From Gemmatimonadota bacterium (GTDB taxonomy: Bacteria > Gemmatimonadota > Gemmatimonadetes > Palauibacterales > Palauibacteraceae): 64,000 bases of DNA. Position numbers and translations under genes: made by a program. This document shows positions 1 through 64,000 of this stretch, piece after piece (positions within the stretch are counted from its first letter, which is position 1; every line of letters begins with the position of its first letter). The notes under the pieces are model-generated. The model was not told the origin of the DNA and made no database searches. It was given only the letters and a program-made list of their open reading frames with translations. The DNA is taken from NCBI GenBank assembly GCA_965116475.1, contig OZ220691.1:2944001-3008000 (forward strand), in the 5' to 3' direction.

Positions 1-145
1 CGCCGAGCAGACCGGCCAGTCCGGCGCGGATCGCGGAGCGGCGCGTCAGGAGTCCGCCGGCCGGGGGCGGGATCACCCGAGCCGGCCTGCGGTTCGGAAC
101 CGGCGGTCCGTTGGGAGGCTGCGTCCCTTTTCGACTTCCGGACAA
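1..145 (-). CDS. 5' part of a gene running off the window, probable Tat-exported protein
   Basis: My own translation from TTG at 145 (AAGGAGAGG upstream): MSGSRKG...LLTRRSAIRAGLAGLLG, open to the window edge, with a twin-arginine-like motif. Confidence 0.45.
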   Translation of the reverse strand, partial: MSGSRKGTQPPNGPPVPNRRPARVIPPPAGGLLTRRSAIRAGLAGLLG

Positions 146-352
146 TACCCTCTCCTTGCGTGCGGTGGCCATCCGCGTCGCCAAGGCCGGTCCATCGCAT
201 GGGGACCGCCCGGCATGGGAGTTTATTCGCAAGTACATTCATGTTCAACCTGACGCCCGGTTCTCCGGTCGATCCAGGGCCTCGGGTTCGATACGTTGCC
301 CACAACGTTGCGCACAGAGGAACAACCCTTCGCGGTCTCGATGAGGTCCACC

Positions 353-3136
353 ATGTCCAACCTTCCCCGTCTCGACTCCTTCGGCGCGCGCGCTTCGCTG
401 GATGCTCCCGGCGGCCCCGTCGCGATCCGCGACCTGCGGGCCGTCGCCGCGGCCACCGAGAGCGACCTCTCGCGTCTTCCGTTCTCGATCAAGGTCGTGC
501 TCGAGAACCTGGTCCGGCACGAGGACGGTCAATCCGTGACGGCGGAGGACATCGCCGCCATCGCGGCCTGGGATGCGCAGGCCACGCCGGGCCGCGAACT
601 CTCCTTCCGCCCCGCGCGCGTGCTCCTGCAGGACTTCACCGGTGTGCCCGCCGTCGTGGACCTGGCCGCGATGCGCGACGCGATGGCGGAACTCGGCGGC
701 GATCCCTCGTCGATCAACCCGCTCATGCCGTGCGAACTCGTCATCGACCACTCCGTGCAGGTGGACTCGTTCGGCACGGCGCGGTCGTTCCTCATCAACG
801 CGGAGCGGGAATTCGAGCGGAACCACGAGCGCTACGCCTTCCTGCGCTGGGGACAGACGGCGTTCGACAACTTCAAGGTCGTCCCGCCGGGCACGGGGAT
901 CGTCCACCAGGTGAACCTCGAGTACCTGGCCCGGGTCGTGTTCGACGACGCGACGGGGGGCGGACGCGTGGCGTACCCCGACACCGTCGTCGGGACGGAC
1001 AGCCACACCACGATGATCAACGGTCTCGGCGTTCTCGGGTGGGGCGTGGGCGGCATCGAGGCCGAGGCGGCCATGCTCGGACAGGCCCTCTCGATGCTCG
1101 TTCCGCGCGTGCTCGGCTTCCGGCTCCACGGCCGGCTCCCGGACGGCGCCACGGCGACGGATCTCGTCCTGCGGGTCACCGAGGTCCTCCGCGACGCGGG
1201 CGTCGTCGGCAAGTTCGTCGAGTTCCATGGGCCGGGTCTGGCTGGCCTCTCGCTCGCCGACCGGGCGACGCTCGGCAACATGTCGCCCGAGTTCGGCTCC
1301 ACCTGCGCGATCTTCCCCATCGACGCGGAGACGCTCGCCTACCTCCGCTTCACGGGTCGCTCCGAGGAACAGGTGGCGCTCGTCGAGGCCTACGCCCGGG
1401 CCCAGACCCTCTTCCACGACGCGGATACGCCCGCCGCGGAATACAGCGACCACGTGGAACTGGACCTCTCGACCGTCGAACCGGCGATCGCGGGCCCGAA
1501 GCTGCCGCAGCAGCGCGTGCCGCTGACGGAGAGCAAACCGCGGTTCCTGGAGGCGCTCGACGGGCTGAAGGGGCCGGGCGCGGGGGGCGGCGGCCTCACG
1601 CAGATGACGGGCTGGTCCGGTGGGGCCGGCGACGGCGGCGTGGCGGTGGCCGAGGCCCCGGCCGGCGTGGCCGTGCGCCTGACGAACGAACAGGGAGAGT
1701 CGCACGAGTTCTCCCTGCACGACGGGTCCGTGGTCATCGCCGCGATCACGAGCTGCACGAACACCTCGAATCCGTCCGTCATGGTCGGAGCGGGCCTCCT
1801 CGCCCGGAAGGCCGTCGAAGCGGGCCTCAAGCAGCGTCCGTGGGTGAAGACGAGCCTCGCCCCCGGCTCGATGGTCGTGACGGAGTACCTCGAGGAAGCC
1901 GGCCTCATGCCGTACTTCGAGCAGCTCGGCTTCCACGTCGTCGGCTACGGCTGTACCACCTGCATCGGGAACAGCGGACCGCTCCCGGCTGAGATCTCGA
2001 GCGCGATCCGGGAGAACGATCTCGTCGCCTGCTCCGTCCTCTCCGGGAACCGGAACTTCGAGGGCCGCATCAGCCCCGATTCGCGCGCCAACTATCTCGC
2101 GTCGCCTCCCCTCGTCGTCGCCTACGCGCTCGCGGGCCGCATGGACATCGACCTGTACAGCGAGCCGCTGGGCACGAACGACCGGGGCGAGGAGATCTTC
2201 CTGCGCGACATCTGGCCCGCGCAGGACGAGATCGTCGAAGCTGTCCGCACCGCGGTGAAGACGGAGATGTTCCGCGCCAAGTACGCCGAAGTGTACGCGG
2301 GGGACGAGCGCTGGAACGCGCTGGAGATCCCCATGGGCGACCGCTTCGCGTGGGACGAGGCTTCGACCTACGTGCGGCAGCCGACCTTCTTCGCCGGAAT
2401 GTCGAAGGAGGCCGACGCCCCCGCGGACATCGAGGGAGCGCGCTGCCTCGCGCTCCTCGGCGACGCGGTGACGACCGACCACATCTCGCCCGCCGGCGGC
2501 ATCGCGCCAACCTCGCCCGCCGCGGACTACCTCCGGGCGCACGGCGTGGCGCTGCGCGACTTCAACTCATACGGGGCGCGCCGGGGGAACCACGAGGTGA
2601 TGATGCGGGGGACGTTCGCGAACGTCCGGCTCCGGAACCTGATGGTGCCCGGCGTGGAGGGCGGGTTCACGGTCCACGTCCCGAGCGGCGAGCAGTTGTC
2701 GATCTTCGACGCCGCCGCGCGCTATCGGGACGAGGGAACGCCCACGATCCTCATCGGCGGTGCGCTCTACGGATCGGGCTCGAGCCGCGACTGGGCAGCG
2801 AAGGGGCCCTTCCTGCTGGGCGTGAAGGCCGTCATCGCCGTGAGCTACGAACGCATCCACCGCTCGAACCTCATCGGGATGGGGATCCTGCCCCTCCGGT
2901 TCCGCGACGGCGAGACGGCGGAGACGCTGGGCCTCACAGGCGGCGAGACCTTCCACATCACCGGCATCGCCGACGGCCTGAAGCCGAAGGACGCGATCAC
3001 GGTGACGGCGGTCTCCGATGACGGATCGGAGACGCGCTTCGAGGCCATCGCCCGGCTCGATACGGAGGTCGAGGTGGACTACTACCGCAACGGCGGCATC
3101 CTCCAAACCGTCCTGCGGCAGCAACTGGAAGCCTGA
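353..3136 (+). CDS. acnA: aconitate hydratase A
   Basis: [76 protein letters not shown] at 353 after GAGG. Confidence 0.97.
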
Positions 3137-3141
3137 GCCGC

Positions 3142-3684
3142 TCAGGACCCCTTGATCGCGGCCTCCAGCCACCTCCGGTCCGCCTTCCGCAGATGGTCCG
3201 GCGGCGCGGGTTCGTCGCGCTCTTCCTCGTCGCGACTCCGGCCGCGCCGGATGCGGCGCGCGACGAGAAATCCGCCGAGGAGGAAGGCCAGACCGGGACC
3301 GGCGTAGACGAAGAGGTTCATCCCCTCGGCCCGGGGCTTGAGGAGGATCCAGGGGCCGTACGCCTCCACGAACCAGGCCTCGATCTCCTCCGCGGTGCGA
3401 CCGTCCATGAGCATGTTGCGGATCACGTCCTGCATTTCGCGCGCGATGCGCGCAGACGACTCCGCGACGGACTGCTGGCGGCAGATGGGGCAGCGCAGGG
3501 TGGCGCCGATCTCCGCCGTCCGCTGGTCGATTTCGGCGCTCCGGACGGGGTCGCCCGGGGCGGCCGGCCGCTCGATGCCGTCGAGGGCCCCGTCGACGGT
3601 CTGGGCGGCGGCGGGCGCCCCTCCGAGGGCGACCCCCGTCACGGCGAGCACGACGAGCACGGCCGCGAAGGCGACGCGCGACAT
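3142..3684 (-). CDS. ccmH: cytochrome c biogenesis protein CcmH
   Basis: Signal peptide, LRCPIC motif, YGPWIL followed by a TM helix; start overlaps the ccmG stop. Confidence 0.9.
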   Translation of the reverse strand: MSRVAFAAVLVVLAVTGVALGGAPAAAQTVDGALDGIERPAAPGDPVRSAEIDQRTAEIGATLRCPICRQQSVAESSARIAREMQDVIRNMLMDGRTAEEIEAWFVEAYGPWILLKPRAEGMNLFVYAGPGLAFLLGGFLVARRIRRGRSRDEEERDEPAPPDHLRKADRRWLEAAIKGS

Positions 3685-4238
3685 CAGCTTCCCGCCGGAC
3701 CGGCCGCGTCGCGGGCGACCAGGAGCGAGTCCACGTTCCGCCGGACGAGGTCCCAGGTCACCGCGAGGTCGTGCCGCAGCGCGACGACGCCGTCGGCGCC
3801 GATGAAGTACGTCTCGGGCACCCCGTACACGCCGTATTCGATCGCGGTCAGGCTCCCCGGATCCGTGACGAGCGGCCACTCCCCGCCCAGTTCCTCGATG
3901 AAGCGCATCCCGTTCTCCGGCCTGTCCTGGAAGAGGACGCCGATGAGCGCCACTTCCTCCGGATCGTACGTCTCGCGCAGCCGCACGAGCACCGGATGCT
4001 CGGCAATGCACGGGATGCACCACGAGGCCCAGTAGTTGAGCACGACGACCTTCCCCTCGAAGTCGCTCAGGCTCACCGAATCGCTCGGGTCGTAGAGGTT
4101 GGCGAGCCGGAACGCCGGCGCCTCGCGCCCCTCGAGCGCCGACGGAAGCCGCCGCTGGTCCTGCCCGAGCCCCCAGTAGAGGAGCGCCAGGACGGGCACG
4201 GCCGCCAGGGGCAGGGCCCACCGCCACCAGCCCTTCAT
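3684..4238 (-). CDS. ccmG: CcmG/DsbE thiol:disulfide oxidoreductase
   Basis: N-terminal TM, NYWASWCIPC, YGVYGVPETY; ccm context. Confidence 0.9.
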   Translation of the reverse strand: MKGWWRWALPLAAVPVLALLYWGLGQDQRRLPSALEGREAPAFRLANLYDPSDSVSLSDFEGKVVVLNYWASWCIPCIAEHPVLVRLRETYDPEEVALIGVLFQDRPENGMRFIEELGGEWPLVTDPGSLTAIEYGVYGVPETYFIGADGVVALRHDLAVTWDLVRRNVDSLLVARDAAGPAGS

Positions 4239-4266
4239 GCCGCCCTCATGCCGCCCTCATGCCGCC
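4235..4266. repeat. 11-bp tandem repeat (TCATGCCGCCC, about 2.9 copies) at the ccmF/ccmG junction
   Basis: Read directly; contains the ccmF stop (4257-4259) and the ccmG start (4236-4238). Confidence 0.9.
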
Positions 4267-6323
4267 GCCGCCGGATCCGCGAGCAGTTCGGCCCCCGCCG
4301 CCCGCACCCGGCTCCGGCCCCAGGGCCAGATCGCGATCAGCGCGCCCACGCCCATGATCATCCCCCCGATCCACAGCCAGACGATCCCCGGGTTCACGAT
4401 CGCCCGCACCGTCGCGTGCGCCCCGCTCTCCGGGTCCACCGCCATCAGCGTGAGATAGAGGTCGCTCGTGAGCGAACTCTTCACCGCCGGCGTCGCGATG
4501 TTCTGTCCCGTCGCGGTGTAGAAGTTGATCCGCGGCCGCTCCTCGCCGATCCCGCGCCCGTCACGGTACGCCGCGAACGTCGCCCCGATCACGAACCGGT
4601 GCGGTTCCTCCCGCCCCCACACGTCGATCAGTTCCACCTCGTAGTCCTCGATCGCGAGCCGTTCTCCGGGGCGGAGCGTCATCTCCCGCTCCGTCTTCCA
4701 CGTCCACGAGACGGAGATGGCGAGCGCGATGACGATCACCCCCACGTGCACGACGTAGCCGCCGTAGCGCTGGCCCGTGCGCGCGAACAGGTCCCGCAGC
4801 GCGCCGAGGAAGGAGCGCTCCGCGATCCTCCGCCGCGCCGCGATCCCCTTGCGGAACTCGTCGGCGATCGTCGTCAGCACGAAGGCGGCGAAGGCGATCG
4901 TGAGAATGGGGAGGAAATATCCCACGCCGAGGGCGAAGGCGAGGAGCCCAGCCGCGGCGCCGACGATGGCCGGCCACACGAACGACCGTTTCAACTGTTC
5001 CCGTCCCGCCCGCCGCCACGGGAGCGCCGGCCCCACCCCCATCAGGAAGATGAGCGCCAGCCCGATCGGGCTCGCGACCTGGTCGAAGTACGGCGGCCCC
5101 ACGCTGATCCGGTCTCCCCGCAGTGCCTCCACCACGAGCGGCCACATCGTGCCGAGGAGGACCGTGAAGGTGAAACCGACGAAGAGGAGGTTGTTGAGGA
5201 TGAAGGCGGATTCGCGCGAGGCGGGACTCTCGACCTGGCCTGGCGCCCGCAGGCGGTTGCTCCGCCACCCGATGAGCGCCAGCGACGCGATCGCCACCAC
5301 GGCAATGAAGGCGAGGAACACCGGCCCGATGACCCCCTCGGTGAACGCGTGAACGGAGTCGATGACGCCCGACCGCGTGAGGAACGTCCCGAACAGGGTG
5401 AGGAGGAAGGTCGAGATTATCAGCGTGAGGTTCCACGTCTTCAGCATCCCCCGCCGCTCCTGGACCATCGCGGAGTGCAGGAAGGCGGTGGCCGTGAGCC
5501 AGGGAAGGAAGGAGGCGTTTTCCACCGGATCCCACGCCCAGGCGCCGCCCCAGCCCAGAACCTCGTACGACCACCAGCCGCCGCCGATGATCCCCATGGT
5601 GAGGAAGGCCCACGCCGCGACCATCCAGCGGCGCGCGTCCCGGAGCCAGCGCGCCTCGACGTTCCCGCGCAGAAGGGCCGCGATCGCGAACGCGAAGGGC
5701 ACCGTCATCCCCACGAACCCGAAGTAGAGCATGGGCGGGTGCAGGCCCATGAGCGGATGATTCTGGAGGAGGGGATTGGGCCCGGGGCCGTTGGCCGGCG
5801 CGGGATCCACGATGCCGAACGGATTCGCCGCCCCCGCGAGGAGTCCGAAGAAGAAGAGCTGGACGACGCCGATGACGCCGAGGACGAGCGGGGTCGTCCG
5901 GAGGCCGTGCGCGAGTCCGCCGCCGAGCGCGGTCAGCGGTTCGCCGGTGGCCCGCAGCGCGCCGAACTCGCGGCGCCGGGTGAAGGCGAAGAGCGCCCCG
6001 TAGCCGGCGAGGATCCAGCCCCAGAAGAGGATCGAGCCCTCGAGGCTGCTCCAGAGCGAGATCGCCGTGTAGTAGGTTGGCGTCTCGCGGCTCCCCACGC
6101 GCGCCACGTACTCGACGCTGAAGTCGTGCGTGAGAAGAGCGATTTCCATCACGAGCATGCCGCCCGACATCGCGAAGAAGGCGAAGTAGGCCGCGCGGCG
6201 CGCCAGCGACGCGGACAGCTCGCCGCCGGAGCGTGACAGGCCGGCCCAGCCGCCCGCCACGGTTGCCACGCCCGCGGCCACCAACGCCGCGATGACGGAC
6301 GCGTAGCCGAGCGTGCTCAGCAT
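4257..6323 (-). CDS. ccmF: heme lyase CcmF
   Basis: WSSLEGSILFW, NPLLQNH, HPPMLY, WSYEVLGWGGAWAWDPVENASFLPWL (WWD domain), SVHAF. Confidence 0.96.
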   Translation of the reverse strand: MLSTLGYASVIAALVAAGVATVAGGWAGLSRSGGELSASLARRAAYFAFFAMSGGMLVMEIALLTHDFSVEYVARVGSRETPTYYTAISLWSSLEGSILFWGWILAGYGALFAFTRRREFGALRATGEPLTALGGGLAHGLRTTPLVLGVIGVVQLFFFGLLAGAANPFGIVDPAPANGPGPNPLLQNHPLMGLHPPMLYFGFVGMTVPFAFAIAALLRGNVEARWLRDARRWMVAAWAFLTMGIIGGGWWSYEVLGWGGAWAWDPVENASFLPWLTATAFLHSAMVQERRGMLKTWNLTLIISTFLLTLFGTFLTRSGVIDSVHAFTEGVIGPVFLAFIAVVAIASLALIGWRSNRLRAPGQVESPASRESAFILNNLLFVGFTFTVLLGTMWPLVVEALRGDRISVGPPYFDQVASPIGLALIFLMGVGPALPWRRAGREQLKRSFVWPAIVGAAAGLLAFALGVGYFLPILTIAFAAFVLTTIADEFRKGIAARRRIAERSFLGALRDLFARTGQRYGGYVVHVGVIVIALAISVSWTWKTEREMTLRPGERLAIEDYEVELIDVWGREEPHRFVIGATFAAYRDGRGIGEERPRINFYTATGQNIATPAVKSSLTSDLYLTLMAVDPESGAHATVRAIVNPGIVWLWIGGMIMGVGALIAIWPWGRSRVRAAGAELLADPAAAA

Positions 6324-6324
6324 T

Positions 6325-6759
6325 TCAGTTGTCGAGGAGGGACTTGTAGACCTGGCCCGCGTCGCCCGCGTGCTCCGGTGGGGCGTATTCGTTCGAGTGC
6401 TTCACCATCAGGTTCGTGGCGCGGAAGACCCCATCGTTCCCGTAGGCGCCTTCGACGACGACGCCCATCCCCGGCTGGAACATCGACGGCGGCGCGCCCG
6501 TGCTCTCGACGGGGATCTCGATGCTCTCTTCGCCGATGACGAAACGCAGTTCGGCGGACTCCGGACTCCAGTCCACGCTCCCCGGCTTGACCCGGCCCCC
6601 GAGCCGGATCGGCTGGTCCACGACCTCGACTCCGCGCGCCTCGAGTTCGGCGGGCGTGAGGAAGAACACCATGTTCTCGTTCAACCCACCTGCCGCGAGC
6701 AGCATGATCGCCGCCGCGATCGCCCCGAGCCCTGCCAGCATCCAGAGTTTCCGTCTCAA
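6325..6759 (-). CDS. ccmE: heme chaperone CcmE
   Basis: N-terminal TM, FFLTP, IRLGGRVKPGS, KHSNEY (HxxxY); TTG start at 6759 with GAGGGA RBS. Confidence 0.92.
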   Translation of the reverse strand: MRRKLWMLAGLGAIAAAIMLLAAGGLNENMVFFLTPAELEARGVEVVDQPIRLGGRVKPGSVDWSPESAELRFVIGEESIEIPVESTGAPPSMFQPGMGVVVEGAYGNDGVFRATNLMVKHSNEYAPPEHAGDAGQVYKSLLDN

Positions 6760-6896
6760 CGTTCCCTCGCCTTCGAAGATCATCGTGCGGATTGCCCCGC
6801 AAGATGCAGCTTTCTCCACGCGCTTGCCACAGCACCGCCGAGGCGCGAAGCTCGCGGGGTAGACCCGCTCGCCTCGAAGAAGGAGAAGCTCCCCTC

Positions 6897-8189
6897 GTGA
6901 TCCGCGTGATCCGCGTGACCCTCGCAGCGTTGTTCGCCTCGCTCGCCGGCCCGGCCGGGCTTCAGGGTCAGGCCGGAGAACAGGACGACGCGGCCTGTCC
7001 CGCATACGGCGGGCGGTTCGAGTCGCCGATGGAGACGGTGCGATACCTGGCCGATGACGCGCTCGGCGGCCGCTTCTCCGGGAGCTCGGGGGAGCGGTGT
7101 GCGGGCGAGTACATCGCGGCCATGTTCGCCTCGCTCGATGTAGAGCCGGCCGGCGAGGACGGGTACTTCCAGGAACTTCCGCTCGCGAGCGCGGCGCAGC
7201 CGCACGCGCCGCCCGCCCGCGGACGCAACGTCGTCGGGATCCTGCGGGGGAGCGACCCCGAGTTGCGCGAGACGGCCGTCGTGGTGGGCGCGCACTACGA
7301 CCACCTGGGGCTGGGCGAGTTCGGGAGCACCGGGGAGGCGGGCGAGATCCACAACGGTGCGGACGATAACGCCTCGGGCGTGGCCGCGGTCCTCGCGGCG
7401 GCGCGCGCCCTGCGCGGCGGGCCGCGTCCGGCGCGGTCGATCGTGTTCATCGCCTTCACGGGAGAGGAACTCGGGCTGATCGGCTCGGCCTGGTATGCGA
7501 ACCACCCGGCGATTCCGCTGGAGGAGACCGTGGCCATGATCAACCTCGACATGGTGGGGCGGCTCGAGAACGATGAGTTGATCGTGTACGGGATGGGGAC
7601 GGCGCCCGAGTGGGAGGAGATCGTGCCCGCGGCGAACGCGGATCTCGGGATTCCCATCGCGTGGGAGCAGGCCGGTTTCGGACCCAGCGACCATACGTCG
7701 TTCTACGCGAACGACATCCCCGTCCTCCACTTCTTCACGAACGTGCACGCCGACTATCACCGGCACACCGATGACGCGGAGAAGATCGATGCCCCGGGCC
7801 TCGGACGCGTGGCCCGCCTCACGGAGAACGTCGTGCGGACGCTGGCCACCCGGCCGGAGCGCCTGGCCGTCATTCCGGGCGTAGGGGAACGGGAGCAGCG
7901 CGCGAGCGGGTCCGGAGCCTGGCTCGGGACGGTGCCCGACTTCACGCCGGTCGATTTCGGCGTGCTCCTCGCCGGCGTCACGGAGGGGTCACCCGGTGCG
8001 GAGGGCGGCCTCCTGCGCGGCGACATCCTCATCGGCCTCGGAGACCACGAGATCGGCGACCTGCAGGCCTTCACCGACGCCCTCGCCGCGTACAGGCCGG
8101 GCGACGAGGTCGTCCTCCGCTACCTGCGCGACGGCGACGAACGCGAGACGACCGTGCGGCTCGGCGACCGGGCCGACCGGCCCCAATGA
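6897..8189 (+). CDS. secreted M28-family peptidase with C-terminal PDZ domain
   Basis: Signal peptide, GAHYDHLG, GADDNASG, FTGEELG, NLDMVG, SDH, C-terminal LGTVPDF...GDIL (PDZ). Confidence 0.88.
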   Translation: MIRVIRVTLAALFASLAGPAGLQGQAGEQDDAACPAYGGRFESPMETVRYLADDALGGRFSGSSGERCAGEYIAAMFASLDVEPAGEDGYFQELPLASAAQPHAPPARGRNVVGILRGSDPELRETAVVVGAHYDHLGLGEFGSTGEAGEIHNGADDNASGVAAVLAAARALRGGPRPARSIVFIAFTGEELGLIGSAWYANHPAIPLEETVAMINLDMVGRLENDELIVYGMGTAPEWEEIVPAANADLGIPIAWEQAGFGPSDHTSFYANDIPVLHFFTNVHADYHRHTDDAEKIDAPGLGRVARLTENVVRTLATRPERLAVIPGVGEREQRASGSGAWLGTVPDFTPVDFGVLLAGVTEGSPGAEGGLLRGDILIGLGDHEIGDLQAFTDALAAYRPGDEVVLRYLRDGDERETTVRLGDRADRPQ

Positions 8190-8201
8190 AGCCCCAATGA
8201 A
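8180..8201. repeat. 11-bp tandem duplication GCCCCAATGAA x2 at a gene junction
   Basis: Copy 1 holds the upstream TGA (8187-8189); copy 2 holds the downstream ATG (8197). Confidence 0.9.
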
Positions 8202-9030
8202 CCGGCCTGCGGCGTGCCCCCGCTGCGGGATCCCCGCGTCGGGAAACTTCTGCGCGCAATGCGGGGCCCCGCTCGTCCGGCGCGCGGGGTGTCCGGCCTG
8301 CCAGGCGCCGCTCCGGGCGGACGCCCTCTACTGCACCGCCTGCGGTACGCCCGTGGGCGCTCCGCCGCGGAAGCCGCGCTCGGCCCTGCTCCCCTGGATT
8401 CTCTCCGGCCTCGGGCTGGTGGTCTTCTCGGTGATGATCGCCGTACTCGTCCAGCGCGGAAGCGTGACGCGAATCGGAGACATGACGATGACGGGCGGCC
8501 TTCCGGGCGAGACGACGGGTGCCCCGCCGGTGGCCGGGGCAGCGGAGAACGGTGCCGGGGGCGCCGGAATGCCGAGCATGGAGGAACTCGCGGCCATGGG
8601 CCCGCGCGGCGTCGCCGACCGGCTCTTCGAGCGCGTGATGCGGGAGCACGAGGGGGGCGACTTCGAGCGCGCCGCCTTCTTCATCGACATGGCGCTGCAG
8701 GCGTACGATGCCGTCCCTCCGGAAGAGATCGATGCCGATGCGCGGTTCCACGTCGGCCTCCTCCGTCTCCTCATGGGCGAGTCCCGGCTCGCCCGGGACC
8801 AGGCGGATGATATCCTCGCCGCGCATCCGGACCACCTGCTCGGGCTCCTGCTCGCCGCGCGGGCGGCCGACTTCGAGGAGGACGCGGACGGGGCGGAGGC
8901 GTTCCGAGCCCGAATCCGCGAGCGGGTGGAGGCGGCCGGGGGGATCCCTGACCTCCCCGAATACCAGGCCCACCGGACGCTGATCGAGAACGTGCTGCAG
9001 ACGGACGGCGGAGCGGGAGGGGGCGCGTGA
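8197..9030 (+). CDS. double zinc-ribbon membrane protein with TPR-like C-terminus
   Basis: Four CxxC pairs (CPRC, CAQC, CPAC, CTAC), one TM helix, helical C-terminal region. Confidence 0.75.
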   Translation: MNRPAACPRCGIPASGNFCAQCGAPLVRRAGCPACQAPLRADALYCTACGTPVGAPPRKPRSALLPWILSGLGLVVFSVMIAVLVQRGSVTRIGDMTMTGGLPGETTGAPPVAGAAENGAGGAGMPSMEELAAMGPRGVADRLFERVMREHEGGDFERAAFFIDMALQAYDAVPPEEIDADARFHVGLLRLLMGESRLARDQADDILAAHPDHLLGLLLAARAADFEEDADGAEAFRARIRERVEAAGGIPDLPEYQAHRTLIENVLQTDGGAGGGA

Positions 9031-10220
9031 CCGGCTCCGGCGCGACCGGAAGTGCGACCGGAAGCACGCCCGCGCAGGCCGTCGGCCGGCGGATGGCCGA
9101 CCTGCGCGACGAGTTCGTCGACTTCATCTCCCAACTCGTGCTCGAGGAATCCCCGTCCACCGACCCCGAGGCCCAGCGCGGCATCCGCGCGATCCTGACC
9201 GAGACGCTGAGCGACCTCGGGTTGGACGTGGATCACATCCCGGGACAGGCGAGCGGGGGTCACCTGCTGGCCCGGGGCGCCGAGGCGGTGGACGGCGGGT
9301 CGGCGGCGACCGGGGCACAGCTTCTCGTGGGCCACATGGACACGGTGTGGCCCATCGGCACGCTGCGGGAAATGCCGGTGCGCGTGTCCGACGGGCGTCT
9401 TTCGGGCCCGGGCGCCTTCGACATGAAGACGGGACTGGCGATCGGCGTGTTCGCGCTGCGGGCGCTGCGGGATCTCGGGCTGGACGCGGGCGTCTCACCC
9501 GTCTTCTTCATCAACTCGGACGAGGAGATCGGGAGCCCCGAATCCGAGCCGCTGATCCGCGATCTGGCGCGCGGTGCGTCCCGGGCCTTCGTCCTCGAGC
9601 CCGCGCTGGGCGCCGGCGGCCGGCTCAAGACGCGGCGCAAGGGGATCGGCCAGTACCACGTCGAGGTCGCGGGGCGGAGTTCGCACGCGGGACTGGCCCC
9701 GGAAGAGGGGGCGTCGGCGATCCTCGAACTCGCGCACGCGATCCGGCAGATCGACCGCCTGGCGGACCCCGGAACCGGGACGACGATGAACGTGGGGCTC
9801 ATGGAGGGCGGCTCCCGCCCCAACGTGGTCGCCGCGAGCGCGAGCTGCGAGGTGGACGTGCGCGTGTGGACGGCTGCGGAGGCCGACCGCATCCGCGAGG
9901 GGATGTTCGGACTGGAATCCACCGTGCCGGGGACGCGGATCCAGGTCACGGAGGTCGCGAGACGCGGGCCGCTGGAGCGCACGCCGCGCAACGTCGCGCT
10001 CTGGGAGCGGGCGCTCCGGGTCGCGGACGAGATTGGCCTCGAACTGGAGGAGGGATCGGCGGGCGGCGGCTCGGACGGTAACTTGACGAGCCAGTACACG
10101 GCGACGCTCGACGGGCTGGGGGCGGTCGGCGACGGCGCCCACGCCCGGCACGAGTTCGTGTGGATCGACCGGGCCGTGGAGCGCGTCGCATTGCTGGCGG
10201 GGCTGATCGCCGCACCGTAA
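9027..10220 (+). CDS. M20 metallopeptidase, glutamate carboxypeptidase-like
   Basis: GHMDTVW, GPGAFDMK, SDEEIGS, VLEP, GGGSDGN, GAHARHE. Confidence 0.88.
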   Translation: MTGSGATGSATGSTPAQAVGRRMADLRDEFVDFISQLVLEESPSTDPEAQRGIRAILTETLSDLGLDVDHIPGQASGGHLLARGAEAVDGGSAATGAQLLVGHMDTVWPIGTLREMPVRVSDGRLSGPGAFDMKTGLAIGVFALRALRDLGLDAGVSPVFFINSDEEIGSPESEPLIRDLARGASRAFVLEPALGAGGRLKTRRKGIGQYHVEVAGRSSHAGLAPEEGASAILELAHAIRQIDRLADPGTGTTMNVGLMEGGSRPNVVAASASCEVDVRVWTAAEADRIREGMFGLESTVPGTRIQVTEVARRGPLERTPRNVALWERALRVADEIGLELEEGSAGGGSDGNLTSQYTATLDGLGAVGDGAHARHEFVWIDRAVERVALLAGLIAAP

Positions 10221-10265
10221 CGGCGGACGACCCGCCGCAGGGCTTCGAGAGGCGGCTTCGACGAG

Positions 10266-11708
10266 ATGTTCTTTCGACAGGTTTTCGACGACACGCTCGC
10301 GCAGTACGCGTACCTCATCGGCTGCCAGCGTACCGGGGACGCGATCCTCTTCGATCCGCAGCGCGACATCGACCGCTACGTGGAACTGGCGGCGAGCGAA
10401 GACCTGCGGATCGTCGCCGTGGCCGAGACGCACATTCACGCCGATTTCCTCTCCGGCGCGAGAGAGTTCGCCGAACGCTTCGGGACGCGCCTCTACCTGT
10501 CCGATGAGGGCGGCCCGGACTGGCGGTACGAGTGGGCCCGCGACGGAGGCTACGACTTCGTACCGCTCCGGGACGGCGCCCGCTTCGAAACCGGCGAGAT
10601 CGCCTTCCAGGCGCTGCATACGCCGGGGCACACGCCCGAGCACATGTCGTTCCTCGTCACGGACCGTGGCGCGGGAGCGGACGAGCCCATGGGCCTCCTC
10701 TCGGGGGACTTCGTCTTCGTGGGCGACCTCGGCCGGCCCGACCTGCTCGAGACGGCGGCGCGGGTCGCCGGCGCGATGACGCCCGCGGCGCGCCGGCTGT
10801 ACGGCTCGGTGCGGAGCTTCCTCGACCTGCCCGACTACCTGCAGGTGTGGCCGGCCCACGGCGCCGGTTCCTCGTGCGGAAAGGCGCTCGGGGCCGTGCC
10901 GGAGACGACCGTGGGGTACGAGCGGCGCTTCAGCCCGGCGATCGCCGCCGCGCTGAAGGGGGAGGATGCCTTCGTCTCCCACATCCTCGAGGGACAGCCC
11001 GAGCCGCCGATGTACTTCGCCCGCATGAAGCGGGACAACCGCGATGGCGCCCCGGTTCTGGGCGGCCTCCCGCGCCCGCGCCGCGTCTCGCCGCGCGAGG
11101 CGGCCTCTCGCGCCCTGGCCGGTGCGAGCGCCGGGGATGTCGTGATCGACACGCGGCCGGACCGGTCGGCGTTCATGGCTCGGCACCTGCCGGGGTCGGT
11201 CTACGTTCCCCTCACGAAGTCGTTCTGCACCGCCGCGGGCTCCGTCCTGCCGGAGGGCGCGGCGGTCACGCTCGTCATCGACGAGACGGATCTCGAGTGG
11301 GCGGTGCGGCGCCTGGTGCGGATCGGGTTCGACGACGTGACGGGCTTCGTGGAGCACGGAGCGCTCGACCGATACTTTGACGAGGGTGGGGAGGCGGCCT
11401 CGATCCCGGAGATCGACCTTCAGGCCGCGAGCCGGCTGTCGACGAGTGGGCGGGGCGAGGTGCTCGATGTGAGGTACGCTGCGGAGTACGCGGCGTCGCA
11501 CCTTCCCGGAGCGGTCAACGCCTCCTACACGCGGCTGCCCGACTACGCGGACCGGCTGCCGCCGAACGGCTCGCTGCTCGTACATTGCCTGAGCGGCGCG
11601 CGGGCCGCGGTGGCCGCGAGCTACCTGGCCCGCGAGGGGCGCGACGTGCACTACATCAACGACCTGTTCACCGCGTACGCGGGATCGCTGGAAACCGGAG
11701 GACCCTAG
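10266..11708 (+). CDS. MBL-fold hydrolase with two rhodanese domains (persulfide dioxygenase/sulfurtransferase-like)
   Basis: ETHIHADFLSG, HTPGHTPEH, GDLGRPDLLE, PAHGAGSSCGK, C-terminal VHCLSGAR. Confidence 0.88.
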   Translation: MFFRQVFDDTLAQYAYLIGCQRTGDAILFDPQRDIDRYVELAASEDLRIVAVAETHIHADFLSGAREFAERFGTRLYLSDEGGPDWRYEWARDGGYDFVPLRDGARFETGEIAFQALHTPGHTPEHMSFLVTDRGAGADEPMGLLSGDFVFVGDLGRPDLLETAARVAGAMTPAARRLYGSVRSFLDLPDYLQVWPAHGAGSSCGKALGAVPETTVGYERRFSPAIAAALKGEDAFVSHILEGQPEPPMYFARMKRDNRDGAPVLGGLPRPRRVSPREAASRALAGASAGDVVIDTRPDRSAFMARHLPGSVYVPLTKSFCTAAGSVLPEGAAVTLVIDETDLEWAVRRLVRIGFDDVTGFVEHGALDRYFDEGGEAASIPEIDLQAASRLSTSGRGEVLDVRYAAEYAASHLPGAVNASYTRLPDYADRLPPNGSLLVHCLSGARAAVAASYLAREGRDVHYINDLFTAYAGSLETGGP

Positions 11709-11710
11709 GC

Positions 11711-14068
11711 ATGGTTACACGCACAGAGATTCGACTGGAGATCCGACCGCTTGCGGCCGCCTGCGCCGTTGTCGCGGCCTTCGCCGCCCTGACCTGGGCT
11801 GCCGCTCCCGCGCCGCTGGCCGCGCAGGGGTTCGGCACTTCGGTCGTCGTCGTCGAGGACGCGGTGCTGGTGGGGGAGCCCACCTCCGAGCGGGAGCCCG
11901 GAAGCGTGCGCGTCTTCCGCGCCGGCGACTGGACGGAGGCCCAGGCGCTGTACGCCCCGGAGGCCGCCGTGCGAGACCGCTTCGGGGTCGCGTTGGCGGC
12001 CGTGGGTTCCCGACTTTTCGTGGGCGCCCCGGGCGCGGGCGCCGTTCACGTGTACGAGCGGGGTACGGAATGGCTGCACGCGAGAGAAGTCCTTTCTCCG
12101 GGCCTGGAGGAGTTCGGGCACTCGCTGGCCGCCGGGGACGAGCACCTTCTCGTGGCGGGTCGGGACGGTTCCAACGGACAGAACGTTGTCGTCGCCTACC
12201 GGCGCGCGGTCGGCGGCGGATGGGAGGAGGATGTCCGGCTCTCGGCGGACCCCGGCCAAACAGGATTCGGGGCCTCCATCGCGCTGGCGGGCGACCTCGC
12301 CCTGATCGGCGCGCCGCTCGCCGACGAGGCTCGGGGTGCGGCGTACCTGTTTCGCTTCGACGCGGCGGCAGGCTGGCAGCGCGTAGCCCACCTGGTCGGC
12401 GATGGCGGTGAGACCGGGCGCGCCCTCGGATCGGCCGTGGCGTTCGCGGGCGACGAAGCACTCGTCGGGGCGGCCGGAGAGGACGAGGGGTTGGGCGCCG
12501 TCCACCGATTCGCAAGGAACGCCGATGGCGAATGGCAGCGCGTGGGGACGATCGGGCCGGACAACCAGCCTCCCACCGCCTTCGGCGCCGCGCTCGCCGT
12601 GGACGGCGATGTCGCCTGGGTCGGCGCCCCGGCGGCCGCCTACGGCCAAGGTCTCGTGTACCGCCTCGACCGCGTTGGGGACGGCTGGACTGTCGATCAC
12701 GGGTGGGAGATGCCGGGCCGGGAACCTGCCCCGGCGGGCCGAGTGGTTGCGGTGGGTGGCGGACACGTCGTGGCGGGTCTCCCCACCGACGACTTCGGGG
12801 CCGGATCCGTCATCGTCCGCGCGGCCGATGCCGATGAAACCGAGATCGTCCGGCTCGTGAGCGAACAGGTCGGGCTCTCCTCGATCTCGGGCGGCCAGAT
12901 CGACTGCGAGGAGGGGCTCGCCGAGGGCTTCGACTGCGACCGTGTGGACCTCCTCTCCTTCATCCCGCGGGAAGAGCTCGGCGCCCCCCGCGGCGTCCGC
13001 CTCAACGACGTGTGGGGCTGGACCGATCCGTTGACGGGAAGCGAATACGCGCTCGTGGGCCGCATGGACGGCATCGCGTTCGTCGACGTGACGGATGCGT
13101 TCAACCCGCGGTATCTCGGCAACTTCGCCAAGACGCCCGGCAGCCGGTCGAACACGTGGCGCGACATGAAGGTGTACCGGGACCACATGTTCGTCGTCGC
13201 CGACGGGGCGGGGCAGCACGGGATGCAGGTCTTCGACCTCACCCAGCTGCGCGACGTCACGGAGCCCCGGGAGTGGGAGCCCACGGCGCTGTATGAAGAC
13301 GTCGCCTCGGTCCACAACGTCGCGATCAACGAGGAGACGGGCTTCGCGTACCTGGTGGGCGCCTCCGGAGGCGGCGAGACGTGCGGCGGCGGTTCGCACA
13401 TCGTCGACATCAACGACCCGCTCAATCCCGTGTTCGTCGGCTGTTTCGCCCATCCGAACACCGGGCGCCGCAACACCGGGAACTCGCACGACACGCAGTG
13501 CGTGATCTACCATGGCCCCGACGAGGACTACGCGGGCCGCGAGATCTGCGTGAACGCGAACGAGACGGCGATTTCGATCGCGGACGTGACGGACAAGTCG
13601 AACCCGGTCGCCGTGGCGCGCGCCGAGTACCCGAACGTGGCCTACGCGCACCAGGGCTGGCTCACGGAAGACCACGCGTACTTCTATTCCAACGACGAAC
13701 TCGACGAAGTGAGCGGGCAGGTGGACGCGACGCGGACCCTCGTGTGGGATCTGCGGGACCTCGACGATCCACTCCTCGTCCGGGAGTACTACAGCGAGAC
13801 GAAGGTCACGGACCACAACCTCTACGTCCGCGGCGACCGCCTCTACATGTCGAACAACCGCGCCGGGCTGCGCGTGCTCGACATCAGCGACCCGGAGAAC
13901 CCGACGGAGGCGGGGAGCTTCGATACCACGCCCTGGGGCGAGGACGCGGCGGGCTTCGACGGCACGTGGAGCGTCTACCCGTACTTCGAAAGCGGGACGA
14001 TCCTCCTCTCGAGCCGCCGCGAGGGTCTGTTTCTCGTGAAGGCGCGGGACGAGCGACTTGTTCCCTGA
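11711..14068 (+). CDS. secreted FG-GAP-repeat plus choice-of-anchor B (LVIVD-like) protein
   Basis: Signal peptide, repeated FGxxxA..GAP units, NDVWGWTDP, WRDMKVY, YAHQGWLTED, HNLYV, WSVYPYFESG. Confidence 0.85.
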   Translation: MVTRTEIRLEIRPLAAACAVVAAFAALTWAAAPAPLAAQGFGTSVVVVEDAVLVGEPTSEREPGSVRVFRAGDWTEAQALYAPEAAVRDRFGVALAAVGSRLFVGAPGAGAVHVYERGTEWLHAREVLSPGLEEFGHSLAAGDEHLLVAGRDGSNGQNVVVAYRRAVGGGWEEDVRLSADPGQTGFGASIALAGDLALIGAPLADEARGAAYLFRFDAAAGWQRVAHLVGDGGETGRALGSAVAFAGDEALVGAAGEDEGLGAVHRFARNADGEWQRVGTIGPDNQPPTAFGAALAVDGDVAWVGAPAAAYGQGLVYRLDRVGDGWTVDHGWEMPGREPAPAGRVVAVGGGHVVAGLPTDDFGAGSVIVRAADADETEIVRLVSEQVGLSSISGGQIDCEEGLAEGFDCDRVDLLSFIPREELGAPRGVRLNDVWGWTDPLTGSEYALVGRMDGIAFVDVTDAFNPRYLGNFAKTPGSRSNTWRDMKVYRDHMFVVADGAGQHGMQVFDLTQLRDVTEPREWEPTALYEDVASVHNVAINEETGFAYLVGASGGGETCGGGSHIVDINDPLNPVFVGCFAHPNTGRRNTGNSHDTQCVIYHGPDEDYAGREICVNANETAISIADVTDKSNPVAVARAEYPNVAYAHQGWLTEDHAYFYSNDELDEVSGQVDATRTLVWDLRDLDDPLLVREYYSETKVTDHNLYVRGDRLYMSNNRAGLRVLDISDPENPTEAGSFDTTPWGEDAAGFDGTWSVYPYFESGTILLSSRREGLFLVKARDERLVP

Positions 14069-14071
14069 CCC

Positions 14072-15751
14072 ATGTGTTCCGTCCTCGGCATCTTCGAGAT
14101 CGAGCCCGGCGCGGCGGGCCTCCGCCGCCGGGCGCTCGACCTGTCGCGGCGCCAGCGGCACCGCGGGCCGGACTGGAGCGGCGTCTACGCGGGCGAGCGG
14201 GCCATCCTCGCCCACGAGCGGCTCTCCATCGTCGACGTGGAGAGCGGGGCGCAGCCCCTGTTCGGTCCCGACCGCACGACGGTGCTCGCGGTCAACGGGG
14301 AGATCTACAACCACACGGAGCTGGAGCGCGGCGCCGCGCGCGGCTATCCGTTCCGGACGCGCTCCGACTGCGAGGTCATCCTCGCGCTGTACGACGGGCG
14401 GCCCGACGACCCCGCGGAGTGGCTCAACGAGCTGAGCGGGATCTTCGCCTTCGCCCTCTACGACGAGACGCGCGACCGCTACCTGATCGCGCGCGATCCC
14501 ATCGGCGTCATGCCGCTCTACACGGGGCGGGACGCGGAGGGGCGCTTCTACGTGGCCTCCGAGATGAAGGCGCTCATCGACACCTGTCCCGAGATCCACG
14601 ACTTCCCGCCGGGACACATGCTCGACAGCGGCGAGGGCGATGGCCGGCCGGTGCCGTACTACCGCCCGGGGTGGCGTGAGTACGACGCGGCGGCGGGCGG
14701 ACCGACGGATCCCGCGCGGGTGCGCGACGCGCTGGAGGAGGCGGTGCATCGGCAGCTGATGTCGGACGTGCCGTACGGCGTACTCCTCTCGGGCGGCCTC
14801 GACTCGTCGATCATCTCGGCGCTGGCCATGAAGTTCTCGCGCCGTCGCGTCGAGTCGGACGACAAGGAGGAGGCGTGGTGGCCCCGGCTCCATTCGTTCG
14901 CCATCGGACTCGACGGCGCTCCGGACCTGGAGGCGGCCCGCGCCGCGGCCGACGCGATCGGCACCGTGCATCACGAGATCGTCTACACGCTCCAGGAGGG
15001 ACTCGACGCGATCTCCGACGTCATCCGGCACCTCGAGACGTTCGACGTGACGACGGTGCGGGCGTCCACCCCGATGTACCTCATGGCCCGCCGCATAAAG
15101 GCGACGGGGATCAAGATGGTGCTCTCGGGCGAGGGCGCGGATGAGGTCTTCGGGGGCTACCTCTACTTCCACAAGGCCCCCGACGCGCGGGCGTTCCACG
15201 ATGAGACCGTCCGCAAGCTCGACCAGCTCCACAAGTACGACTGCCTGCGCGCGAACAAGTCGATGGCGGCGTGGGGGGTGGAGGCGCGCGTCCCCTTCCT
15301 CGACCGCGAGTTCCTCGACGTCGCCATGGCCCTCGACCCGGAGTCGAAACGGCCCACGGACGGCCGCATGGAGAAGCACATCCTGCGCGAGGCGTTCGAG
15401 GGACTCCTCCCGGACGAGATCCTGTGGCGCCAGAAGGAACAGTTCTCCGACGGAGTGGGCTACTCCTGGATCGACAGCCTGAAGGAGATGGCCGAGGGCG
15501 AGATCGGCGACGGACAACTCGCCAGGGCGGCCGCGCGCTTCCCCACCAACACGCCGCTCACGAAGGAAGCGTATCTCTACCGCTCGATCTTCGCGTCGCA
15601 CTTCCCCGGAGAGCCGGCCGTCCGCTGCGTCCCGGAGGGCCCGAGCATCGCGTGCAGCACGCCGGCGGCCATCGCCTGGGATCCCGCCTTCGCCGGCATG
15701 GCCGACCCCTCGGGCCGCGCCGTGCAGGGCGTGCACGCCCACAGCTATTGA
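14072..15751 (+). CDS. asnB: glutamine-hydrolysing asparagine synthetase B
   Basis: N-terminal MC, RHRGPDWSG, HERLSIVD, NGEIYNH, LLSGGLDSS, SGEGADE, RVPFLD, RQKEQFSDGVG. Confidence 0.97.
   Translation: MCSVLGIFEIEPGAAGLRRRALDLSRRQRHRGPDWSGVYAGERAILAHERLSIVDVESGAQPLFGPDRTTVLAVNGEIYNHTELERGAARGYPFRTRSDCEVILALYDGRPDDPAEWLNELSGIFAFALYDETRDRYLIARDPIGVMPLYTGRDAEGRFYVASEMKALIDTCPEIHDFPPGHMLDSGEGDGRPVPYYRPGWREYDAAAGGPTDPARVRDALEEAVHRQLMSDVPYGVLLSGGLDSSIISALAMKFSRRRVESDDKEEAWWPRLHSFAIGLDGAPDLEAARAAADAIGTVHHEIVYTLQEGLDAISDVIRHLETFDVTTVRASTPMYLMARRIKATGIKMVLSGEGADEVFGGYLYFHKAPDARAFHDETVRKLDQLHKYDCLRANKSMAAWGVEARVPFLDREFLDVAMALDPESKRPTDGRMEKHILREAFEGLLPDEILWRQKEQFSDGVGYSWIDSLKEMAEGEIGDGQLARAAARFPTNTPLTKEAYLYRSIFASHFPGEPAVRCVPEGPSIACSTPAAIAWDPAFAGMADPSGRAVQGVHAHSY
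15566..15751 (+). repeat. left copy of a 186-bp direct repeat (3' end of asnB)
   Basis: Manual alignment with 17164-17349: 11 mismatches, no indels. Confidence 0.95.
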
Positions 15752-15793
15752 CACGCTAACGCCCAGATCGCTCAGAGGGCTGACTTCAGCGCT

Positions 15794-16828
15794 TCAGAGT
15801 CCGTCTCCACGCGGAAGGTCGTACCAATAAAGGGTGTTGACGCCCAGGCCCGAGGTGTCCGGTTCGATCCCCAGCAGGCGATCGCCCTTGACCATTAAGT
15901 CCCGCGCCGGTGCTCTCAGCACCACGGTCTCAACGAAGGACGGTTCGTGGCCGAGCCGAAAGAGATCCACATACACGTGCTTGGCCTCTCGAAGGTGTGG
16001 TAGCCAAAGCCGACCGACAGCGTCGATGCCTCCCCACCCGTACCATGGAAGCGCCTGACTGCGCAGATCTTCGATCGACAGTCCCGCTGTCCAGCCACCT
16101 TCCCGCGCGCGCCGCGCCTGATTATCGCGGCGTCTTTGAACCACGGATTCCTCCGGCAAGCGCTCTTCGTAGGTTGGAGATGAAAGCACGGTTACTCGCC
16201 CCTCAAGCCCATCCGGATACCACAACAGGTATTCCCCGAAACAGGTAAAATAGAGAACGCCGGCTGCCACCAAGTGAGCGCTTTGTACTTTCACCTGCCC
16301 GTACCCCGGCGAGGTCCGACACCTCACGTCGGCTCCGTCCGGCCGTCCCCGCCAGAGCACCTCGCCGGTCCCGAGATGAATCTCCGCATCGGAACCTGGC
16401 TCCATCGCCAACGCCGTACTGTCTCCGCCACCGACAAGCAGGGTCCACCTCTGCGACGACGGCATGGATTCAACGAAAGTTCCCTCGGCGGTGAATCTCG
16501 AAAACCGCTGTAGGTGAGCGTCATAAAGGACAAGATCCCCATTCGACGTGGGCACGAGCCCCATGGGCGATTCCATCTCGCCTGGGCCCTCACCTCTTGT
16601 GCCGAACGACCAGCGGTTTCCGTGAATGTCTCCACAGTTGACCCGATAAAGAAAAGGATCCACCGCGCATACTGTATCGGGCGAAGGCAGGGACAGCCCC
16701 AGCAGAGTCCCGTCGAACCGGGTCGTCGCCACCGGCTCAATCTCCATCAGGTTAGCCGGCCCCGCCTGCTCTTCGCCGTCACAACCCAGAAGCAGGCCCG
16801 CCCCCAACAGAGCTACTGAAGTCCGCAC
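15794..16828 (-). CDS. lipoprotein, probable 6-bladed beta-propeller (NHL-like)
   Basis: Lipobox LLLG-C, FGTRGEGPGEM, LYD...RFSRFTAEGTFV, IDAVGRLW; start overlaps the end of the small gene upstream. Confidence 0.75.
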   Translation of the reverse strand: MRTSVALLGAGLLLGCDGEEQAGPANLMEIEPVATTRFDGTLLGLSLPSPDTVCAVDPFLYRVNCGDIHGNRWSFGTRGEGPGEMESPMGLVPTSNGDLVLYDAHLQRFSRFTAEGTFVESMPSSQRWTLLVGGGDSTALAMEPGSDAEIHLGTGEVLWRGRPDGADVRCRTSPGYGQVKVQSAHLVAAGVLYFTCFGEYLLWYPDGLEGRVTVLSSPTYEERLPEESVVQRRRDNQARRAREGGWTAGLSIEDLRSQALPWYGWGGIDAVGRLWLPHLREAKHVYVDLFRLGHEPSFVETVVLRAPARDLMVKGDRLLGIEPDTSGLGVNTLYWYDLPRGDGL

Positions 16829-17067
16829 TCGTCATCCATGCAGGCCCAGAACACCCGGCTGCCCGCCGACGTAGCCATAATCTCGATCGCCTCGTCGGTG
16901 AGACGATTGCCGATCGCCTCCAGCCGCTCTCGAGTGGCGTTGTACTCATCCATTCCCTGGTCGTGGCAGCCCTGCGTGCAGAGGTCTGGAGCCACCTGCC
17001 CGCTCAAGGAAAGGCTCGTCGCGAACAGCAGCGTCAGCGTCGTTGCAATCCGTCGGATCGAACGCAT
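16813..17067 (-). CDS. small (84 aa) secreted protein with four Cys (CxxxC...CxxxxC)
   Basis: GGAGGA RBS, signal peptide MRSIRRIATTLTLLFATSLSLSG, CTQGC and CMDDEC. Confidence 0.7.
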   Translation of the reverse strand: MRSIRRIATTLTLLFATSLSLSGQVAPDLCTQGCHDQGMDEYNATRERLEAIGNRLTDEAIEIMATSAGSRVFWACMDDECGLQ

Positions 17068-17118
17068 GATTCCTCCACCTTCCATAGGATTAGTAAGAAT
17101 CCGTATCGTGATTGCGAT

Positions 17119-17150
17119 ACCCTACGCGTGCGGGGGGGGGGGGGGTGCAA
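17119..17150 (-). promoter_or_regulatory. candidate sigma70 promoter with a homopolymer in the spacer
   Basis: Minus strand TTGCAC (17150-17145), 20-bp spacer mostly poly-C, TAGGGT (17124-17119); G14 at 17132-17145 on the plus strand. Confidence 0.5.
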
Positions 17151-17163
17151 GCACAGAGTTCAA

Positions 17164-17349
17164 GAAGCGTATCTCTACCGCTCGATCTTCGCGTCCCACT
17201 TCCCCGGCGAGCCCGCCGTCCGCTGCGTCCCGGCGGGTCCGAGCATCGCGTGCAGCACGCCCGCGGCCATTGCCTGGGACCCCGCCTTCGCCGGCATGGC
17301 CAACCCCTCGGGCCGCGCCGTGCAGGGCGTCCACGCCCACAGCTACTGA
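17164..17349 (+). pseudogene. asnB: duplicated 3' fragment of asnB (61 codons plus stop), right copy of the direct repeat
   Basis: Encodes EAYLYRSIFASHF...VHAHSY; no plausible start of its own. Confidence 0.92.
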
Positions 17350-17383
17350 CTCTAAGCGTCAGTTCATCGAGGAGGGAACCGAG

Positions 17384-18640
17384 ATGAGGATCTGGCGGGA
17401 AGGAGATCGCGGGTACGCCCTCGCGCCTGCCGTGTTGGCGGCGATGTTGACGGTCTCGCCCGCACTCTCGCAGGTGCGCTGCGAAAACGGTACGGCGGAT
17501 GGGTTTCCGTGCGATCGCGTGGATCTGCTCGCCGTCGTCGCGCCCGGGCAACTCGGCGCCGGCGGGGACACCCTGCTCAACGACGTGTGGGGATGGACGG
17601 ACCCCGAGACGGGGAGGAACTACGCGCTCGTGGGACGAACGAACGGGACTGCGTTCGTCGACGTGAGCGACCCTTCCCAGCCGCGCTATGTCGGCGACCT
17701 CCCCGCGACCGAGGGCAGCGAACCCGGCCAGTGGCGGGACATGAAAGTGTTCCGCGATCACCTGTTCGTCGTTGCGGGAGGCCCGGTCCGCCATGGCATG
17801 CAGATCTTCGACCTCACGCAACTCCGGGATGTCCCGGAAGCGCGGGAGTTCCGGCCTGCGGCCACCTACGACGGGGTCGCGTCGAGCCACAACATCGTCA
17901 TCAACGAGGAGACCGGCTTCGCCTATCTGGTCGGGTCCGCGGTGGAGGGCGAGACGTGCGACGGGGGATCTCACATCGTCGACATCAACGAGCCGTTGAA
18001 CCCCATCTTCGTCGGCTGCTTCGCACATCTCGCCACGGGCCGCCGGGGTACCGGCTATACCCACGACGCGCAGTGCGTCATCTACCGCGGTCCCGACGGG
18101 GACCATCGAGGCCGCGAAATCTGCGCGGGCGGGAACGAGACCCACTTCTCGCTGGCCGACGTAACGGATAAGTCGAACCCCGTCCCGCTCTCGGCGGCCC
18201 AATACCCCGGCACCGGGTACGCGCATCAGGGGTGGTTCGGCTAGGACCACCGCTACTTACGGCAACGACGAACTCGACGGACTCGTGCGGGATATGCCTG
18301 GGCCTCGCGTGCTCGTGTTCGACGTCAGCGACCTGGAAGATCCCATACTGGTGAACGAGTACTTCGGTCCGGCGAAGGCCAGCACGCACAACCTGTACGC
18401 GCGCGGCGACCGGCTCTACATGGCGAACAACCTCGGCGGCCTCCTCGTCCTCGATCTCACCACCCCGAGACCCCGGTCACGGCCGGCAGCTTCGACACGA
18501 CGCCGTCCAGCGCGGACGAAGTCGGGTTCGGCGGGGCCTGGAGCGTCTATCCGTTCTTCGAGAGCGGGACGATCCTCGTCTCAAGCCGCCGCGAGGGCCT
18601 CTTCCTCCTCCAAATGTCCGCGCGCGAAGGGACTCGCTGA
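17384..18640 (+). pseudogene. disrupted choice-of-anchor B paralog
   Basis: Colinear with the C-terminal half of 11711-14068; in-frame TAG at 18242-18244 (GWFG*DH vs GWLTEDH), frameshifts near 18255 and 18460; WSVYPFFESG tail ends at TGA 18640. Confidence 0.85.
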
Positions 18641-18729
18641 GTCTTCAACGGGTGGTTTGCGCCCTCCGTCGCCGGACGGACATCTTGTGAGACGCAGTCG
18701 GGATTCTCACGCAAGTTCGAGGTCGAGCG

Positions 18730-20757
18730 ATGATGTACGGCAGATTCCGTGCGGTCTCCCTTTCGGCGTTTCTCCTCCCGTTCATCGGCGTGTTGTCGGC
18801 AAGTGCTCCGGTTGCGGCGCAGGAGGCGGTTTCGGTCGAACTCGTGCCGAGCGTGCTGTCGCTCGAGGTAGGGGAGGAGGCCACGCTGGAGGCGCGCGTT
18901 CTGGACGCGGAGGGGAACGTGATCGAGGCGCCGGTGCTCTTTTTTCCGAGTTTCGCGGATGGGCGAAGCGGGAGCGCGCGACGGAGCCTCGATGTGGACC
19001 GTGTCACGGGCCGCGTTCGGGCTGTGAAAGGCGGCGAGTTCCTCATCTCCGCTGTCGTGACCACCGCGCGGAACCTGCGTGCGGCGGCCGTGCCGGTGAG
19101 CGTGGCGTTCCCGCCACTCGACAGGATCGATGTGACGCCCGCGGGCGGTTCGACGTATGTCGGCGTGGCGACGCGCCACCGGGCCGGACTGCTCGACACC
19201 GCCGACGATGAGCGCGACGGCGAGATCCGCTGGTCCACCTCCGACGAAAGCGTCGCGACCGTGGACCGCTTCGGCATCCTCACGGCGCACGCGCCCGGAC
19301 AGGTGGTGCTGCGGGCCGAAGCGGAAGGCATCGCCGCGGAGGTCGCCTACGAGGTCAGGGAAAACCCCGCCGCTCGCCTGACGGTGTCCGGGAGCGCGGA
19401 GCGGGCGCGGACGGGCGACGTCGTGCGTTTCGAGGCGACTGTCGAGGACGCGATGGGCGGCGCGGTGGGCGACCTGCCGGTCACCTGGACCGTGATGTCG
19501 GATCCCTCCATCGAGGCGACGGCGGACATTCCTCCCGCGGAGATCGATGAGCAGGGCCGGTTCGTGGCCTATTTCCCCGGCGTGTACACGGTCGTGGCGA
19601 ACGTGCCGGGCCGTGCCGCGCGCACCTCGCTGGAAGTGCATCCGCGACACGCCTCGCAGGAAGTGACGTTCGTCGGGCAGGGACAGGTCAACAACGAGCG
19701 CACCTCGGATCTGTGGGTGTGGGAGGGCGTCGACGGCCGCGACTACGCGATCACCGGTACGCACGCCGCGGCGGGCGCCGTCTACTTCTGGGATGTGACG
19801 GATCCGGCGAGTCCCGTCCTCACGGATTCCGTCGTTGTCGATGCGCGCACGACGAACGACGTGAAGGTGAGCGAGGACGGGGAGGTCTGCGTCATCTCGC
19901 GCGAGGGCGCCTCCAACCGCCGCAACGGGATCGTCATCCTGGACTGCCGGAACCCGCGGGACGTGACCACGATCTCCGTGTTCGACGACGAGCTTACCGG
20001 CGGCGTCCACAACCTCTTCATCCACGACGGTCACGTGTACGCGGTGAACAACGGGCGCCGCTTCGACGTGATCAACATCGAGGACCCCGCCAGCCCGCAC
20101 CGCGTGGGCCGGTTCGAACTCGACACCCCCGGGCATGCGATCCACGACATCTGGATCGTGGACGGGATCGCGTACACCTCGAACTGGGGCGACGGGGTCG
20201 TGCTCATCGACGTGGGCGGCGGGGACCTCGGGGGCTCGCCCTCGAATCCGGTCGAGATCGCCCGCTTCCGCGACATCGGCGGGCGGACGCACGCCGCCTT
20301 CCCGTACCGGAGTCCCACGGGGCGCTTCTACGTGTTCATGGGAGACGAGGCGGGGCGGCCGGGCTTCGACGGGCAGGATCCCGAGCGCACGCCGCAGTTC
20401 ATGTCCGGGTACATCCACGTGGTGGACTTCACGGACCCGGAAAACCCGGAGGAGGTCGCGCGTTACGAGATCCCCGAGGCGGGCTCGCACAACATGTGGA
20501 TCGAGGACGACAAGCTCTACGCCGCGTTCTACAACGGCGGGCTGCGGGTGCTCGACATCTCCGGCGAACTGAAGGGGAACCTGGGCGAGCAGGGCCGGGA
20601 GATCGCGCGCTACATGGCGTACGACCCGGACGGCGTGGTGGCGAACGCGCCCTTCACCTGGGGACCGCAGATCCACAAGGGGAACCTCTTCTTCGCGGAG
20701 TACTTCAGCGGCCTGTGGGCGGTGAAGCTCCAGCCGCGCCAGGAACTCGTCCCTTAA
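18730..20757 (+). CDS. secreted protein with Ig-like domains and LVIVD repeats
   Basis: Signal peptide, WSTSDESVATVD (Big_2-like), repeated D..NP..P units, HN/HD motifs, YNGGLRVLDISG. Confidence 0.8.
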   Translation: MMYGRFRAVSLSAFLLPFIGVLSASAPVAAQEAVSVELVPSVLSLEVGEEATLEARVLDAEGNVIEAPVLFFPSFADGRSGSARRSLDVDRVTGRVRAVKGGEFLISAVVTTARNLRAAAVPVSVAFPPLDRIDVTPAGGSTYVGVATRHRAGLLDTADDERDGEIRWSTSDESVATVDRFGILTAHAPGQVVLRAEAEGIAAEVAYEVRENPAARLTVSGSAERARTGDVVRFEATVEDAMGGAVGDLPVTWTVMSDPSIEATADIPPAEIDEQGRFVAYFPGVYTVVANVPGRAARTSLEVHPRHASQEVTFVGQGQVNNERTSDLWVWEGVDGRDYAITGTHAAAGAVYFWDVTDPASPVLTDSVVVDARTTNDVKVSEDGEVCVISREGASNRRNGIVILDCRNPRDVTTISVFDDELTGGVHNLFIHDGHVYAVNNGRRFDVINIEDPASPHRVGRFELDTPGHAIHDIWIVDGIAYTSNWGDGVVLIDVGGGDLGGSPSNPVEIARFRDIGGRTHAAFPYRSPTGRFYVFMGDEAGRPGFDGQDPERTPQFMSGYIHVVDFTDPENPEEVARYEIPEAGSHNMWIEDDKLYAAFYNGGLRVLDISGELKGNLGEQGREIARYMAYDPDGVVANAPFTWGPQIHKGNLFFAEYFSGLWAVKLQPRQELVP

Positions 20758-20788
20758 CGGGATCGGACTCGGGAACGGGATCGGATTC
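20756..20788. repeat. 18-bp-period tandem duplication between a stop and the next start
   Basis: AACGGGATCGGACTCGGG then AACGGGATCGGATTC. Confidence 0.8.
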
Positions 20789-20789
20789 C

Positions 20790-21317
20790 GTGCGAGTATC
20801 CGCCCGGATCAACGGCACGGCGTGGTCCGGGGAGGTGGAGCCGCGTCTCCTCCTGTCGGACTTCCTGCGCTCCGAGGTCGGGCTCACCGGCACGCACGTG
20901 GGGTGCGAGCACGGCGTGTGCGGGGCGTGCACCGTGCAGCTGGACGGGGAGCCCGTGCGGGCCTGTCTCATGTTCGCGGTGCAGATCGACGGGCACGAGG
21001 TGACGACCGTCGAGGGGCTCGCCGAAGTGCAGCCGGGAGAAGCGATCACCGTCGAACGACTGCACTGGGTCCAGCGGGCCCTGCACGAGGCGCACGGGCT
21101 GCAGTGCGGCTTCTGCACGCCGGGCATCCTCATGACCGCGGAGGCCTTCCTGCGCGAGAACCCGGCGCCGTCGCGGGAGGAGATCCGCGAGGCCGTGTCC
21201 GGGCACCTGTGCCGGTGCACGGGCTACCACAACATCGTGGAGGGCGTCGCGCTCGCGGCCGAGCGCCTCGCGGCGGACGGCCCCGACCGCGGCGCCGACG
21301 GGGACGGGGACCCTTGA
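20790..21317 (+). CDS. [2Fe-2S] small subunit, CoxS/CutS family
   Basis: GCEHGVCGACTV, QCGFCTPG, GHLCRCTGY; GTG start inferred. Confidence 0.9.
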   Translation: MRVSARINGTAWSGEVEPRLLLSDFLRSEVGLTGTHVGCEHGVCGACTVQLDGEPVRACLMFAVQIDGHEVTTVEGLAEVQPGEAITVERLHWVQRALHEAHGLQCGFCTPGILMTAEAFLRENPAPSREEIREAVSGHLCRCTGYHNIVEGVALAAERLAADGPDRGADGDGDP

Positions 21318-21333
21318 GCCGCGTGGACCGCGC

Positions 21334-23682
21334 ATGAGCCGGGCGGGCAGGACGTGGGTCGGGGCGCGGGTGCCGCGCAACGAGGACGCGCGGCTGCTGA
21401 CCGGCCGCGCGCAGTTCGTCGAGGACGTGGAGCCGCCCGGCGCGCTGCACGTCGCCTTCGTGCGCAGCGACCTGCCGGCCGGCCGGCTGCGCGGGCTCGA
21501 CGTGAAGAACGCGCGGGCGCACCCCGGAGTCCACGCCGTATTCACGGCCGCCGATCTCGGCCCGCTCCTCCGGCCCGGCGCGGTGCTCGTGCCGCCGCCG
21601 CCGCTCGAGGGGCTGGTGTTCCACGCCCGCACGGCGCTCCCTCTCGTCCGCGACCGGATCCGGCACCAGGGCGAAGCGCTCGCGATGATCGTCGCGGACA
21701 GCCGCTACGTGGCCGAGGACGCGGCCCAGCTCGTGGAGGCTGACATCGAACCGCTCGATCCCGTCGTGGATCTCGGGCGGGCGCTCGATGGGGACGCGCC
21801 GCTTATCCACGACGACCTCCCGTCGAACCTCGCCGCCCACGTCCGGCAGGCGAAGGGGGACTACGCCGCCGCCCGCGCGCGGGCCGACCTCGTCCTCGAG
21901 CGCCGCTTCTCCTACGACCGGGGCATCGGGGGCGCGATCGAGAACCGGGCCGTCGTGGCGGAGTGGGATGCGCGGGCCGACCGGCTGCAGGTCTGGGACA
22001 CGACGCAGGCCCCCATTCCGGTGCGCAACGTCGTCGCCGCGACGCTCGGCCTGTCGGAGTCGCAGGTGCGGTTCATCGCCCCCTTCGTGGGCGGCGGCTT
22101 CGGCCCGAAGATCATGTTCTACGCGGAGGAGATCCTCATCCCCTGGGCCTCGATCCAGCTGGGGCGGCCCGTGAAGTGGGTCGAGGACCGGTACGAGAAC
22201 TTCTTCGCCACCACCCAGGAGCGGGGGCAACTGCACGAGGCGGAGATCGCGGTAACGCGCGACGGCCGGGTCCTGGGCGTGCGCGACACCTTTCTCCACG
22301 ACTCGGGCGCGTACGACCCCTACGGTCTCACGATCCCCATCAACACCCAGTGCACGCTGCTCGGGCCCTACCGGGTGCCGAACTACGAGAGCGAATTCCG
22401 GGTCGCCTTCACGAACAAGCCGATCGTCACGCCCGTGCGCGGCGCCGGCCGGCAGCACGGCGTGTTCGTCATGGAGCGCCTGCTCGATCTCGCGGCGCGC
22501 GGGCTCGGCCTCGATCCGGTCGAGATCCGCCGCCGCAACGTGATCGGTTCGGACGAGTTCCCGTACAACCACGAGATCATGTACCAGGACTTCGCCCCCC
22601 TGCGGTACGACAGCGGGAGTTACGAGGCGTCGCTGGCCGAGGCCGTCCGCCTCGTCGGCTACGACGAGACGTTCCCGCGGGAACGCGAGCGCGTGCAGGC
22701 GGACGGACGCGTGGTCGGTGTCGGCGTCGTCAACTACGTGGAGGGGACGGGCATCGGCCCCTACGAGGGGGCGCGGGTCACGGTCGAGCCGAGCGGCACG
22801 GTCCGCCTCGCGACCGGCGTGGGCACGCAGGGCCAGGGACACTTCACGGCCTTCGCGCAGATCGTGGCCGACGCGGTCGGCGTGACGCCGGCTGACGTGC
22901 GGGTGGTGACGGGGGACACGAGCGACTTCCATTGGGGGACGGGCACCTTCGCGAGCCGGGGGGCGGTCGTCGCCGGAAACGCGATCCACGCCGCTGCGCT
23001 GTCCGTGCGCGAGAAGATCCTGCGCCACGCCGCCGAGGCGCTCGAAGTCGACCCGGATGACCTGGAACTCGCCGACGGCGCCGCCCGCGTGCGGGGCGCC
23101 CCGGACCTGTCCGTCGACCTCGGCGCGCTCGCGGTGAGCGCCAACCCGCTCAGGGGAGCCGTGGCGCCGGGGACCGAGCCGGGGCTGGAGGCGACCTCGT
23201 ACTTCGGCCCGCCGTACGGGACGACCGCAAACGGGACGCACGCCGTCGTCGTGGCGGTCGATCCGGAGACGGCGATGGTCGAGATCCTGCGCTACCTCGT
23301 CGTGCACGACTGCGGGACGGTGATCAACCCGACGATCGTGGAGGGCCAGATCCACGGCGGCGTCGCGGCGGGGATCGGGAACGCCTTCTACGAGGAACTC
23401 GTGTTCGACGAGTTCGGCGGGACGAGCAACGCCTCGTTCATGGACTACCTGCTTCCGACATCGACGGACGTGCCTCCGATCGAGACGGCTCACGTCGAGA
23501 CGCCGTCGACGCTGAACCCGCTGGGCACGAAGGGGGTGGGGGAGGGCGGCGCCATCCCGGTCGCGGCCGCCTTCGCGCAGGCCGTCGAGGACGCGCTGGC
23601 GGACATCGCCCCGGGGCTGGAAGTCCTCGACATCCCGCTGAGTCCCGGCCGCCTGTTCGAACTCCTCCAGGCGGCATCGTGA
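21334..23682 (+). CDS. xanthine dehydrogenase-family molybdopterin large subunit (CoxL/CutL-like)
   Basis: EDARLLTG, GGGFGPK, PVRGAGR, GQGHFT, GTFASR, GQIHGG, KGVGE. Confidence 0.92.
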   Translation: MSRAGRTWVGARVPRNEDARLLTGRAQFVEDVEPPGALHVAFVRSDLPAGRLRGLDVKNARAHPGVHAVFTAADLGPLLRPGAVLVPPPPLEGLVFHARTALPLVRDRIRHQGEALAMIVADSRYVAEDAAQLVEADIEPLDPVVDLGRALDGDAPLIHDDLPSNLAAHVRQAKGDYAAARARADLVLERRFSYDRGIGGAIENRAVVAEWDARADRLQVWDTTQAPIPVRNVVAATLGLSESQVRFIAPFVGGGFGPKIMFYAEEILIPWASIQLGRPVKWVEDRYENFFATTQERGQLHEAEIAVTRDGRVLGVRDTFLHDSGAYDPYGLTIPINTQCTLLGPYRVPNYESEFRVAFTNKPIVTPVRGAGRQHGVFVMERLLDLAARGLGLDPVEIRRRNVIGSDEFPYNHEIMYQDFAPLRYDSGSYEASLAEAVRLVGYDETFPRERERVQADGRVVGVGVVNYVEGTGIGPYEGARVTVEPSGTVRLATGVGTQGQGHFTAFAQIVADAVGVTPADVRVVTGDTSDFHWGTGTFASRGAVVAGNAIHAAALSVREKILRHAAEALEVDPDDLELADGAARVRGAPDLSVDLGALAVSANPLRGAVAPGTEPGLEATSYFGPPYGTTANGTHAVVVAVDPETAMVEILRYLVVHDCGTVINPTIVEGQIHGGVAAGIGNAFYEELVFDEFGGTSNASFMDYLLPTSTDVPPIETAHVETPSTLNPLGTKGVGEGGAIPVAAAFAQAVEDALADIAPGLEVLDIPLSPGRLFELLQAAS

Positions 23683-24575
23683 AGCCGCCCCCCTTCGAGT
23701 ATGTAGCGGCGCACGACCTCGACGAAGCGCTGGGGGCGCTCGCGGAACCGTCGCTTGAGACCCGGCCGCTCGCGGGCGGACAGAGCCTCGTCCCGATGCT
23801 CAACTTCCGTCTGGCGGCGCCGGAACGTCTCGTGGACCTGAACGGGATCGAGGCGTTGTCGCGGATCGAGGCGACGGAAGAGGGAGGGCTGCGCTTCGGC
23901 GCCATGGTCCGGCACCGCCAACTGGAGTGCGACCCGCTCGTTGCGCGGCGGGCCCCGCTCCTCGCGGAGGCGGCCCCCTTCATCGCGCACCCGCAGATCC
24001 GCTCGCGGGGCACCGTGGGGGGCTCCGTGGCGCACGCCGATCCGGCCGCGGAACTGCCCGCCGTCCTCCTCACGCTGGGGGCGCGGGTCCGGATTGCCCG
24101 CCGCTCGCCGGGCGGCGAGCCCGGCTCCAGGGTGGAGCGAACCCTGGATCTGGACGATTTCTTCCTCGGCCCCTTCTTCTCCGCGCTCGAACCCGATGAG
24201 CTCCTCACGGCCATCGACGTGCCTCCGCCCGCCCCGGGAGAGGGGACGGCCTTCGACGAGGTCGCCCGGCGTCGGGGCGACTACGCCCTCGCCGGCGTGG
24301 CGGCGCGCGTGCGCCTGGACTCCGGCGGTGTCTGCGAAGAAGCCGCCATCTCGCTCGTGAACGGGGGATCCACGCCCGGTCTGATGGGAGAGGCCGCGCA
24401 GACCCTCATCGGCGCGGAGCCGACGCCGGCCGCGATCGAAGCCGCCGCGGCCGCCTGCGCGGAGACCTCCGAACCCGCCGCCGACATGCACGCGAGCGAG
24501 GCGTATCGCCGGCACTTGATCCGCATCCTGACCTCCCGCGTGGTGTCGCGCGCGGCGGACCGGGCCCGGACTTGA
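23679..24575 (+). CDS. FAD-binding medium subunit, CoxM/CutM family
   Basis: MKPPPFEY, LAGGQSLVPMLNFR, IRSRGTVGGSVAHADPAAE, RRGDYA. Confidence 0.92.
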   Translation: MKPPPFEYVAAHDLDEALGALAEPSLETRPLAGGQSLVPMLNFRLAAPERLVDLNGIEALSRIEATEEGGLRFGAMVRHRQLECDPLVARRAPLLAEAAPFIAHPQIRSRGTVGGSVAHADPAAELPAVLLTLGARVRIARRSPGGEPGSRVERTLDLDDFFLGPFFSALEPDELLTAIDVPPPAPGEGTAFDEVARRRGDYALAGVAARVRLDSGGVCEEAAISLVNGGSTPGLMGEAAQTLIGAEPTPAAIEAAAAACAETSEPAADMHASEAYRRHLIRILTSRVVSRAADRART

Positions 24576-26149
24576 CCGGCCCCGCGCTCTTCCATCCGTT
24601 CCCGGAGTGGTCGGACCGCGTCGCCGTGCTCGCCGGAGGCGCGCCCCGCACGTATGGCGACCTCGACGCGCAATCGCGGCTGTGGGCCCGACATCTCCTT
24701 GCCGAAGCGGGCGCCGCCGATCTGGATGGGGCCCGGGTCGGGTTTCTCATGGAGCCGGGATTCGAGTACGTCGCCACCCAGTGGGCGATCTGGCGCGCCG
24801 GCGGAATCGCCGTCCCCCTGTGTCCGGACCATCCCGCGCCCGAGATCGAATACGCGATCGACGACGCGGACTGCGCCGCGCTGATCGGCGCCGGAAAGAC
24901 CGGGCGTCGCATCGAGGGCCCCGCGCGGGAGCGCGACATCCCGTTTCACGACGTATCCGATACCGGCGCGGGCTCTTCCGTGTCCGAAGGGCCGGACCCG
25001 GGCCCGTTGCCGGCAGTCGAATCCGATCGACCCGCGATGATTCTCTACACCAGCGGCACGACGGGACGCCCCAAGGGCGCCGTGACGACCCACGGACAGA
25101 TCGAGGCGCACATCCGGTCGCTGCTCGAGGCGTGGAAGTGGGAGCGCGACGACCGCATCCTCCACGTCCTCCCCCTCCACCACACACACGGCATCGTCAA
25201 CGCCCTCTGCTGTCCGCTCTACGCGGGGGCCACGGTCGAGTTCGGTGGCGGGTCCGGAGGGTTCGATCCGGCAACCACCTGGGAGCGGCTCGCCTCGGGC
25301 GACATCAGCGTGTTCATGGCCGTGCCCACGATCTATGCGAAGCTTCTGCGCGCCTGGGACGCAGCGGAGGGCTCCACCCGCCGGCGATGGTCGCGGGGCG
25401 CGCGCGGGCTCCGGCTGATGGTGTCGGGTTCGGCGGCCCTCCCCGTACCGGTGTTCAAGCGCTGGGAGGAGATCACCGGGCACCGCCTCCTCGAGCGCTA
25501 CGGCATGACGGAGATCGGCATGGGGCTCTCGAATCCGTACGACGGAGAGCGGCGGCCGGGCACCGTGGGCCAGCCGCTCCCCGGGGTCGGCCTGCGTCTC
25601 GTGCGCCCGGCCACGGGGCGCGTGCTTGCGGAGGGGGTAGACGTCTTCGCGCCGGGAGAGCCGGGCGAGATCCGGATCCGCGGCCCCATGGTGTTCTCCG
25701 AATACTGGCGGCGTCCCGAGGAGACGGCCGCCGCCTTCGCCGACGGGTGGTTCCTGACCGGAGACGAGGCGGTCCTCGAGGACGGCTACTATCGCCTCCT
25801 GGGGCGCCGCTCCGTCGACATCCTCAAGAGCGGCGGCTACAAGATCTCGGCGGTCGAGATCGAGGAACTATTGCGCACGCACCCGGCGGTAAGGGACTGC
25901 GCCGTGGTCGGAATCCCGGATGAGGACTGGGGCGAGCGGATCGCCGCCGCGGTCGTCCCCGAGCCCGACGCGACGCCGCGCTCCGACTCGCTCCCGGAGC
26001 GGCTGGATCTGTGGGTCCGGGAGCGGCTCGCGCGCTACAAGGTGCCCCGCGCCTGGCTCTGCGTCGGAGAGCTGCCGCGGAACGCGATGGGCAAGGTGCA
26101 AAAGCCGGCCGTGCAGGCGCTCTTCGACGCCGAGGTCCGGCCACCGTGA
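24572..26149 (+). CDS. acyl-CoA synthetase (malonyl-CoA synthetase-like)
   Basis: YTSGTTGRPKG, LPLHHTHG, ERYGMTE, WFLTGD, KSGGYK, PRNAMGKVQK. Confidence 0.9.
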   Translation: MTGPALFHPFPEWSDRVAVLAGGAPRTYGDLDAQSRLWARHLLAEAGAADLDGARVGFLMEPGFEYVATQWAIWRAGGIAVPLCPDHPAPEIEYAIDDADCAALIGAGKTGRRIEGPARERDIPFHDVSDTGAGSSVSEGPDPGPLPAVESDRPAMILYTSGTTGRPKGAVTTHGQIEAHIRSLLEAWKWERDDRILHVLPLHHTHGIVNALCCPLYAGATVEFGGGSGGFDPATTWERLASGDISVFMAVPTIYAKLLRAWDAAEGSTRRRWSRGARGLRLMVSGSAALPVPVFKRWEEITGHRLLERYGMTEIGMGLSNPYDGERRPGTVGQPLPGVGLRLVRPATGRVLAEGVDVFAPGEPGEIRIRGPMVFSEYWRRPEETAAAFADGWFLTGDEAVLEDGYYRLLGRRSVDILKSGGYKISAVEIEELLRTHPAVRDCAVVGIPDEDWGERIAAAVVPEPDATPRSDSLPERLDLWVRERLARYKVPRAWLCVGELPRNAMGKVQKPAVQALFDAEVRPP

Positions 26150-26261
26150 CGCTTTGCCTCGGGCTGCCGGCCCCCGGCATTGCGCTCCCCGGCCGGATGG
26201 GGGAGCGTACGCCCGTTCGTCCTCGCCGCCCAAACCTCGAACCGAGTGGAGCCGATCGCTC

Positions 26262-27050
26262 ATGAAACTCTACGATCTCTCGCAGCCCCTCAATCAGGAC
26301 TGCTTCTTCTGGCCGTACTATCCCCCGTTCGAGGTCAAGTACATCAAGCGCAAGGTCGAGCACGGCGTGAACGCGCAGTACATCCAGACCTCCAACCACA
26401 TGGGCACGCACCTCGATGCGCCCCGCCACTTCGTGACCAACGGGATGACGATCGACGAGATCCCCCTGGAGTGGCTGTACGGGGACGGCGTCATCGTCGA
26501 CCTGCGCGAAGAGATGGGCGACCTCGCCGTCTACACGCCCGAGATGATCGAATCCCGGGTCGAGATCCGCGATGGAGACCGCCTCATCCTGCACACCGGG
26601 TGGGAGCGCTTCGCGCAATTCGGCGCCGAGGCGAACGAGGAGCGCTACGTCCACACGCACCCCGGCGCGCACCCGGACATGGTGCAGTGGCTCATCGACC
26701 GGAAGATCAGGGTCTGGGGCGTGGACGTGATCTCCACCGATCATCCCATGAACCTCCCCATCGGGAGATTCCTCGGGAAGGGTACCTTCGGACATTGCGA
26801 CCGCGTGCGGGCGATGGCGGAAAAGGTGTTCGGCGGGGCGGAGGCCGTGGAGGAGCTGTTTCCCGAAGAGCACTATCAGCTTACGCACAATGCGCTCTTC
26901 CCGCACAACTGCATGCACATAGAGAACCTCGGCGGACAGATCGCCGCGCCGGAACTGCAGAACCGGCGGCTCACGATCGGGTGCTTCCCGTGGAAGTTCA
27001 GGGGAGGAGAAGCCGCCTTCTGCCGGGTAGTGGCGTTCCTCGACGAGTAG
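26262..27050 (+). CDS. cyclase/kynurenine formamidase-family amidohydrolase
   Basis: DLSQP, HMGTHLDAPRH (HxGTHxDxPxH), HIENL. Confidence 0.88.
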   Translation: MKLYDLSQPLNQDCFFWPYYPPFEVKYIKRKVEHGVNAQYIQTSNHMGTHLDAPRHFVTNGMTIDEIPLEWLYGDGVIVDLREEMGDLAVYTPEMIESRVEIRDGDRLILHTGWERFAQFGAEANEERYVHTHPGAHPDMVQWLIDRKIRVWGVDVISTDHPMNLPIGRFLGKGTFGHCDRVRAMAEKVFGGAEAVEELFPEEHYQLTHNALFPHNCMHIENLGGQIAAPELQNRRLTIGCFPWKFRGGEAAFCRVVAFLDE

Positions 27051-27121
27051 TCGGGAACGGACGGTCGGGCGAACACGAGTGCCCGAAGAGTCTTCAGACG
27101 GTTCAGACGGAGAGGTGGAAC

Positions 27122-28279
27122 ATGACGATCGCCAGCCGTGCGCGGACAGACGCCCTGCCGCTGTCGCTCCTTCTGTCGTTCGGTTTCCTCGCGCAGGCCA
27201 CGGCCCCGCTGGAGGCGCAGAGCTTCTCGCGGGAAGGATTGCTCGACTACATGGAGCAGATCCGCCATGACAACGACCTGCCCGGGTTGTCCGTCGCCGT
27301 GGCGGTGGACGGGGAGATCGTCTTCTCCGCAGGCGTGGGGGTCGCCGAACTGGACAACCGCACGCCGGCAACGGGCCGGACCGTCCACAACGTGGGGTCG
27401 GTGTCCAAGGTGCTCGCCGTGGTCGGCCTCATGCAGCTCGTCGAGCAGGGAAAGGTGGATCTCGACGCGACGCTCCAGACGTACATGCCCTGGTATCCCG
27501 AGCGGGAGTTCCCGATCACGGTGCGCCACATCCTCACGCACACCTCCGGAATCCGGCACTACAACGGCGTCGAATTCGGACCCTACGGCCTGCTTGCGCT
27601 CCGTCACTACGACACGTTCGAGGAGGCGACCGAGCTGTGGCGCGACGACCCCCTCGCCTACGACACCGACTCCGGCTGGATGTACTCGTCGCACGCGCAC
27701 AACCTCCAGCACGGGATCGTCGAGGCGGCGTCCGGGGTGGACTACGAGGAATACCTCAAGCGCTACGTGTGGGAGCCGGCGGGGATGTTCGCCACCCAGT
27801 TCGACGTTCCGTCGCGCGTCGTGCAGAACCGCGGGCGCGGCTACGTCCGGGGCGAATCCGGCCGCTTCATCAACGCCCCGCCGGAGGACCCGAGCTACAA
27901 GTACGCGGGTGGCGGCATCATCTCGAACGTTGAAGACCTCGTCCGCTTCGCCATCGCCATCAACGACGGGCGCCTGCTCGCGCCGGAGACCGTCGCGGAG
28001 ATGCACCGGCCGCAACTCGAGCCGGGGATTCGACAGATCGATCCGTCATCGCCGGACGGCCTGGGCGATCCGATCGCGCACGAGCAGGCGCTGGCGTGGT
28101 TCATCCGCACGGATCCGAAGGGACGTCGCTATCCGAGCCACACGGGCACGGTGAAGGGGACGCGGTCCTTCCTCGCGAACTTCGATGACTACGGCGTCGT
28201 GGTGGCGCTCCAGACGAACGCGCTCCCCTTCGACTCGGCGAGATACGGCGAGGCGATCGCCCAGATGTTCCTGCCGTAG
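27122..28279 (+). CDS. secreted beta-lactamase-family serine hydrolase
   Basis: Signal peptide, GSVSK (SxxK), LTHTSG, YAGGG, HTG. Confidence 0.88.
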   Translation: MTIASRARTDALPLSLLLSFGFLAQATAPLEAQSFSREGLLDYMEQIRHDNDLPGLSVAVAVDGEIVFSAGVGVAELDNRTPATGRTVHNVGSVSKVLAVVGLMQLVEQGKVDLDATLQTYMPWYPEREFPITVRHILTHTSGIRHYNGVEFGPYGLLALRHYDTFEEATELWRDDPLAYDTDSGWMYSSHAHNLQHGIVEAASGVDYEEYLKRYVWEPAGMFATQFDVPSRVVQNRGRGYVRGESGRFINAPPEDPSYKYAGGGIISNVEDLVRFAIAINDGRLLAPETVAEMHRPQLEPGIRQIDPSSPDGLGDPIAHEQALAWFIRTDPKGRRYPSHTGTVKGTRSFLANFDDYGVVVALQTNALPFDSARYGEAIAQMFLP

Positions 28280-28323
28280 CAGCCCATGTTGCCAGCTGCC
28301 GGGGCCGGGGAGATGCGCCTGCC

Positions 28324-29733
28324 GTGACGGAACGCCGCGATCCGGCGCTGCTCCCGGCCTGCGAGCAGGCCCGCCGCATCCGCTCGGGCGAACTGAGCGC
28401 CGTCGACCTGCTCCGCGCCTGCCTGACCCGCGTCGAACGTCACAACGCCGAACTCAACGCCGTCGTCACCCTGAACCCCGCCGCGGAGGCCGAGGCGGCT
28501 GCGGTCGACGCCTCCTTCGGAGCCGGCGAGGATCCGGGACCCCTGGCCGGGCTCGTCGTCGGCATCAAGGACGTGACCGAGACGGCGGGCCTCCGCACGA
28601 CGTACGGCTCGCCGCTGTTCGCGGACCACGTGCCCGCCGGGGATGCGCTCGTCGTGCGGCGCCTGCGCCAGGCCGGCGCCGTAATTCTCGGGAAGACGAA
28701 TACGCCGGAGTTCGCGGCGGGCGGAAACACGTGGAACGAGGTGTTCGGCGTGACGCGGAACCCGTGGAATCCCAACCTCAGCGCCGGAGGGTCGACGGGC
28801 GGCGGCGCGGTCGCTCTGGCCACGGGGATGATCTCGCTCGCGCAGGGCACCGATCTCGGCGGCTCGCTGCGGATCCCCGCCTCCTTCTGTGGCATTGCGG
28901 GACTTCGCCCCACGCCCGGCCTCGTGCCGACGGTGCCGGCCGCCTACCTGTGGGATGACCTGCAGTCGACCGGTCTGATGGCGCGGGACCCGGAGGATGT
29001 CGCCTTCGGGCTCCGCGCGATCTCGGGACCCGATCCCGCTTCGCCGGTCTGCGCTCCCGAGCCGCGCTGGCCCGAAACCGGCGCCGCGGATCTCGCCGCC
29101 GGCCGCCTGGCCTGGTGCGGAGACGTCGCGCGCATCGGCATCGACGCCGGCGTGGAGGCGGCGTGCCGCGAGGCGCTGGCGGCGCTGCGGGCGGCGGGCG
29201 CGCGGGTCGACGAGGTGGACCTCGACCTCTCGTGGGCGTGGGACGCGTTCCTCGTCCTCCGCGGGCACTGGTTCGTGTCCCATTTCGAGGCGGAACTCCA
29301 CCGGGTCGACGCCTTCGGCCCCAACGTGTCCGCCAACCTTCGCTCCGGCCTGGCGCTGACGGCGGCCGAGATCGGGGCGGCCGAGAACGTTCGCCGCCGA
29401 GTCAGGGAAGCGCTTGTCGCCCTCCTCGAACGATACGACGCGCTCCTGACGCCCTGCATGGCGATCCCGCCCTTCGCGGCGGAGCAGAACTACCCGGAGA
29501 CGGTCGGGGGGCGGCCGATGAAGACGTACGTGGACTGGATCGCCCCCACCTTCCTGCTCTCGATGCCGGGGCTGCCCGTGGCCTGCGTCCCGGCCGGACT
29601 GGATGCCGCGGGACTGCCGGTCGGGCTGCAGATCGTCGGGCCCCCGAGCGGGGAGGGGCAGGCGCTCGCGATCGGCTCCGCCATCGGCACGGCATGGCCC
29701 ATCGGCCTTCCGCCCATGGTCGCCGACCACTGA
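28324..29733 (+). CDS. amidase-signature family amidase
   Basis: IKD, GKTNTPEF, GGSTGG, GTDLGGSLRIPASFCG, GLPVGLQ. Confidence 0.92.
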   Translation: MTERRDPALLPACEQARRIRSGELSAVDLLRACLTRVERHNAELNAVVTLNPAAEAEAAAVDASFGAGEDPGPLAGLVVGIKDVTETAGLRTTYGSPLFADHVPAGDALVVRRLRQAGAVILGKTNTPEFAAGGNTWNEVFGVTRNPWNPNLSAGGSTGGGAVALATGMISLAQGTDLGGSLRIPASFCGIAGLRPTPGLVPTVPAAYLWDDLQSTGLMARDPEDVAFGLRAISGPDPASPVCAPEPRWPETGAADLAAGRLAWCGDVARIGIDAGVEAACREALAALRAAGARVDEVDLDLSWAWDAFLVLRGHWFVSHFEAELHRVDAFGPNVSANLRSGLALTAAEIGAAENVRRRVREALVALLERYDALLTPCMAIPPFAAEQNYPETVGGRPMKTYVDWIAPTFLLSMPGLPVACVPAGLDAAGLPVGLQIVGPPSGEGQALAIGSAIGTAWPIGLPPMVADH

Positions 29734-29826
29734 AGCGGGTGGCGAGACGTTTCCGCGGGAACGTTCCACGCTAGATTCCGCGCTCGCGGCTGCCGCCGAC
29801 CAAACCCGAACCCCCGAGAGTCGATC

Positions 29827-31044
29827 ATGATGATGTCAAACGATGCTGCCGTCGCGGAGTTGTCGGGCGAGGCGCTCGACGCCTGCGTCCGCTTCCTCCA
29901 GCGGCTCATCCGCACGCAGTCGATGCCTGGCGAAGAGGGCGAACTGGCCACGCTCGTCGCCGCCGAGATGCGCGCGCTCGGCTACGACGAGGTCGAGCGT
30001 GACGCGGCGGGCAACGTCATCGGCCTCCTCCGTGGAAGCGGCGACGCTCCCTCGGTGATGTTCAACACCCATCTGGACCATGTGGACGCCGGGGATCCGG
30101 CGGACTGGCCCCATGACCCCTACGGCGGCGAAATCCACGATGGCCTGCTGTGGGGGCGCGGCGCGATCGACATCAAGGGACCGCTCGCGGCGCAGGTGCA
30201 CGGCATCGCCCGGCTCATCGCCGCCGGCCGCCGCCCCCCCGGCGATGTCTACGTGACGGGAACGGTGCAGGAGGAAGTCGGAGGACTCGGCGCCCGCTAC
30301 ATGGCGGAAACGCTGCGGCCCGATCTGGTCCTGATCGGCGAGCCCAGCCGGAACGAGGTCCGTCGCGGGCACCGGGGCCGGATCGAACTCCGCGTCCAGG
30401 TGCGGGGGAAGATGGCGCACGCCTCGATGACCGACATCGGCCGCAACCCGCTCACCGTGCTCGGCCGGTTCCTCGCGGCGCTGGAAGAGGTGGACCTCGC
30501 GCACGATCCCGATCTGGGCACCTGCTCGATCGCCCCGACGCTCATCGGGACGGACCAGACCAGCGGCAACGTCATCCCCGGCCTGGCGGAAGTCACACTC
30601 GACTGCCGCACCGTAACCGGGCAGGACGCGGCCTCGCTCAGGGAGCAACTTCTTCCGGTGCTGCGCGCGTGCGAGATGGAGGGATCGAGCAGCGACATCC
30701 TCATCCCGCAGCACGAGCGCTCCAGCTACGCGGGGTACGAGATGACGTATCCGGCCGACAACCCGGCGCTCTCGCTGCCCGCCGACCACGACGCGGTCCG
30801 CACGGCGGTCGAGGTCCTGGCCGGCCCGCTCGGGGCCGAGCCGCCGGTCGACATCTGGGACTTCGCGACCGATGGCGGACACTTCGGGCTCGCGGGCATG
30901 ACCGCGGTCGGCTTCGGGCCCGGAGACGACCGGCTGGCCCACACCGTCCACGAGCATATCGTGATCGACGAACTGGCGACGGGCATCCGCGGCAACGCGG
31001 CCCTCGCGTTCCACTGGCCCGCCCGCTACGCGCGAGCCGGCTGA
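29827..31044 (+). CDS. M20/ArgE-DapE family metallohydrolase
   Basis: THLDHVD, GRGAIDIKG, VQEE, IGEP, FATDG, AHTVHE. Confidence 0.88.
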   Translation: MMMSNDAAVAELSGEALDACVRFLQRLIRTQSMPGEEGELATLVAAEMRALGYDEVERDAAGNVIGLLRGSGDAPSVMFNTHLDHVDAGDPADWPHDPYGGEIHDGLLWGRGAIDIKGPLAAQVHGIARLIAAGRRPPGDVYVTGTVQEEVGGLGARYMAETLRPDLVLIGEPSRNEVRRGHRGRIELRVQVRGKMAHASMTDIGRNPLTVLGRFLAALEEVDLAHDPDLGTCSIAPTLIGTDQTSGNVIPGLAEVTLDCRTVTGQDAASLREQLLPVLRACEMEGSSSDILIPQHERSSYAGYEMTYPADNPALSLPADHDAVRTAVEVLAGPLGAEPPVDIWDFATDGGHFGLAGMTAVGFGPGDDRLAHTVHEHIVIDELATGIRGNAALAFHWPARYARAG

Positions 31045-31144
31045 AGCGCGCCGAAGCACCCCGGCGCCGACGGTCTGTGACCTGCGGCCGGCCGGGGGCG
31101 TCTGGTACCCGGGTAGAGAAGGGTCAACCAGGAGGAGGTTCGGA

Positions 31145-32200
31145 ATGAGACGGCGGACTATTGCGGGCGCGGCCCCGGGCCTGCGTGTCTTCGTGGCTTC
31201 GACGGTTTTCGCGGCGCTTCACGGCCTGTCGGGCGCGGGAGCGCTGGCGGGCCAGGAGTCGCACGCTTGCGAGGATCGCGCCGGACTCCGCGTCAACGTG
31301 CTGGACGCGACGGGACTGGTGCGAGTGAGCGGCGCCGATGTGCGGATTCGCTGGATCGACGTGGTCCGCAGTCCCGAGCGCAAGGGCGCGGGGGATGACG
31401 GCCGCCTGACGTTCTGCGCTCCGCGGGACGCGACGAAGGCGACCGTCTGGGCGGAGGCCCGGGATGGGTCGAGCGAGCAGGCGTCCGTCGAGTTGATCCC
31501 CGGTGAGACGAGCGCGGTGGAACTCCGGATCCTGGGGGAAGACAACCCTGGGCGCCTCGAGGGGCGAATCTTCGACATCGTAACGAAGGACCCCATCCCG
31601 ACGGCCGCCGTGACGGTGGACGGTCGCCCCGCCGCCGTCGAGACCGACCGCTGGGGACGGTACATCCTCACGGGCATCCCCGCGGGGGCCAAGGAATTCC
31701 AGGTCCGCCGCATGGGGTACGAACCCCTCGAGTACGTCGTCACGGTCAAGCCGGGACTCACCACTCAGGTGGACATCGGCCTCGTTCCGGATCCCGTCGA
31801 GATGGAGCCGCTCGTGGCCACGACCGTCCGGTCGAACAGGCTCGAGCGCAAGGGGTTCTACGAGCGGCAGTATTGGGGCGAGATGCTCGGCATGGGCGAT
31901 TTCCTCACGCCGGAGTACCTCGAGCGCTGGCGTCCGATGCGCATGAGCCAGTTGCTCGAGCAACACACGATGCTGCGTCCGCGACTCGTGAGCGGGGGCA
32001 GGACGCCCGGGACCTTCGGCGACTGCCTTCAGGTGTATCTCGACAACGTCAACGTGAACAATCTTGCGCGTTCGCTCAACTCAATCGTGCTCCCGAGCGA
32101 GGTGGCCGGCGTCGAGGTGTACCGCGCGCCCGCCGCGTTACCGACCGGGCTGATGCGGTTCCAGTCGAGGTGCAACCTCGTCCTGATCTGGACGCGGTAG
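31145..32200 (+). CDS. secreted protein with carboxypeptidase-regulatory-like domains and a TonB plug-like C-terminus
   Basis: Signal peptide, TDRWGRY...RRMGY, GFYER, VYLD...EVAGVEVY...LVLIWTR. Confidence 0.7.
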   Translation: MRRRTIAGAAPGLRVFVASTVFAALHGLSGAGALAGQESHACEDRAGLRVNVLDATGLVRVSGADVRIRWIDVVRSPERKGAGDDGRLTFCAPRDATKATVWAEARDGSSEQASVELIPGETSAVELRILGEDNPGRLEGRIFDIVTKDPIPTAAVTVDGRPAAVETDRWGRYILTGIPAGAKEFQVRRMGYEPLEYVVTVKPGLTTQVDIGLVPDPVEMEPLVATTVRSNRLERKGFYERQYWGEMLGMGDFLTPEYLERWRPMRMSQLLEQHTMLRPRLVSGGRTPGTFGDCLQVYLDNVNVNNLARSLNSIVLPSEVAGVEVYRAPAALPTGLMRFQSRCNLVLIWTR

Positions 32201-32224
32201 CCGGCCGGGCGGAACTGCTGGCTA
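32198..32224. terminator. stem-loop between convergent genes
   Basis: TAGCCGGC...GCTGGCTA inverted repeat; no U tract. Confidence 0.3.
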
Positions 32225-33712
32225 GCGGTCGATGAACTCGGCGACGTGTGCGGGGGCGAGGCGCGCAGTGTGGCGGGAGACCGCAATCATGACGATCACG
32301 TTCCCGACCATCCCGTAGATTCCCGGGTGGACGCCGGCGGTCGCGGCGGCTGAGACCAGGTCCAGCCGCAGCGCCAGATCGAGGAAGAACGCGATCGCGC
32401 CGCCCGTCACGAGACCCCACAGCGCCCCCGCGCGCGTCACTCCGCGCCACAGGAAGGTCACGACCGTCAGCGGGAAGAGTTGCGCGATGAAGCCGTAGCT
32501 GAGGAGCAGCAGCTCCACGAGGCTGAGTCCGGGGATCAGCGCGAGCCCGTAGCTGGCGGCGCCCACGAGGATCACCATGAGGCGAATCCAGCGCCGTTGC
32601 GCTGCGTCGTCCAGCGCGCCCGGGCGCAGGTTGCCCCAGAAGTCGCGCACGGCCACGGACCCCGCCGCGTGCAGGAGCGCGTCCCCCGTCGACATCGAGG
32701 CGGCGAGCGCCCCCGCGCAGAAGAGTCCCACGATGAGCGGCGGCAGCCCGATCTGGGCCGACGTCACGATGGTGGGCAGGATGGCGTCCGCCGGCTCGAC
32801 GCCGGGGAAGGCGAGCACGCCCGAGAAACCGATGAAGAGGATCGGGACGAGGAAGAGCGCGAAGGTCGGATAGTAGACGACCGTCCGCTTGAGCGTGTCC
32901 ACGTCGCGAGCCGTGTAAATCTTCATGAAATAGTGCGGCCACACGCTGAACCCGAAGGCGGAGATGGCGACCGAACTCGAATACGCGCCCCAGCTCCACG
33001 GCTGTCCGTCCGCGCCGAGTCCCGGCCCCCGCAGCATGTCCGGGAGCCCGGCGGCGATCGCGTCGAACATCGGACCCACGCCGCCGTGCAGCTTCGCCGG
33101 CAGGTAGAGGCCGAGCCCCCACGCGAGCACCATCATGAACATCCCCTGGAAGGTGTTCGTCCAGCCCACCCCCAGGACGCCGCTCCTGAAGACGTACACG
33201 AGCACGACCCCGTACGCGATCGCGGACCCGGCCCACTGCGGTACGCGCCCCTCCGTCACCACGTTGAAGACGTATCCCGCCCCCTTCATCTGAATCACCA
33301 GGTAGGGGACGAAGGCGAAGACGGAGAGGACCGCGAGGATGGCCGGGATCGCGCGGCTGTCGAACCGGTGCGCGAAGAGTTCCGCCTGCGTGACGTAGCC
33401 GAAGCGCCGGCCGAGCGCGGCGACGCGCGGACCGAAGAAGTACCAGGGGACGAGTCCGACGGACGCGTAGGCGAGGATGTAGAAGGCCGCCGCCCCGCGC
33501 GAATAGGCCCAGCCGGGCCCGCCAAGGAAGGCGAACGCGCTGAACACCGAGGCCCCCATGATGAAGTAGAGGACGAGGAAGTTCAGCGAGCGGTCGCCGG
33601 CGACGTAGCCCTCCGTGCTGTCGGAGGCGTGGCGGCCGGAGGCGAGCCCGATCGCGAGCGAGGCGAGCAGGTATCCGATCGTGACGAGGAAGACGATCAG
33701 CCAGGCCGGCAT
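32222..33712 (-). CDS. sodium:solute symporter family protein
   Basis: Many TM helices, YVAGDRS, FSAFAFLGGPGWAY, AASMSTGD. Confidence 0.9.
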   Translation of the reverse strand: MPAWLIVFLVTIGYLLASLAIGLASGRHASDSTEGYVAGDRSLNFLVLYFIMGASVFSAFAFLGGPGWAYSRGAAAFYILAYASVGLVPWYFFGPRVAALGRRFGYVTQAELFAHRFDSRAIPAILAVLSVFAFVPYLVIQMKGAGYVFNVVTEGRVPQWAGSAIAYGVVLVYVFRSGVLGVGWTNTFQGMFMMVLAWGLGLYLPAKLHGGVGPMFDAIAAGLPDMLRGPGLGADGQPWSWGAYSSSVAISAFGFSVWPHYFMKIYTARDVDTLKRTVVYYPTFALFLVPILFIGFSGVLAFPGVEPADAILPTIVTSAQIGLPPLIVGLFCAGALAASMSTGDALLHAAGSVAVRDFWGNLRPGALDDAAQRRWIRLMVILVGAASYGLALIPGLSLVELLLLSYGFIAQLFPLTVVTFLWRGVTRAGALWGLVTGGAIAFFLDLALRLDLVSAAATAGVHPGIYGMVGNVIVMIAVSRHTARLAPAHVAEFIDR

Positions 33713-33978
33713 CAGCCGCCCGCACCGTTCGGGTCGCCGTCGACCGTCTCCCGCTTCCGTTCCCACCGGTAGTACCCGAAGAGAACGAAGAACGAGAAGA
33801 GGAGCCCGACGACGACGTAGAAGAGCGAGAACGGCATCGCGAGCACGCGGGGTTCGATGGTGGCGAACCGCGGATAGATGGGCCACACGAGCGCCGCAAA
33901 CAGCAGCACGTAGAAGACCGCGATCGCGATGGCGACGGGGTGGCGGTCGGGAGGCGTGGCGCGGCGTGGCTCGTCCAT
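33712..33978 (-). CDS. small two-TM symporter accessory protein (DUF3311-like)
   Basis: Two hydrophobic helices with EPRVLAMPF; stop overlaps the symporter start. Confidence 0.75.
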   Translation of the reverse strand: MDEPRRATPPDRHPVAIAIAVFYVLLFAALVWPIYPRFATIEPRVLAMPFSLFYVVVGLLFSFFVLFGYYRWERKRETVDGDPNGAGG

Positions 33979-34060
33979 CGCCGCAAAAGGCCGGCTGTGT
34001 CGGACCCGGTCAAGGCTGAGGAACGGTTGAACGGCGGGGTCGATCGAGCGATCTTGCCGC

Positions 34061-35080
34061 ATGTTCGGCCTGAAACGAAGCCGCATGCGCTCGGCCGCCG
34101 CCTCCGGCCTGCTCGTCGCCTGCCACGCTCCGGCGTTTTCGGCGTGCGGCCCGGAAGGGGCTTCATCCGGCGCCGCCGAAGCCCCCGGCGACGGCGAGAC
34201 GTCCGTCGCGGATGCCGCGGCTGGAGGCGCCGATCTCTCCACCGGGACGCACGTTGTCCTGCTGGGGACGGGGACGCCCAATCCCGAACCGGAGGCATCG
34301 GGCGCCGCCACCGCGATCCTGGTGGACGGTCGCGCCTACATCGTGGACGCGGGCGTGGGCCTCGTGCGACGCGCCGCGGAGGCGGCCGATCGCTACGGCG
34401 CCGAGAGCCTCGGGGCGGCGCGGCTGGACATCGCCTTCCTCACCCATCTGCACAGCGACCACACGATCGGGCTGCCGGACCTGATCCACACGCCCTGGGT
34501 GGCCGAGCGGGAGGCGCCGCTGAAGCTGTTCGGCCCCGACGGGACGGTGGCGATGGCCGAGCACCTGACGGCCGCATGGGAGGCGGATATCGAGAACCGG
34601 CTCAGCGGTTCGCAGCCGGCGACGCCGGACGGGTGGCGCGTGGAGGCGGTCGACATCGACCCGGGAGTCATCTACGAAGACGACCGCGTCCGCGTGACCG
34701 CCTTCGCCGTCCCGCACACCGGCTGGTCGGAGGCGTACGGCTACCGGTTCGACGCTGCGGGGCGCTCGGTGGTCCTCTCCGGCGACACCGCGCCGACCGA
34801 GGCGATCGTCGAGATGTGCGGGGGGTGCGACGTGCTCGTGCACGAGGTGTACTCGGCGACGACGTTCCGCGACCGTCCGCCCGAATGGCAGTCGTATCAC
34901 GCCCAGGCCCACACGTCGACCGTCGAACTGGCGCGGCTTGCCGTGCGGGCACGCCCGGGGATCCTCGTCCTGCATCACCAGTTGGGCTGGGGAGCGACCC
35001 CTGAGGAGATGGTCGCGGAGATTCGCGCCGCCGGCTACGACGGACCGCTCGCATACGGCCGCGACCTGGACGTGTACTGA
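34061..35080 (+). CDS. exported MBL-fold hydrolase (RNase Z/arylsulfatase-like)
   Basis: LLGTGTP, THLHSDH, SGDT, LVHE, AHTS. Confidence 0.85.
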   Translation: MFGLKRSRMRSAAASGLLVACHAPAFSACGPEGASSGAAEAPGDGETSVADAAAGGADLSTGTHVVLLGTGTPNPEPEASGAATAILVDGRAYIVDAGVGLVRRAAEAADRYGAESLGAARLDIAFLTHLHSDHTIGLPDLIHTPWVAEREAPLKLFGPDGTVAMAEHLTAAWEADIENRLSGSQPATPDGWRVEAVDIDPGVIYEDDRVRVTAFAVPHTGWSEAYGYRFDAAGRSVVLSGDTAPTEAIVEMCGGCDVLVHEVYSATTFRDRPPEWQSYHAQAHTSTVELARLAVRARPGILVLHHQLGWGATPEEMVAEIRAAGYDGPLAYGRDLDVY

Positions 35081-35086
35081 ACCGGG

Positions 35087-36820
35087 ATGTATGCGGGTCG
35101 CACGATCCGGACCCACGCCTCCCGCGCGGCGCTTGCCTCGGCGCTCGCGATCATCGCGCTCCCGGCGCAGCCGGTCGCCGCGGACCCGGCCCAATCCCGC
35201 GAGCCTCCCGCATCTCCTGACGCCGCCTCGGCGATGAAGATGGCGCGCGACGCTCAGCGCGCATTCGAGCACGTCCGGCGCCGCAACTTCCCGCGCGGTC
35301 CCCTGGTCAATCCGACATGTGGCGAGGGGATCGGGCGCTTCTGCCTCGTCGAAGGGTGGGACGACGACGATTGGGATCCGGTCCCCGAGGAGCCGGAGGT
35401 CGTTGAGGAGCGGCTCGCCTTGATCGCGGTCCTCGACAGCGCGGCCCGGGTCATTCCCGGCGACGAGTGGCTCACGGGGCAGCGCGTCGCCTACCGGCTG
35501 GAGGCCGGCCGCGCCGGCGAAGCGCTCGCGCTGCTGGAAGCCTGCCGCGCGGCGAGTGCGTGGTGTGCCGGGCTGGCCGGCTTCGTCCTTCAGGAGAGTG
35601 GTCGCTACGGAGAGGCGGAGGCGGCCTTCGAGCGCGCGCTCGACCGCATGACCGACGAAGAGCGCTGCGGCTGGACCGAACTTGGGCCCGTACTCGACCG
35701 CCGGACGCGCGGCCGCTACGAGCGCTTCGTCTGCGGAAGCTCGCCGCGGCGTGCCGTGGAGCGCTCGTTCTGGCACCTTTCCGACCCGCTCTGGCTCGTG
35801 CCCGGCATGGAGCGGCGCTCCGAGCACCTCGCCCGCCGCGTCCGCGCCGCGCTCCAGGCCGACGCCGCGAGCCCGTGGGGGATGCGGTGGGGCGACGATC
35901 TCACCGAGATCACGCTGCGCTTCGGCTGGCCCGCCGGCTGGGAGCGGGCGCGCCGCCGGTTCGTCGGCTCGCGTACGGATGAGATTGTGTGGTCGCACCG
36001 CCTGCCGGGGGCGCAGCGGTTCACCGTGTTGCAGTTCGGGTCTGCGGACGACGGGCCGCTCTGGGACCTGGATGAGCCGGAGGGCCGCACGAGCTGGGCG
36101 CCGGCCTTCGGCAAAATCGCGCAACTTCCTCACCAGGTGGCCGGCTTCCGGCGGGACGGCCGTCGGCGGATGGTCGCGGCGTTCACGTGGCCCGACTCCC
36201 TGCCGTCGTGCGATCTCAAGAGCGGACTTTTCCTCGCCGACGCCCACGGCGTGACGGCCTCGCACACCGCGCGGGGCGGCGGGCCGCTGGCGGTCGCGGA
36301 GCCCCGGGGACTCGCCCCCGCGACGCTCGTCGGCGTCGAAGCGCGCTGCGAAGAGGGACCCGGGGCCGCCCGCGCGCGGATGCCCATCGCCACGGGCCAT
36401 CCGCGGCTGTCCGATATCCTCTTGCTGGACGCCGGCGGCGCCTCGCCCCCCACGCTGTCGGAGGCGCTGGTCCGCGCGCGGGGCGACCGCACCGCCCGGG
36501 CGGGCGAGACCCTGGCCGTCTACTGGGAGTGGTACGGCTCCCCGGATGCCGCCGGCGCCCTCCAGGTCACCCTGTCGCTGGCGCGGGAGGGGAAGGGGTT
36601 CTGGCGCCGTGCGCTCGAATGGAGCGGCCTCGCCAGCGACGACACCGAACGGGCCGGCATCCGCTGGCTCGAGGGGACGGCGAATCCCGCGGCCGAGGGC
36701 CGCACCGTCGAACTGCGCCTCCCCATGCTCGACGAGGGGCGGTATCGCCTCACGCTCAAGGTCGTTTCCGCGACGGACGGAGCGGCCGAGTCCAGCACCG
36801 ACATCGAAATCAAGGAGTAG
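35087..36820 (+). CDS. secreted hypothetical protein with a TPR-like segment
   Basis: Signal peptide, GRYGEAEAAFERAL, high-GC3 codon usage. Confidence 0.65.
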   Translation: MYAGRTIRTHASRAALASALAIIALPAQPVAADPAQSREPPASPDAASAMKMARDAQRAFEHVRRRNFPRGPLVNPTCGEGIGRFCLVEGWDDDDWDPVPEEPEVVEERLALIAVLDSAARVIPGDEWLTGQRVAYRLEAGRAGEALALLEACRAASAWCAGLAGFVLQESGRYGEAEAAFERALDRMTDEERCGWTELGPVLDRRTRGRYERFVCGSSPRRAVERSFWHLSDPLWLVPGMERRSEHLARRVRAALQADAASPWGMRWGDDLTEITLRFGWPAGWERARRRFVGSRTDEIVWSHRLPGAQRFTVLQFGSADDGPLWDLDEPEGRTSWAPAFGKIAQLPHQVAGFRRDGRRRMVAAFTWPDSLPSCDLKSGLFLADAHGVTASHTARGGGPLAVAEPRGLAPATLVGVEARCEEGPGAARARMPIATGHPRLSDILLLDAGGASPPTLSEALVRARGDRTARAGETLAVYWEWYGSPDAAGALQVTLSLAREGKGFWRRALEWSGLASDDTERAGIRWLEGTANPAAEGRTVELRLPMLDEGRYRLTLKVVSATDGAAESSTDIEIKE

Positions 36821-36827
36821 ACCCGTG

Positions 36828-37280
36828 ATGCATGCCAGGATCTTCCCGTCCGCCCCCCGCGGCTCCGTTCCCGCCGTCGTCGCCGTCATCGCCGTTCTCG
36901 CCGTCACCGTGACGGTCTCGGGGTGTGGCGAGGCCGGTGAACCGGCGGAACCGGTTGCCGAAGCTGCCACCACCGGGCGCACGCCTCAGTTCGAGAACGA
37001 GTACGTGCAGGTATGGAAGAGCGTGATCGCCCCGAACCAGCCGCTCGAGATGCACCGCCATGACAACCCCCGCGCCATCATCGCGCTCAAGGGCGGGACG
37101 CTCACCGTCGTCAGCGACGCCGGTGAACAGCGGGACATGACGTGGGAGACCGGCCGGGCCTACTGGCTCGACGCCGATCCTCCGGGAGAACTCCACGGAG
37201 ATGTGAACCAGGGGTCCGAGCCCGTCGAGGTCATCGTCGTGCAGTTGAAGGGGGTCGGCGGCGCCGCGGACACGCCGTGA
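36828..37280 (+). CDS. cupin-domain lipoprotein
   Basis: Lipobox VSG-C, FENEYVQV, MHRH, ELHGDVN. Confidence 0.75.
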   Translation: MHARIFPSAPRGSVPAVVAVIAVLAVTVTVSGCGEAGEPAEPVAEAATTGRTPQFENEYVQVWKSVIAPNQPLEMHRHDNPRAIIALKGGTLTVVSDAGEQRDMTWETGRAYWLDADPPGELHGDVNQGSEPVEVIVVQLKGVGGAADTP

Positions 37281-37356
37281 CGGACCTGCCCCCAACGTGC
37301 ATATTCCGCCCCCGCGCGACGACCGCATCGACTCGCAGCCGACACCGGAGGCCCCC

Positions 37357-38181
37357 ATGAACCACCGCCCCCAACTCCCGCGACGCCTCGGCCCCGTTCT
37401 GGCCCTTGCCCTCGCCGCAGCCGCGGGCTGCGCGCCCGACGGTTCATCTCCCGCGGCCTCGACCGCGGCGCTCGAGCCCGATCAGGTTCTCGCCGATTCG
37501 CTCCTTGGCGCCTGGGTCGAGGCCGCGGGCGGGATGGAAGCCTGGCATGACATCGAGTCGGCGCGCTACACGATCACCACCGTGTGGTACGACTCCACGG
37601 GCGGAATCCGCCGCATGCGCCCCCGTCGCGTGGAATACCGGAAGGTGGACGGCGTCGAGCAGACCCGGATCGAGCGCCCCGAAGCCGAGGGCCTCTACGT
37701 CCAGACCTTCACGGGCTCCGACATGTGGGCCACGCTCAACGAGCGGCTGCTGGAGCCGGGAATCCGGGCCTGGGACGAGTCCGAGTATGTGGGCCGGGAT
37801 GTGGTCTACTGGTTCGGGCTCCCGTACAAGCTCTACGACCCCGGCGTGAACCGGGGGGCCGGACCCCGGGACGAGGGAGGATACGAGGTGCGCATCACCT
37901 TCGGCGATGGCGTGGGACTCCAGTCCGGCGACCGCTACTTCTACTACTTCCTGGACGACGATCCCTGGCCCGAGCAGGTCCATTACATCTCGCAGGGGAG
38001 AGGAGAGGAGAGCCGGGCCCGCATGTACTGGGATGGGTACCGCACGGTAGGAGACTTCACGTACGTCGTCTCGCGGCTCTACCGGGACACGGAGATGAAC
38101 CCGACCCGCGAACTCCGCCATGATGACGTCGAACTGAACCCGGTGCTGTCGGATTCCATCTTCCGCCGGCCGGGTTCGTGA
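37357..38181 (+). CDS. hypothetical lipoprotein
   Basis: GGAGG RBS, lipobox AAG-C, AAGGMEAW, YWFGLPYKLYDPG. Confidence 0.7.
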   Translation: MNHRPQLPRRLGPVLALALAAAAGCAPDGSSPAASTAALEPDQVLADSLLGAWVEAAGGMEAWHDIESARYTITTVWYDSTGGIRRMRPRRVEYRKVDGVEQTRIERPEAEGLYVQTFTGSDMWATLNERLLEPGIRAWDESEYVGRDVVYWFGLPYKLYDPGVNRGAGPRDEGGYEVRITFGDGVGLQSGDRYFYYFLDDDPWPEQVHYISQGRGEESRARMYWDGYRTVGDFTYVVSRLYRDTEMNPTRELRHDDVELNPVLSDSIFRRPGS

Positions 38182-38846
38182 CATCCGCTCCCGTGGATCC
38201 GAGCCGGGCGGTCGAAGATTACCTGAAGGCCGTCTACAAGCTCCAGCAGGCCGGCGACCCTGTCTCCACGACGGCGCTGGCCGGGGAACTCGACCGCTCC
38301 GCGGCGTCCGTCACGAACATGGTCAAGAGCCTGGCGGCGCAGGGGCTCCTCCGGCATACCCCCTACCGGGGCGTGCTCCTCACGGCCGCCGGAGAGGCGG
38401 CGGCGCTACGGATCATCCGCAGGCATCGGGTGATCGAACTGTATCTGATCGAGAGGCTGGGCTTCTCCTGGGAGGATGTGCACGCAGAGGCCGAGCGGCT
38501 CGAGCACGCCGCCTCGGAAGCGCTCATCGACCGGATGGCGCAGGCGCTGGGGGAGCCGTCGATCGACCCCCATGGCAGCCCGATTCCGACGCGGGACGGC
38601 GAACTCGCGCAGACCGAGTGGATCCCCCTCGCGGAGTTGAAGGGAGGGCGCGGCGTCGTCCGCGAGGTCTCCGACCGGAGTCCGCGGACGCTGCGGGAAC
38701 TCGCCGCGCTGGGGCTCTTCCCGGGCACGCGCATACGGTGCCTGGGCGAGCGGGCGGGGGGCGCCGCCCGCCTCGAAGTGGACGACCGCTCTTTCGATGT
38801 CGAACCCGTCCTCGCGCGCGCCGTCTTCGTCGAACGCGAGCCCTAG
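38178..38846 (+). CDS. DtxR/MntR-family metal-dependent regulator with FeoA-like C-terminus
   Basis: EDYLKAVY, SVTNMVK, RRHRVIELYL, VHAEAERLEH, DPHGSPIP. Confidence 0.93.
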   Translation: MTSAPVDPSRAVEDYLKAVYKLQQAGDPVSTTALAGELDRSAASVTNMVKSLAAQGLLRHTPYRGVLLTAAGEAAALRIIRRHRVIELYLIERLGFSWEDVHAEAERLEHAASEALIDRMAQALGEPSIDPHGSPIPTRDGELAQTEWIPLAELKGGRGVVREVSDRSPRTLRELAALGLFPGTRIRCLGERAGGAARLEVDDRSFDVEPVLARAVFVEREP

Positions 38847-38864
38847 GTCGAACGCGAGCCCTGG
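38829..38864. repeat. 18-bp tandem duplication across two convergent stop codons
   Basis: GTCGAACGCGAGCCCTAG then GTCGAACGCGAGCCCTGG. Confidence 0.9.
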
Positions 38865-39637
38865 CCCGCTCTTCCCAGCGGCTGGGGGTCCAGCAGGGCG
38901 GGGAGGACCGTGCCGGCCTCGCCGCGCAGTGCCGCCGCCGCGACCTCCGTGAGCGCGGTCCGCCGCACATTGATCTCCATGATGAGCCCGCCGGCTTCGC
39001 GCGTCGCGAGGGGAAGCGCGGCGGCGGGGTAGACGACGGCGCTCGTCCCGACGACGAGACACAGGTCTGCCCGCTCCGCCAGCCGGCGCGCGCGGTCCAG
39101 CAGTTCCGGGTCGAGCGTCTCCCCGAAGAGGACGACATCGGGTCGCCGCAGCCCCCCGCAGCCGGAACAGCGGGGGAGCGTCTCGCCGAGCGGCTCGGCG
39201 GGCCAGCGCGCCGCGCACGACTGGCAGCGGTCGCGCCCCACCGCGCCGTGAAGTTCGAGCGGCAGCGCCGCCTCCGCGGGATCCTCGCCCGCCTCTTCGA
39301 GCGCGGCGCGGGTGTGGAGGCCATCGACGTTCTGCGTCACGAGTCCGGCCTCCCCGCGCCGCAGGAAGAAGCGCGCCAGCGCCCGGTGCCCCTCGTTGGG
39401 CCGGCAGTCCGCGAGCGCCGAGCGCCGCCAGGCGTACCACTCGAGCACGGTCCGCGGATCGTGCTCGAGCGCTTCGGGCGTGGCGAGTTCCTCCGGGCGG
39501 TAGCTCTTCCACAGCCCGCCGGCGTCCCGGAACGTCGGCACGCCCGACTCGGCCGAAATCCCCGCTCCCGTCAGCGCGACCACGCGCCGGGCGTCCCGCA
39601 CGAGTCGGCGCGCCCGTCGCCATTGACCCTGTTCCAT
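38843..39637 (-). CDS. cobB: NAD-dependent deacylase (sirtuin)
   Basis: GAGISAESGVPTFR, TQNVDGLH, LHG, two CxxC, RPDVVLFGE, GTSAVVYPAA. Confidence 0.93.
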   Translation of the reverse strand: MEQGQWRRARRLVRDARRVVALTGAGISAESGVPTFRDAGGLWKSYRPEELATPEALEHDPRTVLEWYAWRRSALADCRPNEGHRALARFFLRRGEAGLVTQNVDGLHTRAALEEAGEDPAEAALPLELHGAVGRDRCQSCAARWPAEPLGETLPRCSGCGGLRRPDVVLFGETLDPELLDRARRLAERADLCLVVGTSAVVYPAAALPLATREAGGLIMEINVRRTALTEVAAAALRGEAGTVLPALLDPQPLGRAGQGSRST

Positions 39638-39746
39638 CGTCTCCCGATCTTGTGACCCCGACCTCAAACCCGGGCCCGCATGCCGCGCCCGAGCCCGCAG
39701 CGCCGCCCCGAAGGACGACGAACCGGACAACACGGACGATGAACGC

Positions 39747-39995
39747 GTGAGCATGAGAATCAAGGCCGAGGGAGACGTGTGGCGGGCGGAACTCGCCGAG
39801 GAAGCTGGAGAGCGCGTCGTCCTCTTCTTCTGCCAGAGCACCGACCAGCGCCCCTACCGGGTGGTTCGCCTGGACGCGGATCGGTCCGGCGGGAGTGAAG
39901 CCCTGGAGGAGATGTCCGAGGAGGAACTCCGGGATCTGTTCGAGGCCTCCCGTTCGATGGGGATCCCCCGCGACTATCCGACCTACAGTCGGTGA
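39747..39995 (+). CDS. small hypothetical protein
   Basis: Typical codon usage; GTGA coupling to the next gene. Confidence 0.6.
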   Translation: MSMRIKAEGDVWRAELAEEAGERVVLFFCQSTDQRPYRVVRLDADRSGGSEALEEMSEEELRDLFEASRSMGIPRDYPTYSR

Positions 39996-40879
39996 ACGTC
40001 CCCGTCGCCGGCCGGACGGTCCCCGGGCCCGGAACGGGTCCGTGCGTCGATTTGCACATGCACTCGACCGCCAGCGACGGGACAGTCCCCCCGGCCGACG
40101 TGGCCCGTGCCGTGGCCGACGCCGGCCTCGACGGATTCTCGCTGACGGACCATGACACGACGCAGGGCCTGGCCGAGGCGGAGACGGCGGCGCGAGCACT
40201 CGGTCTCCGCTTCCTGCCCGGGGCGGAGCTGTCCGCGAACGAACCCGGCCGGTCCGTGCACCTCCTCGCCTACGGGTTCGATGCGGCCGATCCCGACCTG
40301 CAGGCGTTCCTCGCCAGTTACCGCGAGGATCGGCTCCGGCGCGCACGCGAGATTGTCGAACGGCTGCAGGCCGCGGGCGCCCACGTGACCTGGGAGGACG
40401 TGGAACTCCAGGCGGGCGCAGCGGCCCCGACCCGAGCCCACGTCGGCCGGGCGGTCGTGGCCCGCGGCGCGGCCGCCGACATCAACGAGGCGTTCCGGCG
40501 CTACCTCTCGCGAGGACGTCCCGCGCACGTCGGCAAGGAACCTACGCCGCCGAAGGCCGTATTCGATTGCGTACACGCGGCGGGCGGCGTCGTCTGCCTC
40601 GCGCACCCGGGCAGGACGCACGGCGAGGACGATGTCCGCCGCTGGGCGAGCGAGGGTCTGGATGGCGTCGAGGTCGTCCACCCCGCGAATCCCCCGGCCG
40701 TGCAGAGCCGCATGAACGCCCTGGCCGGCGAACTCGGCCTGCTCCGCTGCGGCGGCTCGGATTGGCACGGGCCCGACGCGGGCCGAAGGGGGGTGCCCGG
40801 GTGGGCGCACGTGCCCATGCGGTGGCTGGATGAGCTGGCCCGCAGGTCGTGCCGGAAGGCGGACCGGCGGCCGGCCTGA
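39992..40879 (+). CDS. PHP-domain phosphoesterase
   Basis: DLHMHSTASDG, LTDHD, HLLAY, LAHP, GGSDWHG. Confidence 0.9.
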   Translation: MNVPVAGRTVPGPGTGPCVDLHMHSTASDGTVPPADVARAVADAGLDGFSLTDHDTTQGLAEAETAARALGLRFLPGAELSANEPGRSVHLLAYGFDAADPDLQAFLASYREDRLRRAREIVERLQAAGAHVTWEDVELQAGAAAPTRAHVGRAVVARGAAADINEAFRRYLSRGRPAHVGKEPTPPKAVFDCVHAAGGVVCLAHPGRTHGEDDVRRWASEGLDGVEVVHPANPPAVQSRMNALAGELGLLRCGGSDWHGPDAGRRGVPGWAHVPMRWLDELARRSCRKADRRPA

Positions 40880-40941
40880 GGCGCCGCCGCCGCGCTGCGC
40901 CGGTGAGACTCCCGCGCTGCGTTAGGGAGAAATGACGCAGC

Positions 40942-40965
40942 CGGTTATCTTGTCGGTTATCTTGA
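40942..40965. repeat. 12-bp tandem repeat CGGTTATCTTG(T/A) upstream of the Fe-S carrier gene
   Basis: Read directly; A/T-rich for this genome. Confidence 0.8.
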
Positions 40966-41046
40966 GGGAGAAGAGCGGCGCCGGGAATCCGACGCGCCGG
41001 GTACCGAAGCGATGCCGGCAGATAGGCACATGCAGGCAAGGGCGGT

Positions 41047-41406
41047 ATGAGCGAAATAGCAGAGGCCACGCGGTCGGCCGAACCCATCGTCAATCTGACG
41101 CCCGAGGCGGCCGCCAAGGTCAGGGAGTTCCAGGCCGGGACGGACGCGGAAACGGTCCTGAGGGTGAGCGTGATTCCGGGCGGGTGTTCCGGTTTCGAAT
41201 ACGGGCTGGACGTGGACACGTCGGTGCGCGAGGACGATTTCACCTTCGAGTCGGAGGGGGTGCCCGTCGTCATCGATCCGTTCAGCGCGCAGTACCTGGC
41301 CGGACTCTCCATCGGATACCACAGTTCGTTTCAGGGCACGGGCTTCACGTTCGAGAATCCGAACGCGACCGGGAGTTGCGGCTGCGGGACCTCTTTCGCC
41401 GTCTAG
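41047..41406 (+). CDS. A-type Fe-S carrier (HesB/IscA/ErpA family)
   Basis: GGCSGFEY, NPNATGSCGCGTSF. Confidence 0.95.
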   Translation: MSEIAEATRSAEPIVNLTPEAAAKVREFQAGTDAETVLRVSVIPGGCSGFEYGLDVDTSVREDDFTFESEGVPVVIDPFSAQYLAGLSIGYHSSFQGTGFTFENPNATGSCGCGTSFAV

Positions 41407-41469
41407 CGAACCGTGGCCCTGGAAGTCTCGTGCGGACGCCCGGGTCCGGGTCCGCGGGTGCGGGGCACG

Positions 41470-42087
41470 ATGCCGTTTCGCGTCGGATTGACCGGCACGG
41501 TGGCCGCCGGCAAGAGCACCGTGGCCCGCAGCCTGGCGGCACGGGGCGCCACGGTCATCGATTCCGACGAACTTGCGCGCGAGGTCGTGCGTCCGGGGTC
41601 CCCGGCACACGCCCGCGTCCGCGAGGCGTTCGGGAGCGGCGTCATCGGCCCCGACGGGGCCATCGACCGATCCGCCCTCCGGGACGCGGCCTTTGCCGAC
41701 GAACAGGCCCGCCAACGCCTCGAGGAGATCTCTCACGCCGGCATCCGTGAACTCCGGGCCCGCCGGATCGCCGAAGCGGCGGCGGCCGGCGCGCGCGTGG
41801 TCGTCGAGGAAATCCCCCTCCTGTTCGAGGTCGGCCTGGAAGACGACTACGACATGATCGTCGTCGTGGATGCGCCGCGAGAGGTGCGCGAGGCGCGGGC
41901 GCTGGCGTCCCGAGGATGGACCGCGGAGGACTTCGCCGCCATCGATGCCGCGCAGCTTGCGGCGTCGGAGAAGCGGCGCCGGGCCGACCGCGTGCTCGAC
42001 AACCGGAGCGATCCCGGCGCACTGGACACCGCGGCGGGCGGACTGTGGCGGGAGATCCTGCGGGCGGCCGGCGAGGGCGGGTCTTGA
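41470..42087 (+). CDS. coaE: dephospho-CoA kinase
   Basis: VGLTGTVAAGKSTV, IDSD, IPLLFE. Confidence 0.92.
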   Translation: MPFRVGLTGTVAAGKSTVARSLAARGATVIDSDELAREVVRPGSPAHARVREAFGSGVIGPDGAIDRSALRDAAFADEQARQRLEEISHAGIRELRARRIAEAAAAGARVVVEEIPLLFEVGLEDDYDMIVVVDAPREVREARALASRGWTAEDFAAIDAAQLAASEKRRRADRVLDNRSDPGALDTAAGGLWREILRAAGEGGS

Positions 42088-43118
42088 CCGCATCCCCGAT
42101 GTCGCCGGCGCGTGCGAACGCGCTCGAAGCGATCCGGCGCCGCCTGCGCGACGCCACGTCCGTCGTCCTCACGACCCATGTGAACCCCGATGGCGATGGC
42201 ATCGGCAGCATGGTGGCGCTGGCATCCCGGCTGCTGCGCCACGGGGCCGAAGCCACGATCGTCACGCCGAGCCGGCCGCCGCCTTCGCTCCGATTCCTCC
42301 TCAGGGACATCCCGGCGCTCGTCGAGGAGGACCCGGCAGCCGCGGACCCGCTGAACGGGGCCGACACGCTCGCCATCCTCGACACCGCCGAACCGAAGCG
42401 TCTCGGCAGCCTGCCCGGGCATGCGGAGCGGACGGGAGGCGTCCTGATCGACCATCACCCGCCCGTGGGGTCTCCGCTCGTGACGCCGGCGATCCGCGAT
42501 CCCTCCGCCTGCGCGACGGGCGAACTGGTCTACGACCTGCTCTCCCTCGACGACGACGGGCTCACGCGAACGGAAGCGGAAGCCCTGTACACGGCGATCT
42601 CGACGGATACGGGGTCATTCCGTTTCTCGAACACCTCCCCCCGCGCGCACGCCATCGCGAGCGAGCTGCTGGCGACGGGGGTGGATACGGGTGCGCTCTT
42701 CCGTGAACTGTACGGCGTGTACAGCCGGGGGCGACTGGCCCTCATGCGGCTGGCCCTCGAGGGTCTGGAAGTCGATCCTCGCGCTCCCATCGCCTGGATC
42801 GCGCTCGATCGCCGGGCGCTCTCGAGGACCGGGGCGCGAAGCGAGGACATGGAAGGTCTGGTCGAGTTCCCGCGCCGGCTCGCGGGAATGGAGGTCGGGC
42901 TCCTCTTCCGCGGACTCGCGCGCAATCGGACGAAGGTGTCGCTGCGTTCGAACGGGGAGGTGGACGTGTCCGGCGTCGCGCAACTCCTCGGCGGCGGCGG
43001 ACACGCGAAGGCTTCCGGCGTCCTCATTGAACTCGACCTGGACGAGGCGGTGCGGGTCGTACTGGACGCGTTGCGGCCGCTCGCGGAAGCGGCCGTCGCC
43101 TCGAAGCGGGATCGGTAG
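42084..43118 (+). CDS. nrnA: DHH/DHHA1 phosphoesterase (oligoribonuclease/PAP phosphatase)
   Basis: THVNPDGD, IDHH, TDTGSF, SLRS, GGGGH. Confidence 0.88.
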   Translation: MTASPMSPARANALEAIRRRLRDATSVVLTTHVNPDGDGIGSMVALASRLLRHGAEATIVTPSRPPPSLRFLLRDIPALVEEDPAAADPLNGADTLAILDTAEPKRLGSLPGHAERTGGVLIDHHPPVGSPLVTPAIRDPSACATGELVYDLLSLDDDGLTRTEAEALYTAISTDTGSFRFSNTSPRAHAIASELLATGVDTGALFRELYGVYSRGRLALMRLALEGLEVDPRAPIAWIALDRRALSRTGARSEDMEGLVEFPRRLAGMEVGLLFRGLARNRTKVSLRSNGEVDVSGVAQLLGGGGHAKASGVLIELDLDEAVRVVLDALRPLAEAAVASKRDR

Positions 43119-43242
43119 CGACCGGCGCGCGGACGGGCACTTCGGATTGCCTCCGTCCGGGAGTCCGGCGTATGTTGTGGGGGTGCCGTGCGTTCGGGGC
43201 TGCCGGTAGCGGGGCCCGGGGTGGGGATTCGGCGGGGAGGGT

Positions 43243-43695
43243 GTGATGGACGCGAAAGTCACCAGGGACATGCCGCACGCAGGGAACGGGGTCATGGAGG
43301 ATCCTGGTTCTCGCGCGGCCCGGCTCGGCGACCTCAGTCGGCGCATTCCTCCGCCCCGCATCGCGGATGTGTGGCTCTTTCCGCCGCTCCCCCAGGTCGA
43401 GGAATCTTCCGAGTTCTTCCTCTTCACGAGCATCCTCGAAGACGGCGGGCGCGCCCTCTACAGCGCCCGCATGGTGCCGGCCAACGGCACGCCCTCCCAC
43501 CAGGTGGTCGTGGAGCACGGGCGGGCGCCGGCGAACCGCGTGCCCGGCCTGGTGGCCGGATTGCAGCGGCGGCTTGGACAGCCCGCCGCCGTCCGTCACA
43601 TCCCGATCGAAGGTGACGGCGCGCGCTGGGAAGCCTTCCTGGAACAGTCACGGGAGGCGGATGCCTCCGTTGATCCCGCCGGACAGGGTCGTTAG
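43243..43695 (+). CDS. hypothetical protein
   Basis: GGAGG RBS, typical codon usage; start uncertain. Confidence 0.6.
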   Translation: MMDAKVTRDMPHAGNGVMEDPGSRAARLGDLSRRIPPPRIADVWLFPPLPQVEESSEFFLFTSILEDGGRALYSARMVPANGTPSHQVVVEHGRAPANRVPGLVAGLQRRLGQPAAVRHIPIEGDGARWEAFLEQSREADASVDPAGQGR

Positions 43696-43765
43696 CTTCG
43701 GCGAACGCGAGGATCGGCCGCGATGGCCGAACGTTGGCCTTGTTCCCCGACAGTGTGATGGTTAA

Positions 43766-44212
43766 GTGAGTCCTCCCGAAACGCCACGCCGAGGCGTGTC
43801 CCGAGACGAGTTGCGTCGCGCCCTCGAGGCCGGTGGACACCGGTTTACGATCCAGCGCGCGGCCGTGTACCGCGTGCTCTCCGGCACGTCCTCGCATCCG
43901 ACGGCGGACGACGTTTTCACCTCGGTGCGCGAGCGGATTCCCGACATCAGCCTCGCCACGGTCTACAAGGCGCTCGAGGCCTTCGTGACCTGCGGGGTCG
44001 CGCGCAAGCTCTCGCTCGGCGTGGGTCCGGCGCGCTACGATGGCCGAACCGACGATCACGAACATATCCGCTGTCTCTCCTGCGACCGCGTTCAGGACAT
44101 CGAAGGCCTGCGGCCGCGCGACTGGATGGAGGGACTGGCCGAAATGACGCCGTTCAACGTCGTCGGCTACCGGCTCGAGCTGGAGGGCTACTGCCCCGAC
44201 TGCCTGCACTGA
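43766..44212 (+). CDS. Fur/PerR-family transcriptional regulator
   Basis: TIQR, HPTA, ISLATVYKAL, HEHIRCLSC, GYCPDC. Confidence 0.92.
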   Translation: MSPPETPRRGVSRDELRRALEAGGHRFTIQRAAVYRVLSGTSSHPTADDVFTSVRERIPDISLATVYKALEAFVTCGVARKLSLGVGPARYDGRTDDHEHIRCLSCDRVQDIEGLRPRDWMEGLAEMTPFNVVGYRLELEGYCPDCLH

Positions 44213-45153
44213 ACGGAGTCGATCCGCCCCGCCGTCTCGCGGAGCACGCCTGGACGGACCGCCACAACTTCCTCGATCTCCCGCCTGAATTGTGCCGCTG
44301 GGAGGCGGCGGGCGCCGTCATCCTCCCCATTCCCTACGAAGCGACTACAAGCTGGGGGACGGGTACGCGCGAGGGCCCGGCCGCGATCATCGAGGCGTCC
44401 CGTTACATCGAGTGGTATGACGAGGAACTGGACCGCGAGCCGTACGAAGTCGGCGTATGCACGCTCCCGTCCATCGACCTCGGCACGGCCGGCCCGGAGC
44501 CGGCGATCGCGAGGCTGCGGGCTCTGTACGTTGATCTGCTCGAGGCCGCCGGGAACCGGTTCATCATCGGACTGGGCGGGGAACATTCGATTTCCAGCGC
44601 TCCGGCCGCTGCGTGGGCGGACCGCCTCGACGGCGACGTCACGATTCTACAGTTCGACGCGCACACGGACCTGAGGGATCGCCACCACGACTCTCCGTGG
44701 AACCATGCCTGCGTCATGCGCCGGGCGCTCGAACACCGGTCGAGCGGAGCGAAGCGGGCGGCTGCGGCGGATATCGTAGCGGTCGGGATCCGCGCGCTCA
44801 CGCGGGAGGAGCGGGACGTGATCCGCGATCACCGGATCGAGGTCGTGTTCGCGCACGAGATGCGCCGGCCGGGCTGGGTCGAGCGGGCGGTGGAGGCGCT
44901 GGGGAAGAACGTCTACATCACGTTCGACGTGGACTTCTTCGATCCGTCGCTGATGCCGGCCACCGGCACGCCGGAACCCGGCGGCGGCACCTGGTGGGAC
45001 GCGCTGGATCTGCTCTCCCGGGTCTTCGCCGAGCGCAACGTCGTGGGCGCGGACATCGTGGAACTCGCCCCGCGGCGGGGCGAGGAGGCCTCGGCCTTCA
45101 CTGCGGCGAAGCTCGCCTACAAGATGATCGGGTTCTGGTCGGAGTACCGGTAA
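44209..45153 (+). CDS. speB: agmatinase
   Basis: GGEHS, FDAHTDLR, DVDFFDPS, TGTPEPGG, VELAP; start placed at CTG 44209 by inference (first standard start is TTG 44290). Confidence 0.88.
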   Translation: MNGVDPPRRLAEHAWTDRHNFLDLPPELCRWEAAGAVILPIPYEATTSWGTGTREGPAAIIEASRYIEWYDEELDREPYEVGVCTLPSIDLGTAGPEPAIARLRALYVDLLEAAGNRFIIGLGGEHSISSAPAAAWADRLDGDVTILQFDAHTDLRDRHHDSPWNHACVMRRALEHRSSGAKRAAAADIVAVGIRALTREERDVIRDHRIEVVFAHEMRRPGWVERAVEALGKNVYITFDVDFFDPSLMPATGTPEPGGGTWWDALDLLSRVFAERNVVGADIVELAPRRGEEASAFTAAKLAYKMIGFWSEYR

Positions 45154-45177
45154 CCCCTGCCGGTAACGCCGCAGTGG

Positions 45178-46959
45178 TCAGGCGCTGGCGACGCGCCGCT
45201 GTTCGATGCGCTCGAGTTCCTCGGCCACGAGCTGGCGGCGCAGCAGGCGCGCGTAGACGCCATCGGCCGCGATCAGATCTTCATGTACGCCGCGTTCGAC
45301 GAGGCGTCCGTCTTCCAGGACGAGGATCATGTCGGCGGTGCGCACCGCCGACACGCGGTGAGAGACGATGATGGAGGTGCGCCCGGCCATGTATTCGCGC
45401 AGCGCCTCCAGGATCGCGGTTTCCGTCTCCGAATCCACGGCCGACAGGGCGTCGTCCAGGATGAGCAGCGGCGCGTCGCGGTGGACTGCCCGCGCCAGCG
45501 TGGCCCGCTGTTTCTGTCCGCCCGAGAGGTTGATCCCGCGCTCGCCCAGGCGCGTGTCGATCCCGTCCGGAAGGATGGCGAGCGTCTTCTCCAGCTGCGA
45601 AACGGCGAGCGCGCTGCGGAGTTCGTCCGAGACCGGCTCCCCCGCATCCTTCTCTCCGGGCACGAGTTCGATGTTCGTCCTCAGCCGCATGCTGAACAGG
45701 AACGGCTCCTGCGGGACGAATGCCATCGAGGCGCGCAGGGAACCCACGTCGAGTTCCCGGACATCCACGCCATCGAGGCGAATCGTCCCCGCCGTCACGT
45801 CGTAGAGACGGGGGATGAGCGCGGCCAGCGTGGATTTTCCGCTCGCGGTCGCGCCGACGATGGCGACCGTCTGCCCGGGTTCGATGCGGAAGGAGATGTC
45901 CCGCAGCACGTCGCGCTCCGTGCCCGGATAGCGGAAGGAGACGGCGTCGAACTCCAGCGCTCCCCGCACGGACGTCAGCGAGACCGGCGACTCCGGGTCC
46001 CGGACGGCGGGGACGATATCGAACAGTTCGTTGAGGCGGCCCATCGAGGCGGCCCCCCGCTGGAAGAGGTTCGTGACCCAGCCGAGGGCGATCATGGGCC
46101 ACATCAGCATCGTGAGGTAGAAGGAGAAGGCGACGAAATCGCCGAGCGTGATGGCGCCGCGGACGACCTGCCCGCCGCCGAACCAAAGGACGACGACCGC
46201 GCCGACGCCCGTGAAGAACATGAGCGACGGGTGGAACAGCCCCCACACGCGGGCGAGGGAGAGATTGCGCGACTTGTAGCCGCGGTTGAGGGTCTCGAAA
46301 CGTCGCGTTTGCGCCTCCTCGCGCACGTACGCCTTCACGATGCGGGTCCCGGCCAGATTTTCCTGGGCGAAGTTGGAGATCTCCGAGAACTGGGCCTGGA
46401 TTCTCTCGAAGCGTTCATGGATCTGTCGGCCGAAGACGAACACGATGGGGGGGAGGACGACCATCGGAATCATCGCCCACAGCGTGAGCATGGGATCGAT
46501 CCAGATCATGAGCCCGAGCGCCAGCGTCGCGACGGTGGCGGTATTCACCGCGTACATGATCGCGGGTCCGGCGACCATGCGGACCGCCTGGACGTCGTTC
46601 GTCGCCCGGCTCACGAGATCGCCGGTCCGCCAGGCGTCGAAGAACTGCGGCGGAAGCCGGAGCAGGTGCGCGAAGAGGGCGCTCCGGACATCGGTCTCCA
46701 TTCGGCGGCTCAGCCCGTTCAGGAGCTTCCGCATCCAGAATCTCGTCGCGCCGGCCACGACGGAGATCGCCGTGAGGACGAGGGCGTAGCGCAGGATGAG
46801 GTCGGCGCGGAGTTCCCTCTCCAGCGCGTCGATCGCCATCTTGAGCACCCACGGGCCCGCGACCGTGAACAGATTGCTCACGATCACGAGCGTGAGCCCG
46901 GCCGCGATTCCCACGCGGTACGGGCGGAAGTAGGGTAGCAGCGCTCTGAGCGATTTCAC
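45178..46959 (-). CDS. ABC exporter, fused TMD-NBD (MdlA/YheI-like)
   Basis: TM domain, Walker A GATASGKS, LSGGQKQR, ILDDALSAVD, SHR. Confidence 0.92.
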   Translation of the reverse strand: MKSLRALLPYFRPYRVGIAAGLTLVIVSNLFTVAGPWVLKMAIDALERELRADLILRYALVLTAISVVAGATRFWMRKLLNGLSRRMETDVRSALFAHLLRLPPQFFDAWRTGDLVSRATNDVQAVRMVAGPAIMYAVNTATVATLALGLMIWIDPMLTLWAMIPMVVLPPIVFVFGRQIHERFERIQAQFSEISNFAQENLAGTRIVKAYVREEAQTRRFETLNRGYKSRNLSLARVWGLFHPSLMFFTGVGAVVVLWFGGGQVVRGAITLGDFVAFSFYLTMLMWPMIALGWVTNLFQRGAASMGRLNELFDIVPAVRDPESPVSLTSVRGALEFDAVSFRYPGTERDVLRDISFRIEPGQTVAIVGATASGKSTLAALIPRLYDVTAGTIRLDGVDVRELDVGSLRASMAFVPQEPFLFSMRLRTNIELVPGEKDAGEPVSDELRSALAVSQLEKTLAILPDGIDTRLGERGINLSGGQKQRATLARAVHRDAPLLILDDALSAVDSETETAILEALREYMAGRTSIIVSHRVSAVRTADMILVLEDGRLVERGVHEDLIAADGVYARLLRRQLVAEELERIEQRRVASA

Positions 46960-47069
46960 GATGTCTCCGCGTGGGGGCGCCGGGCGTTTATTCTGCGGGG
47001 GCGCCGTTCGAACGTATGTGCGGGTTGCAGGCCGTACAACGACACGATGGAAGGGATGGAAGGGACAGG

Positions 47070-47825
47070 ATGGAACGGACAACGTCAGCGAAGCTCGCCA
47101 CGCTCGCCGCGATAACCGCGATGGTCACGGGCTGTGCACCGGAGATCGGCCCCGGGGCGGAGGGAAGCGCGGATGCGAACGACTCAACGAACGACGCATC
47201 GGCGGAGAGTGCACCGCCCGCATCGCCCGTGCGGCGGATGCCGGCCGCGCCGGTGTCCGAGCCCGGCGGCGCACCTGAAATGACCTATACCATGGTGACG
47301 GTTCAGGCCGGCGCGGAACTCGAGGTCGAACTCCTCGATACGATCCGCACGAGCGACCTTCGGCCCGGGGACCCCGTTCAGTTCGGGGTGACGCGGCCGT
47401 TGATCGAGAACCACATGGTCCTGGTGCCGCTGAACTCGCTGATCAACGGCGAGATCACCGCGGTGGAGGCCGCGCCCGACGCGGGGGGCGTCACTGAAGC
47501 CGGCGGGGCCGGCGAACCGGCCATGGTGAAGGTCCACTTCGTCGATGTCTTCTTCAACGGAAGTGCCTGGCCCCTGTCGGCGTCGGTGGTGGGGGTCATG
47601 CCGGGGCCGGGAGGCGGACCGGCGGCCGGAGGGGCGGCGCGCGTGGATTTGGGCCGCGTCCTCGCCGGCGGCCGTCAAGGCGCCGTCGCGGGCGCCGCGG
47701 CAGGAGCCGCCACCGGTTCCGCGATCCTTCTCGCGGCCGACGGCGCCGGCCCGGCGCTCCCGGCCGGAACGATCCTCAGGCTGCGGCTCGATGAACCCCT
47801 GGTGTTCGGGCTTCCGAACAGTTGA
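47070..47825 (+). CDS. hypothetical lipoprotein with a glycine-zipper segment
   Basis: Lipobox VTG-C, GAVAGAAAGAATG, LPAGTILRLRLDEPL. Confidence 0.65.
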   Translation: MERTTSAKLATLAAITAMVTGCAPEIGPGAEGSADANDSTNDASAESAPPASPVRRMPAAPVSEPGGAPEMTYTMVTVQAGAELEVELLDTIRTSDLRPGDPVQFGVTRPLIENHMVLVPLNSLINGEITAVEAAPDAGGVTEAGGAGEPAMVKVHFVDVFFNGSAWPLSASVVGVMPGPGGGPAAGGAARVDLGRVLAGGRQGAVAGAAAGAATGSAILLAADGAGPALPAGTILRLRLDEPLVFGLPNS

Positions 47826-47842
47826 GGTCCGAACAGCTGAGG
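47813..47842. repeat. 15-bp tandem duplication over a stop codon
   Basis: TCCGAACAGTTGAGG then TCCGAACAGCTGAGG. Confidence 0.85.
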
Positions 47843-47872
47843 ATGGGAATCGATGCCGGCAGGCGCGCCGGA

Positions 47873-48604
47873 TCAGACACCGATCCTCGGACACTCGGGT
47901 TCGAGCGGACATTCCCCGCAGCGCGGGGCCCGGGCGAGGCAGAGCGAGCGGCCGAACGTGATGAGCAGCATGTGCATGCGGAAACGCTCGGAGGGTGGGA
48001 CAGTGCGCGAGAGGGCGGCGTAGGTCGCGTCGGCTGAAGCCCGCGGGGGGACCCACGCGAGGCGCCGCGCGATCCGGAGGACGTGCGTATCGACCGGGAG
48101 TACGGGTCGGCGGAGCGAGAAGCAGAGCACGCACGCGGCGGTCTTCACGCCGACTCCCCGGAAGGTCGTGAGGTAGGCGATCGCCTCCTCATCGCCCATC
48201 TCCTCGAGGTGATCGAGCGTGATGCGCCCCACCTCGGCGCGGAGCCGCTCGAGGGCGGCGTGGATGGCCGGCGCCTTCTGGTTCGCGAGGCCGGCGACGC
48301 GCACGGCGTCCTGGAGCTCGGCCGGCGTGGCCCGAAGCACGGATTCCCACGAGATCGGGCCGGGGCGAGACGCTCCGCCCGCCGTTTTCCCGGCTCCCCC
48401 GGCTTCTCCGGCCGGATACCGCGCCGCGAGCGTTCGCCAGGCGCGATCCCGGTTCTCGTCGGTCGTCGACTGGCTGAGGATGGTGAGGACGAGTTCGTCC
48501 AGAGGGGCGAGGCGAGGCTTGTCGGGGACCGCGAAGCGCTCGGACAGGCGCCCGAGGACGAGGTCGGTCCCCGGACTCCGCGTCGCCTGAGGGCTGGAAT
48601 TCAC
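47873..48604 (-). CDS. nth: endonuclease III-family DNA glycosylase
   Basis: LVLTILSQSTTD, HhH GVGVKTA, PVDTHV, C-x6-C-x2-C-x5-C. Confidence 0.85.
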   Translation of the reverse strand: MNSSPQATRSPGTDLVLGRLSERFAVPDKPRLAPLDELVLTILSQSTTDENRDRAWRTLAARYPAGEAGGAGKTAGGASRPGPISWESVLRATPAELQDAVRVAGLANQKAPAIHAALERLRAEVGRITLDHLEEMGDEEAIAYLTTFRGVGVKTAACVLCFSLRRPVLPVDTHVLRIARRLAWVPPRASADATYAALSRTVPPSERFRMHMLLITFGRSLCLARAPRCGECPLEPECPRIGV

Positions 48605-48749
48605 GTGTGGCGTCTCTCCCCTGCCGCGGACCGCCGGGACCGGCGCGACTCCCGCCCTCCGGGCGAACCTTCTACGTTTGCGCCTGCCGAATTTACCCGG
48701 AGGCCGCGAACTCCAGCAACGAGCCGCAGGGCTCGTGAGGACCTGACGC

Positions 48750-50192
48750 TTGGATCCCCGTCTGACCGAGGGCCGCAACCCTCGTACACGCGCCATCGAC
48801 CGCGCGGACAGCGCGACGATCGTCCGCATGATACAGGCGGAAGATCGCGCCGTGCCGGAGGCCGTCGCCGCGCAGGCGTCGGTGCTCGCACGCGTCATCG
48901 ATGATGTCGTGGAGCGCTTCCGTCGGGGCGGTCGTCTCGTCTACGTCGGTGCGGGGACGAGTGGCCGCCTGGGCGTGCTCGACGCGGCGGAGTGTCCGCC
49001 GACGTTCGGCGTAGCCCCGGACCTCGTGCAGGCGATCATTGCGGGGGGCTCCGGCGCGCTCGTGCGGAGCGCGGAGGGGGCGGAGGATTCCCGGAACGGG
49101 GGAGCCGAGGCGGTCCGGACGTTCGGCGTGTCGGCCGCGGACCTCGTGCTCGGGATCGCGACGTCGGGGACGACGCCGTACGTCCTCGGGGCGCTGGCGG
49201 AGGCGGCGTCGCGCGGCGCGGGAACCGCGTTTCTCGGCTGCACCGCACCGTCCTCGGAGGTCGCGGAACTCGCGGACCACCTCATCCTGCCGCTCGTCGG
49301 GCCCGAGGTCATCGCCGGTTCGACGCGCATGAAGGCGGGGACGGCGACCAAGCTTGTGCTCAACACGATCACCACGGGAGCGATGATCCGCAGCGGCCGC
49401 GTGTTCGAGAACCTCATGGTCGACCTGCGGGCGCGATCGGCGAAACTCGTCGACCGCGGGCTCCGCATTTTCGTTGCGCTCACGGGGACATCGCGCGAGG
49501 AGGCGCGCCGCGCGCTGATCCGCACCGGCGGCGCGGTGAAGACGGCGCTTGCGATGCACGCGCTGGGCGTCGACCGCGCCCTGGCCGAGCGATACCTCGA
49601 CTGCGCGGACGGCTTCCTGGGCCTCGCGGTCGAGCGCTTCGGCGGCGCGGAGCGTCCGTGTTACGGCGGCTACCCGGCGGCGCCGGGCCGGCCAGACGGC
49701 GCGGCGCTGCTCGCGCGGCTGGGCGCCGCGCCGGCGCGGCTCGCCGCCGCGCGCGCGGCGGGCGCCGCGGCCGAGGCGGAGGGGCAGCGCATCGCGGCGC
49801 GCGGAGCCGCGTGGACGCCGGGCCAGCACGCCGCGCACCTGGCGGACTTCGAGCGGAGCGCCGTGCGGCCGCGAGTCGAGCGGTGGCTCGCGGCCGCCGA
49901 CTCGAAAGGGTCCCTCCCCACGTTCGACGACTGGACCGCGAACGCCCGCGCGCCCGCCCGCGGCTTCGAGACCGGAGTGGCCGGTTTCTCCGCGGAAAGG
50001 GCGGTCACGGTGGCGGCGGTGGCCGATGGTCCGGAGCCGGTCGCGGCGGCCCTCTCCCGCTGCGCACGCATCGGCTCCGAGACGTTGACGCTGTATCAGT
50101 TTCTGCGGGGCGTCGCGCAGCACGATGCCGCGCACGAGATGAGGTTGCAGGAGCGCGTGCACCCGGCACTGCTGGCCGAGGCGGACCGGTGA
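48750..50192 (+). CDS. murQ: N-acetylmuramic acid 6-phosphate etherase with an extra C-terminal DinB-like domain
   Basis: TEGRNP, GAGTSGRLGVLDAAECPPTF, GPEVIAGSTRMKAGTATK; about 170 extra C-terminal residues. Confidence 0.92.
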   Translation: MDPRLTEGRNPRTRAIDRADSATIVRMIQAEDRAVPEAVAAQASVLARVIDDVVERFRRGGRLVYVGAGTSGRLGVLDAAECPPTFGVAPDLVQAIIAGGSGALVRSAEGAEDSRNGGAEAVRTFGVSAADLVLGIATSGTTPYVLGALAEAASRGAGTAFLGCTAPSSEVAELADHLILPLVGPEVIAGSTRMKAGTATKLVLNTITTGAMIRSGRVFENLMVDLRARSAKLVDRGLRIFVALTGTSREEARRALIRTGGAVKTALAMHALGVDRALAERYLDCADGFLGLAVERFGGAERPCYGGYPAAPGRPDGAALLARLGAAPARLAAARAAGAAAEAEGQRIAARGAAWTPGQHAAHLADFERSAVRPRVERWLAAADSKGSLPTFDDWTANARAPARGFETGVAGFSAERAVTVAAVADGPEPVAAALSRCARIGSETLTLYQFLRGVAQHDAAHEMRLQERVHPALLAEADR

Positions 50193-51316
50193 CCCTCTGG
50201 ATCGGCGTGATGTCGGGCACTTCGCTGGACGGCATCGATGTCGCCGTCGTCGAGACGGCGGGAGACCGCGAGCGGCCGGCGGACTGGCGCGTCGTCGCCT
50301 TCGAGACGGAGAGCTACGACCGCGCCGTGCGCGGACGGATCGCCGGCGCCATCACCTCGGGGAGCGCCGCGGCGATCTGCGCGCTCGACTTCGAGCTGGG
50401 CGAGCGGATCGGTGCAGCCGTGAACCGGACGCTGGCTTCCGCCTCGCTCCGGCCGGCCGATGTCGAAGCCATCGGCAGCCACGGCCAGACCGTATGGCAC
50501 GAGCCGCCCGCGGGCGCCCGGGGAGGGTCGACGCTGCAACTCGGCCAGGCCGCGGTCATCGCCGAGCGCACCTCGTGCGCGGTGGTGTCGGACTTCCGCG
50601 TGCGGGACATGGCGGCGGGCGGGGAAGGCGCGCCCCTCACGGCCTATACCGACTTGCTCCTCTTCCGCGCACCGGAATCGCGCGCGATTCAGAACATCGG
50701 CGGCATCAGCAACGTGACGGCGCTCCCCGCCGAAACCAGCGGGGCGACGCCGCAGGCCTACGATACCGGTCCCGGGGTCGTGCTCATCGATGGGGCGGTC
50801 GAGTGCCTTACGGAAGGGCGATCGCGCTTCGACCGCGACGGAGGGATGGCGCGGCGCGGGGCGGTGAGCGAAGACGCGCTCTCCGATTGGCTGAGCGATC
50901 CCTTCTTCCGCCAGCCCCCGCCCCGGTCGACGGGACGCGAGCGCTTCTCGCGGGACCGGCTGCTGGAATGGCTGCGGCGCCACGCCACGCTTTCGCCCGA
51001 AGACACGATCGCCACCCTGACGGAACTCACCGCGCGCACGATCGCGGACGCCTATCGATGGATCGAAGAGCGGCCTGCGGCGTGCTATCTCGGCGGCGGC
51101 GGAGCCCGGAACCCGGTGCTCGCAGCGCGAATCGAGCAGCTGCTGGATCCGATGCCCGTCCGCGACCTGTCCGCCCTCGGCCTCGACGCGGATGCGCGCG
51201 AGGCCGTGGCCTTCGCGCTCCTGGCGAGACAGCATGTGCTCGGGTATCCCGCCAACGCGCCGTGGGCCACGGGGGCGAGCGGTCCCCGCCTGCTCGGAGT
51301 GCGGACCGCCGCGTGA
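50189..51316 (+). CDS. anmK: anhydro-N-acetylmuramic acid kinase
   Basis: GVMSGTSLDGID, GSHGQT, DFRVRDMAAGGEGAPL, NIGGISN, DTGPG, STGRE. Confidence 0.95.
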   Translation: MTLWIGVMSGTSLDGIDVAVVETAGDRERPADWRVVAFETESYDRAVRGRIAGAITSGSAAAICALDFELGERIGAAVNRTLASASLRPADVEAIGSHGQTVWHEPPAGARGGSTLQLGQAAVIAERTSCAVVSDFRVRDMAAGGEGAPLTAYTDLLLFRAPESRAIQNIGGISNVTALPAETSGATPQAYDTGPGVVLIDGAVECLTEGRSRFDRDGGMARRGAVSEDALSDWLSDPFFRQPPPRSTGRERFSRDRLLEWLRRHATLSPEDTIATLTELTARTIADAYRWIEERPAACYLGGGGARNPVLAARIEQLLDPMPVRDLSALGLDADAREAVAFALLARQHVLGYPANAPWATGASGPRLLGVRTAA

Positions 51317-52773
51317 CCCGGTCCGACGTGGACCCCGCCCGGGTCGTCATCGAGGCGCTCCGGCTCGACCGCTGGTCTCCGGCTGAAGTGGAGAGGCGTG
51401 CGGACCGGGCGCTCGCCCTCGGCGTGGGGGGGTTCATCCTGTTCGGCGGCGAAGCGGAACGCGTCGGTCGTCTGGTCGAACGGATCCGCGACGACGCGGC
51501 GTGGCCGCTCTGGATCGGGGCGGACCTCGAACGGGGCGCGGGTCAGCAGATCCGGGGCCTGATCGAGTTGCCCCCGCCCGCCGCGCTCGCGGCCCGCCCG
51601 CGTCCCGATGCCGCCGTCGTGGCGGCGGGTCGCGTCACCGCCCGGGAAGCGCTCTCCATCGGGATCAACTGGGTGATCGCGCCGGTGCTGGATCTGGATG
51701 CGGAACCTGACAATCCGATCATCGCCACGCGCAGTTTCGGCGCGGACCCGCGGCGGGTCGCGGAACTGGGCGGCCGCTGGATCGACGCCTGCCAGTCCGC
51801 CGGCGCCGCGGCGTGCGCGAAGCACTTTCCGGGTCACGGCAGGACGACGGAGGATTCGCATATCGGACTCCCCTCCATCGACGCCCCGGCCGGGCTTCTG
51901 GAGGAGGATCTCGCGCCTTTCGCGGCGGCGGCGGACCGGGTCGCCAGCGTGATGGTGGCGCACGTCGCGTATCCGGCACTCGGCGGCGAGCGGGCGGCGA
52001 CGGTGGAGCCGAATATCGTCTCGGGGCTCCTTCGCGGACGGCTGGGCTTCGAAGGGGTCGTGACCACGGACGCCATGATCATGGGCGGCGCCGGCCCCGA
52101 CGATGCAGGCGCCGCCGTCGAGGCGGTCGCCGCGGGGTGCGATCTCATCTGCTATCCCGGCGATGCCGGCGCGACGGTCGCGGCGCTGGCGCGGGCCGCC
52201 GAAGACCCGCGCTTCGCCGCCAAGCTGGAGGAGGCCTCGATCCGGTCGGCCCGCAACTGCCCGTCCTCCGCGCGGGCATCGCGGCCGGAGTTCGAGTCGG
52301 TCGCCTTCGCGCGCGATACGATCGCGGGCGATCCGGAGATCCTGCGCGGCTGGACGCCGCGGGCACCGACGCGGGTCGTCGGCGTGTCGGACGACCCGGA
52401 TGTCGGGCCCCCGGCCGGCCGCGCCGGAGCGTTGGGCACGATCGTCGCCGACGACTTGCGCGCGGCCGGCTGGCGGGTCACGGACAGCCCCGACGCCGGA
52501 CAGTGCATCGTCGTGCTCGCCGCGACGCCGCGCGGCTGGAAGGGCCGGGGTGCGCCCGCGGCCGAGGTCGTCGAGCGGACGCGCGCCCTCGTCCACTCCG
52601 CCCGCCGCGGTCTCGTCGTACTGCTCGGCCACCGCCGCTGGCTCGAGGTGCTCGGCGTCCCCGGCATCTGCGCGTGGTCCACCGAGACCGTGATGGAACG
52701 GGCCGCCGCGGACTGGCTGCGCGTCGCAGCCGGCGCGGCGGCGGGAACAGGGCCCGCCGGGGTGGACCGCTGA
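51313..52773 (+). CDS. nagZ: GH3 beta-N-acetylhexosaminidase
   Basis: ADLERG, APVLD, RSFG, KHFPGHGRTTEDSH, TDAMIM. Confidence 0.85.
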   Translation: MTRSDVDPARVVIEALRLDRWSPAEVERRADRALALGVGGFILFGGEAERVGRLVERIRDDAAWPLWIGADLERGAGQQIRGLIELPPPAALAARPRPDAAVVAAGRVTAREALSIGINWVIAPVLDLDAEPDNPIIATRSFGADPRRVAELGGRWIDACQSAGAAACAKHFPGHGRTTEDSHIGLPSIDAPAGLLEEDLAPFAAAADRVASVMVAHVAYPALGGERAATVEPNIVSGLLRGRLGFEGVVTTDAMIMGGAGPDDAGAAVEAVAAGCDLICYPGDAGATVAALARAAEDPRFAAKLEEASIRSARNCPSSARASRPEFESVAFARDTIAGDPEILRGWTPRAPTRVVGVSDDPDVGPPAGRAGALGTIVADDLRAAGWRVTDSPDAGQCIVVLAATPRGWKGRGAPAAEVVERTRALVHSARRGLVVLLGHRRWLEVLGVPGICAWSTETVMERAAADWLRVAAGAAAGTGPAGVDR

Positions 52774-54533
52774 GTCCGGTCGACTGGTGGATCGTCGCGA
52801 TCTATCTCGCCCTCACGTTCGGTGTCGGCCTGTGGCTCTCGCGCCGGGCCCGCGGGAGCATCGTCGACTTCTTCGTCGGCGGGCGCGCACTGCCGTGGTG
52901 GCTCGCGGGCACGTCGATGGCCGCGACCACGTTCTCGGTGGATACGCCGCTCTATGTCTCGGCCCTCATCGCGCGCCGGGGCATCGCCGGCAACTGGGAA
53001 TGGTGGTCCTTCGGCCTCTCCCACCTCCTTCTCATCTACCTCTTCGCGCGTCTGTGGCGCCGCGCCGGAATCGTCACGGACGTGGAACTGACGGAACTTC
53101 GCTACGGCGGCCGCCCCGCCGCCGTCCTGCGGGCCACGCGCGCCTTCCTGTTCGCGGTTCCGATCAACTGCATCTCGATCGGCTTCGTGATGCTGGCCAT
53201 GCGCAAGGTCGTCGAGGCTCTCGGGCTCCTCCCGGACCTGTCCGGCTGGATGCCGGGAGACGAGCGCCTGTGGGCCGTCGTGGCCCTCTCCATCTTCGTG
53301 CTCGCCTACGCGAGCATCGCCGGGCTGTGGGGTGTCGTCGCGACGGACTTCTTCCAGTTCTTTCTCGCGCTCTTCGGAGCCATTCTCGTGGCCGCCTTCG
53401 CCCTGGCGGAAATCGGGGGGATCGCGGAACTCAAGGCGCAACTCGCGGCGGCGGGGCGGAGCGATGCCCTGGGGATGGTCCCCCGGCCGGGCTCCGAAGC
53501 CCTCCCGTTCGGCACCTTCCTCGCCTACCTCGGCATACAGTGGTGGGCCTTCCGCCGGTCCGACGGCGGGGGCGAGTTCGTGCAGCGCCTCCTCGCCTGC
53601 CGCACCGAAGCGGACGCGGAGCGCGCTGCCTGGTGGTTCGTGTGGCTTCACTACGTCGTCCGCGCGTGGCCCTGGGTGCTCGTCGGACTCGTGGCCGTCG
53701 TCGTCTTCCCGGATCTGGCCGATCCCGATCTGGGGTACCCGATGCTGATGCTGCGCTACCTTCCCGCCGGCCTCCTGGGACTCGTCGTCGCATCGTTCTT
53801 CGCCGCCTTCATGTCGACCGTGTCGACGCAGATCAACTGGGGCGCGAGCTATCTCGTGAACGACCTCTACGCCCGCTTCGTCGACCCGGACGCCTCGTCC
53901 GCGCGACTCGTCCTGCTGGGCCGGCTCGCTTCGGTCTGCATCGTTGCGGCCGCGACGGCGGCGGCGTTCTTCGCCAATGACATCGGGGCGCTGTTTCGTT
54001 TCATGATCGCCATCGGCACGGGGCCGGGGGCCGTGCTCATCCTGCGCTGGTTCTGGTGGCGGGTGAACGCCTGGGCTGAACTCGCCTCCATGCTTGCCGG
54101 CTTCGCCATCGCGCTCTGCTCCTATCTCCCGGCCTTCGGTGCGATGGAGTTCGGGACGCGGCTCGCGCTCACCGCCTTCGGTTCGGCGGCGGTCTGGCTT
54201 CCCGTGATGTGGTTCACGCGCCCGGAGGACGAGGCGACGCTGCTGGCGTTCTATCGACGGGTGCGGCCCGCCGGGCCGGGCTGGCGCGCGGTCCGCGAGC
54301 GCGCGGGTGTTTCTCCCGACTTCCCCCTCCGCGAAGCGCTCCTGCGGACGGCGGGGGCGACGCTGCTCCTGTTCGGGGCGATGTTCGCCCTCGGAGGCAT
54401 GCTGCTGCTCGAGCCGCGAACCGCCACCCTTTCCGCCGCCGTGGCCGTTCTGGGCGGCGCCGGGCTCTGGATCCTGCGTCGCTCCTCTCCCCGGAGAAGC
54501 CCCCGGAAAGCGCTTCACCGCTCTCGGCGCTGA
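52770..54533 (+). CDS. sodium:solute symporter family protein
   Basis: DFFVGGRALPWWLAGTSMAATTF, ELRYGG, TDFFQF, AAFMSTVSTQINWG; start placed at CTG 52770 by inference. Confidence 0.9.
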   Translation: MSPVDWWIVAIYLALTFGVGLWLSRRARGSIVDFFVGGRALPWWLAGTSMAATTFSVDTPLYVSALIARRGIAGNWEWWSFGLSHLLLIYLFARLWRRAGIVTDVELTELRYGGRPAAVLRATRAFLFAVPINCISIGFVMLAMRKVVEALGLLPDLSGWMPGDERLWAVVALSIFVLAYASIAGLWGVVATDFFQFFLALFGAILVAAFALAEIGGIAELKAQLAAAGRSDALGMVPRPGSEALPFGTFLAYLGIQWWAFRRSDGGGEFVQRLLACRTEADAERAAWWFVWLHYVVRAWPWVLVGLVAVVVFPDLADPDLGYPMLMLRYLPAGLLGLVVASFFAAFMSTVSTQINWGASYLVNDLYARFVDPDASSARLVLLGRLASVCIVAAATAAAFFANDIGALFRFMIAIGTGPGAVLILRWFWWRVNAWAELASMLAGFAIALCSYLPAFGAMEFGTRLALTAFGSAAVWLPVMWFTRPEDEATLLAFYRRVRPAGPGWRAVRERAGVSPDFPLREALLRTAGATLLLFGAMFALGGMLLLEPRTATLSAAVAVLGGAGLWILRRSSPRRSPRKALHRSRR

Positions 54534-54585
54534 CGCGGGGTTTTGCCACGGGGCGCCGGCACCCCTTCCGCCGCGGTTTCCCGGC

Positions 54586-54614
54586 TTGACCACAACATAT
54601 GGTGTAGTTATCAT
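54586..54614 (+). promoter_or_regulatory. sigma70-type promoter of nrdJ
   Basis: TTGACC - 17 bp - TATCAT. Confidence 0.75.
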
Positions 54615-54637
54615 TTGAAGGCCACTACATATAGCGG
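54590..54637. promoter_or_regulatory. tandem NrdR boxes
   Basis: CCACAACATATGGTGT (54590-54605) and CCACTACATATAGCGG (54622-54637), 32 bp apart, matching the acaCwAtATaTwGtgt pattern and overlapping the promoter of an RNR gene. Confidence 0.88.
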
Positions 54638-54641
54638 TACG

Positions 54642-54708
54642 TGTGGAAAAAACACGGATTTTGTGTGGAAAAGCTGTGGAGTCGTGGAAAACCGCCCGAC
54701 GATCCACA
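54642..54708. promoter_or_regulatory. cluster of DnaA-box-like 9-mers
   Basis: TGTGGAAAA at 54642 and 54664, TGTGGAGTC 54675, CGTGGAAAA 54683, CGATCCACA 54700. Confidence 0.55.
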
Positions 54709-54890
54709 GCGATCGCATTCGGAGAACCAGAACGATGGGCGCGGGGTAACGTCGATCTCCGCGCCCGTCAGGCTTCCCGGCCTAGGCCGGCATTCGACTC
54801 GCGCGGTCGTCGGGTCCCGGCCGAAGCCGGTTTTTTCCGCGGATTGACCTGATTTGTGGACGGTCGAGAACAGGAAGGCGGGGGGCGGCA

Positions 54891-57530
54891 ATGAATCCAC
54901 CGGATGTGGCGGTGCGGGAGGGCGCGGCGACCAGCGCCCCGGTGCGGGGTGAGATGCGGATGGGCTCCAATGCCAGGCCGGCCGACCTCGCCGAGCCGGG
55001 ACTTGCCGAGAACGCGCGGACGGTGCTGGCGCGCCGGTATCTGAAGAAGAACGATCGCGGCGAGCCGATCGAGGGGCCGCGCGACCTCTTCTGGCGCGTG
55101 GCCGATGTCGTCGCGTCGCAGGATGGCCGCTACGGAGCGACGGACGAGGCGGTCCTCGAGCGCACGGAGCGCTTCTATCACCTGATGGCCGACGGCATCT
55201 TCGAGCCGAACAGCCCCACGCTCATGAACGCCGGGCGCCCGCTCGGGCAGCTCTCCGCGTGTTTCGTGCTTCCCGTACCGGACAGCCTCGACGGCATCTA
55301 CGAGACGCTGCGGGACATGGCCCTCATCCATCAGAGCGGGGGCGGCACCGGGTTCGGCTTCAGTCGCCTCCGTCCGTCCGGTGACGTCGTCAAGTCGACG
55401 ATGGGCGTCGCGAGCGGCCCGGTCAGTTTCATGGAGGTCTATGACGCCTCGACCGAGGCCGTGAAGCAGGGCGGCACGCGGCGGGGCGCGAACATGGGCA
55501 TCCTGCGCGTCGATCATCCGGACATCCGCCATTTCATCGAGTGCAAGGCGGACAAGAACCGGATCACGAACTTCAACATCTCGGTCGGTGTCACCGACGC
55601 CTTCATGGCGGCGGTCCGGACGGGCTCGGACTACGATCTCATCAGCCCGCGGACCGGCGATGTCGTGGATCAGTTGAACGCCGGAGAGGTGTTTTCGAGC
55701 ATCGTCTCCAGCGCGTGGCGGAACGGCGAGCCGGGGGTCTTCTTCATCGACGAGGCGAACCGCTACAACCCGGTCCCGCACCTCGGCGGCTACGAAGCCA
55801 CGAACCCGTGCGGCGAACAGCCGCTGCTCGCCTACGATGTATGCAATCTCGGCTCGATCAACGTCGGCTACTTCGTCGACGATCAGGGTCGGATCGACTG
55901 GGACGGGCTCGGCGGGGCCGTCCACGAATCGACCCGTTTCCTCGACAACGTCATCGACGCCAACCGCTACCCGCTTCCGAAGATCGAAGATCTTTCCCAG
56001 CGGATCCGCCGCGTCGGTCTCGGGGTCATGGGCTGGGCCGACATGCTCGTAAGGATCGGCGAACCCTACGGTTCCGAGCGCGCGGTCGAACTCGCGCGCG
56101 AGTTGATGGAGTTCGTCGACGAGGAATCCAAGGTCGAGTCCGAACGGCTGGCCGCCGAGCGCGGCGTCTTTCCCGAGTGGGAGCGATCGATCTGGGGTCC
56201 CGACGAGACCTGCGCCCGGGACGCCGACGGCAATCGGATCCGCCCCGAACGCAGGCTCCGCAACTGCAACCTGACAACGGTCGCCCCCACGGGGACCATT
56301 TCGATCATTGCGGGGTGTTCAAGCGGGATCGAACCACTGTTCGCGGTCGCATTCATGAGGAATCAGGCAGGCGTACTGATGCCGGATGTGAATCCGGACT
56401 TCGTGCGCCGTGCGAAGGAAGGGGGTTGGTACTCGGAGGAGCTGATGCAGCGCATCGCCGACGAGGGCCACATCCACTTCGATGAAGTGCCGGGGGATGT
56501 CCAGGGGATCTTCGTCACGGCGCACGATGTTCCGCCCGAGCAGCACATTCGCATGCAGGCCGCATTTCAGGCGCATTGCGACTCCGCCATCTCGAAGACG
56601 TGCAATTTTGCGACGACCGCCACGGAGGAGGACGTGCGCAAGATCTACGAGATGGCGTACGAGCTGCGGTGCAAGGGGGTTACCGTCTACCGCGACGGGT
56701 CGCGCGACGAGCAGGTGCTGTCGGCGGGCAGGACGGCGAAGGATGTGCAGCGCCAGACGAGCGAGAGCGGTTCGGCCGTGGCCGCGGACGGCGTCCAGCT
56801 CGAAGCCGTCGATGTGGATCCGGAACTCGCCGGAGATCTCGCGGACACGCTGACCCGGCTCGCCGCCGCGGAGGCGCAGAACAGCGAACTGCAGGCGCAC
56901 AACCGGAAGCTCGAGAATGCCGTCGAGCAGAAGCAGCGGCGGATCACCGAACTCGAAGGTTCCAGGATGCGCCGCGTCGAGAGGCGGCAACGGCCTGCCG
57001 TCCTGCGGGGTCACACCCGGCAGATCGAATCGCCGCTGGGTACGATGTACGTGACGATCAACGAGGACGATCAGGGGCGTCCGTTCGAGGTCTTCGTCGC
57101 CCTCGGCAAGACGGGAGGGGCGGCGATGGCGGATGCCGAAGCCATCGGACGGCTGTGCTCGCTCGCCCTGCGTTCGGGAATCACGTTGCGCGATGTACAC
57201 AAGCAGCTGCGCGGGATCTCTTCCGACCGGGCCGTCGGACTCGGGGCGAGCAAGGTGCTCTCCGGCCCCGACGCGATCGCTCAGGTCATCGAACGCTACC
57301 TGGAGGAGAAGGAAGGGATTCAGCAGACGCTGCCCATCGAGGACGTGGAGACCGCCCGGAGAAAGAACACCAATGGGGGCGCCCGGTCGGCGCAACGCCC
57401 CGTGATCGAGCGGTACCAGGAGTCGGCGGCCCGGCTCTTCCTCGGAGCGTGCTCGGAGTGCGGCAGCAGCCTCGCTTTTGAGGAAGGCTGCGCGAAGTGC
57501 TACGCTTGCGGCTACAGCGAGTGCGGCTGA
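54891..57530 (+). CDS. nrdJ: class II (B12-dependent) ribonucleotide reductase
   Basis: [51 protein letters not shown]-terminal TSCPD-like domain (LSGPD) and Zn ribbon; start may be 54960. Confidence 0.95.
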
Positions 57531-57611
57531 CGCCAGAGGTTCGCCCGCGGCAGTAGATTCGGGTTGGATCGGCGCCTGGCCATCCGCGCACCGAACCGCC
57601 GGGGGAAGCCC

Positions 57612-58829
57612 TTGAACACTCCGTCTTCTTCGCGTCGCTCGACGATCTCCGTCGACATCGGCGGCGTCCGGGTGGGCAGCGCCCATCCCATCGTCGTCCA
57701 GTCGATGACGAACACCGATACGGCGGATGTGGCGGCCACCGCGGACCAGGTCCGGGCACTCCACGAGGCGGGCTCGGAAATCGTCCGCATTACCGTGAAT
57801 ACGCCGGGGGCCGCCCGGGCGGTGCCGCGGATCGCGGAACATCTGTCCAGGCAGGGCATCGAAGTGCCGCTCGTCGGCGACTTCCATTTCAACGGGCACA
57901 TTCTGCTGCCCGGCCATCCCGATTGCGCCGCCGCTCTCGCCAAGTTTCGCATCAACCCGGGCAACGTCGGCCGAAAGCGGCGCGATGAGCAGTTCGCGAC
58001 GATCGTCCGCTGCGCGATCGAGCACGACAAGCCCGTCCGCATCGGGGTCAACTGGGGCTCGCTCGACCAGATGCTGCTGACCCGGCTCATGGATGAGAAC
58101 GCGCGTCGCGCGGAACCGCTGGATGCGCACCGGGTCACCCTCGACGCGATCGTGGAGAGTGCGCTCGCCTCGGCCGAAGCCGCGGAAGGCCTGGGTCTCG
58201 GGGCCGACCGCATCGTGCTTAGCGCGAAGGTGTCGCGCGTGCCGGACCTGGTGACCGTGTACCGCGAACTCGCGTCCCGCTGCGAATACCCGCTGCACCT
58301 CGGCCTCACGGAAGCGGGGATGGGGCGGAAGGGCACCGTCGCGTCCTCGGCCGCCCTCGCCATCCTGCTCTCCGAGGGGATCGGCGATACGATCCGTGTG
58401 TCGTTAACGCCCGAACCCGGCGCCGACCGGACCGAGGAGGTCCGGATCGCGCAGCAACTGCTGCAGTCGCTCGAGTTGAGGAGTTTCAAGCCCCAGGTGA
58501 CGGCGTGCCCCGGCTGCGGACGGACGACGAGCACCTTCTTCCAGCAGTTGGCGCTCGATGTCGAAAGCCATATCGCCGATCGTCTGGCGGCCTGGCGGGA
58601 GCGCTATCCCGGCGTCGAGGATCTCTCCGTGGCCGTGATGGGGTGCGTGGTCAACGGGCCCGGCGAGTCGAAGCATGCGGACCTCGGCATCTCGCTGCCG
58701 GGGGTGGCCGAGGCGCCGACCGCGCCCGTCTACGTCGATGGCAAGCACCACTCGACGCTGCGCGGGGATGGGATCGTGGAGGAGTTCCTGCAGATTCTCG
58801 ACGGGTACGTCGAACGCCGCTTTTCCTGA
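57612..58829 (+). CDS. ispG: (E)-4-hydroxy-3-methylbut-2-enyl-diphosphate synthase
   Basis: [59 protein letters not shown]. Confidence 0.97.
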
Positions 58830-58844
58830 AGGCTGCGGGCAGGT

Positions 58845-58863
58845 CGCCCGCTGACGGCGGGTG
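58845..58863. terminator. GC-rich hairpin between convergent ispG and rpsU
   Basis: CGCCCGC-TGACG-GCGGGTG; no U tract. Confidence 0.3.
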
Positions 58864-58868
58864 TCAGG

Positions 58869-59069
58869 CTAGCGGCGGGCCTTCTGGCGACGACGCCGAC
58901 GACGCCGACGGCGTTCCGCCGCTTTCATCTTGCGACGCCGCGCCTCGCTCGGCTTCTCGTAGAACCGGTGCTTCTTGATATCCCGGAAGATCCCGGCTCG
59001 CTGAACCTTGCGGCGGAACTTCCGCAGCGCGCGATCGAGTTCTTCGTTGTCGCGTAACGTGTACTGCAA
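58869..59069 (-). CDS. rpsU: 30S ribosomal protein S21
   Basis: ALRKFRRKV, FYEKPSEARRRK; AGGAGG RBS, TTG start. Confidence 0.95.
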   Translation of the reverse strand: MQYTLRDNEELDRALRKFRRKVQRAGIFRDIKKHRFYEKPSEARRRKMKAAERRRRRRRRRQKARR

Positions 59070-59234
59070 GTGTAAGCCTCCTGGCAGGGCAACTCTGACG
59101 GCCTGCGAAGTTTAGCCGCCCGCGCGGCGGCCCGTCAAATATCCCGGCTGTCCCGCCCGGGCCCGCCCGCGGCCCGATCTTCGCACCGGTGGTGTCCAGG
59201 CGGCCGCACCCGCCGCGGAGATGGGGCGGGACGT

Positions 59235-59264
59235 TTGCATCGATGGCATGTTCAAGCCTATAGT
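59235..59264 (+). promoter_or_regulatory. candidate sigma70 promoter
   Basis: TTGCAT - 18 bp - TATAGT. Confidence 0.55.
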
Positions 59265-59280
59265 AGGTTCTGGAAGCCCG

Positions 59281-59347
59281 AGGACCGTGCGGCTGGGATG
59301 AAGGGGAATCGTGGAGATTGTCCGACCTTCCGGCGGCACGGTCTTTT
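59281..59347 (+). ncRNA. candidate structured leader or small RNA (long hairpin followed by U4)
   Basis: AGGACCGTGC pairs with GCACGGTCTT; inner GAAGG/CCTTC and AATC/GATT stems. Confidence 0.35.
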
Positions 59348-59386
59348 GCGTCTCTGGCTGCTACGTAAGACGTAAGGAGGCTGAAC

Positions 59387-59716
59387 ATGGCAGGTCTCGT
59401 CGCCATCTCATCCGACGGCACCCTCGAAGTTGAAGGTCACGCCTATCTGATCCCCGCCGAGTTCTCCGCCCGCGAAGTCTACAGTTACCGCCGCCTCATG
59501 GAGCCGATACCGGACATCCCCGGCGGAACGAGCCTCAACCCGGAACAGCGCCGCCGCCAGCGCGCTTACTTTCTCCGCCGTGCCGCCGCCTGTATCATCC
59601 CGGGCTTGCAGGTGAAATCCCTCGAGGGGCTTCCACTCGGCCAGCTGCAGCACATGCACGAGTGGATCGTAGCCCACCGACCCGATCTCTCGGAGGCCAG
59701 CCGGCTGCCTGGATAG
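59387..59716 (+). CDS. hypothetical protein (109 aa)
   Basis: TAAGGAGG RBS, typical codon usage. Confidence 0.7.
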   Translation: MAGLVAISSDGTLEVEGHAYLIPAEFSAREVYSYRRLMEPIPDIPGGTSLNPEQRRRQRAYFLRRAAACIIPGLQVKSLEGLPLGQLQHMHEWIVAHRPDLSEASRLPG

Positions 59717-59749
59717 GAACCGTGGCCTCCCACGCCGCTTGGGCCACGG

Positions 59750-61198
59750 ATGAGCGCAGGTTTCCGCAGAGCGAAGATCGTCAGCACGATCGGACCCGCC
59801 TCCTGGGATCCGGACGTGCTCCACGACCTGATTGAGGCCGGCACCGACGCAGCCCGCATCAACTTCACGCATACCCCCACGGATCGCGCGGCCGGCCTGG
59901 TCCGGAGAATCTCCGACATGGCACGCGATGTCGGCCGGCCGGTGGCGATCATCGGAGACCTGGGCGGACCGAAGATCCGGGTCGGCGATCTGCCCGGCGA
60001 CCAGCTCGATATCGAGCCCGAAGGCACGTACTGGTTCTTTCCCGAGGGCGAAGACGCTCCCGCCGGGAGCGCTCCGCACCGACGGATTCCCACCACCTAT
60101 CCGGAGCTGGCCGAGGAGGTCGCGCCCGGCAACCGGATTCTGCTCGACGATGGCCACTTCGAGTTCGCGGTCCGGGAAGTCTCCGATGACCCGCCGTGGG
60201 TCTCGGCCGTGGCGTTCAGTGCCGGGGTTCTCAAGTCGCAGAAGGGGATCAACCTCCCGGGCGTGCGGGTCGGGGCGCCGGCGCTGACCGAGAAGGACAT
60301 CGCGGACATCGAGTTCTCCGTCGAACAGGTCATCGACTACCTGGCGCTGAGCTTCGTACGGCAGCCGTCCGACCTCGAAACGACCCGCCAGAAGATGGAC
60401 CGGGGGTGCCTGCTCATCGCGAAGATCGAGAAGTCGCAGGCGCTGGAGAACCTCGGGGAGATCCTGCCTCTGAGCGACGCCGTCATGGTCGCGCGGGGCG
60501 ACCTCGGGGTGGAGCTGCCGTACGAGGAAGTGCCGATGATCCAGAAGCGGATCATTGGCCTGGCGCAGGAACGCGCGCGGCCGGTGATCACCGCGACGCA
60601 GATGCTGGAGTCGATGATCGAGAGCCCGCAGCCTACGCGGGCGGAGGTGTCGGACGTCGCGAACGCACTCCTCGACGGCACCGACGCGGTGATGTTATCG
60701 GCCGAGACCGCCGCGGGCGGGTATCCGGTACAGGCCGTCCTCACGATGGACCGGATCATCCGTCGTATCGAGCACGAGCGGCTGGGACGGACCGGGCGGG
60801 CGGGCAAACAGGTGGAGGGTTTCTCGAAGATCCAGCAGACCACGTCGGGAGCGATCGCGGCGTCGTCGCTCATCGCGGTCGAGCGCGTCGGCGCGCCGTT
60901 CATCGTGACGTTCACGCAGAGCGGCTATACGGCCCGCATCGTGTCGGCGCAGCGTCCCTCCGTCCCGATCCTGGCGATCACGGACCAGTGGCGGACGTAC
61001 AACCAGCTGGCGCTCGTGTGGGGCGTGCAGCCGATCCTGTTCCACGGCGGCATCAGCTATTCGAGCATGCTCGACAAGGCCCGGGATGTGGCGCTCGAAC
61101 TGGGCATGGGCGAGGCAGGGCAGCGTTTCGTGGTGACGGCCGGAGTCCCCTTCCACGTCCCCGGCACGACCAACATGATGCGCGTCGAAGAGTTGTGA
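59750..61198 (+). CDS. pyk: pyruvate kinase
   Basis: KIVSTIGPAS, DLGGPKIR, IAKIE, MVARGDLGVE, ATQMLESM, DAVMLSAETA. Confidence 0.97.
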   Translation: MSAGFRRAKIVSTIGPASWDPDVLHDLIEAGTDAARINFTHTPTDRAAGLVRRISDMARDVGRPVAIIGDLGGPKIRVGDLPGDQLDIEPEGTYWFFPEGEDAPAGSAPHRRIPTTYPELAEEVAPGNRILLDDGHFEFAVREVSDDPPWVSAVAFSAGVLKSQKGINLPGVRVGAPALTEKDIADIEFSVEQVIDYLALSFVRQPSDLETTRQKMDRGCLLIAKIEKSQALENLGEILPLSDAVMVARGDLGVELPYEEVPMIQKRIIGLAQERARPVITATQMLESMIESPQPTRAEVSDVANALLDGTDAVMLSAETAAGGYPVQAVLTMDRIIRRIEHERLGRTGRAGKQVEGFSKIQQTTSGAIAASSLIAVERVGAPFIVTFTQSGYTARIVSAQRPSVPILAITDQWRTYNQLALVWGVQPILFHGGISYSSMLDKARDVALELGMGEAGQRFVVTAGVPFHVPGTTNMMRVEEL

Positions 61199-61228
61199 TC
61201 CGACTCTTCCGCCACTGACGCCCGGCCC

Positions 61229-62002
61229 GTGAGAGTCCGTTTTCTCGGCACCGGCACTTCCTTCGGGGTTCCGGTGCTCGGCTGCGACTGCGCGACCTGC
61301 CGCTCGCCGGACCCCAGGGACCGGCGCACGCGTCACGGACTCCTCATCGAGACCGGCGGGACCCGTCTCCTGGTGGACACGCCGCCGGAACTTCGGCTTC
61401 AACTGCTGCGGGCCGGCGTCGAGCGGCTGGACGCCGTCTTTCTGTCGCACGAGCACGCGGACCATACGCACGGCATCGACGACCTCCGGGTCTTCTCGAT
61501 GCGGCAGGGCCGGCCCCTCCCCCTGTACGTGGCGCGCGAGTTCGATGCCGGGATCCGGAGGCGCTTCTCCTATATCTGGGGCGACGCCCGTCCCCAGCCG
61601 GGGTCCGCGGTGCCCCGACTCGATCTGACGCTCTTCGACGACCGCGACGTCATCGAGCCCGGCGGGCTCGCGCTGCGGGTCGTTGCGCTCCCGCACGGAG
61701 CGTACCGCAGCTACGGGTTCCGCTTCGGCGGTCTCGGGGTCCTGATCGACGCGAAGTCCGTGCCCGAGGACGCGATCGACGTGTTCGCGGGTGTCGACGT
61801 CCTCATCACGAACGCGCTCTGGTTCGGCGACCCGCACCCCGGACACTTCTCGATGGAGGAGGCCGTGGCGACGGCACGCCGACTCGGGGCGGGACGCACC
61901 TACATCACGCACATCGCGCACCGAACGAGACACGAGGAAATCGAGCGACGGCTCCCGGCAGGCGTGTCCCCCGCGTACGACGGACTGGTGGTGGAGCTGT
62001 GA
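61229..62002 (+). CDS. MBL-fold phosphodiesterase (PhnP/YycJ-like)
   Basis: [37 protein letters not shown]. Confidence 0.88.
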
Positions 62003-63813
62003 CCGCGGCCCCGGGCACGGAGCGCATCCGGAACTTCTCCATCATCGCGCACATCGATCACGGGAAGTCGACGCTGGCCGACCGATTGCTCGAGCGTACC
62101 GGCGCGGTGGACGAGCGCCGGATGCGGAAGCAGGTGCTCGACTCGATGGAACTCGAGCGGGAACGCGGAATCACGATCAAGCTCAACGCGATTCGCATGG
62201 CCTACGGCTACCGGGACGGCGCCGAGTATCAGCTCAACCTCATCGACACCCCGGGGCACGTCGACTTCGCCTACGAAGTGAGCCGCAGTCTCGCCGCGTG
62301 CGAGGGGGCCCTCCTCGTCGTCGACGCCACGCAGGGCATCGAGGCGCAGACGCTCGCGAACCTCTTCCTCGCCCTGGAGGCGGACCTCGAGGTCGTCCCC
62401 GTCGTCAACAAGATCGATCTCCCGGCGGCCGACCCGGAACGCGTGGCGGCGGAGATATCGGAGTTGCTCGGTGTGGATCCCGCCTCGACGATCCATACCT
62501 CCGCCAAGGAAGGGGTGGGGGTCGACGCGGTTCTCGACGCCATCGTCGAGCGCGTCCCGGCCCCGCGCGGCGACCCCGAGGCGCCGCTGCGGGCGCTGAT
62601 CTTCGACTCGCAGTACGACCGCTACCGCGGAGCGATGCCCATGCTGCGCGTCGTGGACGGCGAACTGCGCGAAGGCATGCGCATCGGATTCGGGCGCCAC
62701 GAAGCGGTGTACGAGGTCGACGAGGTCGGCTTCATGCGTCTCGGCTTCGAGCGCACCGGCGCCCTCCGTTGCGGGGAGGTCGGGTACCTCACGGCCCAGA
62801 TCAAGAAGGTGGGCCATACGCGCGTCGGCGATACGGTGCTGGACGCGGGTGACCGCGCCGCGGAGGTCCTCCCCGGCTACCGGGAAGCGAAGCCGATGGT
62901 CTTCGCCGGCCTCTATCCGACGGACTCCGACCAGTTCGAGGAACTCCGCGAGGCGCTCGAGAAGCTCCAGTTGAACGACGCCAGCCTCCACTACGAGCCG
63001 GAGACATCGGGCGCGCTCGGCTTCGGGTTCCGGTGCGGCTTCCTGGGGCTCCTCCACCTGGAGATCGTACAGGAGAGACTGGACCGCGAGTTCGGCGTCG
63101 ACCTCATCACGACGCTGCCCAGCGTGGAGTACCAGGTGACGCTCACGAACGACGACGAGATCCAGCTCGAAAACCCGTCGAAGATGCCGGACCGCGTCCA
63201 TATCAGCGAAGTGCGGGAGCCCTTCGTCCGGGTTCGCGTCGTGTCGCCGGCCGACTACATCGGCGCGATCCAGAAGATCTGCCACGACCGGCGCGGGAAG
63301 TACGTCGACCTCCAGTACCTGGATCCCACCCGGGTCGAGATCTCGTATTCGATGCCCCTCGGCGAGATCGTGCTCGATTTCTACGATAAGCTGAAGTCCG
63401 TCTCTCGCGGGTACGCTTCGCTCGACTACGAAGTGACGGGCCACGAGCGTTCGGATCTGGTGAAGCTGGATATCCTCCTCAACGGGGCGGCCGTGGACGC
63501 GCTGAGCGTCATCGTGCACCGGAGCCGGGCCTACGACTTCGGGCAGAAGATGGCCCGCAAGCTCAAGGAACTCATCCCCCGGCAACTGTTCGACGTGGCG
63601 ATCCAGGCCGCGATCGGGCGGGACGTGATCGCGAGGACCACGGTGAAGGCGCTGCGCAAGAACGTGACCGCCAAGTGCTACGGAGGCGACATCACGAGAA
63701 AGCGAAAGCTGCTCGAGAAGCAGAGGGAGGGGAAGCGGCGCATGAAGCAGGTCGGAAGCGTCGAGATCCCCCAGGAGGCCTTTCTCGCCGTCCTGCAGGT
63801 CGAAAACGACTAG
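61999..63813 (+). CDS. lepA: elongation factor 4
   Basis: [64 protein letters not shown]. Confidence 0.98.
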
Positions 63814-63878
63814 TGTTATGATGCTCCGAGGCGCGGTCGGCGGCGCGTAGTTCCACCAGCGAGATGCGGGTAGGGGAT

Positions 63879-64000
63879 GTGAGCGGAAGAAAGCACATCA
63901 TCGGTGTCGATCTGGGGGGGACCACGATCAACGTCGGCGCCGTCCCGGTGGACGGCGGCACCGTGCTCGGCATGCGTACCCTGCCCACGGATGCCCACAT
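63879..64000 (+). CDS. ROK-family kinase, 5' part
   Basis: My own translation MSGRKHIIGVDLGGTTINVG, open to the window edge. Confidence 0.75.
   Translation, partial: MSGRKHIIGVDLGGTTINVGAVPVDGGTVLGMRTLPTDAH

Follow-up and report, generated by a model that had tools for sequence, protein, structure and literature searches.

Some prophages and other elements insert at the 3' end of a protein-coding gene and bring a substitute for that end, as phage 21 and e14 do in icd of E. coli, and as ICESt1 and the integrase-less CIMEs do in fda of Streptococcus thermophilus. All of these rely on a tyrosine integrase, whether encoded by themselves or elsewhere, and their crossover falls within a short fixed core. 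Many bacterial hotspots of gene gain have no integrase, and gene addition as opposed to gene swapping is poorly documented at them outside toxin loci. In two accounts of transfer hotspots or 'minimal mobile elements', variable cassettes lie between conserved flanks and are swapped by homologous recombination (PMC5635113, PMC3787668). In rhs, CDI and T6SS effector-immunity arrays, an incoming 3' end displaces the old end and the genes behind it downstream; PMC5361080 describes the resulting series of orphan 3' ends, for which no integrase is known, and gives homology-facilitated illegitimate recombination (HFIR) as a proposed cause. According to PMC3240628, a single crossover with a circular molecule yields a 109-950 bp duplication of the homologous locus, and one-sided HFIR usually yields a deletion.

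The locus described here lies in a 64,000-nt stretch of DNA (the window; contig OZ220691.1 of assembly GCA_965116475.1) from the genome of a Gemmatimonadota bacterium, below called G000. It contains an intact asnB gene (14072-15751, plus strand) for a glutamine-hydrolysing asparagine synthetase of 559 aa, whose Pfam matches (GATase_7 at 8e-38 with GATase_6, and Asn_synthase at 8e-88) give the class-II amidotransferase plus synthetase layout of AsnB. Across 17 genomes of the genus, the gene is 1674-1680 nt long and its only stop is the one at its end; in 17 the protein begins MCSVLG, in which Cys2 presumably has the catalytic role. A repeat search returned the 3' end of asnB as a direct repeat of 187 nt on the plus strand (15566-15752 and 17164-17350; 94% identity, spacing 1598). 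The first copy is the working end, comprising the last 62 codons, the stop and one further nucleotide; the second, the displaced end or remnant, lacks the 5' part of the gene and belongs to no intact gene. Both copies end in TGA and share their first 32 nt, an identical lead that is not significant (P = 0.12 for none of the 11 substitutions falling there). Compared codon by codon, they differ by 11 substitutions, 9 synonymous and 2 non-synonymous (E to A at 15635 and D to N at 15704), and by no indel; 9 of the 11 fall at third codon positions (P = 0.0014 if positions are hit equally). These counts and the lower GC of the cargo confirm the description in the first-pass annotation. Its claim that both copies are once-working alleles is likewise upheld, by the third-position excess and by a G000 remnant within the range of working tails. 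Its reading of the differences as those of an imported allele did not hold throughout, since 4 of the 11 arose on the lineage of the working copy itself: they are synonymous changes (positions 45, 117, 168 and 183 of 186) that few or no other tails have. As in the icd and fda elements, a duplicated tail with mainly synonymous differences brackets the cargo, the copy on the element side restores the target gene in the manner of attL and attR, and the displaced tail is a pseudogene fragment. Unlike in those elements, no integrase was found here and a fixed core is not supported. A synonymous-biased duplicate of a gene tail is not, on its own, a sign of an integrase-borne element. With moderate confidence, we read the locus as the scar of a homology-driven additive insertion at a recombination hotspot, whose remnant later served as a homology arm.

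The 1.4 kb between the repeat copies have a GC of 0.59-0.64, against 0.68-0.74 in asnB and the upstream genes, and code for a two-gene module on the minus strand. The first gene, cargo1 (15794-16828), encodes a predicted lipoprotein of 344 aa with an N-terminal LLGC lipobox and a DUF5128-type six-bladed beta-propeller; an Atlas feature search linked it to DUF5128 clusters with a score of 0.95, and it had no match in Pfam or NCBIfam. It belongs to a paralogue family within the genome (best identity 43%) and is 92% and 91% identical at the nucleotide level to its counterparts in G002 and G043. The second, cargo2 (16813-17085), encodes a small protein of 90 aa with a signal-peptide-like N-terminus; its only paralogue (36%) lies directly upstream of a cargo1 paralogue (G000:C1:1563995-1565429). 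Neither gene had a match in PADLOC. Between the start of cargo2 and the remnant lies a G14 homopolymer (17132-17145, plus strand), one of three homopolymers of at least 10 nt in the genome, whose length was reached in 0 of 100 shuffles; the tract is G10 in G002, interrupted in G043 and 6 nt shorter in a metagenome contig of run X1. On the left, the locus is flanked by geneA (11585-14068, plus strand), which encodes a secreted FG-GAP/LVIVD/choice-of-anchor-B protein (Pfam FG-GAP_2 and LVIVD; NCBIfam TIGR04312, 1.5e-132), whose true start may be later than the listed TTG, and which lies upstream of asnB in the relatives examined. Behind the remnant follows geneA' (17384-18640, plus strand), a choice-of-anchor-B pseudogene paralogous to geneA. 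Compared by tblastn with the intact orthologue in G020, it carries an in-frame TAG near 18242 and, over one stretch, is shifted out of the reading frame before recovering it; an alignment of the start region derives its first 15 or so codons from the start of the 'MKILREGDRGYALAP' gene of relatives. Its sequence is identical (0 differences) in contigs from two sequencing runs. The conserved right flank is a gene for a Big_2/LVIVD/choice-of-anchor-B protein (18730-20757, plus strand; Pfam and NCBIfam). No recombinase was detected by Pfam among the ORFs of positions 1-35 kb of the window, cargo1 and cargo2 included, and of the six tyrosine-recombinase (PF00589) matches that the 3.62-Mb genome contains, the closest lies at a distance of about 285 kb, in agreement with the earlier claim that none is present. 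No tRNA was found in 9000-23000 and no Rfam family in 13000-20000; a scan of 15500-17500 gave no promoter-like and one terminator-like site, which equals chance expectation.

We then compared the interval from asnB to the right flank in the 21 genomes that have both flanks. It ranges from 139 nt to over 15 kb and is minimal in 7 of the 21, so that the proposal of a variable hotspot with empty sites in relatives is borne out. Its contents vary by genome, with at least ten different gene sets between the same conserved flanks. Among 29 interval ORFs from 8 genomes, Pfam identified DUF4143 and AAA_15 ATPases, LRR/Big_2 giants, a TonB receptor and propellers, and no integrase; these ORFs had been preselected for at least 80 aa and a GC3 of at least 0.66. 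The same scan showed transposases in the interval of two genomes, IS630-type in G010 and IS1595-type in G013. The first-pass annotation had suggested a comparison of relatives for variable cargo bounded by asnB 3' fragments; such bounding is not general and is confined to one cargo type, in 3 of the 36 genus genomes covered by a DNA search and in 3 of the 21 with both flanks. The same cargo with both junctions is present in G002 (92% over asnB, cargo and remnant) and G043 (88%), which are other species, and the contig of run X1 (5065 nt, about 96% identity) carries the same cargo and junctions and skips geneA'. The junctions are thus neither recent nor private to this genome. The carriers do not form an exclusive clade: over the next 20 kb, the cargo-less G012, G041, G003, G022 and G016 are 89-93% identical to G000, G002 is 90-91% identical and G043, at 87-89%, is further away than the cargo-less five. 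Pairwise identities are incongruent among the segment 'up', geneA, asnB and the right flank. No genome with asnB followed by the cargo and lacking the remnant, as expected of a donor, was found among the 36; a scan of metagenome contigs for cargo1 relatives gave 69 pattern matches, none of which was confirmed, and a junction-specific DNA pattern had no match in metagenome contigs, so that neither scan brought up strain-level variants. As at minimal mobile elements (PMC5635113, PMC3787668), close relatives hold different gene sets between the same two conserved flanks, most variants lack mobility genes, the flanks may have incongruent histories and host recombination would be enough. Those models differ from this locus in that they invoke double-crossover replacement with no duplicated gene end; here, one additive exchange appears to have left a displaced asnB tail that was seemingly reused as a homology arm.

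Duplicated flank sequence occurs at three different inserts of the locus, with lengths of 187, 354 and 65 nt. The 354-nt case is a second partial duplication in G043. There, the first 577 nt or so of a right-flank gene, from a foreign allele with 82% identity to the G043 copy, run on in frame into an asnB tail that is 98.9% identical to the working tail of the same genome. The breakpoints of this duplication join nt ~1327 of asnB to nt ~655 of the downstream gene, and the first duplication begins at nt ~1495. This use of other breakpoints argues against a fixed or dedicated attachment site. The 65-nt case is in G020: two copies (77% identity) of the segment at the beginning of the following gene enclose geneA'.

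We next asked how far the three remnants had decayed, taking the consensus of 22 working tails from 22 genomes as reference. The G000 remnant differs from it by 10 substitutions (8, 1 and 1 at codon positions 3, 2 and 1) with no indel, which is within the range of working tails. The G002 remnant has 24 substitutions (12/6/6), a 1-nt deletion and an in-frame TAG, and the G043 remnant has 20 (11/4/5) and 3 inserted nucleotides. Changes outside third positions number 2 in G000, against 12 in G002 (P = 0.0065) and 9 in G043 (P = 0.033), and the end branches of the remnants measure 0.051, 0.28 and 0.15, respectively. All three remnants have their left junction in common, as well as a C at position 33 that no working tail has. 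What follows the G000 remnant is unlike the sequence behind the other two and matches the type found downstream of asnB in G020 and G051. Since C33 and the left junction are shared with the G002 and G043 remnants, the G000 remnant is apparently a chimera with an old edge and a young body. Given that the G002 and G043 remnants are decayed and that of G000 still resembles a recently working allele, this body was probably renewed by homologous exchange, as judged from the decay pattern, one diagnostic site and the flanks rather than from a tree. The tree of both copies against other asnB alleles that had been envisaged was run on the 186-nt tails: none of its 24 branches was resolved, and the AU test rejected neither a clade of the three remnants (p 0.37) nor a grouping of the G000 remnant with the G000 working tail (p 0.36). 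The displaced asnB end is seen in three states of decay in three species, one of them apparently renewed by later exchange. The G002 and G043 remnants are 32 substitutions apart, and only position 109 is both shared by them and unseen in working tails; shared decay at positions 61 and 87 was discarded, as both are hit in the two remnants but changed to different bases. A leftward extension of the remnant, as an older decayed edge, looked suggestive in G043, but 287, 308 and 61 of 500 shuffles reached the score and it was rejected. A GAAG/GAAG repeat can be read at the left edge, and no feature, whether microhomology or of another kind, singles out the original joint.

On the reading that we favor, the resident asnB 3' end would have been pushed downstream by DNA from a related genome that was added rather than swapped in. 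The incoming DNA would have brought its own asnB 3' end, followed by the module of a beta-propeller lipoprotein and a small secreted protein. The order tail-cargo-tail could have arisen by one homologous crossover with a circle bearing about 190 nt of asnB and the cargo or, with the same topology, by one homologous crossover and one illegitimate join; we infer such an intermediate, circular or one-sided, and the direction of transfer from the present arrangement. Host recombination functions would suffice, and an integrase would not be needed. The homology-assisted route named in the first-pass annotation fits the data, and its trans-mobilized alternative is kept below as a rival. The first insertion is old, because its junctions are shared with G002 and G043, where the remnants have decayed. 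Once the structure was in place, asnB and the remnant would have offered two homology arms for ordinary recombination with relatives, and in the G000 lineage one exchange probably swapped most of the decaying remnant for a fresh working tail and the DNA following it (the fused start and geneA'). As in the C-terminal displacement of rhs, CDI and T6SS loci (PMC5361080), the new 3' end would be anchored on a conserved upstream part and the old one pushed downstream; in that system the ends are toxin domains, variable and accompanied by immunity genes, on which diversifying selection acts, whereas the two ends at asnB belong to a housekeeping enzyme and hardly differ, and nothing relates the cargo to that gene. 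The insert also resembles a Campbell-type single crossover in being flanked by a direct repeat of a portion of the target locus (109-950 bp in the E. coli experiments; PMC3240628), although that case concerns a laboratory plasmid and the circular intermediate proposed here is inferred. Overall, the locus looks like the outcome of a familiar process, in which related genomes recombine at a hotspot, and shows it in some detail. It provides a clear natural example in a housekeeping gene, in which the displaced gene end marks the insertion as additive. Such events could be sought across a genome by a simple signature, a short direct repeat that covers the end of a gene up to its stop codon.

A more active role of the displaced tail is conceivable, and we advance it only tentatively. 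Recombination between tail and remnant would release a circle of tail plus cargo, which RecA would re-insert into the intact asnB of a relative, leaving a fresh remnant each time; alternatively, a double crossover would use asnB and the remnant as arms. If such integrase-free cassette movement occurs, one hop would have left its footprint in the chimeric G000 remnant, whose edge is old, whose body is young and whose downstream context differs. A DPP-IV peptidase locus, where G000 and G013 have remnants around defence-like cargo that is not the same in the two, would then be another site of this process in the sponge-associated genus. The first-pass annotation had pointed to empty-site and circular-junction reads. 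Empty sites exist in relatives; in the strain itself, no joint removing 15752-17350, no empty site and no circle junction was seen in four runs, three of which are contig sets, which drop rare forms, and the fourth a raw-read run that gave only 7 reads. Contigs of run X19 have a depth of about 54 in asnB, compared with 36-43 in the cargo, in geneA' and where the right flank begins. This drop hints at a co-occurring variant, contig depth not being a count of strains.

Rather unlikely, in our view, is a site-specific integrative element that entered the asnB 3' end with a replacement tail and either lost its integrase or was mobilized in trans like a CIME. Such an element would account for the cargo-side copy that restores the gene, the displaced tail beyond the cargo, the identical lead of the repeat and its end at the stop codon, as well as for the lower cargo GC and the empty sites in relatives. 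The genome has six tyrosine recombinases that might act in trans, among them a P4-like one (C1:2673395-2674942), and it has a second gene-tail duplication around a foreign island. Against this stand the lack of an integrase both in positions 1-35 kb of the window and in the 29 interval ORFs of 8 genomes, the restriction of asnB tails to one cargo type and the non-significance of the 32 identical bases. Moreover, the second G043 duplication used another site, starting at asnB nt ~1327 and joined to the right-flank gene, and the cargo, which has its paralogue in a two-gene module resident in the genome, is not typical of what such elements carry.

It is improbable that the structure arose purely internally, by local tandem duplication of the asnB end and the DNA downstream, deletions and insertion of a propeller module, with no foreign DNA involved. 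The presence of paralogues of cargo1 and cargo2 in the same genome, of the paralogues geneA and geneA' on either side of asnB, and of a G043 354-nt fragment so close to its own working tail (98.9%) would agree with such a history. However, with identities of no more than 43% and 36% to its paralogues, the cargo was not recently copied from within the genome; most differences between the two G000 tails fall at third positions, as between separate alleles that both work; the right-flank piece fused in G043 is only 82% identical to the G043 copy; and cargo GC is below that of the flanks. Finally, an assembly artefact in which a two-strain chimera collapsed at the asnB tail, a misassembly that the first-pass annotation had itself kept in view, is very improbable: the genome is a single contig, probably metagenome-derived, and the repeat breaks short-read contigs at 15595-15688 and 17193-17321, but the same order and junctions recur in assemblies of two other species, one metagenome contig spans asnB, cargo and remnant in one piece, and contigs of runs X19 and X20 extend from the cargo into the remnant (15688-17193) with 0 differences.

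Comparison of the genome with itself revealed at least one further gene-end duplication. The last 132 nt of a DPP-IV/S9 peptidase gene are repeated (88.6%, with a 1-nt deletion) behind a 7-kb island with a GC of 0.54-0.61, in which no integrase was found, and the site is empty in most relatives. Remnants at this locus are present in G000 and G013, around different defence-like cargo. A fixed left boundary common to the two was considered and rejected, since leftward of a block of strong conservation the similarity of both remnants declines little by little; the apparent common boundary is an effect of local alignment. The repeat pair C1:2663061/2666999 was likewise rejected as a gene-end scar, as it reflects similarity between paralogous Ig-domain genes. 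A further repeat pair, 1234425/1236137, flanks a DUF3800 gene.

The asnB gene (14072-15751) is intact and encodes 559 aa with Asn_synthase and class-II amidotransferase domains. A repeat search of the window recovered its 3' end as a direct repeat of 187 nt (15566-15752 and 17164-17350, 94% identity). The first copy is the end of the intact gene (the working tail) and the second is a displaced asnB end (the remnant). Read in the asnB frame, the copies show 11 differences, nine synonymous and two non-synonymous (E to A and D to N), with no indels, and a TGA terminates both. Third codon positions hold nine of the 11 (P = 0.0014 under equal hits per position); the identity of the first 32 bases is unremarkable (P = 0.12). 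Four of the differences (tail positions 45, 117, 168 and 183) arose on the lineage of the working copy itself. The GC content between the copies is 0.59-0.64, versus 0.68-0.74 in asnB and the upstream genes. On re-measurement of coordinates, substitution counts and low-GC cargo, the first-pass annotation had described the repeat correctly in every detail; its interpretation, an incoming asnB end displacing the resident one at a cassette-exchange hotspot, was supported in part.

Two genes on the minus strand lie between the copies: cargo1 (15794-16828), whose 344-aa product has a lipoprotein-type N-terminus (LLGC, read from the sequence), and cargo2 (16813-17085), whose 90-aa product has a signal-peptide-like start. 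Neither had any match in Pfam, NCBIfam or PADLOC. In language-model features, the cargo1 product is similar to DUF5128-type six-bladed beta-propellers (score 0.95). The cargo1 family has paralogues within the same genome (G000; best 43% identity), and the sole cargo2 paralogue (36%) lies directly upstream of the best cargo1 paralogue. Thus, the pair is a two-gene module. In the paralogous copy of this module (G000:C1:1563995-1565429), the propeller gene has one in-frame TGA. Between the module and the remnant is a run of 14 G residues (17132-17145), which reads as poly-C on the module coding strand and precedes the cargo2 start by ≈50-75 nt. It is one of three homopolymers of at least 10 nt in the 3.62-Mb genome, and its length varies: it is 10 nt long in the related genome G002, 6 nt shorter in a contig from a sponge metagenome (run X1) and interrupted in a further genome of the genus, G043. 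From its sequence, the tract could be a slippage-prone switch for module expression.

The flanks consist of ordinary chromosomal genes, namely those for a metallo-beta-lactamase/rhodanese protein and, upstream of asnB, a choice-of-anchor-B protein (geneA), then, on the other side, for a Big_2/LVIVD/choice-of-anchor-B protein (the right-flank gene) and a xanthine-dehydrogenase-type enzyme. Behind the remnant lies geneA' (17384-18640), a paralogue of geneA and a choice-of-anchor-B pseudogene, whose coding sequence is interrupted by an in-frame TAG near 18242 and shifts out of frame over one stretch before returning to it. Its first ≈15 codons derive from the start of another gene, the MKILREGDRGYALAP gene, which is intact in relatives. 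Among 21 genomes for which the retrieved sequence included both flanking genes, between 139 nt and over 15 kb of DNA separates the asnB stop from the right-flank gene. The minimal form of 139-194 nt, the empty site, was present in seven of them. The remaining genomes held at least 10 different interval contents, among them a 198-aa gene beginning MKILREGDRGYALAP or shortened forms of it, DUF4143 and AAA_15 ATPases, LRR/Big_2 giant proteins, a TonB-dependent receptor, other beta-propellers, geneA' and, in two genomes, IS630- and IS1595-type transposases. The variable cargo anticipated behind asnB was thus found, but its bounding by asnB 3' fragments was not general: such fragments bound one cargo type only, and the other interval variants are unbounded by them. 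A conserved palindrome pair (ATTCAC-N3-ATGAAT and ATTCAC-N3-GTGAAT, 7 nt apart) that looks like an operator in sequence lies 20-70 nt past the asnB stop at L018 (G020), L050 (G044), L053 (G051) and L024 (G008), upstream of a gene beginning MKIL or of geneA'; it is absent behind the G000 remnant.

Besides the shared cassette, the G043 locus contains another partial duplication, an in-frame fusion whose first part is a 577-nt 5' piece of a foreign allele of the right-flank gene (82% identity to G043's own copy) and whose second part is the final 354 nt of asnB (98.9% identity to the working tail of G043). A 3.3-kb module separates the fusion from the working asnB. The fusion ORF (L047 in G043, 5626-6609, minus strand) is open over 327 aa, its N-terminal ≈215 residues corresponding to the foreign Big_2/choice-of-anchor-B allele and the rest to the last ≈113 asnB codons. 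A pair of 65-nt repeats (77%), corresponding to the start region of the gene that follows, encloses geneA' in G020. The locus therefore shows three inserts with flanking duplications of 187, 354 and 65 nt, each at a different place. These breakpoints fit the homology-driven insertion of random same-locus fragments from relatives and are not as expected of one integrase with one attachment site. Homology-driven insertion at asnB is the account that we consider probable. The tail-cargo-tail topology would correspond to a circle of one tail plus cargo, inserted via one crossover in the tail. Alternatively, homologous exchange on one side only, combined with an illegitimate join upstream of where the homology ends, could have the same genetic outcome. 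PMC3240628 reports that in E. coli one-sided homology-facilitated illegitimate recombination usually led to deletion, and that duplications of 109-950 bp of the homologous locus arose from single crossovers with circular molecules. G000 encodes ComEC and a Ku homologue (C1:3368541-3369050; PF02735, 4e-43), the latter found in only one of 14 control genomes. With these genes present, end-joining and DNA uptake by the host are at least plausible, on circumstantial grounds.

A decayed or trans-mobilised integrative element would have the right anatomy. The classical look-alikes at icd (phage 21 or e14) and at fda (ICESt1 and CIMEs) share this anatomy; they differ in being integrase-dependent. At asnB, however, there is no integrase, no supported core and no second cargo, and we regard such an element as unlikely. 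That no recombinase is present, as the first-pass annotation had noticed, held up: Pfam searches of the ORFs in window 1-35 kb found no recombinase or transposase, and in the genome, a single 3.62-Mb contig, every one of six tyrosine-recombinase matches lies at least 285 kb from the locus. Neither a tRNA nor an Rfam family was found around the locus. No integrase was found among 29 interval ORFs from eight genomes, a set limited to ORFs of at least 80 aa with a GC3 of at least 0.66. A purely internal duplication of the asnB end is, in our judgement, improbable. A tree of both copies, suggested earlier as a check, was built from the 186-nt tails and had no resolved branch; AU tests rejected neither a clade of the three known remnants (p = 0.37) nor the pairing of the G000 remnant with the G000 working tail (p = 0.36).

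A DNA search found the cargo and remnant in three of 36 genus genomes, G000, G002 (91-92% identity) and G043 (88%), with both junctions identical in all three. The X1 contig (5065 nt) is ≈96% identical across asnB, cargo and remnant and omits geneA' after that, and contigs from two further runs have no differences to the window. Since the same junctions recur in other genomes and contigs, the arrangement was assembled independently several times; these occurrences contradict the strain-chimeric misassembly that the first-pass annotation had considered, and an assembly artefact is exceedingly unlikely. The contig depth of run X19 over window 14000-19500 was ≈48-54 across asnB and the 3' part of the right-flank gene versus 36-43 across the cargo, geneA' and the start of the right-flank gene, which hints at a co-occurring variant that shares the flanks and not the islet.

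The original insertion appears to predate the split of the G000, G002 and G043 species. Over the neighbouring 20 kb, the cargo-less genomes G012, G041, G003, G022 and G016 are 89-93% identical to G000, compared with 90-91% for G002 and 87-89% for G043; these five are thus as similar to G000 as G002 is, and more similar than G043. The pairwise identities of the flanking genes are incongruent: geneA pairs G000 with G002 (89.9% versus 85-86% to others), whereas in asnB G000 is roughly equidistant from all compared genomes (92.0-93.8%). Either there were repeated losses of the cassette, as crossing over between its two repeats or substitution by an empty allele would cause, or recombination carried it from species to species.

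Remnant decay was measured against the consensus of 22 working tails. The G000 remnant has 10 substitutions (8/1/1 at codon positions 3/2/1) and no indel or stop; that of G002 has 24 (12/6/6), a 1-nt deletion and an in-frame TAG; that of G043 has 20 (11/4/5) and 3 inserted nt. Working tails carry 5-19 substitutions, nearly all third-position, so the G000 remnant falls inside their range. It has two non-third-position changes, versus 12 in G002 (P = 0.0065) and nine in G043 (P = 0.033), and the tree end branches of the three are 0.051, 0.28 and 0.15, respectively (median of all rows, 0.046). By these measures the remnants appear to differ in age. All three have the left junction in common and a C at position 33 that is found in no working tail; the G002 and G043 remnants have one common change absent from working tails (position 109) and 32 mutual differences. 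Behind the G002 remnant come a G022/G003-type spacer and the right-flank gene, and behind that of G043 a spacer and geneA' with its own start. The G000 remnant is followed by 34 nt and then the fused start and geneA', matching the asnB-downstream type of G020 and G051. These patterns are most simply explained if a working asnB tail, together with the DNA downstream of it, replaced both the body of the G000 remnant and the DNA behind, with a crossover that would fall within the remnant, past position 33. The cassette could have entered a naive asnB of the G000 lineage, with asnB and the old remnant as arms, or DNA from a cassette-free relative could have replaced the old remnant; either route would give the same result.

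The process at asnB is already known in outline. The asnB locus fits two published pictures, the hotspots of Oliveira et al. (PMC5635113) and the Neisseria 'minimal mobile elements' (PMC3787668): each has variable genes between conserved flanks, few mobility genes and exchange through homologous recombination. C-terminal displacement is reported for rhs and T6SS effector loci (PMC5361080), and the displaced asnB tail is its housekeeping-gene counterpart. Three points are worth a note: the remnants form a series of three states, one of them appears to have been reused as a homology arm, and the pattern recurs at a second locus.

That second locus came from a self-comparison of the G000 genome. 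There (L070, G000:C1:1101770-1111440), a DPP-IV/S9 peptidase gene (C1:1108852-1111440, minus strand) has its final 132 nt repeated at 1101770-1101900 with 88.6% identity and a 1-nt deletion, and both copies run to the stop codon. The 7 kb between the copies (GC 0.54-0.61) carry genes for three proteins of unclear function and for a split C5 cytosine methyltransferase with a joined HhH-GPD domain; no integrase was found in this island. The site is empty in most relatives. G013 has its own DPP-IV tail remnant; a 1.4-kb insert with a PLD-type nuclease precedes it, and a TIR-domain gene lies further on. In G017 an island begins at the stop codon and a remnant is undetectable. The self-comparison also revealed a further candidate (L071, G000:C1:1957688-1959847), in which 123 nt from an internal 3' part of a sarcosine-oxidase-alpha-like gene recur (94%) on the other side of a gene for a TolB-like six-bladed propeller. 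It is possibly a third displaced gene end, and the insert would once more be a propeller gene.
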